From Mobula birostris (lineage: Eukaryota), in contig NC_092374.1 of assembly GCF_030028105.1 (NCBI RefSeq), positions 185,908,638-185,972,637 on the forward strand: 64,000 nt of DNA, written 5' to 3'. Below the pieces are notes generated by a model. It was not told where the DNA came from. It saw only the letters and a program-made list of their open reading frames with translations, and searched no databases. The position numbers and the translations under genes were made by a program. Every line of letters begins with the position of its first letter. Within the stretch, counting starts at the first letter, position 1. Positions 1 through 64,000 of this stretch are shown piece by piece.

Positions 1-611
1 TTTCTATACAATGTTACATTAGCCTGTTACACATCTATTGTCAGAGAAGTACTTGCATGAAGAGGTGAACCACCTTCGTACAAGCAAGGACAGAAAACAG
101 GGCAGAGTGAATATACTTATTTATTCAGTATGCTATGAGTCAAAGTATTTGGTGAGTACATTTCTAACCCTTCTGGCTTCAGTCTCGTTGCCGTCTGTTC
201 TGAAATTGTTAGGTGGTTGCGTTCAAGAAAACAACGAAATGCCGCGCTGTGGCTATCTGTTCCGGCATGTCATGACAGCGTTTTTAAATAATCAAAAAAG
301 CTCACTTTACAATTTAACTCTCACGCCACTCACACCGACTGCGCGTTATAACAGTTTGCGCAGTACCAAGCAGAAGCAGAAAAAAGCATTGTTGTTGAGG
401 TGTTGTCATGACAGTGTTTTTAAATCTCTCCGGTTACCCCGTACACACTACAACGGATATTAGGTGTTTTCAGATTTATTCATTCTGGAGATCGTTTCTG
501 AAAATTTCTGTTTTCGGGGGATGAAAACGCTGTTTCAGTGTGGACAGAAGGTCAAAACGAAGAGAAAAGGCTTAGTTTTCAAAATTATCCGGCGTATTGT
601 GGACGTACCCT

Positions 612-2293
612 CTGTGTAATTATGGAGAAGGATAGGACTGGACCTAGGATTGAGATTTTTGATTGGAGAAAGGCTAACTTTGAGGAGATGCGAAAGGATT
701 TAGAAGGAGTGGATTGGGAAAATTTGTTTTATGGGAAGGATGTAACGGAGAAATGGAGGTAGTTTAAAGGTGAAATTTTGAGGGTTCAGAATTTTTATGT
801 TCCTGTTAGGTTGAAAGGAAAGGTTAAAAGTTTGAGAGAGCCATGGTTTTCAAGAAATATTAGAAACTTCGTTCAGAAAAAGAGAGGGATCTTCAATAAA
901 TATGAGCAGCTTGGAGTTAATGAGATACTCGAGGAATATAAAGAATGTAAAAAGAATCTTAAAGAAATTAGGAAAGCTAAAAGAAGATACGAGGCTGCTA
1001 CGAGGAATAGTCTACATGGATTTGTGCGTGGAAGGTCATGTTTGACAAATCTTAATGAGTTTTTTGATGAGGTTACTAAGAAAGTTGACGAGGGTAAAAC
1101 GGTGGATGTTGTCTATATGGACTTCAGTAAGGCCTGTGACAAGGTTCCACACGGAAGGTTAGTTAGGAAGGTTCAATCGTTAGGCGTTAATATGGAAGTA
1201 GTAAGATGGATTCAGCAGTAGCTGGATGGGAGACGCCAGAGAGTAGTGGTGGATAACTGTGTCTCAGATTGGTGGACGGTGTGTAGTGGTGTGCCTCAGG
1301 GATCTGTACTGGGTCCAATGTTGTTTGTAATATATATTAATGATCTGGATGATGGGGTGGTAAATTGGATTTGTAAGTATGCAGATGATACTAAGATAGG
1401 TGGAGTTGTGGATGATGTGGTAGGTTTTCAAAACTTGCAGAGAGATATAGGATAGTTAGAAGAGTGGGCTGAAAGGTGGCAGATGGAGTTTAATGCTGAA
1501 AAATGTGAGGTACTACATTTTGGTAGAACTAATCAAAATAGGACATACATGGTAAATGGTAGTGCATTAAAGAATGCTTTAGAACAGAGGGATCTAGGAA
1601 TAATGGTACATAGTTCCCTGAAGATGGAATCTCATGTGGATAGGGTGGTGAAGAAAGCTTTTGATTTGCTGGCTTTTATTAATCAGAACATTGAGTATAG
1701 GAGTTGGGATGTAATGTTGAAATTGTATAAGGCATTGGTAAAGCCAAATCTGGAGTATTGTGTACAGTTCTAGTCACCGAATTATAGGAAAGATGTCAAT
1801 AAAATTGAGAGAGTACAGAGGAGGTTTACTAAAATGTTACCTGGGTTTCATCTCCTAAGTTACAGAGAAAGGTTGAACAAGTTAGGTCTTTATTCTTTGG
1901 AGAGTAGAAGGTTGAGGGGGGATTTGATAGAGGTGTTTAAAATTATGAGGGGGATTGATAGAGTTGACGTGGTTAGACTTTTTCCATTGAGAGTGTGGAA
2001 GATTCAAACAAGAAGACATGGGTTGAGAATTAGAGGACAAAAGTTTAGGGGTAACATGAGGGGGAACTTCTTCACTCAGAGAGTGGTAGCTGTGTGGAAC
2101 GAGCTTCCAGCAGAAGTGGTTGAGGCAGGTTCGATGTTGTCGTTTAAAGTTGAATTGGATATGGACAGGAAAGGAATAGATGGTTTTGGGCTGAGTGCAG
2201 GTCGGTGGGACTAGGATAGGGTAAGAGTTCGGCATGGACGAGAAGGGCCGAGATGGCCTGTTTCCATGCTGTAATTGTTATATGGTTATATGG
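612..2293 (+). mobile_element. CR1 LINE, degraded, internally deleted ORF2 (RT) with 3' tail
   Basis: Fragments YMDFSKACDKVPH, GVPQGSVLGP, YADDTKIGG, EYCVQF; (gttatatg)n-type tail. Confidence 0.92.
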
Positions 2294-3239
2294 ATGAAAG
2301 GGGTAGTGTGGGTTTAGTACGTTTCTTTTTTAAGGAATATATGGGTCAGCACAACATCGAGGGCTGAAGGGCCTGTACTGTGCTGTAGTATTCTAGTGTC
2401 TAGTGTCTAGATAGAGTGGGTGTGAAGAGAATGTTTCCTACAGTGGAGGAGTTTTGGACAAGAGAGTACTGCTTCAAACTAGAGGGACTCCATCTGAAAG
2501 CCCTCAACTCGAAGTGGAGTCATTGGGACTCCGTCTTTTTAGCAGGCTTTTTTATTTTTACGAAGTCGAGTTGCTAGCTTGACGCTCAACCCAGCACAGA
2601 TGGAAAGCATGCAAGGGAGCCGGCTGGGTTCAAACTCAGGAGCCTTCTCTCCGAAGTCCAGCATTGATGCCACTACACCACCAGCCGGCCATTTGGAACA
2701 GAGCTGAGGAGGAATTTCTTTAGCCAGAGGGTGCTAAATCTGTGGAATTCATTGGCACAGATGGCCGAGGAGGCTAATTCATGGGATGTACTTAAGGCAG
2801 AGATTTATAGGTTCTCGATTAGTCAGGATGTGAAAGATTATGAGGAGAAGGCAGGAGAATGGGATCAACCATGATGAAATGGCGGATCAGACGTGATGGG
2901 CCAAATGGCCTAATTCTGCTCCTGTGTCTTGTGGTCTAAGCTGAGGTTGATAGGTTGGCATGAAGAAGGGTCGTCAAATGTGTTTACATTTGGCAGAGGC
3001 AGACTGGGCAAAATGAATTATTAAGCTGTATTTTATTTCATCCTTGCATCCAAAGCTACAATCCATTTGGTTTAAGTCTTGTGCACCCAAGCTGCCTTCT
3101 CCTTTGCAATATTTTGACAGTTTAGCCTAGATTGAGTTAACATTGGAGAGTTAATTATGTGTAAATTGGCTGCCAGAACCAGGTGCTAAACTGTGGTGAG
3201 TGGTCTTATATCTGCTAATGTAATAGGTGCTGATTTTAG

Positions 3240-3680
3240 GTCATACAACCATAAGACACTGGAGCAGAATTAGGCCACTTGGCCCATTGGGTCTGACCTG
3301 CCGTTTCATCACAGCTGATTTAAGATACCTCCCAACCCATCTTTCTGCTTTCGCTCCATAACCTTTGACACTCTTACTAATCAAGAACCCATCAACCTTC
3401 GCTTGAAATATACTCAATGACCTGGCCTCCAAAGCCATTTCATCGCAATGAATTCCACAGATTCTCCACTCTGGCTGAAGAAATCCCTCTTCATTTCTGA
3501 GGCTGTGACTCTCTGTGTCCACTCCATCTTTGCCTTTCAATATTGAATGTGTTTCAGTAAGGTTCTCTTCCTCCCCATGCTGCCCCCATGACCACCTTCT
3601 TCTAAACTCCAGCAAGTAGAGGCCCGGACCCAAGAAACGCTCCTCGTACGCTGACCCTCTGTCACCCGGTTCCAGTGTTT
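3240..3680 (-). mobile_element. CR1 3' fragment
   Basis: Antisense CR1 C-terminal/3'UTR sequence shared with other copies in the window. Confidence 0.7.
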
Positions 3681-3734
3681 CACCACTGTCTTCCCAGATT
3701 TAACAGTTACATTTTCTTTTCTTGCCCTCATCAG

Positions 3735-4043
3735 TCAACAGAGAAGATGCCATTGCAATGCTTGGTTCATCAGTTTTACTGGATTCGGAAGTCGAAGTTA
3801 ACCCGCAGAAGCAAGAGATCGTTTGGACATTCATCAGCAGCCACAACAGCCCTGTCACCATTTTACATCACATCCCGAATTACAAGAAGTGGGTAGAGCC
3901 CAGTGAACAGTTCAAGTTGCGCCTGGGTTTTATTCTTTCCAATGGTTCTTTGATGATAAATGGATTAAAAGTCAGGGACGAAGGAGATTACAGTTTGGAT
4001 GTAGATGGCCGTGAACTGAAAATAATACATTTGTCCCTCTTCG
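3735..4043 (+). CDS. Gene A exon: cysteine-less IgV domain (CD2/SLAM/CEACAM N-domain type)
   Basis: Acceptor ttcttttcttgccctcatcAG and donor GTgagt; 309 bp, phase 1-1. Translates VNREDAIAMLGSSVLLD...EIVWTF...RLGFILSNGSLMINGLKVRDEGDYSLDV..., with C-strand W, GSL.I, D.G.Y and no B/F cysteines. Confidence 0.9.
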
Positions 4044-4500
4044 GTGAGTACATGAATAACTGATTCAAGATTCAAGTTTATTTAACACGTGTACAGTACT
4101 GTGCAAAAGTCTTAGGCACATAAATGTATACAGTAGCCAGCGTGCCTAAGACTTTGTACAGTTTGATATATTATGTCTTTCCATTTGCCAAATACTATTA
4201 GCTCAGTAGTATTAATTGTTATTTGGGAACTGGAAAGACATAATATTCAGTACTTGAGCACCCTAGCTATGTATGTGTACTTCAGACTTTGGCACAATAT
4301 TGTACATGTGGGTTTATCAACATTGGGACTGGCTCTTTCAGTCAGAGTCCTGGAGAAAGATGACAACTGAAACAGGCCTTTCAGCCCACGAACATTTTTG
4401 TTAGCCCTGACATAGCCCTTGTTATTGCTGTTCCTCACTTTGCCCTGACACCTCATTAAATGGTCATCCGTCCCATTCCCGGTACGGCTGAGGGCATATC

Positions 4501-5098
4501 CAGACATCCCACCCTGGAAAAACTCATTTCAGGGCGGTAGCACCATCAATTTGCGGGAGAATCCCTGAACTTCCGGGAGAGGTGGGATGTCTGCAATAGG
4601 GTAGCTCCTGAGCAGCTAGCCAGCTAGTTTAAATAACGTTAGCTATGCTAATGAACGAATGACACCTGCTAAACTCACCTCAACAGGTCTTTTACAGTCT
4701 CAACCCACAATGGGCAATAGAAAAGTCACTGTTGCAAACAGTGCAGCGAGCAACATTGTCATTATTTTGACCCCTATTAGGCAGGGGTACACTTTAGTGT
4801 TGTCTGGGGTGACGTACGTTTTATATTTTCTTTTTTTGGAACACTCTACCATGGTGCGCTCTCGCGCTCTCGGTTGCTCTAGCGGTCTCTCTTGCTCTCT
4901 CTCGTGGTCGCGCGCTCTCACTTGCTTTCTCACTTTCTCTCGTGCTCTCTCTCTCTCTCGTGGTCGCTCTCTCTTGCTTTCTCTCGCTCGCTCTCAAAAA
5001 ATTGATTTCCGTGTTATTGTACATAATTTGCGGGCATCAGGCAGCCACTAGTAATATGCAGGAGACTCCTCGAACTTCCGGGAGAGGTGGGATTTCTG
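4501..5098. mobile_element. Non-autonomous TIR DNA transposon (MITE-like)
   Basis: TIRs cagacatcccacc / ggtgggatttctg flanked by duplicated (g)gcatatc(c); internal (CT)-rich tract; no ORF. Confidence 0.6.
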
Positions 5099-5191
5099 GC
5101 ATATCCCAGCTTGGAACGTGAGCTGCACAGATACGTGGCTGAAAGGCAAGTCCTCCCTTCCCCCCGCACTTGATGAAAGGTGGGAGCCGCA

Positions 5192-5455
5192 GCAGCCGTA
5201 GTAGTTTGACACTATGCCATCAGAGTTCAGAGTTCAATTCCGGCACTGTCTGTGAATGTTTGTACGTCCTTCCCATGAGCACGTGGGTTTCTTCACAGTG
5301 CTCTGGTTTCCTCCCACAGTCCAAAGGCGTACTGGTTAGTGGGTTAACTGGTGATTGTAAATTGTCCCACCGTTAGGCTTGGGTTAAACAGGTGGGTTGC
5401 TGGGCAGTGTGGCTCGTTGGGCTGGGAGGGTCGGTTCTGCACCGTATCCCGAAAT
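5192..5455 (+). mobile_element. V-SINE/HE1-like SINE (related copies at about 12690-12935, 19480-19680 and 37345-37550, all minus strand)
   Basis: Conserved core gtgggtttc...gctctggtttcctcccacagtccaaag repeated in several copies. Confidence 0.7.
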
Positions 5456-6108
5456 AAATGTCACGCAATGAGGTTTCATTGCAAGTCATCAGTTCATAAT
5501 ATGTGGCATTGATTAACTGGACTCTGGAAACTCACCCTCGTTCCTCAAAAACACTTTATTTACTTGTGCACAAGGAGAACTGCATGACCCCTGTCACCGC
5601 ACTGTTCTGAAGTCTGAACAGAGAAAATGCCACTGTCAGAACAAATTGAATTGCTTTACAGATATTGACCAGCTGGGACATGTTCAAGTTCCTGACTTGC
5701 AAAATTAATTGTCATTCAGGATAGTTGCTGCCTGATCCTGGAATCCTTATCTGATCTCCCTGTGCCAAATAGCTCCAGTCCCCTGCTGTGCTATGTTCTC
5801 CAAAGGCCTTCCCTAGTGACCTATCTTGGCTGCACTGACTGCACACTATCTGCATTCTGTGCTTGCCAGGACATTATCGTGACCTTTGCCTTGCTGCCCC
5901 TTCCAGAGTAGCACAGTGCTTATTACATTCGCCTTACAGCGCCAGTGGTCACTGACTGCAGCTCAATTCCCGTCACCGTCCGTAGGCATTTTGTATGTTC
6001 TCCCTGTGACCGTGCGTGTTTCCTCACACATTCCGAACTGTACGGATGGTGAAAAAGGATCTAGTGCTTTCCTGGCGTATGTGACGAATAAACTGTTCTC
6101 AGACTCCC

Positions 6109-6670
6109 AGCCGGCTGTAGGTATCGATTTTAACCAATGTTTCAATGACAAGGTCTGCCATCTTCATCGGGGATGATGTCTGGGCATGTCTAGTCCAGTG
6201 GTATTTATACCCCTGTTGTCCCTCTCTCCTGAATGGTTAGTCCTCATCCAGTCAGGTTTCCACTGAAACCCATATCAAGGAGCACAGGCAATGTATCCGT
6301 TTGGGTTACCTGGAGAAATTGGCAGTGGCAGAACATTGTGTTCACAATGGCCATAGGATTGAATTCGACGGCACAAAACTGTGCCACGCCAATGGCTTTT
6401 GGGACCACCTGGTGAAGGAAGCATTTGAAATAAAACTAGAGGAATAGAATTTTATTCAGGGCAAACGTCTTCCTTTAGGTAAGAACTGGAATTTGGTTGT
6501 AAGCAAGGTGGGACGGCAGAAACCTGATTGGATGAGGACTAACCATTCAGGAGAGGTGGAATACAGGGGTGTAAATACCACCGGACTAGACATGCCCAGG
6601 CATCGTTCCTGATGAAGATGACAGAGTTTGTCACCGAAACGTCAGTTAAAATCGATACCTACACCTGGCT
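6109..6670 (+). mobile_element. Penelope-like element remnant: GIY-YIG 3' fragment between inverted pseudo-LTR arms
   Basis: Arms about 6109-6260 and 6519-6670 are reverse complements; the spacer translates HIKEHRQCIRLGYLEKLAVAEHCVHNGHRIEFD; CTGATGA...GAAACGTC motif at 6609-6643. Confidence 0.75.
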
Positions 6671-6827
6671 TGAAGCCCAAGAGAGCTTATTCATGTACGG
6701 TTAGGGTTAGTGAGTTGTGTTCATGCTATGTTAGCGTGTCAGCACGTCTGGACTGCACAGTCACAAAACAACATATTTAACTACACGTTATTGAAGTACA
6801 AATAAAGCTAGTCTTTCTGCCCTTTAG

Positions 6828-7088
6828 ATAACCTGTTGGAAGCTACGATATTGACCAGCTCCTCCTTCCCTGCTTCTGCTATCTGGCTCATCTGCAACGT
6901 CAGTGGAGATCCTCAAAAGTATCAATGGTGGAAAAATGGAGCGGAAATCCCCCGACTTCACCAACTTATCGATGGCAATCGGACTCTAATGATCATGGAT
7001 GCCTCAAGACATGACTGTGGAATTTATACCTGCGCGGCAACCAATCCAGTCAGCTTCATCCAGGCTAACCACACCCTATTCATTTCTG
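6828..7088 (+). CDS. Gene A exon: IgC2 domain
   Basis: Acceptor gtctttctgccctttAG and donor GTgagt; 261 bp, phase 1-1. DNLLEATI...WLICNVSGDPQKYQWWKNG...NRTLMI...DCGIYTCAATNPVS has canonical C-W-C plus one extra Cys. Confidence 0.92.
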
Positions 7089-7659
7089 GTGAGTTTCGTT
7101 TGTAAATCTTATTCTGAGAGTAAATTTGACATCCTCGTTTAGTGGCCTGCTTTGGAAATGAATCTGTCAGCACTGGGAGTGTTAAAGTTCCTAGAAATTT
7201 TGCAATAGGCAAAGAGGCCATTGGGTCCATCTTGTCTGTACTAGCTCTGAGTACTCCACCTACTCCCTTTTCCTGCTCCACAATTAAATCTGTCTCGATT
7301 ACAACTATTCTTGAGGCAAGATTCGACAACATACCCTGACAACATACCAGCTTGGATTCTTTTGCTAATCATCGTCCTTCTACTTCCTCCAGTTCTCAAC
7401 CTCTCTGGTTTCAAATAACTCTATCAGATCTTCTCACGTCCTCCCCTATTCCACAGAGAATGGCTTCAGTCTCTTCAGTCCGCCCACACGGCTCTCAATC
7501 GAGGAACCTTGAATTGAGGCTGAGGAGGGGTATTGTCTCTATCTCTGTAACTCTGAGCCACCCTTCCTGCTTTCTAATTTTTTATTATTTGTCATCTATT
7601 CAGCCTCATCTGCAAATAATACTTCTTCCTGAACAGACAAACACTTAACCTAAACATTT

Positions 7660-8733
7660 AAGGAAAGAGTGGGAATAAACGGGACCTTTTCAGAATGGCA
7701 GGCAGTGACTAGTGGGGTACCGCAAGGCTCAGTGCTGGGACCCCAGTTGTTTACAATATATATTAATGACTTGGATGAGGGAATTAAATGCAGCATCTCC
7801 AAGTTTGCGGATGACACGAAGCTGGGCGGCAGTGTTAGCTGTGAGGAGGATGCTAAGAGAATGCAGGGTGACTTGGATAGGTTGGGTGAGTGGGCAAATT
7901 CATGGCAGATGCAATTTAATGTGGATAAAGTGAGGTTATCCACTTTGGTGGCAAAAATAGGAAAACAGATTATTATCTGAATGGTGGCCAATTAGGAAAA
8001 GGGGAGGTGCAATGAGACCTGGGTGTCATTATACACCAGTCATTGAAAGTGGGCATGCAGGTACAGCAGGTGGTGAAAAAGGCAAATGGTTTGCTGGCAT
8101 TCATAGCAAGAGGATTCGATTACAGGAGCAGGGAGGTACTACTGCAGTTGTACAAGGCCTTAGTGAGACCACACCTGGAGTATTGTGTGCAGTTTTGGTC
8201 CCCTAATCTGAGGAAAGACATCCTTGCCATAGAGGGAGTACAAAGAAGGTTCACCAGATTGATTCCTGGAATGGCAGGACTTTCATATGATGAAAGGCTG
8301 GATCGACTAGGCTTATACTCATTGGAATTTAGAAGATTGAGGGGGGATCTTATTGAAACATATAAAATCCTAAAGGGATTGGACAGGCTAGATGCAGGAA
8401 GATTGTTCCCAATGTTGGGGAAGTCCAGAACGAGGGGTCACAGTTTGAGGATAAAGGGGAAGCCTTTTAGGACCGAGATTAGGAAAAACTTGTTCACACA
8501 GAGAGTGGTGAATCTGTGGAATTCTCTGCCACAGGAAACAGTTGAGGCCAGTTCATTGGCTATATATAAGAGGAGTTCGATATGGCCCTTGTGGTTAAAG
8601 GGATCAGGGGGTATGGGGGGAAAATTGGTACAGGGTTCTGAGTTGGATGATCAGCCATGATCATACTGAATGGCGGTGCAGGCTCAAAGGGACGAATGGC
8701 CTACTCCTGCACCTATTTTCTATGTTTCTATGT
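7660..8733 (+). mobile_element. CR1 LINE, 5'-truncated RT
   Basis: GVPQGSVLGP, FADDTK, RPHLEYCVQFW; (tttctatg)n tail. Confidence 0.95.
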
Positions 8734-8757
8734 AACCTGTCATCAAATGGGGGGTGT

Positions 8758-11700
8758 AATAGAAACATAGAAAACCTACAGCACAATACAGGCCCTTCGG
8801 CCCACAAATCTGTGCCAAACATGTCCTTACCTTAGAACTACCTAGGCTTACCCATAGCCCTCTATTTTTCTAGGCTCCATGTACCTATCCAGGAGTCTCT
8901 TAAAAGACCCTATCGTTTCCGCCTCCACCACCGCTGCCGGCAGCCCATTCCACACACTCACCACTCTCTGCCGAAAAACCTTACCCCTGACATCTCCTCT
9001 GTACCTACTTCCAAGCACCTTAAAAACTCTGTCCTCTCATGATATCCATTTCAGTCCTGGGGAAAAAGCCTCTGACTATCCACACAATCAATGCCTCTCA
9101 TTATCTTGCACACCTCTATCAGGTCACCTCTCATCCTCCGTCACTCCAAGTAGAAAAGGCCGAGTTCACTCAACCTATTCTCAAAAGACATGCTCCCCAA
9201 TCCAGGCAACATCCTTGTAAATCTCCTCTGCACCCTTTCTATGGTTTCCACGTCCGTCCTGTAGTGAGGCGACCAGAACTGAGCGCAGTACTCCAAGTGG
9301 GGTCTGACCAGGGTCCTATATAGCTGTAACATTACCTCTCGGCTCCTAAACTCAATGCCATGATTGATGAAGGCCAATGCAGCGTATGCCTTCTTAACCG
9401 CAGAGTCAACCTGCTTAGCAGGTTTGAATGTCCTGTGGACTCGGACCCCAAGATCTCTCTGATCCTCCACACTGCCAAGAGCCTTACCATTAATGCTATA
9501 TTCTGCCATCATATTTGACCTACCAAGATGTACCACCTCACACTTATCTGGGTTGGACTCCATCTGCCACTTCTCAGCCCAGTTTTGCATCCTATCAATG
9601 TCCCATTGTAACCTCTGACAGCCCTCCACACTATCCACAACACCCCCAACCTTTGCGTCATCAGCAAATTTACTAACCCATCCCTCCACTTCCTCATCTA
9701 GGTCATTTATAAAAATCACAGTGAGTAGGGGTCCCAGAACAGATCCCTGAGGCACACCACTGGTCACCGACCTCCATGCAGAATATGACCCATCTACAGC
9801 CACTCTTTGCCTTCTGTGGGCAGGCCAGTTCTGGATCCACAAAGCAATGTCCCCTTGGATCCCATGCCTCTTTACTTTCTCAATAAGCCTCGCATGGGGT
9901 ACCTTATCAAATGCCTTGCTGAAATTCACATACACTTCATCTACCACTCTACCATCATCAATATGTTTAGTCACATCCTCAAAAAATTCAGTCAGGCTTG
10001 TAAGGCATGACCTGCCTTTGACAAAGTCATGCTGACTATTCCTAATCATATTATGCCTCTCCAAATGTTCATAAATCCTGCCTCTCAGGATTTTGTCCAT
10101 CAACTTACCAACCACTGAAGTAAGATTCACTGGTCTATAATTTCCTGGATATCTCTACTCCCTTTCTTGAATAAGGGAACAACATCCGCAACCCTCCAAT
10201 CCTCCGGAACCTCTCCTGTCCTCATTGATGATGCAAAGATCATCGCCAGAGGCTCAGCGATCTCCTCCCTCGCTTCACACAGTAGCCTAGGGTACATCCC
10301 ATCTGATCCCGGTGATTTATCCAACCGGTTGCTTTCCAAAGGCTCCAGCACATCCTCTTCCTTAATATCTACATTTTTAGTCCACTGCAAGTCAACCCTA
10401 CAATGGCCAAGCTCCTTTTCAGTAGTGAATGCTGAAGCAAAGTATTCATTAAGTACTTCTGCTTTCTCCTCCGGTTCCATACACACTTTTCCACTGTCAC
10501 ACTTGATTGGTCCTATTCTCTCACGTCTTATCCTCTTGCTCATCACATACTTGTAGAATGCGTTGGGGTTTTCCTTAATCCTGTCTGCCAAGGCCTTCTC
10601 ATGGACCCTTCTGGCTCTCCTAATTTCATTCTTAAGCTCCTTCCTGCTAGCCTTATAATTTTCAAGATCTCTATCATTACCTTGTTTTTTGAATATTTCG
10701 TAAGCTCTTCTTTTCTCCTTGACTAGATTTATTACAGCCTTTGTACACCACGGTTCCTGTACCTTGCCATCCTTTCCCTGTCTCATTGGAACATACCTAT
10801 GCAGAACCCCATGCAAATATCCCCTGAACATTTGCCACATTTCTTCCGTACGTTTCCCTGAGAACATCTGTTGCCAATTTATGCTTCCAAGTTCCTGCCT
10901 GATAGCCTCATTTTTCCCCTTACTCTAATTAAACGTTTCCCTGACTTGTCTGTTCCCGTCCCTCTCCAATGCTATGGTAAAGGAGATAGAATTGTGATCA
11001 CTATCTCCAAAATGCTCTCCCACTGAGAGACCCAACACCTGACCAGGTTCATTTCCCAATACCAGATCTAGTACAGCCTCTCCTCTTGTAGGCTTATCTA
11101 CGTATTGTGTCAAGAAACCTTCCTGAGCACACCTAATAAACTCCACCCCATCTAAACCCCTCACTCTTGGAAGATGCCATTCAATATTTGGGAAATTAAA
11201 ACCTCCCACCACAACAACCCTGTTATTATTACACCTTTGCAGAATCTGTCTCCATATCTGCTCCTCACAAACTCTCCCCAGTAGGCTTAGCAAACCTCCC
11301 TGCCAGGATATTGGTCCCCCTGGGATTCACGTGCAACCTGTCCTTTTTGTACAGGTCACACCTGCTCAAAAAGAGGTCCCAATGATCCAGAAATTTGAAT
11401 CCCTGTCCCCTGCTCCAATCCCTCAGCCACGCATTTATCCTCCACCTGATTCTATTCCTGTACTCACTGTCACATGGCACAGGCAGTAATCCCGAGATTA
11501 CTACCTTTGATGTCCTGCTTCTCAACTTCCTTCCTAACTCCCTATAGTCTGTTTTCAGAACCTCCTTCCTTTTCCTGCCTATTTCGTTGGTACTGATATG
11601 TACCACGACCTCTGGCTCTTCTCTTACCCACTTCAGGATATTGTGGATGCGATCAGGAACATCCTAGACCCTGGCACCTGTTAGGCAAACTACCATCCGC

Positions 11701-12392
11701 GTTTCTTTCCTGCATCCACAGAATCGCCTGTCTGACCCCCTAAGTATGGAGTTCCCTATCAATACTGCCAGCCTCTTCCTTTCCCTACCCTTCTGAGCCA
11801 CAGGGCAGACTCTGTGCCAGAGGCATGACCACTGTTGCTTCCCGCAGGTAGGCCATCTCCCCCAACAGTACTCAAACAGGAGTACTTATTGTTAAAGGAG
11901 ACAGCCACTGGGGTACTCTCTAGCATCCGCCTCTTGCCCTTCCCTCTCCTGACTGTTATCCACTTGTCTGTCTCCCGTGGCCCCGGTGTGACCACCTGCT
12001 TATATCTCCTCTCTGTCACATCCTCACTCTCCCTGACCAGATGAAGGTCATTGAGCTGCACGTCTAGTTCCCTAATGCAGTCCCAAAGGAGCTGTCGCTC
12101 GATGCACTTGCGCAGGTATGGCTGTCCGGGAGGCTGGGAGTCTCCAGGACCTCCCACATCTGACACCGAGCACAGAAAACCAGCCTCACACACATACTTT
12201 CTGTCTGTATTCTACGCAGATAACCTACATCACCTTGACCCATTATCGCCGAAGCCCTGTTGAGCCAAAGCCTTCCTACTCTGTCGCCCGCTTCTCCGGC
12301 GCCCGCTGTATAAATCTATCTTCTTTTTAAACTCATCTCGCTGTTCTCACTGACGTCCACGCGCTTGCGCAGTCGTGCCCCGTTCAAAAGGC
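8758..12392 (-). mobile_element. CR1 LINE, near full length and degraded (ORF1 esterase, APE, RT)
   Basis: Minus-strand ORFs 9141-10130 (RT), 10127-10867, 10925-11293 (APE), 11265-12193 (ORF1: HISTNEIG, GLHxNPRG). Confidence 0.95.
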
Positions 12393-13312
12393 TGAAGACA
12401 TTTTTTTTCTCCTGATTCAGTGGACAATGAGCTAAGAGTAGTGGTTAGAAATTGAAATAATGTATTGTCATCTACCATAATCCTTGTACCGTTCTATTTT
12501 GCTGATGAGTAACCACTTTCTGTGGATAGTCATAGTCATACTTTATTGATCCCAGGGGAAATTGGTTTTCATTACGGTTGCACCATGGTAGCCATGGTAA
12601 CAGTTGGTAACGTTTTTTTTCCCTAAAAATAACCACACTAACCCATGATATGTGTTCCTTTTAATTTGTTATTTATTTATGAGATACAGTGCGGAATATG
12701 CCCTTCGAGCCGTGCCACCCAGCAATCCCTCGATTTAGTTCTCGCCTCATCATGGGACAATTTGCAACGATCAATTGACCTCCCAGCCAGTATGCCTTTG
12801 GACTGTGGGAGGAAACCCTTGCAGTCAAGGGGAGAATGTACAAACTCCTTACTGGCTGCAGTGGGAATTGAACCTGGGACGCTGGTACTGTAAAGCGTTG
12901 TGCTAACCACTACACTACGTGTGGTCCCATGGTAACGTAGCTCTTCTACGACTTGCATCTTAATCCCTGGTCAGGTGACCTGCTGAGGAGCCGGGGTTAG
13001 CAACGTGTCTTCTGGGCCTGGGGAAAGAATATCCGTCACGCCCCAAGTTTTGCATCTTCTGTCAGTTTGGAATGTTGCTCGGAGTTGTTCATTCTTGGCT
13101 GGAACAGCAAGTTGCTGTCTAGTAAGTGCTCCTGAGAGGGCATGTAGAGCATGTTGGTACAGGCGTGAAGTCACAGGCTGGTGAAATGGGTCAGGGGCTG
13201 GCGCTTTCCCATCCCTGCAGGAGATGAAGGGAACCGTAGGCTTGTTGCAATTCATAGCAAATCCCTTTGTTGTCTCTGTGTAACATTGTTCAAAGTTATT
13301 TTTTAATTGCAG

Positions 13313-13414
13313 GTTTTCATCAAGAGGACGTAGCAATAATTGTTCTGTCGGTGATCTCTTCGGTGCTTTCTATTTTGCAGTGCTCGCAGTGCTTGCTGCT
13401 GAAGACAGACAGAG
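13313..13414 (+). CDS. Gene A exon: TM helix 1
   Basis: ttattttttaattgcAG ... GTattt; 102 bp, phase 1-1; GFHQEDVAIIVLSVISSVLSILQCSQCLLLKTDR. Not in the ORF track. Confidence 0.8.
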
Positions 13415-14129
13415 GTATTTATCACTGTGTCCCAAATGAATGAAAGGAATCCTGGTTATTTTCTTGACTTAATTTTTGTTCTTTAAGAATTGTCTCAAAT
13501 ATGTGGCTGCCCTGATTAACCGATGGCCCAGTTAACTGGAATCCACTGCACGTACTGTAGAGCTCACCATATACTAAGTGGAGTTTCATTTTCTTGCAGG
13601 CTTTTACAGGAATGTAAAGAAATACATTTGAATTTATGAAAACCTTTACATAAAGACTGACGAACAGCCAATGTGCAAAAGAAAACAAATTGTGCAAATA
13701 ATTTAAATAAATAATATTGAGAACATGAGTGGTAGAGTCCTTAAAAGTGAGTCTGTAGGTTGTGGGATCAGTTTAGAGTTGAGATGAGTGAGTGAGGGGG
13801 CTAAGCACACAAACTGTGCTGATGGTAATTGTGGAGGAGATGTCTTTGCCAATCTGAACTGACTGGGATCTGCAAGTGAGGAAATCAAGGAGGGATTGAT
13901 TACAATTGTTGACTTACACAGGGAGGTATTGGGGCATTCAAATTTCAGGGCTGGAATTTGAAGGGTCACACACAGCCCTCTCTCTCTCCTCCTCTCCCCC
14001 TCCCTAGTGCACAGCCCTCGCACACTCAGCTCCCTCCCTCCCTCTCTGATACACATAAGCTCTTCAAATCCCAGTTGAGCACCACTTCCTGGAGAGTAAC
14101 GGAGGGTCCCGATAGATGCTGGACCAACC

Positions 14130-14790
14130 AGCAAAACCCCAATGAATTAAAAGCACCAGGGGAAGGAGAGGTGTCCCTCGGACCACATGCTGGAAGATCC
14201 CTCAAAACTGGTTCATCAGTTGCCAGTGGGCTCCCTGGACAAACACCACTTGTTCACTGCTTAGTGTCTCTGCATTCAGGCATTTTGGCCTGCAGCCCCA
14301 TTTGGGGTACAGATTCCACCCTGGACTAGAACACTGTCTAGTGCCCGAGAGCATCCAGGTACAGTGATGACCCAGTCCTTGGCCTCGCAGCAGAGTTCAG
14401 GGTGAAACTGCAACTTCTGGGCTGCTGTAGGTTAATGCTACCCCAGCTCCCATAATCATTGGGATGATGCACACATGATTCACATTGTATTCTTTCCTCC
14501 TCCACTGGGCTCACACACAGGGAGACTGCATTCTATCTGTCTTTTCCGTATTCAGCCCATGGATAGTCAGATGGCATAGTAGGAGATGAGCTGTTTTCTG
14601 GTGCTTTTTGCTCCTCTCTGCTGTCTCCTCTTTGCTGCTAGTGTCCGTCAGCTCTGAGACTCCTCCAGTGCTCTGGTGGCTACTCCACCCCCGGGCTGGT
14701 ATTTGAGTTGAGTGCCACCAGCAGCCTGACTGGTCCCAAGTCCCAGCTCCGTTACCGCGAGCTCGCTCTCTGATTCCTGTGTCCAACCAT
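14130..14790 (-). mobile_element. Degraded Tx1/L1-like LINE fragment (ORF1 end to APE start)
   Basis: Antisense, frameshifted resemblance to the Tx1-type ORF1/ORF2 junction. Confidence 0.4.
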
Positions 14791-14838
14791 TTATGTAGGT
14801 CTCACATTTGGACTGTTCTGGATTTTTCTTGATTGCAG

Positions 14839-14952
14839 CTGTGAGGCGGGTCAAATGCTTGAGGCAGTTCCTGGGTATCTGTACCTTCATGACCTACGTC
14901 ACGACCGTCATGACCTGTGTCGCGACCCTCATCAAACTTATCCCCACGAAAG
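14839..14952 (+). CDS. Gene A exon: basic loop plus TM helix 2
   Basis: gatttttcttgattgcAG ... GTacgt; 114 bp, phase 1-1; AVRRVKCLRQFLGICTFMTYVTTVMTCVATLIKLIPTK. Confidence 0.78.
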
Positions 14953-16168
14953 GTACGTGTGTGATGTTCTGCATGTGCATTGTTCTGATCAGTGTGGGAT
15001 TCAGCACACCCTCCACCTTCACATCCAGCACTCAAGGACAGGCAGGGTGGGTATCTGGACTCCAGAAGGCATGTGAAGGAACTGGTAAATTAAAGGCATA
15101 ATTATAAAGCTGGGAAAACAGTTGTTGGTTCAGTGTGTAGAGGTAACCTGCAGGGGCTGAAGTTGGCAGGATTTGGGTCATGGTGCTGTACAGGAATGTG
15201 TGGTGGGCCTTTTGGAGGAAGGAGGTGGAATCTTTCACGAGGTGATTTCCCAGGATGCTGCCTGGACTAGAGCTTGTCTCCTAGGACAGGTTGAGCGAGC
15301 TAGGACTTTCTCATCAGTGGAAAGGGGGATGAGAGGTGACTTGAGAGAATTATACAAGGTAAGAAGCGTAGATCGAGTAAATAGCCAGAGACTTCTTCCC
15401 CAGAGCTGAAACAAGGAGGCACAATTTTAAGATAGGTATAGAAGAGATGTTAGAGGCAGTTTTTGTTTTAATACACAGAGATTGGTGGGTGTGTGGAATA
15501 CCCTGCCAGGGGTGGTGAAAGAGGTAGATACATTAGGGGCATATGATAACTCTTGGGCACTTGGAGGAGAGAGAAAATGCAAAGCTATGTAGGATGAGAG
15601 GAAAATGGAAAGTGACGAAGGAGGGATGGGTTCGATTGATCTTAGACTAGGTTAAGAGGTCGACACAACACCATGTGACAAGGGCTCTACTGTTCTGTAG
15701 AGTGCTATGCAACTGGTCCTTGGATTGACTGGGCTGATGATGTGAAATGCGACTTTACCAAGTTGGTCAAGTTTGATCGGAGAGGTGACATTGTGAACTA
15801 ACTGGCAGAATGAATCACCAGAGATGAATAGATTATGCAAACAGGCAGAACTTCAACAAATGGATTTCATTGTAGTTACCGGTCAGTAAATATGTGTCAT
15901 GTGCCCCAGATTTTGAAAAAGGACAGGACAAGAGTGGATACTAAAGAAGAAACTGTGGAGACTTGAGCTGCAGATACTGGAATCTGGAACCGCAAATAAT
16001 CTGCTGCAGGACCTCAGTGCATCAGTCAGCATCTGTGGGAGGCGGAAGGACTCTGGACATTTCCTGGGTGAAACCCTACATCAGTAACTTGCACTCCAAA
16101 AACAGATAGAAATGGGCTCTTTGAACTGAATCCTTACCATTTATCGAGCATCCGCTTGCCTTCTATAT

Positions 16169-16810
16169 ATGGGCAAGACCCAACGCAGACTGGGAGACCG
16201 CTTTGCTGAACACTTACGCTCTGTCCGCCAGAGAAAGCAGGATCTCCCAGTGGCCACACATTTTAATTCCACATCCCATTCCCATTCTGACATGTCTATC
16301 CACGGCCTCCTCTACTGTAAAGATAAAGCCACACTCAGGTTGGAGGAACAACACCTTATATTCTGTCTGGGTAGCCTCCAACCCGATGGCATGAACATTG
16401 ACTTCTCTAACTTCCGCTAATGCCCCACCTCCACCTCGTACCCCATCCGTTATTTATTTTTATACACACATTTTTTCTCTCACTCTCCTTTTTCTCCCTC
16501 TGTCCCTCTGACCATACCCCTTGCCCATCCTCTGGGTTCCCCCCCGCCTTGTCTTTCTCCCCGGGCCTCCTGTCCCATGATCCTCTCATATCCCCTTTGC
16601 CAATCACCTGTCCAGCTCTTGGCTCCATCCCTCCCCCTCCTGTCTTCTCCTATCATTTCGGATCTCCCCCTCCCCCTCCCACTTTCAAATCTCTTACTAA
16701 CTCTACCTTCAGTTAGTCCTGACCAAGGGACTGGGCCTGAAACGTCGACTGTACCTCTTCCTAGAGATGCTGCCTGGCCTGCTGCATTACCAGCAACTTT
16801 GATGTGTGTT
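16169..16810 (+). mobile_element. Penelope-like element 3' end (GIY-YIG C-terminus and pseudo-LTR)
   Basis: GKTQRRLGDRFAEHLRS...RLEEQHLIFCLGSLQPDGMNIDFSNF; degenerate hammerhead motif (CTGACCA). Confidence 0.9.
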
Positions 16811-17962
16811 GGTTGGGGCATCTGGGACCAGGAGACCTGGGGCTAGGGTCAATTGCATAGTACTGTTCTGTTTGTTTTAATATTAGGAATCGCTTCTCCC
16901 CAGAGTGAAAAGAAGTAATATTCTGTCTGGAAATTCAATGGGGCACGAGGGGCATCAGTCACTTTTGCTTGGCCGGTGATGTCATTCCCTGTATGACAAT
17001 TTCCGGTTGGGGAACTGCAAGTTAATTGGACCATGCTGTCCTGGGAGTTCCCGCACTGGGCGGTCCCAGGGCCATTCTCTTTCATCACTGCAGCTCCAAA
17101 CTCTAGGATGCCTTCCAGATGTTAGTCACTGAACTTCATCCACCAGGTCTTCAGAGTGTCCTGACTTTTCTTCACCCACACCTCTGCACACCTGCTTGAA
17201 TTGTTCACGTAAACATGTTTGCAACATTCAAGGTCAGGCGGCGTCTCTGTAGTGAGAGGTGGACAGTGAAATGCTGTCTACCCCCCCCCCACACTGTTTG
17301 CAACGACATACCTCTTTGCACCAGTGGTGAACCCAGTGATGATTCTCCCATCATCTGAGTCGGTCTGGAGAGCCGGTGGTTCAGGTCTGTCACCGTCAGA
17401 TGGAGTGAGGTTAGAAATCTGTGTTTCCTTTTGCAGAGATGGGTGAAGGGCTGAGCTGAAGAAAGTGAACTGTGTGGAGGGGCGGAGACCAGGAGAGCCT
17501 TTCGAGTGTCTCACCCTGGTCTGGTCTACCCACAGCTGGTGAGAGGGCAGTTCAGGGGAACAAATGCTAAGGGGTGTAACGAAAAGGAATAGAGAGAAAT
17601 AAAAGAAAGAATGGCACTTCTGAACAATCTATCACTTCTATAGATAAGATGAAGAAAATTCCTTAGTGATAATTTAGTCAATAGGCTACGCAATTAAAAC
17701 AATTACATCACATGGGCAATACTTTTAAAAAGAACAAATCTTATAAAAAGTATTATTTTTAAAAAAGTGGTTTCCAACAAGAGGTTTCACCCTCAGGTGA
17801 AGCAGGTGAAAAGCAGATCCAGCATTGCCCCCTCTACAGAAACAGTATATAAAGCACAGTTCTGGGGAAGTTACAGAATGGAAATCCTGCGTCTCGTTGT
17901 TTAATTTCCCGTTTATTACTGAGTGAACCGCTGACCATTGCTGTGGGGTCTTTGCTCCCCAG

Positions 17963-18070
17963 GTTCGGACCCTGTCGTAGCAGCGGTTTATTGCACGGTG
18001 TCCCTTCAGCTTCTGACTTTGGGTCTGCTGCTCGTTGTCCACTGGCGAGACAGTCTCAAAAAGAGGGCAG
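17963..18070 (+). CDS. Gene A exon: TM helix 3
   Basis: tctttgctccccAG ... GTaaga; 108 bp, phase 1-1; GSDPVVAAVYCTVSLQLLTLGLLLVVHWRDSLKKRA. Confidence 0.82.
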
Positions 18071-18273
18071 GTAAGAGACTGGATCATTCAATGTACAACC
18101 TCTCAGTGAAGGAAAGGAATGGAGGGTTATGGGCTGAGTGCAGGTCGGTGGGACTAAGTGAGAGTAAGAGTTCGGCACGGACTAGAAGGGCCGAGGTGGC
18201 CTGTTTCCATGCTGTAATTGTTATATGGTTATATGGTTAATGCACTCTAATCGTCACACTTTGTGCTTGACAG

Positions 18274-18372
18274 CTACAAGCGTTTGTATTTTGGAAAGGA
18301 CCGTAGCTGGACTTCATGTCATCGTGATCATCACTTCAGTCGTTTTTTTAGCATTATTAAGTCATCCAGACT
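18274..18372 (+). CDS. Gene A exon: TM helix 4
   Basis: cactttgtgcttgacAG ... GTgagt; 99 bp, phase 1-1; ATSVCILERTVAGLHVIVIITSVVFLALLSHPD. Not in the ORF track. Confidence 0.8.
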
Positions 18373-19111
18373 GTGAGTTTGCCTAGAGCTCTTCATCATT
18401 GTTTATGGCAATGCATGGTTTTGATCATTTTCTTTGTTATATACACACACACACACAGTTGGTTTATTGATCACTGCAGAGTGGTTCTCTGCTGCTTCCT
18501 GCTTCCTCCTCTCTCCTTTCCCCAACCACGATGCCCCTCTCCCTGACCCCTTCCCACTCTCAGTCCACAGTAGAGACCCATTTCAGATTCAGGTTTATCA
18601 TCATTCACAAATGGCATGAAATCTGTTTAACTTTGTTTCCAGCAGCAATACATAAACTTACTACTGTACTGTCTCAAAGTGTTAGGCACCCAAGCAAGAC
18701 TGTACTTAGGAGACAGAAGGGATGAACTTGGAAAAGTTAATAATTATGAAAGGCAGAGATGAGCTGGACAGTCTTTTCCCCAGGGTCGGGAAGTTGAAAA
18801 CACGAGGGCATAGATTTAGGTTGAGAGGGGAAAGATCTGAAACAGACCTGAAGGACAGTTTCTTTTAAAACAGAGTGTGATCAGGGTATGGAACAATTTA
18901 ACAGAGGAACAGGTTGAGACAGGTACAATACCAGAAGCTCTGGGAAGTGTTTAACACCTGGACAGGTACATGGAGGGACGGGCCATGCACCATCCTCTCT
19001 TTGCCATTGCTCTGTGAATTTGCTGTGGAAGGTGCATTGGATGTTTACTGTACTGTGGATGTGGGCACTTGGTGTCAGTTTACTCAGTTTCATCATGTTG
19101 CACATTTTCAG

Positions 19112-19210
19112 ATCAAGGCTGTGAAAGCAGCTTTATTGTCTGGATGGTATTCTTTGGAGCAGTGATCGTGGGTGCTGTGGTCTTTCTCTTCAACTTCGTG
19201 GTCCAACGCC
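19112..19210 (+). CDS. Gene A exon: extracellular loop plus TM helix 5
   Basis: tgttgcacattttcAG ... GTaagt; 99 bp, phase 1-1; YQGCESSFIVWMVFFGAVIVGAVVFLFNFVVQR. Confidence 0.85.
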
Positions 19211-20598
19211 GTAAGTAAATACCAAACCATTCAGCAGCTGCTGTATCGCTTCCCAGAGTAAAGACCTTCCCCCGATCTCACAGCCGCTTCAGCTCCTACG
19301 AGGGTTTCCCGGGCTCTGCTTGAGTTCCCTCACGGAGCTGCTGGCCGTGCAGGTGGGGTTTTGGACTCCTGCTGGGACGTAGAAGTGAACAACCTCCCAG
19401 CTGAACTCCAGTGATACCCCACTGGGCTCCTTGGAGACTGATGGAGAGGTCTGACAGAGCGCAGAATAGGCCCCTCGAGCCGTGCTGTCCAGCAAACCTC
19501 AATTTAATCCGAACTTAATCACAGGACAGTTTGCAGTGGTACGTCTCTGGACTGTGGGAGGAAACCCACACGGCCATGGCGAGAGCGTACAAACTCCTTA
19601 CAGGCAGTGGCGGGAATTGGACCCAGGTTGCTGGTACAGTAAAGCATTGTACTGACCTCTACATTACTGCGAAATCTGTAAAGGATCGATTTCTTAGATG
19701 GAATCAAAGATGCAAATGAAGGCATCAACACTGAAGAAACAGCACCAGATATTTTGTTAAAATAGATTCCTACTGTTTGTCAAAATTTCATTTTATGTGT
19801 TTAGAAATTGACTATTTTACACCTAAAAATTAATTCATTGTGTGTTCATAATGCTGCTCTCTCTTGGACACTGATTCACCCAGCCCAGAGGATCTGGGTA
19901 CATACTGTGACCTTACTGTAGCACTGGGGGCTCACCAGGTTCCAGAACCCATGTCTTACAGAAATTGCCCCATAACTTAAAGAATTTTTTTCAGGTTTGC
20001 AATAATGAAATGTTTACAATACTACAAGATACAGTGTGTGTTCTGAGTTAATTATGGTTGTCTTAGAATAAATGTTGGAAATTATCGTTAAAATGAAAGG
20101 ACAAGTTATTAAGGTTTCTGTTGAGAATTCAGGAGAATGGTTTTGAGAGGGAAAATAAATCAGCCATGATGGAATAGTGGAGCAGACTCGATGGGCCAAA
20201 TGATCTAGTTCTGCCCCTATGTCTTATTGTTTTAGAGGAAGTGTAGGCAGGGCGATGTGATGTGGGTAGCTACAGGAAACAGATGTTCCTGCTTTACATA
20301 AAGATTAGTTTACAAACAGCTCTTGGGAACTGAGGTCTTGTGTAACACCGCGTCTATCTGTATACAGTTTCTCTTGAAGTTATAGAACTACTTTGTCTAT
20401 TCACATTCCCCAGTTAACTTGTAGAGATTGCCTGTTATTGAAATATTCTCTGTGAGTTGGTACCTGGATTCCTCAGTCTGCCGCAGTCTCTGTAGGCATG
20501 TCCTTCTCCACGTGTCACCCTTCCCCTTGGCGTGATGCTTCTGTTGATTGACTGGGATTCACCTACTTCCTGTAACAAATGCACTTTTGTCATTTTAG

Positions 20599-20867
20599 TA
20601 TCCTGCAGAAAGGAAAATTCTGAAATGGACCCACCAGATCCCACAGCTTCTGATGAACTTCTGATGTCTGATTTAAAAAGCGTACATCAGTCTTCATTTT
20701 CAGACAACATTCCCAGTTCGAAGCCTTAACAGTCTGAACTCAGTCTTGATGACACCTTGGTTTCCCAGCCAAATGCTGAGTCACAGGAATGTTGCGTACT
20801 GGAGAATGAAGAGAAGAGCTGTACAGATGAAAACGAAAGCCTGGATAGGAACAACATGGAGTCATAG
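20599..20867 (+). CDS. Gene A probable terminal exon: acidic cytoplasmic tail with an in-frame TAA at 20727-20729
   Basis: Acceptor gcacttttgtcattttAG, phase 1. LSCRKENSEMDPPDPTASDELLMSDLKSVHQSSFSDNIPSSKP* is followed by 45 more open codons, QSELSLDD...NNMES, ending at TAG 20865-20867. Confidence 0.6.
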
Positions 20868-20952
20868 AAAACTACAACATATTTCGTCCGTGCTGAACCA
20901 TTTCAGTTGCCTAGTCCATCGACCTGCACCCCAAACATCCAAAGGTTCATAG

Positions 20953-21767
20953 TGTCATGAACCCCGTGACGGGAATAAAGAACCAGCAGAGATGGAAAAC
21001 ACTTTGGAGTCCAGTATTGCTATAAACTAATAATATTTATTAGTAACTACGCAATACAGTAATATAAATGTAGATAAATCAAACCGGTTAGCAATGAGTA
21101 TGTATATAAGTAAGTATATCAGTCAGTGTGGAAATATATGTACGAAAAACCAAGCTTCTTTAAGTCTAGTAGTAAAAAGATACAGTCTTACGATGACGAG
21201 TAAAGTTCAGTTCAGTTCAGTTCGTGGTATTTAGTTGAGTAGTGATGGAGAGAGAGAGAGAGATTTGAGTCTTCAGGTGAGCTGATGCCGTTGATCTTCT
21301 CATCGTCCTCCGAAATCCTTTACAAGTCACCGACTGTGACTTTAACCAGGGGGACCAGTTTTCTCTGGTGGAGCTATCACCCCAGCAAGGGTGGACACAT
21401 AGACAACTCCCCACCAGTTAACCCCTTCTCCACTGCAAGAACGATTGGATCGATCCGCCTGATCAATCCTCCAAAACGCACTTTCTCTGTGGGTACGACA
21501 ATGCTCATTCAGTGTCCAGATCATGTGTCTGAGGTCTGTATCATCTGACCTCCCATTTATCTCACCGTGCTGAGCATCAGCTGTCATTCACAGAGTCCCA
21601 CCTTCCTTTGTCTGTGAAGAAATGCAAGCAAGCAGAGCTGTCCTTAAACATCAATAATGTGCTGCCGGTCACCATAGCAACCTTGGAGCTGCTCGGTGCT
21701 ATCTCCAAAGTAGAAATCCAAAGTTACCTCCATGCCCTAAAGTGACAGTCCAACCGTTAATCTTTTT

Positions 21768-21828
<61 letters not shown>

Positions 21829-21951
21829 TCACTCTCTCACTCTCTCACTCTCTCACTCTCTCACTCTCTCACTCTCTCACTCTCTCACTCTCTCACTCTC
21901 TCACTCTCTGTCTTCAAAAAGTTAATAGGGGCACTTCAGGATCTCCTCACA
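20953..21951. mobile_element. Solo LTR with a 4-bp TSD (ATAG)
   Basis: TG...CA termini; atag at 20949-20952 and 21952-21955; homologous to 50565-51411. Confidence 0.85.
21775..21908. repeat. (TC)n and (TCACTC)n microsatellite inside the solo LTR
   Basis: Direct reading of the sequence. Confidence 0.95.
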
Positions 21952-22176
21952 ATAGGTTCATTTATTATCAACGCATACAACTGGAAATTGCTCTCGGGGT
22001 AGAACCCGGTTGACAGTGACTGAGCAGCCTAATTAGCAATCTTGTTAGAGGTTTCTCAACCCAGAATGGCAGAGCTTGCACTGTGATGTCAGCCTGTTTC
22101 TCCTGAATCACCTCTTGCAACAAGAGCAAGGATAGAAATTGTGTCATTCCAGTTGGAGGTGAAGACAGGAAGCAAA

Positions 22177-23245
22177 GAATGGGAATAAACGGGACCTTTT
22201 CAGAATGGCAGGCAGTGACTAGTGGGGTACCGCAAGGCTCAGTGCTGGGACCCCAGTTGTTTACAATATATATTAATGACTTGGATGAGGGAATTAAATG
22301 CAGCATCTTCAAGTTTGCAGATGACACGAAGCTGGGCGGCAGTGTTAGCTGTGAGGAGGATGCTAAGAGGATGCAGGGTGACCTGGATAGGTTGGGTGAG
22401 TGGGCAAATTCATGGCAGATGCAGTTTAATGTGGATAAATGTGAAGTTATCCACTTTGGTGGCAAAAATAGGAAAACGGATTATTATCTGAATGGTGACC
22501 GATTAGGAAAAGGGGAGGTGCAATGAGACCTGGGTGTCATTATACACCAGTCATTGAAAGTGGGCATGCAGGTACAGCAGACGGTGAAAAAGGCGAATAG
22601 TATGCTGGCATTTATAGCGAGAGGATTCGAGTACAGGAGCAGGGAGGTACTACTGCAGTTGTACAAGGCCTTGGTGAGACCACACCTGGAGTATTGTGTT
22701 CAGTTTTGGTCCCCTAATCTAAGGAAAGACATCCTTGCCATAGAGGGAGTACAAAGAAGGTTCACCAGATTGATTCCTGGGATGGCAGGACTTTCATATG
22801 AAGAAAGACTGGATGAACTGGGCTTGTACTCGTTGGAATTTAGAAGATTGAGGGGGGATCTTACTGAAACGTATAAAATCCTAAAGCGATTGGACAGGCT
22901 AGATGCAGGAAGATTGTTCCCGATGTTGGGGAAGTCCAGAACGAAGGGTCACGGTTTGAGGATAAAGGCGAAGCCTTTTTGGACTGAGATTAGGAAAAAC
23001 TTCTTGACACAGAGAGTGGTGAATCTGTGGAATTCTCTGCCACAGGAAACAGTTGAGGCCAGTTCATTGGCTATATTTAAGAGGGAGTTAGATATGGCCC
23101 TTGTGGCTAGGGGGATCAGAGGGTATGGAGGGAAGGCTGGTGCAGGGTTCTGAGTTGGATGATCAGCCATGATCACAATAAATAGGGGTGCAGACTCGAA
23201 GGGCCGAATGGCCTACTCCTGCACCTATTTTCTATGTTTCTATGA
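22177..23245 (+). mobile_element. CR1 LINE, 5'-truncated RT
   Basis: Nearly identical to 7660-8733; ORFs 22179 and 22554. Confidence 0.95.
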
Positions 23246-23254
23246 AATCCATGT

Positions 23255-23424
23255 AACACATGTCAAAGTTGCTGGTGAATGCAGCAGGCCAGGCAGGGTG
23301 TCTTGGCCTGAAACATCGACTGTACCTCTTCCTATAGATGCTGCCTGGCCTGCTGCGTTCACCAGCAACTTTGATGTGTGTTGCTTGAATTTACAGCATC
23401 TGCAGAATTCCTCGTGTTTGCATG
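23255..23424. mobile_element. Miniature palindromic Penelope-derived element with a 12-bp TSD
   Basis: tgaaatccatgt duplicated at 23243-23254 and 23425-23436; inverted pseudo-LTR pieces. Confidence 0.75.
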
Positions 23425-23599
23425 TGAAATCCATGTGTTCATCTCAGTTTATCTCAGAATTGAGAATATGTGCAGCAAAAAAAAAACAAGCACAGGTTTA
23501 ATGTGCTAGATTATATTTGAGCGTGATCATGTCACTTAGTAAGAAAATGTTTTTTTAAAGTCTTGTATAAAATTGTGCCTTAGGCTATATGTTTATTCA

Positions 23600-25530
23600 C
23601 ATTAGGAGTAGGTCATGGAGGCAGCAGTTAGGGCAGTCGAGTGCTCCGTTTGCAGGATGTGGGAAGTCAGGGCGAGCACAATCGTCCCTGATGACTACAC
23701 CTGTAAAAGGTGCACCTAGCTGCAGCTCCTGACAAACCGAGCTGGGGGACTGGAGCTGGAGCTGGGTGAACTTCGGATCATTTGTGAGGCAGAGGCAGAA
23801 ATAGACAGGAGTTACAGGGAGATAGTCGCCTCTAAGAGTCAGGAGACAGGTAGCTGGGTGACTGTCAGGAGAGGGAAGGGCAATAGACAGAATGAGCAGA
23901 GCACCCCTGTGGCTGTTCCCACTAATAATAAGTACATTGTTTTGGATACTGTTGGTGGGGACAACCTACCAGGGACAAGTTGCAGTGGCTGCATCTCTGG
24001 CACCGAGATTAGATTAGATTATGAGGACACGCAGTCCTCTTTTATTGTCTGGACCCTCAGCTCAGAAGGGAAGGAGGGTAAAGAGGACAGCAGTAGTGAT
24101 AGGGGATTCGATAGTTAGGGGGACAGATAAGAGATCCTTTGGAAGAGATAGAGAATCCCGGATGGTCTGTTGCCTCCCTGGTGCCAGAGTCCGCGATATC
24201 TCGGATCGAGTTCTCAGTATTCTCAAGAGGGAGGGTGAGCAGCCAGATGTCGTGGTCCGTGTAGGGACCAGTGACGTGTATAGGAAGAAGGAGGAGGTCC
24301 TGCAAAGAGAATTTAGGGAGTTAGGTGCAAATTTGAAGGACAGGACCTCCAGGGTTGCAATCTCAGGATAGCTACCCGTGCCATATGCTAGTGAGGCTAG
24401 AAATAGGAAGATAATGCAGCTAAATACGTGGCTAAGGAGTGGGTGCAGGAGGGAGGGCTTCATGTTTCTGGACAATTGGGCCTTGTTCCAAGGAAGGTGG
24501 GACCTATAGACAATAGGTGCAGGAGTAGGCCATTCGGCCCTTTGAACCAGCACCGCCATTCACTGTGATCATGGCTGATCATCCACTATCAGTATCCAGT
24601 TCCTGCCTTATTCCCATAACCTTTGATTCTGCTCTCTTTAAGAACTCTATCCATCTCTTTCTTGAAAGCATCCAGAGACTTGGCCTCCACAGCCTTCTGG
24701 GGCAGAGCATTCCATACATCCACCACTCTCTGGGTGAAAAAGTTTTTCCTCAACTCCTGTTCCGAAGGGACGGGTTGCACTTGAACTGGAGGGGGACTAA
24801 CATCCTTGCGGGAAGGTTTGCTAGTGCTGCTCCGGGGGGTTTAAACTAGATTTACAGGGGGAGGGGAACCAGAGTGTTAGAGCAGATAGTGAGGTGGAGG
24901 AGGATAAATGTCATGTGAGAACTGCAAGTATAGTGCATGAAGTAAAGCCAGATCTAGCATATAAAGAGGCTTTGAGGAAAGAGAAACAGAATAAAGGGTG
25001 TAAAGGTAGTAAGGTAGAAGGGCTGAAGTGCGTGTACCTCAATGCAAGAAGCATCAGGAACAAAGGTGGTGAACTGAGAGCTTGGATACATACATGGAAT
25101 TATGATGTAGTGGTCATTACAGAGACTTGGCTGGCACCAGGGCAGGAATGGATTCTCAATATTCCTGGATTTCAGTGCTTTAAAAGGGATAGAGGGGGCG
25201 GAAAAAGGGGAGGAGGGGTGGTATTACTGGTGAGGGATACTATTACAGCTACAGAAAGGGTGGGTAATGTTGCAGGATCCTCTTTTGAGTCAGTATGGGT
25301 AGAAGTCAGGAACAGGAAGGGAGCAGTTACTCTACTGGGGGTATTCTATAGGCCCCCTGGTAGCAGCAGAGATACAGAGGAGCAGATTGGGAGGCAGATT
25401 TTGGAAAGGTGCAAAAATAACAGGGTTGTTATCATGGGTGACTTTAACTTCCCTAATACTGATTGGCACCTAATTCGTTCCAATGGTTTAGACGGGGTAG
25501 AGTTTGTTAAGTGTGTCCAGGATGGATTCC
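23600..25530 (+). mobile_element. CR1 5' part (ORF1 esterase and APE), containing an antisense CR1 3' fragment at about 24506-24760
   Basis: VIGDSIVRG, CLPGARVRD, VYLNARSIRNK, ITETWL, GDFNFP. Confidence 0.92.
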
Positions 25531-25540
25531 TATGGATTCC

Positions 25541-26826
25541 TGTCACAGTATTGAATTGTTATCTCTTGTTTTAGCTTTGCAACATTTTGAAGTGTATGTT
25601 GGTTCTACTCAGAAACCACTCACAGTTTATACCGATCACAATCCATTAGTGGTTTTGAGTAAGACGAAAAACAAAAATAGAAGATTACTAAATTGGAGTT
25701 TAATGTTACAGGAGTACAATATTTTGATCACTCATATTAAGGGTAAAGATAATGTGATTGCTGATTGTCTAGATGTTAAATGTACAATGAAAATTTGTTT
25801 TTGTTTTGGAGTGATATTTTCACATTTGTAACACACCTCCTGTATATTAGTTTGTAAAGGGCTGAAAGATAAGTTTATATATATTGTGTATTTTGTAAAT
25901 TTTATACCTTTTTTTGTATAAATTGTTAAAACTTTGTTCTTCAAGAATTTTGTTCTTCAGTTTTTTTTTGGAGAAATGTGTTCCATGCTCAAGGAGATCT
26001 GTTTTTTTTTGTGAGAATGATGTAATGGTCTTCTGGAGGTCACCTGATGTGATTTTCCCGCCGATGTGAGGTCACGTGATGACATGTGACCCATGACTAT
26101 ATAAAGGTTGACCCAGGTGATGCAGTAGGGTTTTTAGTTTGTAGATTTCCAGGTAGAACGTGCTGTATCTCCGTTTCTGTTGCGTGTTTGTTTTTGTGAC
26201 GCAGTTTCATTTTTGTTGCGTTCTGTTACAAGATACCATACTATTGGACTGGAAATTTTTGCTAGATGTGTTGATTTACCCAATTCCAACAGTAGAAGGG
26301 AGAGTGAAGAATTTATCGGAATACAAGATCGAGGGATCGAGAGGAGTTGGCATCGTTTGGCAGTTTAATAAAGGATCAACCTTACTGAGTCTTCATTGGT
26401 GGAGTAGCAACCTGCATCGAGGATAACTCTTGCCAAAAAGGGAAAAGAGTTCCTGCAAAAGGTTTGCTCTCTCTAAAAGAATTTAAGGTCAGTTGTTTTA
26501 AACTGTTTATTTTCAGCATCGTGAATCCTTCAGACAGAACCAGCAGGAAAGTTGCGTCTGTGAAGATATCCTTCTCCAGAGAAGTCTCTCCCAATTGAAT
26601 GTGTAAAACTGTTGGACTTTTGAAGTTATCACTTTAAGTACTGTATCTGACTATATCGCTTTAAGAACTGTTTCTGCATTTAACGCTTTAAGAACCAGAG
26701 CTGAGTGGCGAGTAGTTTGAACGGCTGCATTTTTTTTTCCTTATCGTTTATCTGTGTTTAATAAATGTTTGGTTGTTTTTATCTAACCTGTCTTGATTGA
26801 TGTTCATTGTTGCCGTTTACGTAACA
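25541..26826 (+). mobile_element. Gypsy (Gmr1-like) 3' fragment: RNase H, 3' UTR and LTR (about 25979-26826)
   Basis: LALQHFEVYV...YTDHNPL...LNWSLMLQEY...HIKGKDNVIADCL followed by non-coding DNA and a TG...CA LTR ending gtaaca. Confidence 0.8.
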
Positions 26827-26829
26827 GTA

Positions 26830-27940
26830 GGCTTCTTCAGAAAGTCAGAAGGCATGGGATCCATGGAAGTTTGGCCAGGTGGATTCAGAATTGACTTGCC
26901 TGCAGAAGGCAGAGAGTTGTGGTGGAGGGAGCACATTCGGATTGTAGGGTTGTGACTAGTGGTGTCCCACAAGGATCTGTTCTGGGACCTCTACTTTTCG
27001 TGATTTTTATTAATGACCTGGATCTGGGGGTAGAAGGGTGGGTTGGCAAGTTTTCAGATGACACAAAAGTTGGTGGTGTTGTGGATAGTGTAGAGGATTG
27101 TCGCAGATGGCAGAGAGACATTGATAAGATGCAGCAGTGGGCTGAGAAGTGGCAGATGGAATTCAACCCGGAGAAGTGTGAGGTGGTACACTTTGGAAGG
27201 ACAAACTCCAAGGCAGAGTACAAAGTAAATGGCAGGATAATTGGAAGAGTAGAGGAGCAGAGGGATCTGGTGGTACATGTCCACAGATCCCTGAAAGTTG
27301 CCTCACAGGTAGATAGGGTAGTTAAGAAAGCTTATGGGGTGTTAGCTTTCATAAGTCGAGGGATAGAGTTTAAAAGTCACGGGGTAATGATGCAGCTCTA
27401 TAAAACTCTGGTTAGGCCACACTTGGAGTACTGTGTCCAGTTCTGGTCGCCTCACTATAGGAAGGATGTGGAAGCATTGGAAAGGGTACAGAGGAGATTT
27501 ACCAGGATGGTGCCTGGTTTTTATGCATTATGATCAGAGTATGCATTATGATTAAGGGAGCTAGGGTTTACTGTCCAGAGAGAAGGAGATGTGATAGAGG
27601 TATTCAAGATATTAAGAGGAATAGATAGAGTGGACAGCCAGCGCATCTTCCCCAGGGCACCACTGCTCAATACAAGAGGACATGGCTTTGAGGTAAGGGG
27701 TGGGAAGTTCAAGGGGGATATTAGAGGAAGGTTTTTTACTCAGAGAGTGGTTGGTGCGTGGAATGCACTGCCTGAGTCAGTGGTGAAGGCAGGTGCACTA
27801 GTGAAATTTAAGAGACTACTAGACAGGTATATGGAGGAAATTAAGGTGGGGGGCTATATGGGAGGCAGGGTTTAAGGGTCGGCACAACATTGTGGGCTAA
27901 AGGGCCTGTACTGTGCTGTACTGTTCTATGTTCTATGTTA
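26830..27940 (+). mobile_element. CR1 RT 3' part
   Basis: ORFs 26919-27533 and 27591-27875; (ttctatg) tail. Confidence 0.95.
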
Positions 27941-28066
27941 TGGTTTATGGCTTTTAGTAACTTTACTATTCAATTTTTCAGGTTTAAAAAATAGCATTAA
28001 TTAGAATCAATTTACAACCTTTATTTAAGTTAAATTCTCAACAGCATTACAATTATTTTTTGATTA

Positions 28067-28995
28067 CAAGGGGTGATTGATAAGTTCGTGGCCTAAGTTA
28101 GAAGGAGTTAATTTTTGAAAACCTAGCACATTTATTTTTCAACATAGTCCCCTCCTACGTGTACACACTTAGTCCAGCGGTCGTGGAGCATATGGATCCC
28201 TTTGTAGAAGTGGTCCACAGCGGGGGTGATTGGTAAGTTTCGTGGCCTGTGGTAGGAGGAGATGAGGGAAACAGCTCTCGTTACGTGCACCTGCAGTTCA
28301 ACTCTGAGTGATTATGCAGAAGGTTTGAAGTTAATAACTCATCTCCTTCCACCTTGGGCCACAAACTTATCAATCACCCCCGCTGTGGACAAATTCTGGA
28401 GGTCCAAGAAGCCGTCTTCTACAAAGAAGGGATCCGTATGCTCCATGACTGCTGGACTAAGTGCGTAAATGTAGGAAAATAAATGTAACACACATAAATG
28501 TTGCTGGTGAACGCAGCAGGCCAGGCAGCATCTCTAGGAAGAGGTACAGACGAAGTTTCGGGCCGAGCCCCTTCGGCAGGACTAACTGAAGGAAGAGCTA
28601 GTAACAGATTTGAAAGTGGGAATGGGAGGGGGAGATCCAAAATGATAGGAGATAACAGGAGGGGGAGCGATGGAGCCAAGAGCTGGACAGGTGATTGGCA
28701 AAAGGGATATGACAGGATCATGGGACAGAAGGCCCAGGGAGAAAGAAAAAGGGGAGGGGGGAGAAAAGACCAGAGGATGGGCAAGGGGTATAGTGAGAGG
28801 GACAGAGGGAGAAAAAGAAGAGAGAGAAAAATAATCTGTGTATATAAATAAATAACGGATGGGGTATGAGAGGGAGGTGGGTCATTAGCGGAAGTTTGAG
28901 AAGTCAATGTTCATGCCATCAGGTTGGAGGCTACCCAGATGAATACAAATCCCTCTACCTTAGGCCTAGGCCACAAACTTATCAATCACCCCTCG
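28067..28995. mobile_element. Non-autonomous mariner element interrupted by a Penelope fragment (about 28490-28945, minus strand)
   Basis: TIRs caaggggtgattgataagttcgtggcctaag / ggccacaaacttatcaatcacccctcg flanked by TA; transposase C-terminus FYKEGIRMLHD.WTKCVNVG. Confidence 0.85.
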
Positions 28996-29045
28996 TATTA
29001 TATCTACAACTTACTGATCACACTGAGCTGTAGATATAATTTTTT

Positions 29046-31687
29046 TTAGTAAAGTAGTAAGGTGAAAAGTAAAAGTGGCAGGGAGGCAAATCCAGGGCAA
29101 AAATCAAAAAGGGCCACTTTTCAACATAATTGTATAAGGCCTAAGAGTGTTGTAAAAGCAAGCTTGAATGCTTTGTGTGTCAATGCAAGGAGCATTCGTA
29201 ACAAGGTGGATGAATTGAATGTGCAGATAGTTATTAATGAATATGATATAGTTGGGATCACAGAGGCATGGCTCCAGGGTGACCAAGGATGGGAGCTCAA
29301 CGTTCAGGGATATTCAATATTCAGGAGGGATAGACATGAAAGAAAAGGAGGTGGGGTAGCATTGCTGTTTAGAGAGGAGATTAACGCAATAGAAAGGAAG
29401 GACATTAGCCGAGAGGATGTGGAATCGATATGGGTAGAGCTGCATAACACTAAGGGGCAGAAAACGCTGGTAGAAGTTGTGTACAGGCCACCTAACAGTA
29501 GTAGTCTGGTTGGGGATGGCATTAAACAGGATATTAGAAATGCGTGCAATAAAGGAACAGCAGTTATAATGGGTGACTTCAATCTACATATAGATTGGGT
29601 GAACCAAATTGGTAAGGGTGCTGAGGAAGAGGATTTCTTGGAATGTATGCGGAATGGCTTTCTGAACCAACATGTTGAGGAACCAACTAGAGAGCAGGCC
29701 ATTCTAGGCTGGGTATTGAGCAATGAGGAAGGGTTAGTTAGCAATCTTGTTGTGCAAGGCCCCTTGGGTAAGAGTGACCATAATATGGTGGAATTCTTCA
29801 TTAAGATGGAGAGTGACATAGTTAATTCAGAAACAAAGGTTCTGAACTTAAAGGGTAACTTTGAAGGTATGAGAGGTGAATTAGCTAAGATAGACTGGCA
29901 AATGATACTTAAAGGGTTGACGGTGGATATGCAATGGCAAGCATTTAAAGATCGCATGGATGAACTACAACAATTGTTCATCCCAGTTTGGCAACAGAAT
30001 AAACCAGGGAAGGTAGTGCACCCGTGGCTGACCAGGGAAATTAGGGATAGTATCAATTCAAAAGAAGAAACATACAAATTAGCCAGAAAAAATGGCACAC
30101 CTGAGGACTAGGAGAAATTCCGAGTCCAGCAGAGGAGGACAAAGGGCTTAATTAGGAAAGGGAAAAAAAGATTATGAGAGAAAGCTGGCAAGGAACATAA
30201 AAACTGACTGTAAAAGCTTTTATAGATATGTAAAAAGGAAAAGACTGGTAAAGACAAATGTAGGTCCCCTACAGACAGAAACAGGTGAATTGATTATGGG
30301 GAGCAAGGACATGGCAGGCCAATTGAATAATTACTTTGGTTCTGTCTTCACTAAAGAGGACATAAATAATCTTCCAGAAATAGTAGGGGACAGAGGGTCC
30401 AGTGAGATGGAGGAACTGAGCGAAATACATGTTAGTAGGGAAGTGGTGTTAGGTAAATTGAAGGGATTAAAGGCAGATAAATCCCCAGGGCCAGATAGTC
30501 TGCATCCCAGAGTGCTTAAGGAAGTAGCCCAAGAAATAGTGGATGCATTAGTGATAATTTTTCAAAACTCGTTAGATTCTGGACTAGTTCCTGAGGATTG
30601 GAGGGTGGCTAATGTAACCCCACTTTTTAAAAAAGGAGAGAGAGAGAGAGAGAGAGACCAGGGAATTATAGACTGGTTCGCCTAACGTCGGTGGTGGGGA
30701 AACTGCTGGAGTCAGTTATCAAAGATGTGATAACAGCACATTTGGAAAGCGGTGAGATCATCGGACAAAGTTTGCGGATGACACGAAGCTGGGCAGCAGT
30801 ATTAGCTGTGAAGAGGATGCAAGGTGACTTGGACATGTTAGGTGAGTGGGCAAATTCATGGCAGATGCAATTTAATGCGGATAAAGGTGAGGTTATCCAC
30901 TTTGGTGGCAAGAACAGGAAAACAGATTATTATCTGAATGGTGGCCGATTAGGAAAAGGGGAGGTGCAACGAGACCGGGGTGTCATTGTACACCAGACAT
31001 TGAAAGTGGGCATGCAGGTACAGCAAGTGGTGAAAAAGGCAAATGGTATGCTGGCATTTATAGCGAGAGGATTCGAGTACAGGAGCAGGGAGGTACTACT
31101 GCAGTTGTACAAGGCCTTGGTGAGACCACACCTGGAGTATTGTGTGCAGTTTTGGTCCTCTAATCTGAGGAAAGACATCCTTGCCATAGAGGGAGTACAA
31201 AGGAGGTTCACCAGATTGATTCCTGGGATGGCAGGACTTTCATATGATATAAGACCGGATTGACGAGGTGTACACTCACTGGAATTTAGAAGGGTGAGGG
31301 GGGATCTTATTGAAACGTATAAAATCCTAAAGGGATTGGACAGGCTGGATGCAGGAAGATTGCTCCCGATGTTGGGGAAGTCCAGAACGAGGGGTCACAG
31401 TTTAAGGATAAAGGGGAAGCCTTTTAGGACGGAGATGAGGAAAAACTTCTTCACACAGAGAGTGGTGAATCTGTGGAATTATCTGCCACAGGAAACAGTT
31501 GAGGCCAGTTCATTGGCTATATTTAAGAGGGAGTTAGATATGGCCCTTGTGGCTAAAGGGATCGGGGGGTACGGAGAGAAGGCAGGTACAGGGTTCTGAG
31601 TTGGATGATCAGCCATGATCATACCGAATGGTGGTGCAGGCTCGAAGGGCCGAATGGCCTACTCCTGCACCTATTTTCTATGTTTCT
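29046..31687 (+). mobile_element. CR1 ORF2 (APE to RT) with an internal deletion
   Basis: ORFs 29062, 30290, 30691, 31294; (tttctatg) tail. Confidence 0.95.
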
Positions 31688-32499
31688 ATGTTTTACGCAG
31701 GGGTCCCTTGATACGTGAAAGTTATTTTACGGGTTCCTCCAGGGCAAAAAGTTTGAGAAAGGCTGCTGTACATCATCAAGCTGATTTAAAAGTACATTGC
31801 TTAGAGGGAAATTACAGGCTACAGATTGCAGTGAAAGTAATTTTAAAGAGGTATATTTTGAGGTATTGTCTGCATATTGCTGAGAGGGTTTGCCACAGGG
31901 AACTCTGCACTTCCACCCAGTTCCAGGTTTTGGGGAAATACCTCCTCAATTATTGTAGTGGTGTATCGCAGGAGGGTGATACAAAGCAGTGGAATTCATT
32001 GCCACAGGCAGCTGTGGAGGTCATGTTTTATGTATATTTATGGCAGAGGTTGATAGATTCTTGATTGATCAGGCAAGGAGGGATACAGGGAGACGGCAAG
32101 AGATTGAGGCTGAGAGGAAAATTGGATCAGCCATGATGAAATGGTGGAGAAGACTTGATGGGCCAAATAGCCTAATTCTGCTGCCGTATTTTATGTTCGA
32201 GTGTCTTTTGTAAGTTGTTACGTCAAGTCCATAGGATCCATCGGGTTTTCATGGCAAGGTACGGAAGTAGATTGCCAGGCCTTTCTTCCGCAGAGATACC
32301 GCTGCTGCCCAGGATTGAACTCAGGACCGTCTGCCTTGAAGTCCAGTGCTGATGTCACTACAGCACCAGCTAGCCTATTTTAAAAAATAATATTTAAAAT
32401 ACTGTATTTAATATTTAAAATAAAATTATATTTATCACATATCAAGTCTATTGTTGTTCTAGAATCAGTGTGATGAAAATGAACGAGAATGAAACATAT

Positions 32500-34285
32500 T
32501 ACTCCACTCAACAAACACAAAATGCTGGTGGAACACAGCAGGCCAGGCAGCATCTATTGGAAGAGGTACAGTCGACGTATCGGTCAGGACTAACTGAAAG
32601 GGATCGTAAAAGATTTGAAAGTAGGAGGGGGAGGGGGAGATCCAAAATGATAGGAGAAGACAGGAGGGGGAGGGATGGAGCCAAGAGCTGGACAGTTGAT
32701 TGGCAAAAGGGATACGAGAGGATCATGGGATGGGACGCCGAGGGAGAAAGAAAGGGGGTGGAGGGAAGCCCAGAGGATGGACAAGGGGTATAGTGAGAGG
32801 GACAGAGGGAGAGAAAGGAGAGAGAGACAAAATAATAATAATAATAAATAAATAAATAGCAGATTGGGTACGAAGGGGAGGTGGGGCATTAACGGAAGTT
32901 AGAGAAGTCAATATTCATGCCATCAGGTTGGAGGCTACCCAGATGGAATACAAGTTGTTGTTCCTCCAACCTGAGTGTGGCTTCATCTTGACAATAGAGG
33001 AGGCCGTGAATAGACATATCAGAATGGGAATGGGACATGGGATTAAAATGTGTGGCCACTGGGAGATCCTGCTTTCTCTGGTGGACAGAGCGTAGGTGTT
33101 CAGCGAAACAGTCTCCCAGTCTGCGTCGGGTCTCGCCAATATATAGGAGGCCGCATCAGGAGCACCGGACGCAGTATATCACCCCAGCCAACTCACAGGT
33201 GAAGTGTCGCCTCACCTGGAAGGACTGTCTGGGGCCCTGAATGGTGGTGAGGGAGGAAGTGTAAGGGCATGTGTAGCACTTGTTCTGCTCACAAGAATAA
33301 GCGCCGGGAGGGAGATTGGTGGGAAGGGATGGCGGGGGGACGAATGGACAAGAGAGCAATCCCTGTAAAAAGTGGGGGGGGGTGGTGGGAGGGAAAGATA
33401 TGCTTAGTGGTGGGATCCTGTTGGAGGTGGCGGATGTTACGGAGAATTATATGTTGGACCCGGATGCTGGTGGAGTGGTAGGTGAGGACAAGGGGAACCC
33501 TATTCCTAGTGAGGTGGCAGGAGAATGGGGTGAGAGCAGATGTACGTGAAATGGGAGAGATGCATTTGAGAGCAGAGTTGATGGTGGAGGAAGGGAAGCC
33601 CCTTTCTTTAAAAAAGGACATCTCCCTCGTTCTCCACAATTCTCTGTAACTTCTGCTATCTTCAACGGGATCCCACCACTAAGCACATCTTTCCTCCCCC
33701 CACCCCGCTTTCCGCAGGGATCGCTCCCTACATGACTCACTCACCCATTCATCCCCCACCCCATCCCTCCCCACTGATCTCCCTCCCAGCACTTATCCTT
33801 GTAACCGGAACAAGTGCTACACATGTCCTTGACTTCTCTAACTTCCATTATTGCCCCACCTCTCCTTCTTACCCTATCCATTATTTATTTATTATTATTA
33901 TTAATTTTTTCTCTCTCTCTTCTTTTTCTCCTTCTGACCCTCTCACTATACTCCTTGCCCATCCTCTGGGCTACCCTCCTCCCCCTTTCTTTCTCCCTAG
34001 GCCTCCTGTCCCATGATCCTCTCCCTTCTCCAGCCTTCTGTCCCTTTTGCCAATCAACCTTCCAGCTCTTGGCTCCATCCATCCCCCTCCTGTCTTCTAT
34101 TATTTCGGATCTCCCCCTTCCCCTCCCACTTTCAAATCTCTTACAAGCTCTTCTTTCAGATAGTCCTGACGAAGGGTCTCGGCCCGTAACGTCGACTGTA
34201 CCTCTTCGTATAGATGCTGCCTGGCCTGCTGCGTTCAGTAGCATTTTGTGTGTGTTGCTTGAAATTCCAGCATCTGCAGATTTCG
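32500..34285. mobile_element. Penelope-like element with inverted (twin) 3' ends
   Basis: Minus-strand GIY-YIG/RT C-terminal region (CYTCPYTS, CELAGVIYCVRCS) joined to a plus-strand copy of the same pseudo-LTR. Confidence 0.85.
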
Positions 34286-35469
34286 TCGTGTTTGCATATT
34301 ACTCCGCTTATGGGTAATGTAAAGCACTTGGTACAGGATTAACTGCCCTGTGTCCAGCTCACTGGGACTGAAGGTTAAAACAAATTCTCAGACCTGCTTA
34401 TGCAAATATAGGAGTTTGGGATAAGTTACACACACAGACTGCTGGAGGAACTTGGCAGATCAGGCAGCATCAATGGAGGAATAAACAGGAGAAATGTCAC
34501 CAGTTTATTTCCAGCAACTGCAGAGCCTCTTAAGTTTGAGATAAGTTAATTGTTGATCTTGGAACAATCTGTTCTGATTGTTTCCCTTCTGTACGTGTAA
34601 AAACAACACCATGTTGTCAACAGAGTGAGAGCTGCACAGCACAGAAACGGGCCGCTTCGCCCACCCCATTGCACCCATCTGCCTTATTCCATTTACACCG
34701 ACAGGTATTCCAGCCTTCAACTGAAACTCGATACACTGTCCCAATAGGCTCTGACCTGGGCAAAGAGGTACTGCAGTTCCGTAGGGCTCAACGGGAGTGA
34801 TCCAAATTGAAGATCTTTGGAAGGCGATTAGTGGTTTTGTGGGTATTCCATAAAATTGAATCAATTACCAACTTGTCCATCAACCTTGGTTTTTTCAGAC
34901 TTGTGCTGGGGGTTTTCCCAGACACCGCAAGGTGTATTGTTTCCATAGAAACCGACAGAAATTAAAATGCACGTGGTAGCACCTGCGTGATGGGCCTTTA
35001 ATGCGCAGAAACCCAAGTGAAACTCAGATCTGATGCAACTGAAAATGGGGAATTAAGGAGAAATATTGTACAGAGATATGCAAACACTAAGGAATGTTAG
35101 ATTCCCCGTCCCAGGCAGACAGTGAGAAGCCATTTCGTTATTTGCTTATGGATGTGTCTATTCATGCACTGAGAGACAGTCAGCGTTAAGGAGCAGGCTG
35201 CGGAATGTCAAGTACTATTTACAGCACAGAGGTACCCGCTTTTGACCTTGCCCACAGTACAGCAACCTATCCTCGTTTTTTTATAAAAGAAACAGCATTA
35301 AAAAACTCAGAACATTGTATTACTGCAGCTTCATGAAACGTTTATAAAGTGCCAATTTTTATGTATTATTCAAAATATCAAAACATCCAAACTCATAAAA
35401 AGAAAATTTTCTTTGGTCCAGATGCATCTCTGAGCAGAGCGACTGAAGACTGAAGTGCAGTCACATAAA

Positions 35470-36035
35470 GAGACCTACCCGTGGGCTCGGCTGAGGGCGA
35501 ATCCGGTTGGTTCCCAGCTCGACCCCTTCACCCTGTCCAAATAGTGCGGTTTCGCCGCCTGTCCCTGGTGTCACATTGGTGTCTGTGGATTTTCTCTGCG
35601 TACTCACACTTGGCCTTCCTGATGTCACTGGTCTTGCTGACATTATGTTGTCCAGTCTCCCGATCTAAAGGCAGCGCCCCGATCCCCAAGCAGTGCACGA
35701 ACCTCCCTCCGCAGTCAGATATGGTATCTGGTTTGCCCTGCCGTTACGCGTTTGATCCCGGTATAGTCCTTAATGCATTTTCCCGTGTAGCCGGTCACCG
35801 ATCCCGCATATTCAATGCCGATGTGATGATCGTAGGTAGCCGCATTCCTGGATATGTTGTAGACCGTATTTTCGAAGCAACTGTGCAGCACCTCTGGCCA
35901 GGTCCTGATCTCCCTGCGAATGGATTTGACTCCTAACCAGTGCTCTGTATGCAGGGATTAGCAAAAGGGATTGTGGTTTGCGTATGCGAGGTGATGGCGG
36001 GATATGACCTTCACGAGCATTTGCGTAAACATGTC
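35470..36035 (-). mobile_element. Rex1/Babar LINE ORF2 fragment (between APE and RT)
   Basis: Antisense translation with frameshifts gives LLIPAYRALVRS..IRREIRTWPE..SVTGY.GKCI.D..KAKCEYAEKIHRH. Confidence 0.7.
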
Positions 36036-36039
36036 TAAT

Positions 36040-36395
36040 ATATTACAAACAGAGAAAATCTGCAGATGCTGGAAACCGAAGTAATAAGCACAAAATGTTG
36101 GAGGAACTCGGCAGGCCAGGCAGTATCAACGGAAAAGAGTAACCAGTCGACTTTTCGGGCCGCGACCCTTCATCAAGACTGATATCTTCTTTCCCTGGTT
36201 GCGAAGCTGACATGTTTGTAGAACCATTGCAGGACTGTCAACTTCTTACTCGGACTCCTCATCTTTTTTTCCCCTCCAGTCCCGATGAAACGTCGAATGT
36301 ACTCGTTTCTATAGATGCTGCCTGGCCTTCTGAGTTATTCCGTCCAGCATTGTGTGTATTGCTTGGGTTTCCAGCGTCTGCAGATTTCTACACCC
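36040..36395. mobile_element. Short inverted Penelope-derived element (related copies at about 37130-37320 and 42945-43085)
   Basis: ctgcagatgctgg...gcaggccaggcag arms in inverted orientation around degenerate hammerhead motifs. Confidence 0.65.
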
Positions 36396-38949
36396 GGCCA
36401 TCTTTAGCTGCTCTGTCAATGACCTTCACACTGTCATAAGGTCAGTTCTGTCGGGCAATGAAACAGTTTGTGCTTCACATACGGAACCTTGGACTATGCT
36501 GAGGCCAGGGGTGATGAGTACCAAGTGCTGCTGAAGGGAGCTGTGAGGGATCGACTGGTGGAGTGTCTGTTGGTCAGGAAACCAATGTGATGAGAGTTTA
36601 ATAGTCCTCAGTAAAGTGAAACGTAATCTCCAGAACCCTGACCCGTGCACTGGGTGGCAATGTGGGTATTTACAGTGAATGTCAGGGGCTGAAGCAGCAG
36701 AGGGTGAAGTGAGTCTGTGATACTTGTTGTCAAGCCTCATGAGAATGGAGTGTGAAAATGTAGCCTCTGGCGATGTGTTGGACATGTGTTGGAAGGGTTA
36801 ACAAGCTGATTCAGGGCAAGAGGGAGAAGGCCGGTTGGGAGTTTTCACTGGTAGTTGCAGTTTGATGGAGTATTTGTGATGGGAGGTAATCTCAGTGATG
36901 AAAAGCCACTCTGATGGTGAGATAATGTGTCCCTCCGTGAGAGTGAACCCCCACTGGGATCGTGTTTGTGTCCCGGGGATCAGGGGACGGGTGTAATCCT
37001 GTTGGTGAGTGAGAGACTGAGGCAGCTCAGGCGATCGGGACAGAGTTATGTTTCAGGTCAAAGACTCTTCATCTGATTACTATTTACAACATTCCTTTTT
37101 TTGAGTTCCACTGTCTGTGGCTTTATTTTAAACACAAGAGATTCTGCAGATGCTGGAAATCCAGAGCAAAACACAAAATGCTGGAGGAGCTCAGCAGGTC
37201 AGGCAGCGTCTATGAAAGTGAACAACCAGTCCTGAAGAAAGGTCTTGGCCCAAAACGTGAACAATTTGTTCATTTCCATCAATACTGCCTGACTGTTGAG
37301 TTCCTCCAGCAGTTTTTATTTTATTTATTTTTAAATTTATTAAGATAGGATATGGAACAAGCCCTTCTGGTCCTTTGATCAGAGATGTCCAGCAACACCC
37401 CAGTTTAATCCCCACCCAGTCGCAGGACAATGTAGAATGACCAATTAGCCTACCAACCAGTCCGTCTTTGGACTGTGGGAGGATACTGGAGCACCCAGAG
37501 GAAACCCACGCTGTCACAGGGTGAAGGTACAAACTCCTCATAGATAGCAGTGGGTCTGTGTTGCTGTGGCTTTATTTATTGATTTCCTCAAACACTGCCT
37601 CTGATCGACGGGTTTGAGGGTCAGTGCCATTGCGTCGGAAAAGGAAAGGACACGGGTGTTCCAGCGGTGACCAGCAGAGGGAGTCCCAGGACAATGTAGA
37701 CTCTACTCCGAAGGGAGATATGCGATCAGTACAGGGTACCGGTGAGGCTGCACCTGGAGCGTTGCGCATAGTTCAGGTGTTCTTACCTGTGGAAGGATAT
37801 ACTGCTTTGGAGGCGGTGCAGAGGAGGTTCACCAGGTTGATTCCAGATATGAAGGGTTTAGACTGTGAGGCGCCTTGGACTGTACTGGCTGGAATTCAGA
37901 AGAATGAGAGGAGATCTTATAGAAACATATAAAATTATCAAAGGGATAGATAAGATAGAGGCAGGAAAGGTGTTTCCACTGGTAGGTGAGACTAGGACTA
38001 GGGGATATAGCCTATTCAGGGCAGTAGATTTAGGACGGAGATGAGGAGGAAATGCTTTTCCCAGAGTGTAGTAAATCTGCGGAATTCTGTCCAATGAAGC
38101 AGTGGAGGCTACCTCTGTAAATATATTTAAGATAAAATTCAATAATTTTTTTCGTAGTAGGGGAATACAAGAAACACAACAGAGTCACCCAACAGGACAA
38201 CCAAATAATTCATGTGCAAAAGACAACAAATTCTTCAAATGCGAGAGAGAGAGAGAGAGAGAGATAAATAAATATTGAGAACATGAGGTACTCTCCACCA
38301 CATACCTATAGACATTTGTTAAAATTGTAGATGCCACACTGAATCTTCACATACTTCTAAGGAAGTAGAGGCACTGCTGTGCTTTCTTCATAATTTCACT
38401 TACACACTGGGCCTCGGACAGGTTCTCTGAGATGATAACACTGAGGAATTTAAAGTGGCTGTCCCTCTCCACCTCTGAGGATTGGCTCATGGACCTCTGG
38501 TTTCATCCTCCTGAAGTCACCAGTCATCTCCTTGATCTTGCTGACATTGGTTCCAAAATGCGCTGGCACCTGCGCTCAGGCAATTAGGGGCAGTTGACAC
38601 CAATAATGACCAGAAAATGCTGACGTGTCACCACCAGCACTGGAGCCACAGCCAGGGCTGAAACGAGACTGACACTGAGGAAAGAGTGACCACCTCAATC
38701 TCCCACCCTCTCCCCCGCACAAAACCGATGACACAGGCAGAGAAGTGCCAAACAGGAGAGGTTAAATTGGAAGGGAGCCAACAGCTAAAGGGATGGGGAA
38801 GGAATTCTGCTGAATAACCCTGCCTCTGGAGACTGGGGGCAGACAGATGCCATAAGCACCCAGTTCCAGTAGAGTGTGAACAACACAGTGTCCAAAACAT
38901 ACCAGCTTTGGGAAACCGGGAGTTGTAGAAAGGCCAGTAGACCCCCACC

Positions 38950-41800
38950 CCCACCCCACACCTGGAATCTGGGAGGAGACAAGCGTCCAGTGCACCCCAG
39001 TTCACCCCAGTTCAGAGAGGTGGAGGGTGTGGGTCAACTGGAGCAGGATGTTGGAGGAGGAACAGTGACCAATCTCCCCCCAGACACACCACAACATCCC
39101 TCACACATTGGAGGACCATCTGCAGTACCTCAGGCTGTTTACCAAGGTTGTAGGCATGACAGTTCAGACTGAGTGACAAGTGGATGAGACCTATGATTCC
39201 AGAACTCAAGCATGGAGATACCAACAGGCTCTTTGGACATGCACAGTGTGAAGAAAACTGTGTGATGTGTGTTGCCAAGGTCAAGGCTGATGTGACTTTG
39301 CCACAAGAGTGTGGTCTACTACATCTCCACAACTACTGCAGGAGGTCACAATGGTGTCCCCATGGTTTGTCTATGTGGTTGGGTGAAGAGGTTCTTTGTC
39401 TGCAAAGGGGTTCAGAGAGCAAGACAGGATCAGAGGGACCTGTGCAAACTCCAGACAGAGTTGGATCAACTTCTCCTGCTGCAGTCAAAGGGGATGGGTG
39501 TGAGGGGAGGAGTTACAACAGGTGAAAGACAGGCAACTCCAGCTCTCCCTGCTGAATCCTCCAAGATCACCTTCCAACCCAGGTCCACACCATGGAACAG
39601 GATGGGGAATGCTCACACTTCTTGTTCTAAATGGTTCACAGTGGGTACCTGTGATCCTCAGCTCTAAAGAAGAGGGCGGCTCAGTAGCATCCTCACAAAT
39701 GGACATGTCGAGGATCTGCAGGTCCTTCTATGCCAGTCATTATGACAGCGAGGTTGTAAAAATTGAATCTGAATAAAACTCAGGAGACCAGCTTCTTATA
39801 ATTACAACAGTTTATTGCACACCCTCCTGAAGGAGTTTGAGACCCAGTTGTCAGAGGGAAACCACGTAAGTACTGCCACAATCTGACAAGTGGGCCCACT
39901 CTCTCTAGTTACAGCTGTATATTTATACATAGTAAGCCCCATACATTACTGTTGCAAGATGTCATTTGAACTGGTACGTCCAACAAGTCTGTTGGTGCGA
40001 AACTTAGTTACAGGTAAAAGAGTCTGCTAGATCAAGGCTTAATTACAGATGGATGTGCCGTCCAATCCTTATCAGTTATTCCCTTTGCTAGGCCCTGACT
40101 TAATTACAGATGGATGTTCATTCCTGTCCTTATCGGTGAGTCCTCCTACTCCTACTCAAATGAGGGTACAATGTCAATGTTATCAAACTCTCAATGTCCC
40201 CCTGCAATCTGAGGAGAACTGGTAATGAGCCTGTCTTAGCTAACTGCTGAAGACAGAGTTACTTCAGTTCAAAAATTCCTATTCAGTCCCAATTATTCTT
40301 TCAGCCAGAGGTTACATAGTTTCAAAATGATCTATTTATATCCCCAATTCCTCAAGGTCACAAAACAGCACAGTCTCCCAGAACTTCCTATCCTCTACCT
40401 CAAACTGTAAACGGGAGAGTCTGGACCAACCACGGACCCTGGAGAGGCTGACTGGCTCCATCCATTCCTTCCACTCGAATAAAATTCCCAGGTGCGAGGG
40501 CTTACTGGCTGAGCTACACTCGGCTCTGTGGGACTGAAAGGGACCATACCTGCTGGCAGCATGTCAGATGCCACAGGAAAGGGCATCATTACCCTCATCT
40601 ACGAGTAGAAAGGGAGATGGATGACATCAGGAGTTGGTGGTCCATCTCACTATTGAATGCAGATTACAAGATCATGTCCAAGGCCAGGACAGGGTCATCT
40701 CTGCTCTAGGATGGATGATCCACCCAGACCAAACCTATGCTGTACCGACAGGAGGATCTTTGACAGCCTTGCCCTTGTTGGACATACCATGCCTACATGT
40801 AGGATCAGGGGGAGTGGATGCCTGCCTGATCATTTTGGACCTGGAGAAAGCTGTCCTCAGAAAATCCAATGCATAAGTGATGGATGTACTCTCCAAAATA
40901 AACTTTGAGATGGGATTCAGGAACTGTTCTATACAGATGTATGCAGTACAGTACAAATCAATGGGTGGGAAGAAGAGGCAGGGAACAAGTGTGGAGTCAG
41001 ACTGGTTTTCCATTCCCCCCTCTCTTGTGTGCTGTATAGAACCCCTTGCCAAAGTAATCGGGGTGGAGGAGAGCAGAAGAGGGAGGATGTTGCTGGGCAG
41101 TGGAGGGATTCAGGTAAAAACTATGTACATTGACAACATCAGCATCTTCTGCTGGGATCCAAGGTTAGTTCTCAGATTGATCAACATCTGCAACCAGCTG
41201 AAGTTGGCATCAGGGGCCAGGGTTAACTGCATGAAGAGAGAGGCCATGCTCTTCAGCAACTGGCCCGACTGATCCAGTGTCCCTTTCACCATCAAGTTCG
41301 AATACGTGAATGTGCTGGGGATCTGGTTTGTAGGGGCTAAGGTGTAAACAAGAATTGTCTGGAGTGCATTCAGAGGGTCAAACAGAAATTGGGATTGTGT
41401 GGAACTCACTCCCTATCAATAACTGGGAAGAACCTGGTCATCAGGTGTGAGGTGCTCTCAGGATTGCTGTACTTGGCACAGGTGTAGGCCACTTCTCCCC
41501 ACCAGACCCCGAACTTTCCACCCACAACCCCTCTTCTCCAACTTGGGAGTCACCCAAGAATTCTCCAGGTTCCTCTGGGGATCCAAGAAGAAGTGGGTCA
41601 CAATGAAGAAATCGCTTGATAACAGGGCCAAAAACGTTCACAATGTCACTCATCCTGATTACCACCTTCCCGTGTAGCTACTTCAGGGTGTGTGTGGAAA
41701 TTAGGCGAAATTTGGTCTGCTGGAAACCTGTTGGTCTCCCGGCAGAGTGAGAGGTCCCTGAGGGAATGCTGATGACGGACACTCTGAAGTTCGGTGCAGT
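38950..41800 (+). mobile_element. Degraded Tx1-type L1 LINE ORF2, interrupted by a solo LTR
   Basis: VKRFFVCKGVQRAR, MIHPDQTYAVP, LDLEKA, MYIDNISIF, VLGIWF fragments. Confidence 0.75.
39755..40354. mobile_element. Solo LTR with a 4-bp TSD (AGGT)
   Basis: TG...CA termini; aggt at 39751-39754 and 40355-40358; the Tx1 sequence rejoins across it. Confidence 0.75.
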
Positions 41801-42059
41801 GTTAAGACTCTGTGGGGAAGGATCTCAGTCTAGGTTCCTTCTGCTCAGGACAGGGAGGAGCTAAATGGGGTGGAACATCCCCGGAGAGGAAGACCTGCTG
41901 CGCTCCTCCAGCATTTTGTGTGTGTTCATGTCAATCTCTTCCTTCTCCTCTTCTCAAAATAACGTCACGGAGGAATTTTTAAACCCGGTTAAGAAATTAA
42001 TCATTTTTACCAAAAAGGCTAAATGTTATGTATTCACTTGGGATAGTTTAGCCAGTGTT

Positions 42060-42450
42060 GAGTCTTTGTTGATGCCGAACCGTGCCTCAGCTCCGTGACC
42101 GGGCGTGCAGACACTGCTCTCCGTGTGATAGTGAATGGGGCAGTCTCCCAGAGCAGGTCCGGCACCGAGCGGTCGGGAACGGGCATGGGTCGGGTGAGCG
42201 CCAGTACCGGAAAACTTCATTCCCGGGTTGAGAGGCCTGGCTCACCCCTCAGCCTCCGGATATTTTTACTCGTTCAACTTTTCTGGCTTCTGCTCCAGCC
42301 TGGTGTGATCGGTGCCGAAGGTAAGGGAATGAATTCATGTGTGAATGCGAGAGTCGCAGTCTCCATTTCCGTGCTCGGAGACTGTGGTGTCACGACAACA
42401 GATTGCTGACTGAACGAGCTTTGCGAGCTGAAGTCTGTTGTCCGAGGGAA
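42060..42450 (+). promoter_or_regulatory. CpG-rich promoter/first-exon region of gene B
   Basis: Local CpG enrichment in non-repeat DNA around the leader exon, against a CpG-poor background. Confidence 0.55.
42185..42320 (+). CDS. Gene B exon 1: leader/signal peptide
   Basis: ATG at 42185 (ggcATGg); MGRVSASTGKLHSRVERPGSPLSLRIFLLVQLFWLLLQPGVIGAE; phase-1 donor G|GTaagg matches the phase-1 IgV exon downstream. Confidence 0.8.
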
Positions 42451-43109
42451 ATGTTTACGGAGTATAAATAAATGACACGGCCATTAACTTTTTTAACAGT
42501 ACAGTACGTTACAAACATGACAAAGATCATTTAACTTTGTTCACGTGACTGAAATTATACACAATTTAAAGGAACAAATAAACACAACACATTGGTGCCA
42601 GCTGAGAGAGAGAAAAAAGAGGTAGTGTTCGGGTTTTCAGTTTAATTCCAGACCCTGACTGTAATGGTAAATTGGAGGGACATGTAAAACTTTTATTTTG
42701 CATGTCATACAGAACCACTGCGACATCAGTACATTGAGGTGGTACGAGGGACTGTGTACAACAAAGGAATGAGGTATGAAGTGTTACAGTTCCCCAGAAA
42801 GCTCAGTGCAAGCAGACTGTGAGGTGAAACGGCATGATGAGGTCAATTGTGAGGTCAAGTCTCCATCTCATCGTACTAGGGAACCATTCGAGGATCCATG
42901 AACACATTGATTTGCAATAAATATTAATATGTATTTGGAATTTGCTGTAAACACGAGAGGTCCTGGTGAAGAGTCTCAGCCCAAAACGTCTATTGCTCAT
43001 TAATTTCCGTAGCTGCTGCCTGAGCTGCTGAGTTCCTCCACCATTTTGTGTGTGTTGCTGCAAATTTGCTGTTTCTGTGCTGGCCTGACATGAACGTTGT
43101 CCTTCAGAG

Positions 43110-43690
43110 ATCAAAGTATTGAGTACAGGAGTTGGGATGTTATGTTGAAGTTGTATAAGTCATCAGGCCTAATTCGGAGTATTGTGTGCAGGTTTTTGTC
43201 ACCTATCACAGGAAGGTTGTAGAAGTTTGAAAGAGAAAATTTATAAGGATGTTGCTGGGACTGGAGGACCTGAGTTATAAGGAAAGATTGAATAAGTTAG
43301 AACTTTATTCCCTAGAACGTAGAAGACTGAGAGGAGATTTGATAGAGGTATACAAAATTATGAGGGGTACAGATGGGGTAAATGCAAGCAGGCTTTTTCT
43401 ACTGAGGTTGGGTGCGACTACAACTGAAGGTCATGAGATGAGGGTGAAAGGTGAAATGTTTAAGGGGAACATGAGGGGATCTTCTTCACCCAGAGGTGGT
43501 GAGAGTGTGGAATGAGTGGCCAGTGCAAGTGATTTCAATTTCAGCGTTCAAGAGAAATTTGGATAGGTACATAGATGGGAGTGGTGTGGAGGGCTATGGT
43601 TTGGGTGGAGGTTAATGAAACTAGGAGGTTTAAATGGTTCAGTATGGACAAGATGGGCCGAAGAGCCTGTTTCTGAGCTGTAGTTTTCTA
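43110..43690 (+). mobile_element. CR1 3' fragment
   Basis: LGLEDLSYKERLNKLELYSLERRRLRGDLIEVYKIM. Confidence 0.85.
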
Positions 43691-44599
43691 GGAATATGAC
43701 TTTAAAAGAAAAGTATTCAATAATTATAAAAATGAATGATATAAAAGTAAATTCATTGGTTAAAGTACAGATATGGAACAGAATGTGTATAAATACATAA
43801 ATTCCAGCCTCTGTTCACAATGTAAACAGTTTTATAAAAAGTGGTTTACAGTGCAGTCCAGTGACTGAAGTAATAGATGGAGGTGGGCTAACTTAAATAA
43901 CTGGTCTAATTAACTACCTGGTGAAGACATTTTTAAGATATGAAGTTTTTGTTTCAATAGTCTCATAATAGGTGGGTAGGAGTTGTCCTTGAGCCTGGTG
44001 GGACGAGCTTTCAGGCTTTTGTATCTATTGCCCGATGGGAGAGTGGAGAAGAGAGAGTGTCCGGGGTGAATGGGTCTTTGATTGTGCTGACTGCTTTCCT
44101 CAGGCAGCGAGGAGTGTCAACAGAATCCAGAAACTGTCTCCGAGCTCCTATACCTCTTGCCTGATGCCAGCATCAAGAAGAAGACATGTCTGGGACAGTC
44201 AACGTCGTTGATTATGGAGTTCTCAGAAGTTTCGTTTTGACTTTTTATGCAGGTGGAATTAAGATTTTAAGACCATGAGATACAGGAGCAGTCTTAGGCC
44301 ATTTGGCCCATTGAGTCTGCTCCACCATTCAATCATTGCTAATCCAGTTTCCTTGTCAGCCCCAAACTCCTGCCTCCCCCTCCCCCATGTCCCTCCATGC
44401 CCTGATTAATGAAGAATCTCTCAGCCACTGCCTGAAATATACCAAATGACTTGGCCTCCAAAGCGGCAATGAATTCTACAAATTCACTCCTCTCTGGCTG
44501 AGGAAATTCCTCCCCGTCTCCATTGTAAAGTTATGCCCCTCTTTTCTGAGGCTGTGTCCTCGGTCTCAGACTCCCCCACCATAGGAATCATCCTATGAC

Positions 44600-45390
44600 A
44601 GTGTGCAGTCAGACTGTCAGGAAGGGCAGCCAGATAATAGGACATAATTGCAGCCAGCAGGACGAATATCAATGCATTAGGGATGCAGAATCAAAAAGGC
44701 TGGCAGAAACAGTAGTCAGAGTGTTATATCTCAATGTATGGAGTACAAGAAATAAGGTAGATGACCTTGTTCCACTTTTACAGATTGTTGGGTATGATGT
44801 TGTGGCCATCACTGAATCGTGGCTGAAGGATGGTTGTACGGTAGTTGGAAACTGAATGTCCAGGGTCACACATTGTAACGGAGGGATAGGAAGGTAGGCA
44901 AAGGGATTGCCGTAGCTCTGCTGTTTCAGAAAAATGGCATCAAATCATCAGAAAGGTGTGATATAGGATTGGAAGATGTTGAATCCTTGTGGGTTGAGTT
45001 ATGAAACTGCAAGGGTAAAAGGACCCTGATGGCATTTATATACAGGTCTCACACAGTGGATCACAGATTACAAAGGGAAATAGCAAAGGCGTGTCAAAGG
45101 GTTAATGTTATGATAGTCATGGGAGATTTTAACATGCAGGCAGATTGGGAAAATCAGATTGGTAATGGATCCCAAGAGAGTGAAATTGTTGAATGCCTAC
45201 GAGATGGCTTTTTGGAACAATTTGTTGTTAAGCCTACTAGACGATCGGCTATACTAGATTGAGTGTTATATAATGAACCGGCGGCAATTAGGGAGCTTAA
45301 GGTAAAGGAAGCAATAGGAGACAGTGATCGTAATATGATGGCGTTCAACTTGAAATTTGATAGGGAGAAAGTAAAGTCCGACACAGCAGT
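44600..45390 (+). mobile_element. CR1 APE fragment, preceded by an antisense CR1 3' fragment (about 44260-44600)
   Basis: YLNVWSTRNKVDDL, AITESWL, MGDFNM. Confidence 0.8.
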
Positions 45391-45499
45391 ATTTCATTCT
45401 TTTTCAATCTTTTTATTAATTTTCAAATTTATAAATATATCAACAATATTAGTACACAGGGACTGGGATTACATTATTGATAATTAACATTTGCAAATA

Positions 45500-45980
45500 T
45501 AAACTTAGTAAGAAAGTTTTTTTTTCAAGGTCTTGTATAAAACTTTCTCTCAGGCTACAATTTTGTTCATATTGCTTTGGCTTATAGTTTTTAGTAACTT
45601 TACTATTCAACATTGTTCATGTTGTAAATAGTATTAATAAAAATCAATTTACAATCTTCATTTAAATTAAATCTACCAAGTCTACCTTTAGAAAAATTAA
45701 ATCCCATTTTGACTTAAGCAGATATTTATTATTTATAAGATTTTAAAATTTATGAAAGGAAAGGAAAGAGATTAATATCAAGAAACTTTACAAGAAGGGT
45801 TGGCTAAAATTCATTCTCTACTAAAAAGAGCATTGACAATTATTTTTGGATTATTATATCTACAATTTACTGATCATGCTAACATACCATGAGCTGTTCA
45901 TATAATAATTTTTATACAGGGGTTCCCTGAGACCAGAAAATTATGCCAAGGCTTCCTCTAGTTTGAGAAAGACTGCTCTA
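45500..45980. mobile_element. AT-rich hAT-like non-autonomous element, intact relative of the fragments at 23530-31770
   Basis: Ends in tttgagaaagactgctcta (reverse complement tagagcagtctttctcaaa); colinear with four separated fragments upstream. Confidence 0.55.
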
Positions 45981-45994
45981 CACTCATAAATATG

Positions 45995-46710
45995 TGGCTA
46001 GGCACAACTCAAATGCCATCTCTAAATTTGCTGATAACCCAACTATTGTTGGGAGAATTTCAGGTGGCGATATGAGGGAGTACAGGAGTGAGATAGTTCA
46101 GGTGGTTCAGAGGTGTTACAGGAAAACCCTTGCACTCAGCATCAGTAAGACCAATGAACTGATTTTGGATTTCAGAAAAGGTAAAATGAGGGAAGACACA
46201 CCAGTCCTCATAGAGAGATCAGAAGTATAAAGAGTGAGCAATTTCAAATTCCTGGGTGTCAACATCTCTAAGGATCTGTCCTGGGCCGAACATATCAAAG
46301 CAGTAACAATGGAGGCATAACAGCTGCTATATTGCATTGGTAGTTTGAGGAGATTTGGTCTACTCACTAATTTCTAGAGATGTCCTGTGGAGAGCTTTCT
46401 AGCTGGTTGCATCACCATCTGGTATGAGGAGCTATTGCGCAGAATCAAAACAAGCTGCAGAAAATTGTAAACTCGGTCAATTTCATCACAGGCACGAGCC
46501 TCCCAAGCATCCAGGACATCTTCAAGGAGAAATGCCTCAGAAAGGCAGTATCCATCATCAAGGACCCCATCACCCAAGACATGCACTCTTCTCATTGCTG
46601 TCACCAAGAGCCTAAAGGCACACATTCAATGATTCAAAACAGCTTCTTCTCCTCTGCCACCAGCTTTCTGAATGGATATTGAACCTGACTTCTGTACATT
46701 CTCTTTTTGC
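45995..46710 (+). mobile_element. Rex1/Babar LINE RT 3' part (related copies at about 56580-57240 minus strand and 63090-63790 plus strand)
   Basis: ISKFADNPTIVGRI, LSISKTNELILDFRK, FKFLGVNISKDLSW, ESILTGCITVWYG. Confidence 0.8.
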
Positions 46711-46969
46711 ACTACTTCCAAAGATCAAACTTGGTAACAATAGGCCAGTGAGCCGAATATCAGTGGTGGGAATGTTATTGGAGGGGATTGTGAAGAGCAG
46801 AAATGACCAGCAATTGGAAAGACAGGAACAGCTGTGGACTAGTTCTCATGGCTGTGTATGAGGGAAAGAGTCTGTCACAAATTTGATGGTGTTTTTTGAA
46901 GAGGTAACAAAAGTGATTGAGGTTGGGCATTAACTGTTGACTATGTGGACGTTAACAAGGCCTACAGGG

Positions 46970-47450
46970 TACACTGCTGGCACACTCTCGTCTGCAGGAG
47001 TACGTTCTGAGGGATGCACTCAAACTTGGTGCAGCCACCGCGAAGGCCCGGTGGGGAAGGACCACAGTTTAACGTTCATCACCCGTAGGAGGGGGAGAGG
47101 TTGGGTGGGGAGGAGACCTACCCTCATCAGCGGTGTGGACAGATAATCAACATGGTGCCCAAGGAGTGGGTGCAATTGTTAATTTGGGAAAGTATTAGAG
47201 CCATTGCCTGCCTTTATTGTTGAAAATTTTGATTGTTAATAAGTTTTAACACTTGACCAAGGGTTGAGAGTAAACGCATGATTTACTGTAAACATCTTTC
47301 ATTTGTAAATGAACAGAGTCAACGCAAAATTTTATTGTTAATAACTGTATTGAATAAGGACTCACAGTCAACGAATGGTTTTCTTTTTCTGTATGTAATT
47401 ATTTTTATTTTGTAATATTTCTGAATAAAGTATTTTTGGAAAAAAAAAAA
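46970..47450 (+). mobile_element. Tx1 LINE 3' end with poly(A)
   Basis: LAHSRLQEYVLRDALKLGAATAKARWGRTTV*, then 3' UTR, aataaa and an A-run. Confidence 0.75.
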
Positions 47451-47679
47451 GTACACTAGTCTATATCTGGATTGTTTAACAAGTTCCACACTGGAGGCTG
47501 GTGGAGAATTTGGACCATGTGGGATCCAGGATGAGCTTTTCACTTGAATATAACATTGTCTCAGTGGAAGGAGATTGGAGAGGGTAGTAATGAGTCGCTA
47601 TTCAGATTGGAGGCCTGTGATCAGTGGTGTACTGCAAGGATCAGCCCAGAATTCACTGTACATGGATTGCCACTTGATG

Positions 47680-48168
47680 GATTCATGTCATCCTGGAGGG
47701 GTTTGCAGAATCTGATCAAATGTGAAGGGTGTAGCCCAGAGGAGAGGACTTGGGCATACTCCAGTTTTATATTCATTCCATCACCCAGGGAAGAGTTCCA
47801 CTGGACCAGTTGGATCACCCTGGGCCATTGGGTGTCAGGCGTTGGGGGGGTATCCTGTCAGGGATGCACAGACAGGCACCTCCCTGTTTCAATCCAGTTA
47901 ACAGGAGTCATCTTGCACTCATTTCCAACTCATCACCTGCAGCCTATTTAAACCCAGCTCTCATCCACAATCATTGTTTACACATACAAGCCAGCCAGTC
48001 TCAGTCAGTGGTCCTATCCTTCTGTTACCTTGTCATGTTTAGTTTCATTTGTGTTTTGGTTTGTGGCCCCACGTGTCTTGTTATTTTGCAGTATATTATT
48101 TTGCACTCCCCAGTAAATCATCTCAGCTGCTCTGTGTTTGGGTCAGGTGTCCTCTACAGTTCCTGACA
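47680..48168 (+). mobile_element. Chromoviral Gypsy 3' end: chromodomain remnant, polypurine tract and LTR (47856-48168)
   Basis: GLQNLIKCEGCSPEERTWAYSSFI resembles GLQYLVDWEGYGPEERSW; G-run then tgtcagg...cctgaca. Confidence 0.65.
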
Positions 48169-48249
48169 GTCTGGGAGCTTTGTGGTACCATTCTTGGGAA
48201 ATTGTTTGGTTACATCTGCAGAGAAGGGAAGTGAAAGTCACGTTTATTT

Positions 48250-50530
48250 TCATATAATGGTAGGGGACAACTTACCAGTGGGGAGCCACAGTGACCGGGT
48301 CTCTGGCACTGAGTCTGGTGTTGTGGTTCAGAAGAGCAGAGAGATGAAGAGGACTGCAGTACTGATCGGAGATTCCTTAGTCAGAGGAACAGAGACGAGG
48401 TTCTGTGGGCGTGATAGAGACACCCGGATGGTATGTTGCCTCCCTGGTGCAAGGATCAGGGATGTTTCAGATCATGTCCATAGCATTCTCAAGGATGAGG
48501 GTGAGCAGCCAGAAGTCTTGGTACATATTGGCACCAATGACATCAGCAGACAAAGTGAGGAAGTCGTGAAGACAGATTTTGGGAGGCTAAATAGAAAGAA
48601 GAGAAACAGGATGTCCAGGGAGTAATCTCTGAATTGCTGCCTGTGCCACATGCCAGTGAGGTTAAGAATAGGATGATATTGCAGATGAAAGCATGGTTGA
48701 GGAACTGGTGCAGAGGGCAGGGTTTCAGGTTTATGGATCAATGGGATCTCTCCTGGGGAAGGTATGACCTGTACAAAAGGCATGGGGTGCACCTGAACCC
48801 AAAAGGGTTGAATATCCTTGCAGACAGGTTGGCTGGAGATGATTAGGTGGGTTTAAACTAATTTGACCGGGGATGGAAATCAGAGTGATAGTGCTGAAGA
48901 TGGGCTCATTGGTTTACAGACACTCAATGTGCAGTGAGATTCCTAGCAAGGAGAGGCTGAAGGTAGGTCAAAATTGTAGTCAACTGGATGAGCTGCAAAG
49001 TAAAAGGCAGACAAATTCGAAAAAGGTGAATACAGGACTAAAGGCGATATATTTGAATGCATGCAGTACACGGAATAAGGTCGATGAACTTGTCATACAG
49101 TTCCAGATTGGCAAGAATGATGATGTGGGCATCATGGCTGAAAGAAGATTATAGTTGGGAGCTTAATATCCTGGGACACACATTGTATCAAAAGGACATA
49201 CAGGAAAGCAGAGGGGTGATGTAGATAGACAAAGAATAATTGGTTGATGTGCTATTGGATTTTCAGAAGGCCTTTGCCAAGGTGCCACACATGAGGCTGC
49301 TTAATAAGCTATGAGCCCAGGGTTTTGCAGGAAAGATTCTAGCATGGATAAAGCAGAGGATGATTGGCAGGAAGGAAAGAGTGGAAATAAAGGGAGCCTT
49401 TTCTGGTTGGTTGCAGGTGACCAGTAGTGTTCCAGAGGGGTCTGTGTTGGACTGATTCCTTTGTCAACCACGTAGATGATAGAATTGATGGCTTCGTTGC
49501 AAAGTTTCAGATGATATCAAGAAGGTGAAGAGGCAGGTCGATGAGGAAACAGGGAGGCTGCAGAATGGCAAAGAAATGGCAGATGTAATATTGTGTCAGG
49601 AAATGAATGGTCAAGTATGCACTTTGGTAGAAGAAATGAGAGTTGACCATTTTTTAAATGTAGAAAAAATACAAAAAGTGTCTAAGGCACACAGGGATTT
49701 GGGAGTCCTTGTGCAGGATTCCCAAAGGTTAATTTGCAGGATGAGTCTGTGGTGAGTAACGCAAATGTGACGTTAGCATTCATTTCGAGAGGACTGAAAT
49801 ATAACAGTAAGGATGTAATGTTGAGACTTTATAAAGCACTGGTGAGGCCTCACTTGGAGTATTGTGTGCAGTTTTGGGTCCCTTATCTTTGAAAGGATCT
49901 GCTGAGAATGGAGAGGGTTCTAAGAAAGTTCACGAAAATGATTTTAGGATTAAACAGCTTATAATATGAAGAGCGTTTGACGGCTGATAGCCTGTTTTCT
50001 CTGGATTTTAGAAGTATGAGGAGTGACCTAATTTACACCTATCGAATGGTGAAAGGTCTTGATAGAGCGGATGTGGAGAGGATGTTTCCTATAGTGCAAG
50101 TCTCTAAGACCAGAGAGCAGGTGAGAGTTAATATTAGACCACTTGAAAATGATGGTGGCGAGGTAGTAATGGGGGAAAAAAGAAACAGCAGATAAACTTA
50201 AGTACTTTGTTTCAGTGTTTATTGTGGAAGAAACTCCCCCTGTGCCAGAGATCTGTGAGTGTCAGGGAGCAGGAGTGAATGCCATTGCTATTACAAAGGA
50301 AAAAGTGCTAGGCAAACAGAAAGATCTTGAGGTAGATAAGTCACCTGGACCAGATAAACTACATTCCAGAGTCCTGAAAGAGGTTGCTGAAGAGATAACG
50401 ATGCATTAGTCATGATTGGTCATGGCATGGTCCTAGAGGACAGGAAAATTGCAAATGTCCCTTTATCATTTAAGAAGGGAGGAAGCGAACAGAGGAAATT
50501 ATAGGCCAGTTAGCCTAGTCTCAGTGGTTG
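48250..50530 (+). mobile_element. Highly fragmented CR1 (ORF1, APE and RT pieces); continues at about 51415-52290 and 54580-55970
   Basis: VLIGDSLVRG, CLPGARIRD, YLDFQKAFDKV, FADDTK fragments. Confidence 0.85.
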
Positions 50531-50564
50531 CGTAAGCATGAGGTTCAGGGTACTTGGACACTAA

Positions 50565-51411
50565 TGTCATGTACCCCGTGACAGGTTAAAGAACTAGCAG
50601 AAATGGAAAATAGCTTGGAGTCTGGTATTGCTATTAACTAATGCTATTTATTAGTAACTACACAATACACAATACAGTAATATAAAATCAGATTTATCAA
50701 ACAGGTTAGCAATGATTATATACTGTGTGTGTGTGTGTGTACACACACACACATATGTAGAAATATGAAAGCTTCTTCAAGCCTAGGGGTAAATGGATAC
50801 AGTCTTACGATGATGAGTAAAGTTCAGTTCAGTTCGTGGTATTGCGTTGAGTAGTGATGGAGAGAGAGAGGGGTTTAGCTCTTCAGGTAAGCTGACGCCG
50901 TCGATCTTCCCATTGTCCTCTGAAACTTCCAAGTTAGCCAGACTTGACCAACTTAAGAGCACCATCTTCGAGTGATAGTCTACCAAGCCAGGTGAGAGTT
51001 AGACACACTACTAGACTCCACAAGGTCACTCTTTCATGCACTAACAATCACAGATCGATACCTTGTAATTGATCCACAGTCCCACACTCGTCGGCACCTA
51101 AACAGGATAGTGGTAACTTCGCCACATTCTTGTGCGTCTGTGTGTCCCATCCTGTGAAACAAGCAATTACGCTGGTTTAAATACTGTTGTGCTGCATACC
51201 AGCTGTCCATCAAGAAGCTCCTCCCTTCTCTCTCTGTAGGAACACAGAAGCTGGAAGTGTCCTTGCAAAAGTGTAAACATGCTGCAGAGAAACCATAACA
51301 CCATCTCAAAGCAGTCTTCGCCTCTCTCTCTTAATAACAAGGTGTCTGTGTTGGACATCCCTCTTTCTTTTAAAAGCACAGTTCACAGGCATAATTCAGG
51401 ATCCTGTCACA
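50565..51411. mobile_element. Solo LTR with a 4-bp TSD (CTAA), same family as 20953-21951
   Basis: tgtcatg...tgtcaca; ctaa at 50561-50564 and 51412-51415. Confidence 0.85.
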
Positions 51412-52288
51412 CTAATGGTAAGATAACTCAATGTCAGCCTGGTTTTTATAAAGGGAAATCTTGCCTGACAAATCTGTTAGAATTCTTTGAGGAAGTAACA
51501 AGCAGGGTGGGCACAGGAGAGGCAGTGGATGGAATTTACTTAGATTTTCAGAAGGCATTTGATAAGGTGTCACACGAAGCTGCTTCACAAGATAAAATCC
51601 TATGGTGTTCCAGGAAGGTTACTGGCATGGATAGAGAAATGGCTTGACAGGCAGGAGGCAGCGAGTGGGAATAAAAGGGGCCTTTTCTGGTTGGTTGCCA
51701 GTGACTAATGGTATGCTTCAGGGGTCAGTATTGGGACCGCTACTTTTCACGTTGTCTGTCAATGATTTTGGTAGTGTAATTGATAGCTTTGTGGTAAAGT
51801 TTGCAGATGATACGAAGGTAGGTGGAGGGGTAGGTAGTGCTGAGGAAGCAATGCGATTGCAGCAGGACTTAGACAAATCGGAAGAATGAGTAAAAAAGTG
51901 GCAGATGAAATACGGTGTTGGGAAATGTATGATAATGCATTTTGGTAAGAGGAACAAAAGTGCAGACTATTCTAAATATGGAGAAAATTCAAACATCTGA
52001 GTTGCAAAGGGACTTGGGAGTCCTTGTACAAGGCTCCCAGAATGTTCATTCACAGGTTGAGTCTGTGGTAAAGAAGGTTGATTAACCTGTGCAGGGTGTA
52101 GGGAGCAGGGTTCACATTTATGGATCATTGGGATCTGTTCTGGGGAAGGTATGACCTGTACAAACAAGACGTGTTATACCTGAACCCGAGAGGGTCCAAT
52201 ATCCTTGCTGGCAGGTTGGCTAGAGTTGATTGGCTGGGTTTAAACTAATTCGACAGGGGAATGGGAACCGGAGTGATAGTGCAGAAGA

Positions 52289-53108
52289 TGAGGGGTGATT
52301 GATAGATTCATGGCCTAAGGTAGAAGGAATCAATTTTGGAAAACCTAGCACATTTATTTTTCAACATAGTCCGCTCCTACATTTACACATCTAGTCCAGC
52401 GGTCGTGGAGCATACGGATCCCTTCTTTGTAGAAGTCGGCATCTTGGACCTCCAGAAGTGGTCCACACCAGCAGTGGTTGATAAGTTTGTGGCCTGAGGT
52501 AGAAGGAGATGAGTTATACAGCTCTTGTTACGTGCATGTGCAGTTCAACTCTTTGAGTGAATATGCAGAATGTTTGAAGTTAATAACTCACCTCCTTCCA
52601 CCTCAGGCCACAAACTTATCAATCGCCCCATGCTGTGGACCACTTCTGGGGTCCAAGACGCCGACTTCTACAAAGGAGGGATCCGTATGCTCCACGACTG
52701 CCGGGCTAAGTGTGTAAATGTAGGAGGGGACTATGTTGAAAAACAAATGTGCTACGTTTTCTAAAATTGACTGCTTCTGCCTTAGGCCTGAAAGTCGTGA
52801 GTTCGAGCCCCAGCCAAGGCAACGTGTTGTGTTCTTGATCAAGGCACCTAATCACGCATTGCTCTGCGACAACACTGGTGCCAAGCTGTATGGGTCCCAA
52901 TGCCCTTCCCTTGGACAACATTGGTGTCGTGGAGAGGGGAGACTTGCAGCACGGGCAACTGCTGGTCTTCCATACAACCTTGCCCAGGACTGCGCCATGG
53001 AGAGTGAAGACTTTCCAGGCGCAGATCCATGGTCTCGCAAGACTAACGGATGCCTTTACTTACTACCTTAGGCCTACCTTAGGCCACAAACTTATCAATG
53101 ACCCCTCG
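52289..53108. mobile_element. Non-autonomous mariner element with an internal SINE (about 52777-53065)
   Basis: Same TIRs as 28067-28995; FYKGGIRMLHDCRAKCVNVGGDYVEK; inserted in a CR1. Confidence 0.8.
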
Positions 53109-53199
53109 TAGTTGGTTTACAAACAGAGGCAATGTACAGTGAGACTCCTAGCAAGGAGAGGCTGAAGATTGGGCAAAATTACAGTCAACATCGAAAAAG

Positions 53200-54575
53200 G
53201 TGAATACAGGACGACAGATTTTAAGCAACAGGAATTCTGCAGAGGCTGGAAATTCAAGCAACACACATCAAAGTTGCTGGTGAATGCAGCAGGCCAGGCA
53301 GCATCTCTAGGAGGAGGTACAGTCGATGTTTCAGGCCGAGACCCTTCGTCAGGACTAACTGAAGGAAGAGTGAGTAAGAGATTTGAAAGTGAGAGGGGGA
53401 GGGGGAGATCCAAAATGATAGGAGAAGACAGGAGGGTGAGGGATGGAGCCAAGAGCTGGACAGGTGATTGGCAAAAGGGATATGAGAGGGTCATGGGACA
53501 GGAGGCCCGGGGAGAAAGACAAGGCGGGGGGGAACCCAGAGGATGGGCAAAGGGTATAGTCAGAGGGACAGAGGGAGAAAAAGGAGAGTGAAAGAAAGAA
53601 TGTGTGCATAAAAGTAAGTAACAGATGGGGTACGAGGGGGAGGTGGGGCACTAGCGGAAGTTAGAGAAGTCGATGTTCATGCCATCAGGTTGGAGGCTAC
53701 CCAGACAGAATATAAGGTGTTGTTCCTCCAACCTGAGTGTGGCTTCATCTTTACAGTACTTATCCCTGTAAGCGGAACAAGTGCAACACATGCCCTTACA
53801 CTTCCTCCCTTACCATCATTCAGGGCCCCAGACAGTCCTTCCAGGTGAGGCGACACTTCACCTGTGAGTCGGCTGGGGTGATATACTGTGTCCGGTGCTC
53901 CCGATGTGGCCTTCTATATATTGCCGAGACCCGACGCAGACTGGGAGACCGCTTTGCTGAACACCTACGCTCTGTCCGCCAGAGAAAGCAGGATCTCCCA
54001 GTGGCCACACATTTTAATTCCACATCCCATTCCCATTCTGACATGTCTATCCACGGCCTCCTCTACTGTAAAGATGAAGCCACACTCAGGTTGGAGGAAC
54101 AACAACTTGTATTCCGTCTGGGTAGCCTCCAACCTGATGGCATGAACATCGACTTCTCTAACTTCTGCTAATGCCCCACCTCCACCTCGTACCCCATCCG
54201 TTATTTATTTTTATACACATATTCTTTCTCTCACTCTCCTTTTTCTCCTTCTGTCCCTCTGACTATACCCCTTGCCCATCCTCTGTTTCCCCCCCCCCCC
54301 GTTGTCTTTCTCCCTGGACCTCCTGTCCCATGATCCTCTCATATCTCCTTTGCCAATCACCTGTCCAGCTCTTGGCTCCATCCCTCCCCCTCCTGTCTTC
54401 TCCTATCATTTTGGATCTCCCCCTCCCCCTCCCCCTCCCACTTTCAAATCTCTTACTAACTCTTCCTTCAGTTAGTCCTGACGAAGGGTCTCGGCCTGAA
54501 ACGTCGACTGTACCTCTTCCTAGAGATGCTGCCTGGCCTGCTGCGTTCACCAGCAACTTTGATGTGTGTTGCTAC
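53200..54575. mobile_element. Penelope-like element with inverted 3' ends
   Basis: GIY-YIG ORF 53737-54171 (CNTCPY, GVIYCVRC, YIAETRRRLGDRFAEH); arms 53257-53758 and 54064-54573. Confidence 0.92.
54474..54509 (+). ncRNA. Minimal type I hammerhead-ribozyme-like motif in the Penelope pseudo-LTR
   Basis: agtc-CTGACGA-agggtctcggcct-GAAACGTC-gact: both core boxes intact, stem I agtc/gact, palindromic ACGT stem III. Confidence 0.65.
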
Positions 54576-57384
54576 AGATGTTATATTTGAATGTGTGAAG
54601 TATACAGAATAAGGTGATTACCTTGTTGTACAGTTCCAGATTGGTAAGTATGATGTAAGCATCACCGAATCATGGCTGAAAGAAGATTATAACTGGGGGC
54701 TTAATAGACAAGGACGCAGATTGTATCAAAAAGACACACAGTAAGGCAGAGGGAGTGGCATAGATAGATGAGGGAGAATCGGTTGATGTGTATTTGGATT
54801 CTCAGAAGGCTTTTGCCAAGGTGCCGTACATGAGGCTGCTAAACAAGCTATGTGCCCATGATATGACAGGAAAGACTCCAGCGTGTGTGAAGCAGTGGTT
54901 GATTAGCAGGAGACAAAGAGTGGGAATAAAGGAAGTATTTTCTGATTGGTTGCTGATGACCAGGGGTGTTCCACAGGGGTCTGTGTTGAGACCAATGCTT
55001 TGTATGTTATTTGTCAATGATTTAGATGATGGGATAGATGGTTTTGTTGCAAAGTTTGCAGACGATACAAAGATAGGTGGTAGTTTTGAGGAAATATGGA
55101 GGCTGCAGAAGGACTTAGACAGGTTCGGAAAATGGGCAAAGAAATGGCAGATAGAATATGGTGTCGGGAAGTGTATGGTCATGCATTTCAATCGAAGAAA
55201 TGAAAAGGTTGACAATTTTCTAAATGGAGAGAAAATACGAAAATCTGAGGCACACAGGGATTTGAGAGACCTTGTGCTAGATTCACTAAAGGTTAATTTG
55301 CAGGTTGAGTCTGTGGTGAGGAAGGCAAATGTGGTGTTAGCATTCATTTTGAGAGGACTAGAATATAAAAGCAAAGTTGTAATATTGAGACTTTATAAAG
55401 CACTGGTGAGGCCTCACTTGAAGTATTGTGTACAGTTCGGGCCCATAATCTTCGAAAGGATCTGCTGAAAATGGAGAGGGTTCAAAGAAGGTACACGAAA
55501 ATGATTACAGGATTAAATGACTTGTCATATGAAGAGTGTTTGATGGCTCTGTGCCTATATTCACTGGGATTTAGAAGAATGAAGGGTAACCTAATTTAAA
55601 GGTAGTGAATGGTGAAAGGTTTTGACAGAGTGGATGTGGAAAGGATGCTTCCTTTAGTGGAACTGTCTAAGACTAGAGGACGCAGCCTCAAAATAGAGGG
55701 GCATCCCTTTTGAATGGAGATAAGGAGGACTTTCTTTTGCCAGACAATGGTGAATCTGTGGAACTCTTTGCCGCAGGAAGCTGTGGAGGCCAAGTTTTTA
55801 ATGTACGTTTGTATATTCAAGGCAAAGGTTGATAGATTTTTGATTGGTCAGGGCATGAAGGGATTCAGGAAGAAGGCAGGAGTTTGGAGTTGAGAGGAAA
55901 ATTGGATCAGCCATGATGAAATGGCGGAGCAGACTCGATGGGCCAAATGGCCTAATCTTGCTTCTGTCACCCAGCAACCTCCAGTTTAACACGAGCCCAA
56001 TCACAGGACTATTTAGATTAGATTAGATTAGATTATGAGGACACGCATTCCTCTTTTATTGTCATTTAGTAATGCATGCATTAAGAAATGATACAATGTT
56101 ATTCGAGAATGATATCACAGAAACACATGACAAACCGACTTAAAAACTGACAACAACCACATAATTAAAACATATAGTTACAACAGCGCAAAGGAATACT
56201 GTAATTTGATAAAGAACAGACCATGGGCACGGTAAAAAGTCTCAGTCTCTCGAAAGTCCCATCACCTCATGCAGATGGTGAACCTCCAGCACCACAAACT
56301 TGCCGATGCAGCATCCTGGAAGCACTTGACCACAGTCCGATTCCGAGTCCGTCCAAAAATTCTGAGCCTCCGACCAGCTCTCCGACACTGAGTACCGAGC
56401 ACCATCTCTGCCGAGCTTTTTGACCCCGGCCCTGGCAACAGGCTATAGCCAAAGCTGAGGATTTGGGGCCTTCCCCTCCGCAGATTCTCGACTGCACAGT
56501 AGCAGCGGCAGTGAAGCGGGCATCTCTGAACTTTCTCCAGGTGTTCCTCCATGCTTCTCATGGCTGTCTCCATCAAATTGAATTGAATTGACTTTATTAC
56601 TTACATCCTTCATATACATGAGGAGTAAAGATCTTTACGTTACGCCTCCGTTTAAATGTGCAATATGCACTGATAGTAGTTTATAATAAATATTATGTAG
56701 AATAGGATAGTCAATATAACATAGAAATACAGTTGCTTCAGCATGAATTAATCAGTCTGATGCCCTGGTGGAAGAAGCTGTCCTGGAGCCTCTTGGTCCT
56801 GGCTTTTATGCTGCAGCACCATTTCCCAGATGGTCGCAGCTGGAACAGTTTGTGGTTGGGGTGACTTGGGTCTCAGGCCCTTTTTACACACCTGTCTCTG
56901 TAAATGTACCCACTGCTTAATAGTAGCAATAACAAGAGGGCATGTTCTGGATGACGGGGGTGCTTGATGACTGAGTTGTGCAGTGGGCTAAGCACGTGTC
57001 TGTGAGGTGTGCCAGAGTTGTTTGTCAGCGAGGTGGAGATGTTATTTCTGATCTGCACAGATGGTGGTCCTCTGGTGAGGAAGTCAATGACCCACTTGCA
57101 GAAGGAGGTACAGCAGCCCGGGTTTTGGAGTTCTTCAATCAGAACGGTGGGACTGGTTGTGTTAAACATTGAGCTATAGTCAATTAGCAGCATCCTGACA
57201 GAAATATTGGTATTGTCCAGGTGACCAAGGCTACAGATCAAGTTGCTCTACACAGCTTGGTCCTGAAACTGCAGTAAAATGTCCAGTAACTTCTGTTCAT
57301 GTAATATTATTCCTCTGCTATAGTTGTCTCACTTTCACCTGCTCTAGAGTTTAAATGATTGTATTTTCTTTTTATTCAAATCAG

Positions 57385-57690
57385 CTGAAAGGGAAGAAGT
57401 GGTTGGTGTCCTTGGTTTATCAGTTTCACTGGACCCTAATACCACCGTTGATTCCAGCAAGAATGAAATCCGTTGGACTTTCAAAGCCAGCAACAAAAGC
57501 GAATATGACATTTTGGATCACATCCCAAGTCACGCCGCATCAGAACCAAACGAACAGTTCAAGGACCGTTTACAATTCAACACTTTGAGTGGTGCACTGA
57601 CGATAAGCAGATTAAATGCCAGTGACCAAGGAGATTACACCTTCACTGTTGATGGGAAAGAGTTGAAAATAATGGAGTTGCTTGTCATTG
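57385..57690 (+). CDS. Gene B exon 2: cysteine-less IgV domain, paralog of the gene A IgV
   Basis: ttttctttttattcaaatcAG ... GTaaga; 306 bp, phase 1-1; AEREEVVGVLGLSVSLD...EIRWTF...ILDHIP...EPNEQFKDRLQF...DQGDYTFTVDGKELKIMELLVI. About 45% identical to the gene A IgV by hand alignment. Confidence 0.9.
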
Positions 57691-57894
57691 GTAAGAAGTT
57701 TCAGATATTTGTAATGTAATGTGTGATTTATTAATGGTGGAATCTGTCATAGAAACTATGATCTGTTATTTTTATTTACATCAAAGTCTAAGTAGGATAA
57801 CCTCTGCTGTGAATAAACAATTGAGTCCTTGGAGGACTTTGAAGCTGGTGATACAAGAACAGCAGAATTTCTGCTGAGAACCTGATTCTCCTCG

Positions 57895-60800
57895 CATAGA
57901 AACATAGAAAATAGGTGAAGGAGTAGGCCATTCAGCCCTTCGAGCCTGCACCACCATTCAGTATGATCATGGCTGATCATCCAACTCAGAACCCTGTACC
58001 TGCCTTCTCTCCACACCCCCGATCCCTTTAGCCATAAGGGCCATATCTAACTCTTAAATATAGCCAACGAACTGGGCTCAACTGTTTAATGTGGCAGAGA
58101 ATTCCGCAGATTCACCACTCTCTGTGTGAAGAAGTTTTTCCTCATCTCAGTCCTAAAAGGCTTCCCCTTTATCCTCAAACTGTGACCCCTCGTTCTGGAC
58201 TTCCCCAACATTGGGAACAATCTTCCTACATCTAGCCTGTCCAATCCCTTTAGAATTTTATATGTTTCAATAAGATCCCCCCTCAATCTTCTAAATTCCA
58301 GAGAGTATAAGCCTAATCAATCCAGCCTTTCATCACGTGAAAGTCCTGCCATCTCAGGAATCAATCTGATGAACCTTCTTTGTACTCAATCTATGGCAAG
58401 AATGTCTGTCCTCAGATTAGGGGACCAAAACTGCACACAATACTCCAGGTGTGGTCTCACCAAGGCCTTGTACAAGTGCAGTAGTACCTCCCTGCTCCTG
58501 TACTCGAATCCTCTTGATATGAATGCCAGCATACCATTCGCCTTTTTCACCGTCTGCTGTACCTGCATGCCCACTTTCAATGACTGGTGCACAATGACAC
58601 CCAGGTCTCGTTGCACCTCCCCTTTTCCTAATCGGCCACCATTCAGATAATAATCTGTTTTCCTGTTCTTGCCACCAAAGTGGATAACCTCACATTTATC
58701 CACATTAAATTACATCTGCCATGAATTTGCCCACTCACCTAACCTGTCCAAGTCACCCTGCATCCTCTTAGCATCTTCCTCACAGCTAACACTGCCGCCC
58801 AGCTTCGTGTCATCTGCAAACTTGGAGATGCTGCATTTAATTCCCTCGTCTAAGTTATTAATATATATTGTAAACAACTGGGGTCCCAGCACTGAGCCTT
58901 GCGGTACCCCACTAGTCACTGCCTGCCATTCTGAAAAGATCCAGTTTATTCCCACTCTTTGCTTCCTGTCTGCCAACCAATTCTCTATCCACATCAATAC
59001 CATACCCCCAATACCGTGTGCTTTAAGTTTGCACACCAATCTCCTGTGTGGGACCTTGTCAAAAGCCTTTTAAAAATCCATATATACCACATCCACTGGT
59101 TCTCCCCTATCCACTCTACTAGCTACATTCTATGAGATTCATCAGACATGATTTTCCTTTCACAAATCCATGCTGACTTTGTCCGATGATTTCACCGCTT
59201 TTGAAATATGCTGTTATCACATCTTTGATAACGGACTCTAGCATTCTCCCCACCACCGATGTCAGGCTAACCAGTCTATAATTCCCCGGTTTCTTTCTCC
59301 CTACTTTTTTAAAAAGCGGGGTTACATTAGCCACCCTCCAATCCTCAGGAACTAATCCAGAATCTAAAGAGTTTTGAAAAATTATCACTAATGCATCAAC
59401 TATTTCTTGGGCTACTTCCTTAAGCACTCTGCAATGCAGACCATCTGGCCCTGGGGATTTATCTGCCTTTAATCCCTTCAATTTACCTAACACCACTTTC
59501 CTACTAACATGTATTTCCCTGAAAACGTAAACATGAGGAATTCTGCAGATGCTGGAAGTTCAAACCACACACATCAAAGTTGCTGGTGAACGCAGCAGGC
59601 CAGGCAGCATTTCCAGGAAGAGGTACAGTCGATGTTTCGGGCTGAGTGTCCTGATGGAGGGTCTCGGCCCGAAACGTCAACTGTACCTCTTCCTAGAGAT
59701 GCTACCTGGCCTGCTGCATTCACCAGCAACTTTGACGTGTGTTGCTTGTATTTCCCTCATTTCCTCCATCTCACTAGACCCTCGGTCTCCTACTATTTCC
59801 GGAAGATTATTTACGTCCTCCTTAGTGAAGACAGAACCTAAGTAGTTATTCAATTGGTCTACCAGGTCCTTGCTCCCCATGATCAATTCACCTGTTTCTG
59901 ACTGTAAGGGACCTACATTTGTCTTAACCAATCTTTTTCTTTTCACATATCTATAAAAGCTTTTACAGTCAGTTTTTATGTTCCCTGCCAGCTTTCTCTC
60001 ATAATCTTTTTTCCCTTTCCTAATTAATCCCTTTGTCCTCCTCTGCTGGACTCTGTACTTCTCCCAGTCCTCAGGTGTGCCACTTTTTCTGGCTAATTTG
60101 TTTGTTTCTTCTTTTGAATTGATACTATCCCTAATTTCCCTTGTCAGCCATGAGTGCACTACCTTCCCTGGTTTATTATTTTGCCAAACTGGGATAAACA
60201 ATTGTTGTAGTTCATCCATGCAATCTTTAAATGCTTGTAATTGCATATCCACCGTCAACCCTTTAAGTATCATTTGCCAGTCTATCTTAGCTAATTCACC
60301 TCTCATACCTTCAAAGTTACCCTTCTTTAAGTTCAGAACCTTTGTTGCTGAATTAACTATATCACTCTCCATCTTATTGAAGAATTCCACCATATTATGG
60401 TCACTCTTACCCAAGGGGCCTTGCACGACAGGATTGCTAACTAACCCTTCCTCATTGCTCAATACCCAGTCTAGAATGGCCTGCTCCTAGTTGGTTCCTC
60501 GACATGTTGGTTCAAAAAACTATCCCACATACATTCCAAGAAATCCTCTTCCTCAGCACCTTTACCAATTTGCTTCACCCAGTCTATATGTAGATTGAAG
60601 TCTCCCATTATAACTGCTGTTCCTTTATTGCACGCATTTCTAATTTCCAGTTTAATGCCATCCCCAACCTCACTACTACTGTTAGGTGGCCTGTACACAA
60701 TTTCCACCAGTGTTTTCTGCCCCTTAGTGTTATGCAGCTCTACCCATATTGATTCTACATCCTCCTGGCTAATGTCCTCCCTTTCTATTGCATCAATCTC

Positions 60801-62420
60801 CTCTCTAACCAGCAATGCCACCCCACTTCCTTTTCTTTCATGTCTATCCCTCCTGAATATTGAATATCCCTGAATGTTGAGCTCCCATCCTTGATCACCC
60901 TGGAGCCATGACTCTGTGATCCCAACTATATCATATTCTTTAATAAATATCCGCACATTCAATTCATCCACCTGGTTACTAATGCTCCTTGCATTGACAC
61001 ACAAAGCATTCAAGCTTGCTTTTACAACACTCTTAGGCCTTATACAATTATGTTGAAAAGTGGCCCTTTTTGATTTTTGCCCTGGATTTGCCGACCTGCC
61101 ACTTTTACTTTTCACCTTACTACTTTATGCTTCTACCCTCATTTTACACCCCTCTACCTCTCTGGACTTATTCCCATCCCCCTGCTACATTAGTTTAAAT
61201 CCTCCTGAACAGCAGTAGCAAACGCTCCCCCTAGGATATTGGTTCCAGTCCAGCCCAGGTGCAGACCGTCCTGTTTGTACCGGTCCCACCTCCTCCAGAA
61301 CTGGTTCCAATGCCCCAGAAATTTGAATCCCTCCCGCTTGCTCCATTTTTCAAGCCATGTATTCATCTGAAATATCCTCCTATTTCTACTCTGACTAGCA
61401 CGTGGCACTGGTAATAATCCAGAGATTATTACCTTTGTGGTCCTACTTTTTAGTTTATCTCCGAACTCCCTAAATTCACCTTGTAGGACCTCATCCTGTT
61501 TTTTACCTATATCGTTGGTACCAATGTGCACCACGACCACTGGCTGCTCACCCTCCCACTCCAGAATGTCCGGCAGCCGCTCAGAGTCATCCTTCACCCT
61601 TGCACCAGGGAGGCAACATACCCTCTTGGAGTCTCGTTTGCGGCCGCAGAAATGCCTATCTATTCCCCTTACAATCGAATCCCCTATCACTATAGCTCTC
61701 CCACTCCTTTTCCTTCCCTCCTGTGCCGCAGAGCCACCCATGGTGCCATGAACTCGGCTGCTGCTGCCTTCCCCTGATGAGACATCTCCCCCAACAGTAT
61801 CCAAAGCAGTATATCTGTTTACCTGCGGTGTGGCCAACTCACTGAACGTGCTATTCATGACTTTCTCAGCATCGTGGATGCTCCAGTATGAATCCAGTCG
61901 CACCTCCAGCTGCTCAATGTGGTCTGCCAGATGCTGCAGCTGGACACATTTACTGCACATATAGTTGTCAGGGACACTGGAAGTATCCCTGATTTCTCAC
62001 ATGCTGCAGGATGAACAAACCACAGGGCTAGTCTCAGCTGTCATGACCTAGCCAATACGCTACAGCCTCGCCGCCTTACTTGCTTCAAATAAAATACCGC
62101 TGCAGACTGTTCTCCTTTCAAAGGAACTTACCCGGCCTTACCTCACTTGGAGTGAAGCTCGTCCTCAGCCTCTGCTCGCCGAAGCCTCTCGAGACAAAGC
62201 CTTCCTACTCTGTCTCCCTCGACTCCGTCGCCCGCTCCGTCAAACTGCTCTCTTTTAAATACTCCCGCTGCCTCAGGGGCCGACTTACACGCGCTTGCAC
62301 AGTCCTGTCCCCATCAACCGCCAAGAAAAATGGCCGATTTCCACAAACTGCTCTCTTTTAAGTACTCCCGCTGCCTCACGGACCGACTTACACGCACTTG
62401 CGCAGTCCTGTACCGATCAA
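57895..62420 (-). mobile_element. CR1 LINE, near full length and degraded, with a Penelope mini-insertion
   Basis: Minus-strand ORFs 61190-61960 (ORF1 esterase), 60471-61115 (APE), 59677-58086 (RT pieces). Confidence 0.95.
59521..59746. mobile_element. Miniature palindromic Penelope-derived element with an 11-bp TSD
   Basis: tgtatttccct at 59510-59520 and 59747-59757; two inverted pseudo-LTR halves joined at the hammerhead motif. Confidence 0.8.
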
Positions 62421-64000
62421 CTGCCGAGAAAAAATCACACAGTCTTACATTTTTTAAACACAAATAAGGTGACAAATGAATAACCACAATTTCAATAGCT
62501 ATAATTTCCTACTGATTTCTAACATATTGAATATTTGTAAAATTACATACTTACAATAGTTGTACATCCCAACTAGTAGAATCCTTTTGAAAGCTTCTGA
62601 GCACAACCTCCGAACACCCAAAATATACCTCTTTTGTTAAAGTGCTGAAGGATTGCTCTCTGAATACAGAACTGGCCAGAAAATTTTAGAATTGAGATGC
62701 AGAAAAATTGCTTTAGTCAGAGGGTGGTAAATCTGTGGAACTTGTTGCCGCGAGTGGTTGTGGAGGCCAAGTCACTGGATGTATTTGAGGCAGAGATAGA
62801 TAGGTTCTTGATTAGACAGGGCATCAAAGGGTATGGGGAGAAGGCAGGGGTGTGGGGATGACTGGAAAAATTGGATCAGCCCATGATTGAATGGCGGAGC
62901 AGACTCGATGGGCTGAATTGCCTACTTTTCCTCCTATATCTTATGGTCTTATATTAACTGATAAAACAGACCCGTCCTGAACTATGCATCATGACAGGGA
63001 TACACTTTAAAATTGTGATAATACAGACAATGGCCACTAAACAACTTCCCTGATCACACCCTGTGGATTTAAATGACCACCAATCAACATGAACATTCAT
63101 GTGTTGTCTTCCCCTGGTGCAGAGTCAGAATGTCCCAAAAGCTCCAAAACCTGGGAATGGGTGAGCAGTTTCAAGATCCTGGGTGTCAACACCACTGAAG
63201 ATCTGTCCTGGCCCGACATATTGATGCAATTACAAAGGAGGCACAACAGCAGCTATGTTTCATTACGAGTTTGTGGAGTCTTGGTATGTCATCAATGACT
63301 CATGCAAGTTTCTACAAATGTACGTGGAGAGCATTCTAACTGGTTGCATCACCGTCTGGTATGGAGGGGCCACTGCTCAGAATCAGAAAAAGCAGCAGAA
63401 AGTTGGAAACTCAGCCAGCTCCATCATGGGCACTGACCTAGTATCAAGGATCCTTCAAAAGGTGATTCTTCAAAAAGGTGGTCTCCATCATTAAGGAGCC
63501 CCATCACCCAGGACATGCCCTCTTCTCAATGTTACCATCAAGGAGGAGGTACAGGAGGCTGAAAACACACACTCAGCATTTCAGGAACAGCTTCTTCCCC
63601 TCTGCCATTAGATTCCTGAAGGGACAATGAACATATGAACACTACCTCACTCTTTTTTGATCCCTTTTTGCACCACTTATTTGATTGATTTTTTAATATA
63701 TTTTTACATATATTATATTGATTACAATGTACTGCTGCTGCAAAAGAACAATTTTCACGACATATGCCAGTGATATTAAACCTGATTCTGATTGTGATTC
63801 AATGATTAGTTTCAGTCATCTTAAACTATCAGTTGAAGGTGGAGGGGCAGGTCGTGTTGAGGAAGCAGAGAGGCTGTGGGAGGACTTTGACAGATTTGGA
63901 GTTGTGTCAGGTGGTCATGCACTTTGTTGTAACTGTAACAAGTCTGGTCATGACACAGCCCAGCCCAGTGCAGTGCAGTGGTCTGCAAGGACTGCAAACA

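What the first reader, a model, noticed from the sequence alone, without database searches (positions are those of the whole stretch)
3735..20867. Hidden gene: CD2/SLAM-type IgV+IgC2 ectodomain on a five-pass (CD47-like) membrane bundle
Seen in sequence: eight short exons among the transposons, all with AG/GT boundaries and phase-1 junctions, splice into one open frame of IgV, IgC2, TM1-5 and an acidic tail. Loop charges fit N-out/C-in: KTDRAVRRVKCLR (in), KLIPTKGSDP (out), HWRDSLKKRA (in), SHPDYQGCESS (out), QRLSCRK (in). Known: CD2/SLAM/CEACAM receptors have Cys-less N-terminal V domains plus C2 domains but are single-pass or GPI-anchored, whereas Ig plus 5TM is the hallmark of CD47, which has a single disulfide-bonded IgV. 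Inference: this is a chimeric V-C2-5TM receptor class that I do not recognise as characterised, and it is either a divergent CD47 relative or an independent 5TM acquisition. Automated annotations of such proteins as uncharacterised may already exist.
Basis: partly seen in the sequence, partly recalled or inferred. Interest (0 to 1): 0.88.

Follow-up and report, generated by a model that had tools for sequence, protein, structure and literature searches.

The report
Ray surface protein on five-helix anchor
This is a real manta-ray gene for a cell-surface protein with two antibody-like domains on a membrane anchor that crosses five times, a build otherwise known only from the 'don't-eat-me' marker CD47; it belongs to a large, unstudied family found in sharks, rays and chimaeras.

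Summary
Eight + strand exons (3735-20729), all AG/GT and all phase 1, give a 406-aa frame: Cys-less IgV, IgC2, five hydrophobic helices, acidic tail. RNA contigs from four runs join the five helix exons in the predicted order. GenBank's Mobula birostris 'uncharacterized protein' (P0180) is 98.3% identical.

Three corrections:
- The TM4 exon starts at 18274.
- The frame stops at TAA 20727, not 20867.
- The signal-peptide exon lies upstream of the window.

The gene belongs to a multigene family. I collected 133 proteins and isoforms, every named one from Chondrichthyes, Callorhinchus included. All are labelled 'uncharacterized' or given borrowed names such as HEPACAM-like. I found no paper describing the family.

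An extra IgC2 cysteine and a TM4-TM5 loop cysteine are kept or lost together (44 both, 5 neither, 3 loop only, 0 Ig only). This points to an interdomain disulfide like CD47's.

Kinship with CD47 is not shown. Pfam, profile and fold searches are negative or inconclusive. Only a weak protein-language-model lead points to CD47, though it did so in all three queries. Whole-length structural matches suggest the same build in some bony vertebrates, unverified.

The scan had already noted paralogues of this family elsewhere in this genome, with the same conclusion. Function is inferred, not shown.

The parts
3735..4043 (+). Exon for the N-terminal IgV domain, which has no cysteines (CD2/SLAM/CEACAM-N type). 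Phase 1 at both ends.
   Evidence: AG/GT boundaries. Pfam V-set 3e-6, Receptor_2B4 0.009. 100% identical to the M. birostris GenBank locus. 93% identical to M. hypostoma P0003.
6828..7088 (+). Exon for the IgC2 domain. It has the canonical Cys pair plus an extra Cys five residues before the F-strand Cys (motif D-C-G-I-Y-T-C).
   Evidence: Pfam Ig_3 5e-11, I-set 4e-10. Best PDB sequence matches are CEA (1e-31) and CEACAM1 (7e-19). The extra Cys covaries with the TM4-TM5 loop Cys.
13313..13414 (+). Exon for the linker (S-G-F) and TM1, ending in the first cytoplasmic loop.
   Evidence: Hydropathy peak 2.26. RNA joint to the next exon in all four runs. Contig pieces begin at 13312, the exon border.
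14839..14952 (+). Exon for the rest of the basic cytoplasmic loop 1, TM2 and the start of extracellular loop 1.
   Evidence: Hydropathy peak 1.75. RNA joints on both sides. 100% identical to L001.
17963..18070 (+). Exon for the conserved Gly of extracellular loop 1, TM3 and the start of cytoplasmic loop 2.
   Evidence: Hydropathy peak 2.12. RNA joints 14952|17963 and 18070|exon 6. The Gly is nearly invariant in the family.
18274..18372 (+). Exon for cytoplasmic loop 2 and TM4. It carries a 12-nt in-frame insertion (18277-18288, four residues T-S-V-C) that is absent from the RNA contigs and from GenBank M. birostris.
   Evidence: The acceptor AG at 18272-73 keeps phase 1. The RNA reads G+CTA+TTTTGG. 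The L001 alignment shows the 12-nt gap. Hydropathy peak 2.68.
19112..19210 (+). Exon for extracellular loop 2, with the conserved G-C-E cysteine, and TM5.
   Evidence: RNA joint 18372|19112 with GT..AG in all four runs. Hydropathy peak 2.79. The loop Cys is present in at least 90% of family members.
20599..20729 (+). Last coding exon: basic membrane-proximal stretch, then an acidic, serine-rich tail with no tyrosine. Stop TAA at 20727-29.
   Evidence: Frame and acceptor. P0180 ends at the same residue. This junction was not covered by the RNA lay.
20730..20867 (+). Former coding tail, now behind the stop: 45 further in-frame codons without another stop. M. hypostoma still translates them.
   Evidence: Translation. 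P0003 and P0143 read on through this stretch.
57372..57695 (+). IgV exon of the next family member downstream. The rest of that gene is off the window.
   Evidence: tblastn 48% identity. Family HMM 1.6e-41. Best matches are the multi-IgV members P0192 and P0002 of M. birostris.

Best explanation
This is a real protein-coding gene of a manta or devil ray (Mobula). It belongs to an unnamed multigene family of immunoglobulin-superfamily surface proteins found across cartilaginous fishes.

Shown:
- The mature protein has a Cys-less IgV domain and an IgC2 domain outside the cell, of the CD2/SLAM/CEACAM kind.
- These sit on a bundle of five membrane helices, each encoded by its own phase-1 exon.
- The short acidic tail has no tyrosine.

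Inferred from sequence:
- Topology is N-terminus out, C-terminus in. This rests on the upstream signal peptide, the Ig domains and basic residues on the predicted inner loops.
- The IgC2 domain is pinned to the TM4-TM5 loop by a disulfide between its extra cysteine and the loop cysteine, as the IgV domain of CD47 is. This rests on covariation.

Most likely mode of action, inferred and untested:
- A cell-cell recognition or adhesion molecule whose Ig face binds a conserved partner, or binds itself.
- Because it lacks ITIM, ITSM or ITAM motifs, it would act as a displayed ligand or marker, or signal sideways through partners of the helix bundle, as CD47 does, rather than through its own tail.
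For: Gene model and splice sites. Five hydropathy peaks. Five helices in AlphaFold2 models (pLDDT 70.8 for the TM part alone; 80.6 for the whole, with Ig domains above 90).

RNA contigs join exons 3-4-5-6-7 in four runs.

Independent annotation: P0180 (M. birostris, 422 aa) is 98.3% identical. Its locus is colinear with window 1-21811 at 98.5-99%. M. hypostoma P0003 and P0143 are about 90% identical.

Family size and range: 142 IgV hits, of which about 60 carry the 5-TM module. 76 profile hits are all chondrichthyan, including Callorhinchus P0242, which carries the module (E 1e-9), the D-C-G-I-Y-T-C motif and the K-G-C loop. Consecutive LOC numbers on single chromosomes indicate tandem clusters. 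Rays form one clade at 100/100, and several paralogue lineages are shared between orders.

Ectodomain class: Foldseek matches to CAR, CD2, NTB-A, CEACAM1 (26% identity), CD58 and CD48, with TM-scores by target of 0.7-0.8. CEA and CEACAM1 match by sequence.

Disulfide: 44 members have both cysteines, 5 have neither, 3 have the loop Cys only, and none has the Ig Cys only. The CD47 C15-C245 precedent is in PMC8410850.

Conservation: extracellular loops (30-38% mean pairwise identity) are better kept than cytoplasmic loops (17%), and Ig domains (45-49%) better than the helix module (26%). This fits a conserved binding face resting on the loops.
Against: - No function, ligand, tissue or cell type is known. 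The runs are coded and nothing links the gene to immunity beyond the type of its domains.
- The Ig-to-TM1 junction was not seen directly in reads.
- The RNA contigs are not letter-for-letter this copy (14907 G>C and the missing 12 nt), so expression of this exact allele is not proven.
- This copy carries a 12-nt insertion in cytoplasmic loop 2 and a stop that removes 45 tail residues kept in M. hypostoma. The stop is shared with GenBank M. birostris.
- The helix packing in the models has only moderate confidence (pLDDT 65-77).
- The disulfide rests on covariation among related sequences. The 5 'neither' cases come from about 3-4 independent genes, so it is not a structure or an experiment.
Confidence: 0.8

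Rival explanations
1. The five-helix module shares ancestry with the CD47 membrane domain. On this reading the family is a divergent sister of CD47, or the older two-Ig form from which CD47 derived.
For: - Same overall plan: an Ig domain directly on five helices, N-out and C-in, with a short tail.
- Five helix exons here. In human CD47, exon 2 encodes the IgV domain and exons 8-13 the tails, which leaves exons 3-7 for the membrane domain (PMC10902115). One helix per CD47 exon is my recollection, not something I tested.
- A conserved Cys in the TM4-TM5 loop covaries with an Ig Cys, like CD47 C15-C245. A nearly invariant Gly sits at the top of TM3, like CD47 G191.
- The protein-language-model search using only the helix part of three members, 11-16% identical to each other, gave the CD47/OPG166 cluster (PF04549) as first hit each time, with scores 0.64-0.69.
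- Mouse and rat CD47 align over the whole module in Foldseek, but only at E 0.41 and TM-score 0.27.
Against: - Pfam PF04549 does not match any of 31 members scanned, even at E up to 10.
- A profile of 21 modules finds no CD47 chain in the PDB at E up to 10.
- Foldseek against PDB, Swiss-Prot models and viral models, and VIA-align, place CD47 nowhere near the top.
- Language-model scores below 0.9 are leads only by the tool's own calibration, and they may reflect the Ig-plus-multipass context rather than homology.
- The partner cysteine sits in a C2 domain here, not in a V domain.
Confidence: 0.35
2. The five-helix module was acquired independently of CD47. A CD2/CEACAM-type gene gained extra helix exons, or fused with an unrelated small multipass gene, and the likeness to CD47 is convergent.
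For: - No sequence or fold test detects CD47.
- The best, still weak, fold matches of the module are four-helix MS4A/FcεRIβ-type proteins (E 0.15-0.25, TM-score about 0.4).
- The ectodomain is clearly CD2/SLAM/CEACAM-like and not CD47-like.
- All junctions are phase 1, so exons of this kind can be added or dropped without breaking the frame. Predicted isoforms lacking the TM4 exon or an Ig exon exist.
Against: - It does not explain why the CD47 cluster is the first language-model hit for three very different members.
- It does not explain the parallel Ig-to-loop cysteine pair.
- No donor family for the module was found either. It matches nothing in Pfam, the PDB, the AFDB Swiss-Prot set, BFVD or the Atlas shape search.
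Confidence: 0.35
3. The family is real, but this particular copy is decaying or is a non-functional allele.
For: - Compared with M. hypostoma, a CAA-to-TAA change at 20727 cuts off 45 residues whose frame is still open.
- The window has a 12-nt insertion in exon 6 that is absent from all RNA contigs and from GenBank M. birostris.
- The 11 nucleotide differences from the GenBank locus in exons 5, 6 and 8 cause 7 amino-acid changes.
- No RNA contig matches this copy exactly.
Against: - The 406-codon frame is intact across eight exons with good splice sites.
- Exons 1, 2, 4 and 7 are 100% identical to the GenBank locus, while the surrounding DNA differs by about 1.5%. This indicates purifying selection.
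- The insertion is in frame and lies in a variable cytoplasmic loop.
- The stop is shared with the annotated M. birostris protein, and family tails vary widely in length.
Confidence: 0.1
4. The exons belong to different genes or to transposon debris, and the joined frame is an artefact.
For: The introns are full of LINE and other repeats.
Against: - Single RNA contigs carry exons 3, 4 and 5, with joints onward to exons 6 and 7 and 196-289 nt upstream.
- Dozens of independent gene models in 20 species have the same order of domains.
- The family HMM hits exactly these exons and nothing else in 64 kb apart from the neighbour's IgV exon.
Confidence: 0.02

Closest known systems
CD47 (integrin-associated protein; Pfam PF08204 V-set_CD47 + PF04549 CD47 membrane region), including the poxvirus CD47-like proteins (OPG166)
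   Same: - An Ig domain sits directly on five membrane helices, N-terminus out and C-terminus in, with a short cytoplasmic tail lacking tyrosine signalling motifs.
- The membrane domain is spread over five small exons.
- A conserved cysteine in the TM4-TM5 loop appears to be paired with a cysteine of the adjoining Ig domain.
- A conserved glycine sits at the outer end of helix 3.
- It is the first language-model hit for the helix part.
   Different: - There are two Ig domains, not one.
- The outer domain is a Cys-less V domain of the CD2/CEACAM kind. The membrane-proximal domain is a C2 domain, not CD47's V-set domain.
- No detectable sequence similarity to PF04549, and no significant fold match with the present models.
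- It is a multigene family in tandem clusters, whereas CD47 is (from memory) a single gene.
- A SIRP-like partner is unknown.
CD2/SLAM family (CD2, CD58, CD48, 2B4, NTB-A)
   Same: - Two-domain V-C2 ectodomain with a Cys-less N-terminal V domain.
- Best structural matches, with TM-scores by target of 0.7-0.8.
- Weak Pfam hits to Receptor_2B4 and SLAM.
- Clustered multigene organisation.
   Different: Those proteins are single-pass or GPI-anchored, and SLAM receptors signal through tyrosine switch motifs. This protein has five helices and no tyrosine in its tail.
CEACAM family (CEACAM1, CEA)
   Same: - Cys-less N domain followed by IgC2 domains.
- The IgC2 exon's best PDB sequence matches are CEA and CEACAM1.
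- CEACAM1 has the highest identity among structural matches, at 26%.
- Phase-1 exon-per-domain gene structure (phase 1 for CEACAM is from memory), and a rapidly duplicating cluster.
   Different: CEACAMs are single-pass with ITIM or ITAM tails, or are GPI-anchored. None is known with a multipass anchor.
MS4A / FcεRIβ / CD20 four-helix proteins
   Same: They are small multipass immune-cell membrane proteins and give the best fold scores for the helix module, although these are still insignificant.
   Different: They have four helices with both ends inside the cell and no Ig domain. TM-scores are about 0.4 and E-values 0.15-0.25.

Membership tests
Unnamed chondrichthyan IgV-IgC2-5TM family (for example M. 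birostris P0180, Pristis LOC127585772/3, Callorhinchus P0242) | Full-length similarity, including the five-helix module | tested here: met
   98.3% identity to P0180. The family HMM hits all seven domain exons. The locally iterated HMM finds the module in 133 of 242 collected proteins.
Unnamed chondrichthyan IgV-IgC2-5TM family | Extra IgC2 cysteine plus TM4-TM5 loop cysteine | tested here: met
   Both are present in the window protein (D-C-G-I-Y-T-C and Q-G-C-E). The family pattern is 44 both, 5 neither, 3 loop only, 0 Ig only.
CD47 | Five membrane helices after an Ig domain, N-out and C-in | tested here: met
   Five hydropathy peaks. Five helices in both AlphaFold2 models. Basic residues cluster in loops 1 and 3 and after TM5. 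Topology itself is inferred.
CD47 | Sequence match to the CD47 membrane-region model PF04549 | tested here: not met
   No hit for the single exons, for 10 full-length members at E up to 1, or for 21 modules at E up to 10. The module profile finds no CD47 chain in the PDB at E up to 10.
CD47 | A single V-set ectodomain of the CD47 type (PF08204) with an internal disulfide | tested here: not met
   There are two Ig domains and the N-terminal V domain has no cysteine. PF08204 touches only the C2 domain, at E 0.02-0.1, below its cut-off.
CD47 | Disulfide between the Ig domain and the TM4-TM5 loop | tested here: inconclusive
   Cysteine covariation supports a pair, but the Ig partner is in a C2 domain and no structure or chemistry was available. 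The model coordinates could not be measured with these tools.
CD47 | Fold of the helix bundle as in the full-length CD47 crystal structure described in PMC8410850 (PDB 7MYZ from memory) | tested here: inconclusive
   Mouse and rat CD47 models rank 17 and 19, at E 0.41-0.45 and TM-score 0.27. CD47 is absent from the top of the PDB, VIA-align and viral searches. The model's helix region has pLDDT of only 65-77.
CD47 | Membrane domain encoded by five consecutive small exons | tested here: met
   Met on this side: exons 3-7 carry one helix each, all phase 1. On the CD47 side, five exons (3-7) follow from PMC10902115. Intron positions and phases of CD47 were not compared.
CD2/SLAM family | V-C2 ectodomain with a Cys-less N-terminal V domain | tested here: met
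   CD2, CD58, CD48 and NTB-A are among the best structural matches.
CD2/SLAM family | Single membrane span or GPI anchor; tyrosine switch motifs in SLAM receptors | tested here: not met
   Five helices. There is no tyrosine in the 42-residue tail, or in the 45 codons behind the stop.
CEACAM family | N domain plus IgC2 domains similar to CEACAM1 and CEA | tested here: met
   The IgC2 exon matches CEA at 1e-31 and CEACAM1 at 7e-19. CEACAM1 shows 26% identity and TM-score by target 0.73.
CEACAM family | Single-pass anchor with an ITIM or ITAM tail, or a GPI anchor | tested here: not met
   Five helices and no tyrosine motif.

The most novel reading that the evidence does not exclude
The five-helix module is the long-missing relative of the CD47 membrane domain. 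On this reading, cartilaginous fishes, and probably some teleosts, amphibians and reptiles, keep a whole family of V-C2-5TM proteins. CD47, said to be 'the only 5-TM receptor of the immune system', would be the single survivor in mammals, having lost one Ig domain. The family would then give the first outgroup for working out what the CD47 helix bundle does.
Probability: 0.3. Interest if true: 0.8.

Novelty: new variant of a known kind. Interest (0 to 1): 0.62.

Why it matters
CD47 is described as the only five-span receptor of the immune system, with a membrane fold that has no known relatives (PMC8410850). What that bundle contributes is still unclear.

This finding shows a large, old family that puts a different, CD2/CEACAM-type ectodomain on a five-helix anchor. 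It is shared by chimaeras, sharks and rays, so it goes back to their common ancestor. The anchor apparently has the same Ig-to-loop disulfide as CD47.

If the two are related, CD47 gains an evolutionary context and natural variants for structure-function work. If they are convergent, the same solution arose twice, which argues that a multipass anchor does something a single helix cannot, such as fixing the orientation of the Ig domain or recruiting partners sideways in the membrane.

The practical consequence is that dozens of database entries named HEPACAM-like, CD48-like, contactin-like or VEGFR2-like are misnamed.

Tried and rejected
1. Signal-peptide exon in window 1-3734: a scan for ATG, a hydrophobic stretch and a phase-1 donor, and tblastn with the N-termini of P0180, P0183 and P0143, found nothing credible. 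The exon is upstream of the window.

3. Pfam on each helix exon and on whole modules: only noise.

4. Module profile against PDB sequences: one chance hit, the zinc transporter SLC30A4 at E 4.

5. Fold searches with the helix-only model against PDB, Swiss-Prot models, VIA-align wide, BFVD and the Atlas shape library: no significant or specific match, only generic helical bundles.

6. Reaching bony-vertebrate members or CD47 with profile searches of the 5.8-billion-protein set (A2 full-length; A4 with a full-length first row and module-only rows): only chondrichthyan proteins came back. The 8000-candidate word filter was hit both times, so absence elsewhere is not shown.

7. A direct profile-profile comparison with CD47 could not be run. 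No tool returned a CD47 sequence by reference, and I did not type one from memory.

9. Papers on CEACAM evolution mention a little-skate CEACAM homologue known from ESTs but say nothing about multipass anchors.

Full report
**What is in the sequence.** Between 3735 and 20729 on the + strand there are eight short exons among LINE-type repeats. Each has an AG acceptor behind a pyrimidine tract and a GT donor. The first seven are multiples of three in length, and all junctions are phase 1. Joined, they give an open frame of 406 residues.

- Exon 1 (3735-4043) is an IgV domain without cysteines (Pfam V-set 3e-6, Receptor_2B4 0.009).
- Exon 2 (6828-7088) is an IgC2 domain (Ig_3 5e-11, I-set 4e-10).
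- Exons 3-7 each hold one hydrophobic stretch. A 19-residue Kyte-Doolittle scan gives exactly five peaks between 1.75 and 2.79.
- Exon 8 encodes a basic then acidic, serine-rich tail with no tyrosine.

- The TM4 exon must start at 18274, using the AG at 18272-73. The nearer AG at 18297-98 breaks the frame.
- The frame stops at TAA 20727-29.
- There is no signal-peptide exon in the window.

**Transcripts.** Two searches of public runs found RNA-type runs from several coded organisms that hold the IgV exon and the helix region.

- Contigs of four runs show joints at 13414|14839, 14952|17963, 18070|exon 6 and 18372|19112. The ends are GT..AG, once the tool's stated 2-letter shift is applied.
- One 1101-nt contig and one 1008-nt contig carry exons 3, 4 and 5 in series. 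They have 196 and 289 nt in front of exon 3, which is room for the 261-nt IgC2 exon. Their aligned piece begins exactly at the exon border.
- The exon 5 to exon 6 joint was reported as '18070 to 18287 with one letter C between'. This is how a 12-nt difference shows up in the alignment. The RNA reads G, then CTA, then TTTTGG, which is the acceptor at 18273/18274 followed by sequence lacking 18277-18288.

Caveats:

- The contigs differ from the window by one to several letters per exon. For example, 14907 G>C (Val to Leu) appears in all four runs. They may therefore come from an allele, a sister species or a near-identical paralogue.

**Independent annotation and identity of the locus.** A search of 1.84 billion representative proteins with the IgV exon gave 142 hits. 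The best full-length ones are about 400-470 residues and have four to six hydrophobic peaks after two Ig domains.

- M. hypostoma LOC134346683 and LOC134346685 are about 90% identical to the model.
- M. birostris 'uncharacterized protein' P0180 (422 aa) is 98.3% identical. It supplies the signal peptide, and it ends at the same residue as the window's frame.
- Its GenBank locus (GCA_030028105.1, CM057560.1) is colinear with window 1-21811 at 98.5-99%. The first exon lies about 13.7 kb upstream of the window start.
- Exons 1, 2, 4 and 7 are letter-identical between the two assemblies. Exons 5, 6 and 8 carry 11 nucleotide changes, giving 7 amino-acid changes, plus the 12-nt insertion that only the window has.

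The window is therefore the same locus from another individual or from a very close Mobula species.

**The family.** A locally iterated HMM of the helix module found it in about 60 of the first 142 proteins, and finally in 133 of 242 collected proteins and isoforms.

- Taxa: every named member is chondrichthyan.
  - Rays and skates: Mobula, Pristis, Hemitrygon, Hypanus, Amblyraja.
  - Sharks: Rhincodon, Cetorhinus, Carcharodon, Scyliorhinus (two species), Mustelus, Hemiscyllium, Chiloscyllium, Stegostoma, Heterodontus, Heptranchias, Pristiophorus.
  - Chimaera: Callorhinchus milii.
- Names: 'uncharacterized protein', or borrowed labels such as HEPACAM-like, CD48-like, CXADR-like, contactin-6-like, VEGFR2-like and 2B4-like.
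- Clusters: runs of neighbouring LOC numbers on one chromosome indicate tandem clusters. The window itself holds the IgV exon of the next member at 57372-57695.
- Phylogeny: a maximum-likelihood tree of 38 members puts all ray sequences in one clade (100/100) and the shark sequences with the chimaera on the other side. Several paralogue lineages in each are shared between orders. The window's gene falls with Mobula, Hemitrygon and Hypanus orthologues.
- Earlier notes: this scan had already noted paralogues 82 kb, 87 kb, 135 kb and 2.4 Mb beyond this window. One follow-up reached the same verdict, an unstudied shark-and-ray family built like CD47 with kinship unproven.

**Features that bear on mechanism.** Two family alignments agree: one of the 21 helix modules and one of 22 full-length members.

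- They show the canonical IgC2 cysteine pair, an extra cysteine five residues before the F-strand cysteine, and a cysteine in the TM4-TM5 loop (G-C-D/E).
- Among 52 members with a complete module, 44 have both extra cysteines, 5 have neither, 3 (isoforms of one gene) have only the loop cysteine, and none has only the Ig cysteine. The Callorhinchus protein has both. I read this as an interdomain disulfide.
- CD47 has exactly such a bond, C15 of the IgV domain to C245 of the TM4-TM5 loop. It is needed for SIRPα binding and signalling (PMC8410850).
- A glycine at the outer end of TM3 is nearly invariant here. CD47 also has a conserved glycine there.
- Mean pairwise identity is 45-49% in the Ig domains and 26% in the module. 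Within the module, the two extracellular loops (38% and 30%) are better kept than the cytoplasmic loops (17%). That fits loops that pack against the Ig domain, and an ectodomain with a conserved partner.
- Family tails vary in length and sequence and show no shared tyrosine motif.

**Comparison with known families.** The full-length AlphaFold2 model has pLDDT 80.6, above 90 in the Ig domains and 65-77 in the helices. It matches two-domain V-C2 adhesion molecules: CAR, CD2, NTB-A, CEACAM1 (26% identity), CD58 and CD48. The IgC2 exon's best PDB sequence matches are CEA and CEACAM1.

The helix module matches nothing.

- No Pfam family matches, and specifically not PF04549, in 31 members.
- There is no PDB chain by profile.
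- There is no significant Foldseek or VIA-align match in the PDB, Swiss-Prot models, viral models or the Atlas.
- Mouse and rat CD47 do align end to end with the module, but at E 0.41 and TM-score 0.27.

One lead points the other way. A protein-language-model search with only the helix part of three members, about 11-16% identical to each other, returned the CD47/OPG166 cluster as first hit each time, with scores of 0.64-0.69. The tool's own calibration treats scores under 0.9 as leads only.

The human CD47 gene has its IgV domain in exon 2 and its tails in exons 8-13. That leaves five exons for the membrane domain (PMC10902115), the same count as here. I could not run a profile-profile comparison because no tool gave me a CD47 sequence by reference.

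**Possible wider distribution.** The full model was searched against AlphaFold DB fold clusters. Six entries align over the whole query, residues 2-5 to 357-372, so over all five helices: A0A3Q0GE46 (E 1e-21), A0A4D9ECI9, A0A1L8HSN6, A0A0G2KFQ0, A0A6P6KYE3 and A0A5A9N8Z6.

The tool hides their organisms. From the accession series I believe they are a crocodilian, a turtle, Xenopus and cyprinid fishes, but that is memory, not a result. I could not fetch the sequences to test them with the family HMM. The two profile searches that might have reached them hit the word-filter cap. 'Restricted to cartilaginous fishes' is therefore not established.

- Shown: the gene, its splicing pattern, the two Ig domains plus five helices, and a large chondrichthyan family that is annotated but uncharacterised.
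- Inferred: N-out/C-in topology, the IgC2-to-loop disulfide, and a role as a displayed recognition or adhesion molecule that acts through its Ig face and through lateral partners of the bundle rather than through its tail.
- Open: whether the bundle is related to CD47's, which I rate about even between descent and convergence, and whether this copy, with its in-frame insertion and shortened tail, is fully functional.

Noticed in passing
window 18277-18288: A 12-nt in-frame insertion (four residues in cytoplasmic loop 2). It is present in the window but absent from GenBank M. birostris and from every RNA contig laid.
   Followed up: yes
window 20727-20867: TAA stands where M. hypostoma has a Gln codon. 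The 45 codons behind it are still open and similar to the M. hypostoma tail, so this is a young truncation of the cytoplasmic tail. It is shared with the GenBank M. birostris protein.
   Followed up: yes
window 17963-18372 and 20599-20729, compared with L001: All 11 exonic differences from the GenBank locus fall in exons 5, 6 and 8, and 7 of them change the protein. Exons 1, 2, 4 and 7 are identical. This may be a gene-conversion tract from a paralogue or a divergent haplotype block.
   Followed up: partly
window 57372-57695 (+): IgV exon of the neighbouring family member, 48% identical to this gene's IgV. It is closest to M. birostris members that carry three or four IgV domains.
   Followed up: partly
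P0182, P0183 (M. birostris paralogue); P0146, P0158, P0169: Some predicted isoforms lack the TM4 exon. That gives four helices, which would put the tail outside the cell. Others lack one Ig exon, which gives a one-Ig, five-helix form of CD47-like size. Because all exons are phase 1, such skipping keeps the frame. Whether these forms are real was not tested.
   Followed up: no
window 16090-16889 and 18090-18289: Intronic repeats with enormous depth in all four RNA runs (summed word depth 1e4 to 3e5). They are probably a very abundant transcribed SINE-like or other short repeat of the Mobula genome.
   Followed up: no
window 7669-8660 (+), 9141-10867 (-), 10925-12193 (-), 58086-61960 (-): Long open frames of LINE-type retrotransposons (reverse transcriptase, endonuclease, ORF1-like) fill the introns and the intergenic space. 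Some copies are 92-96% alike within the window.
   Followed up: no
Read-laying table 3, window 14907: All four RNA runs read C where both assemblies have G (Val to Leu in TM2). Leu is also the residue in the M. birostris paralogue and in M. hypostoma, so the expressed copies sampled are not this exact allele.
   Followed up: partly
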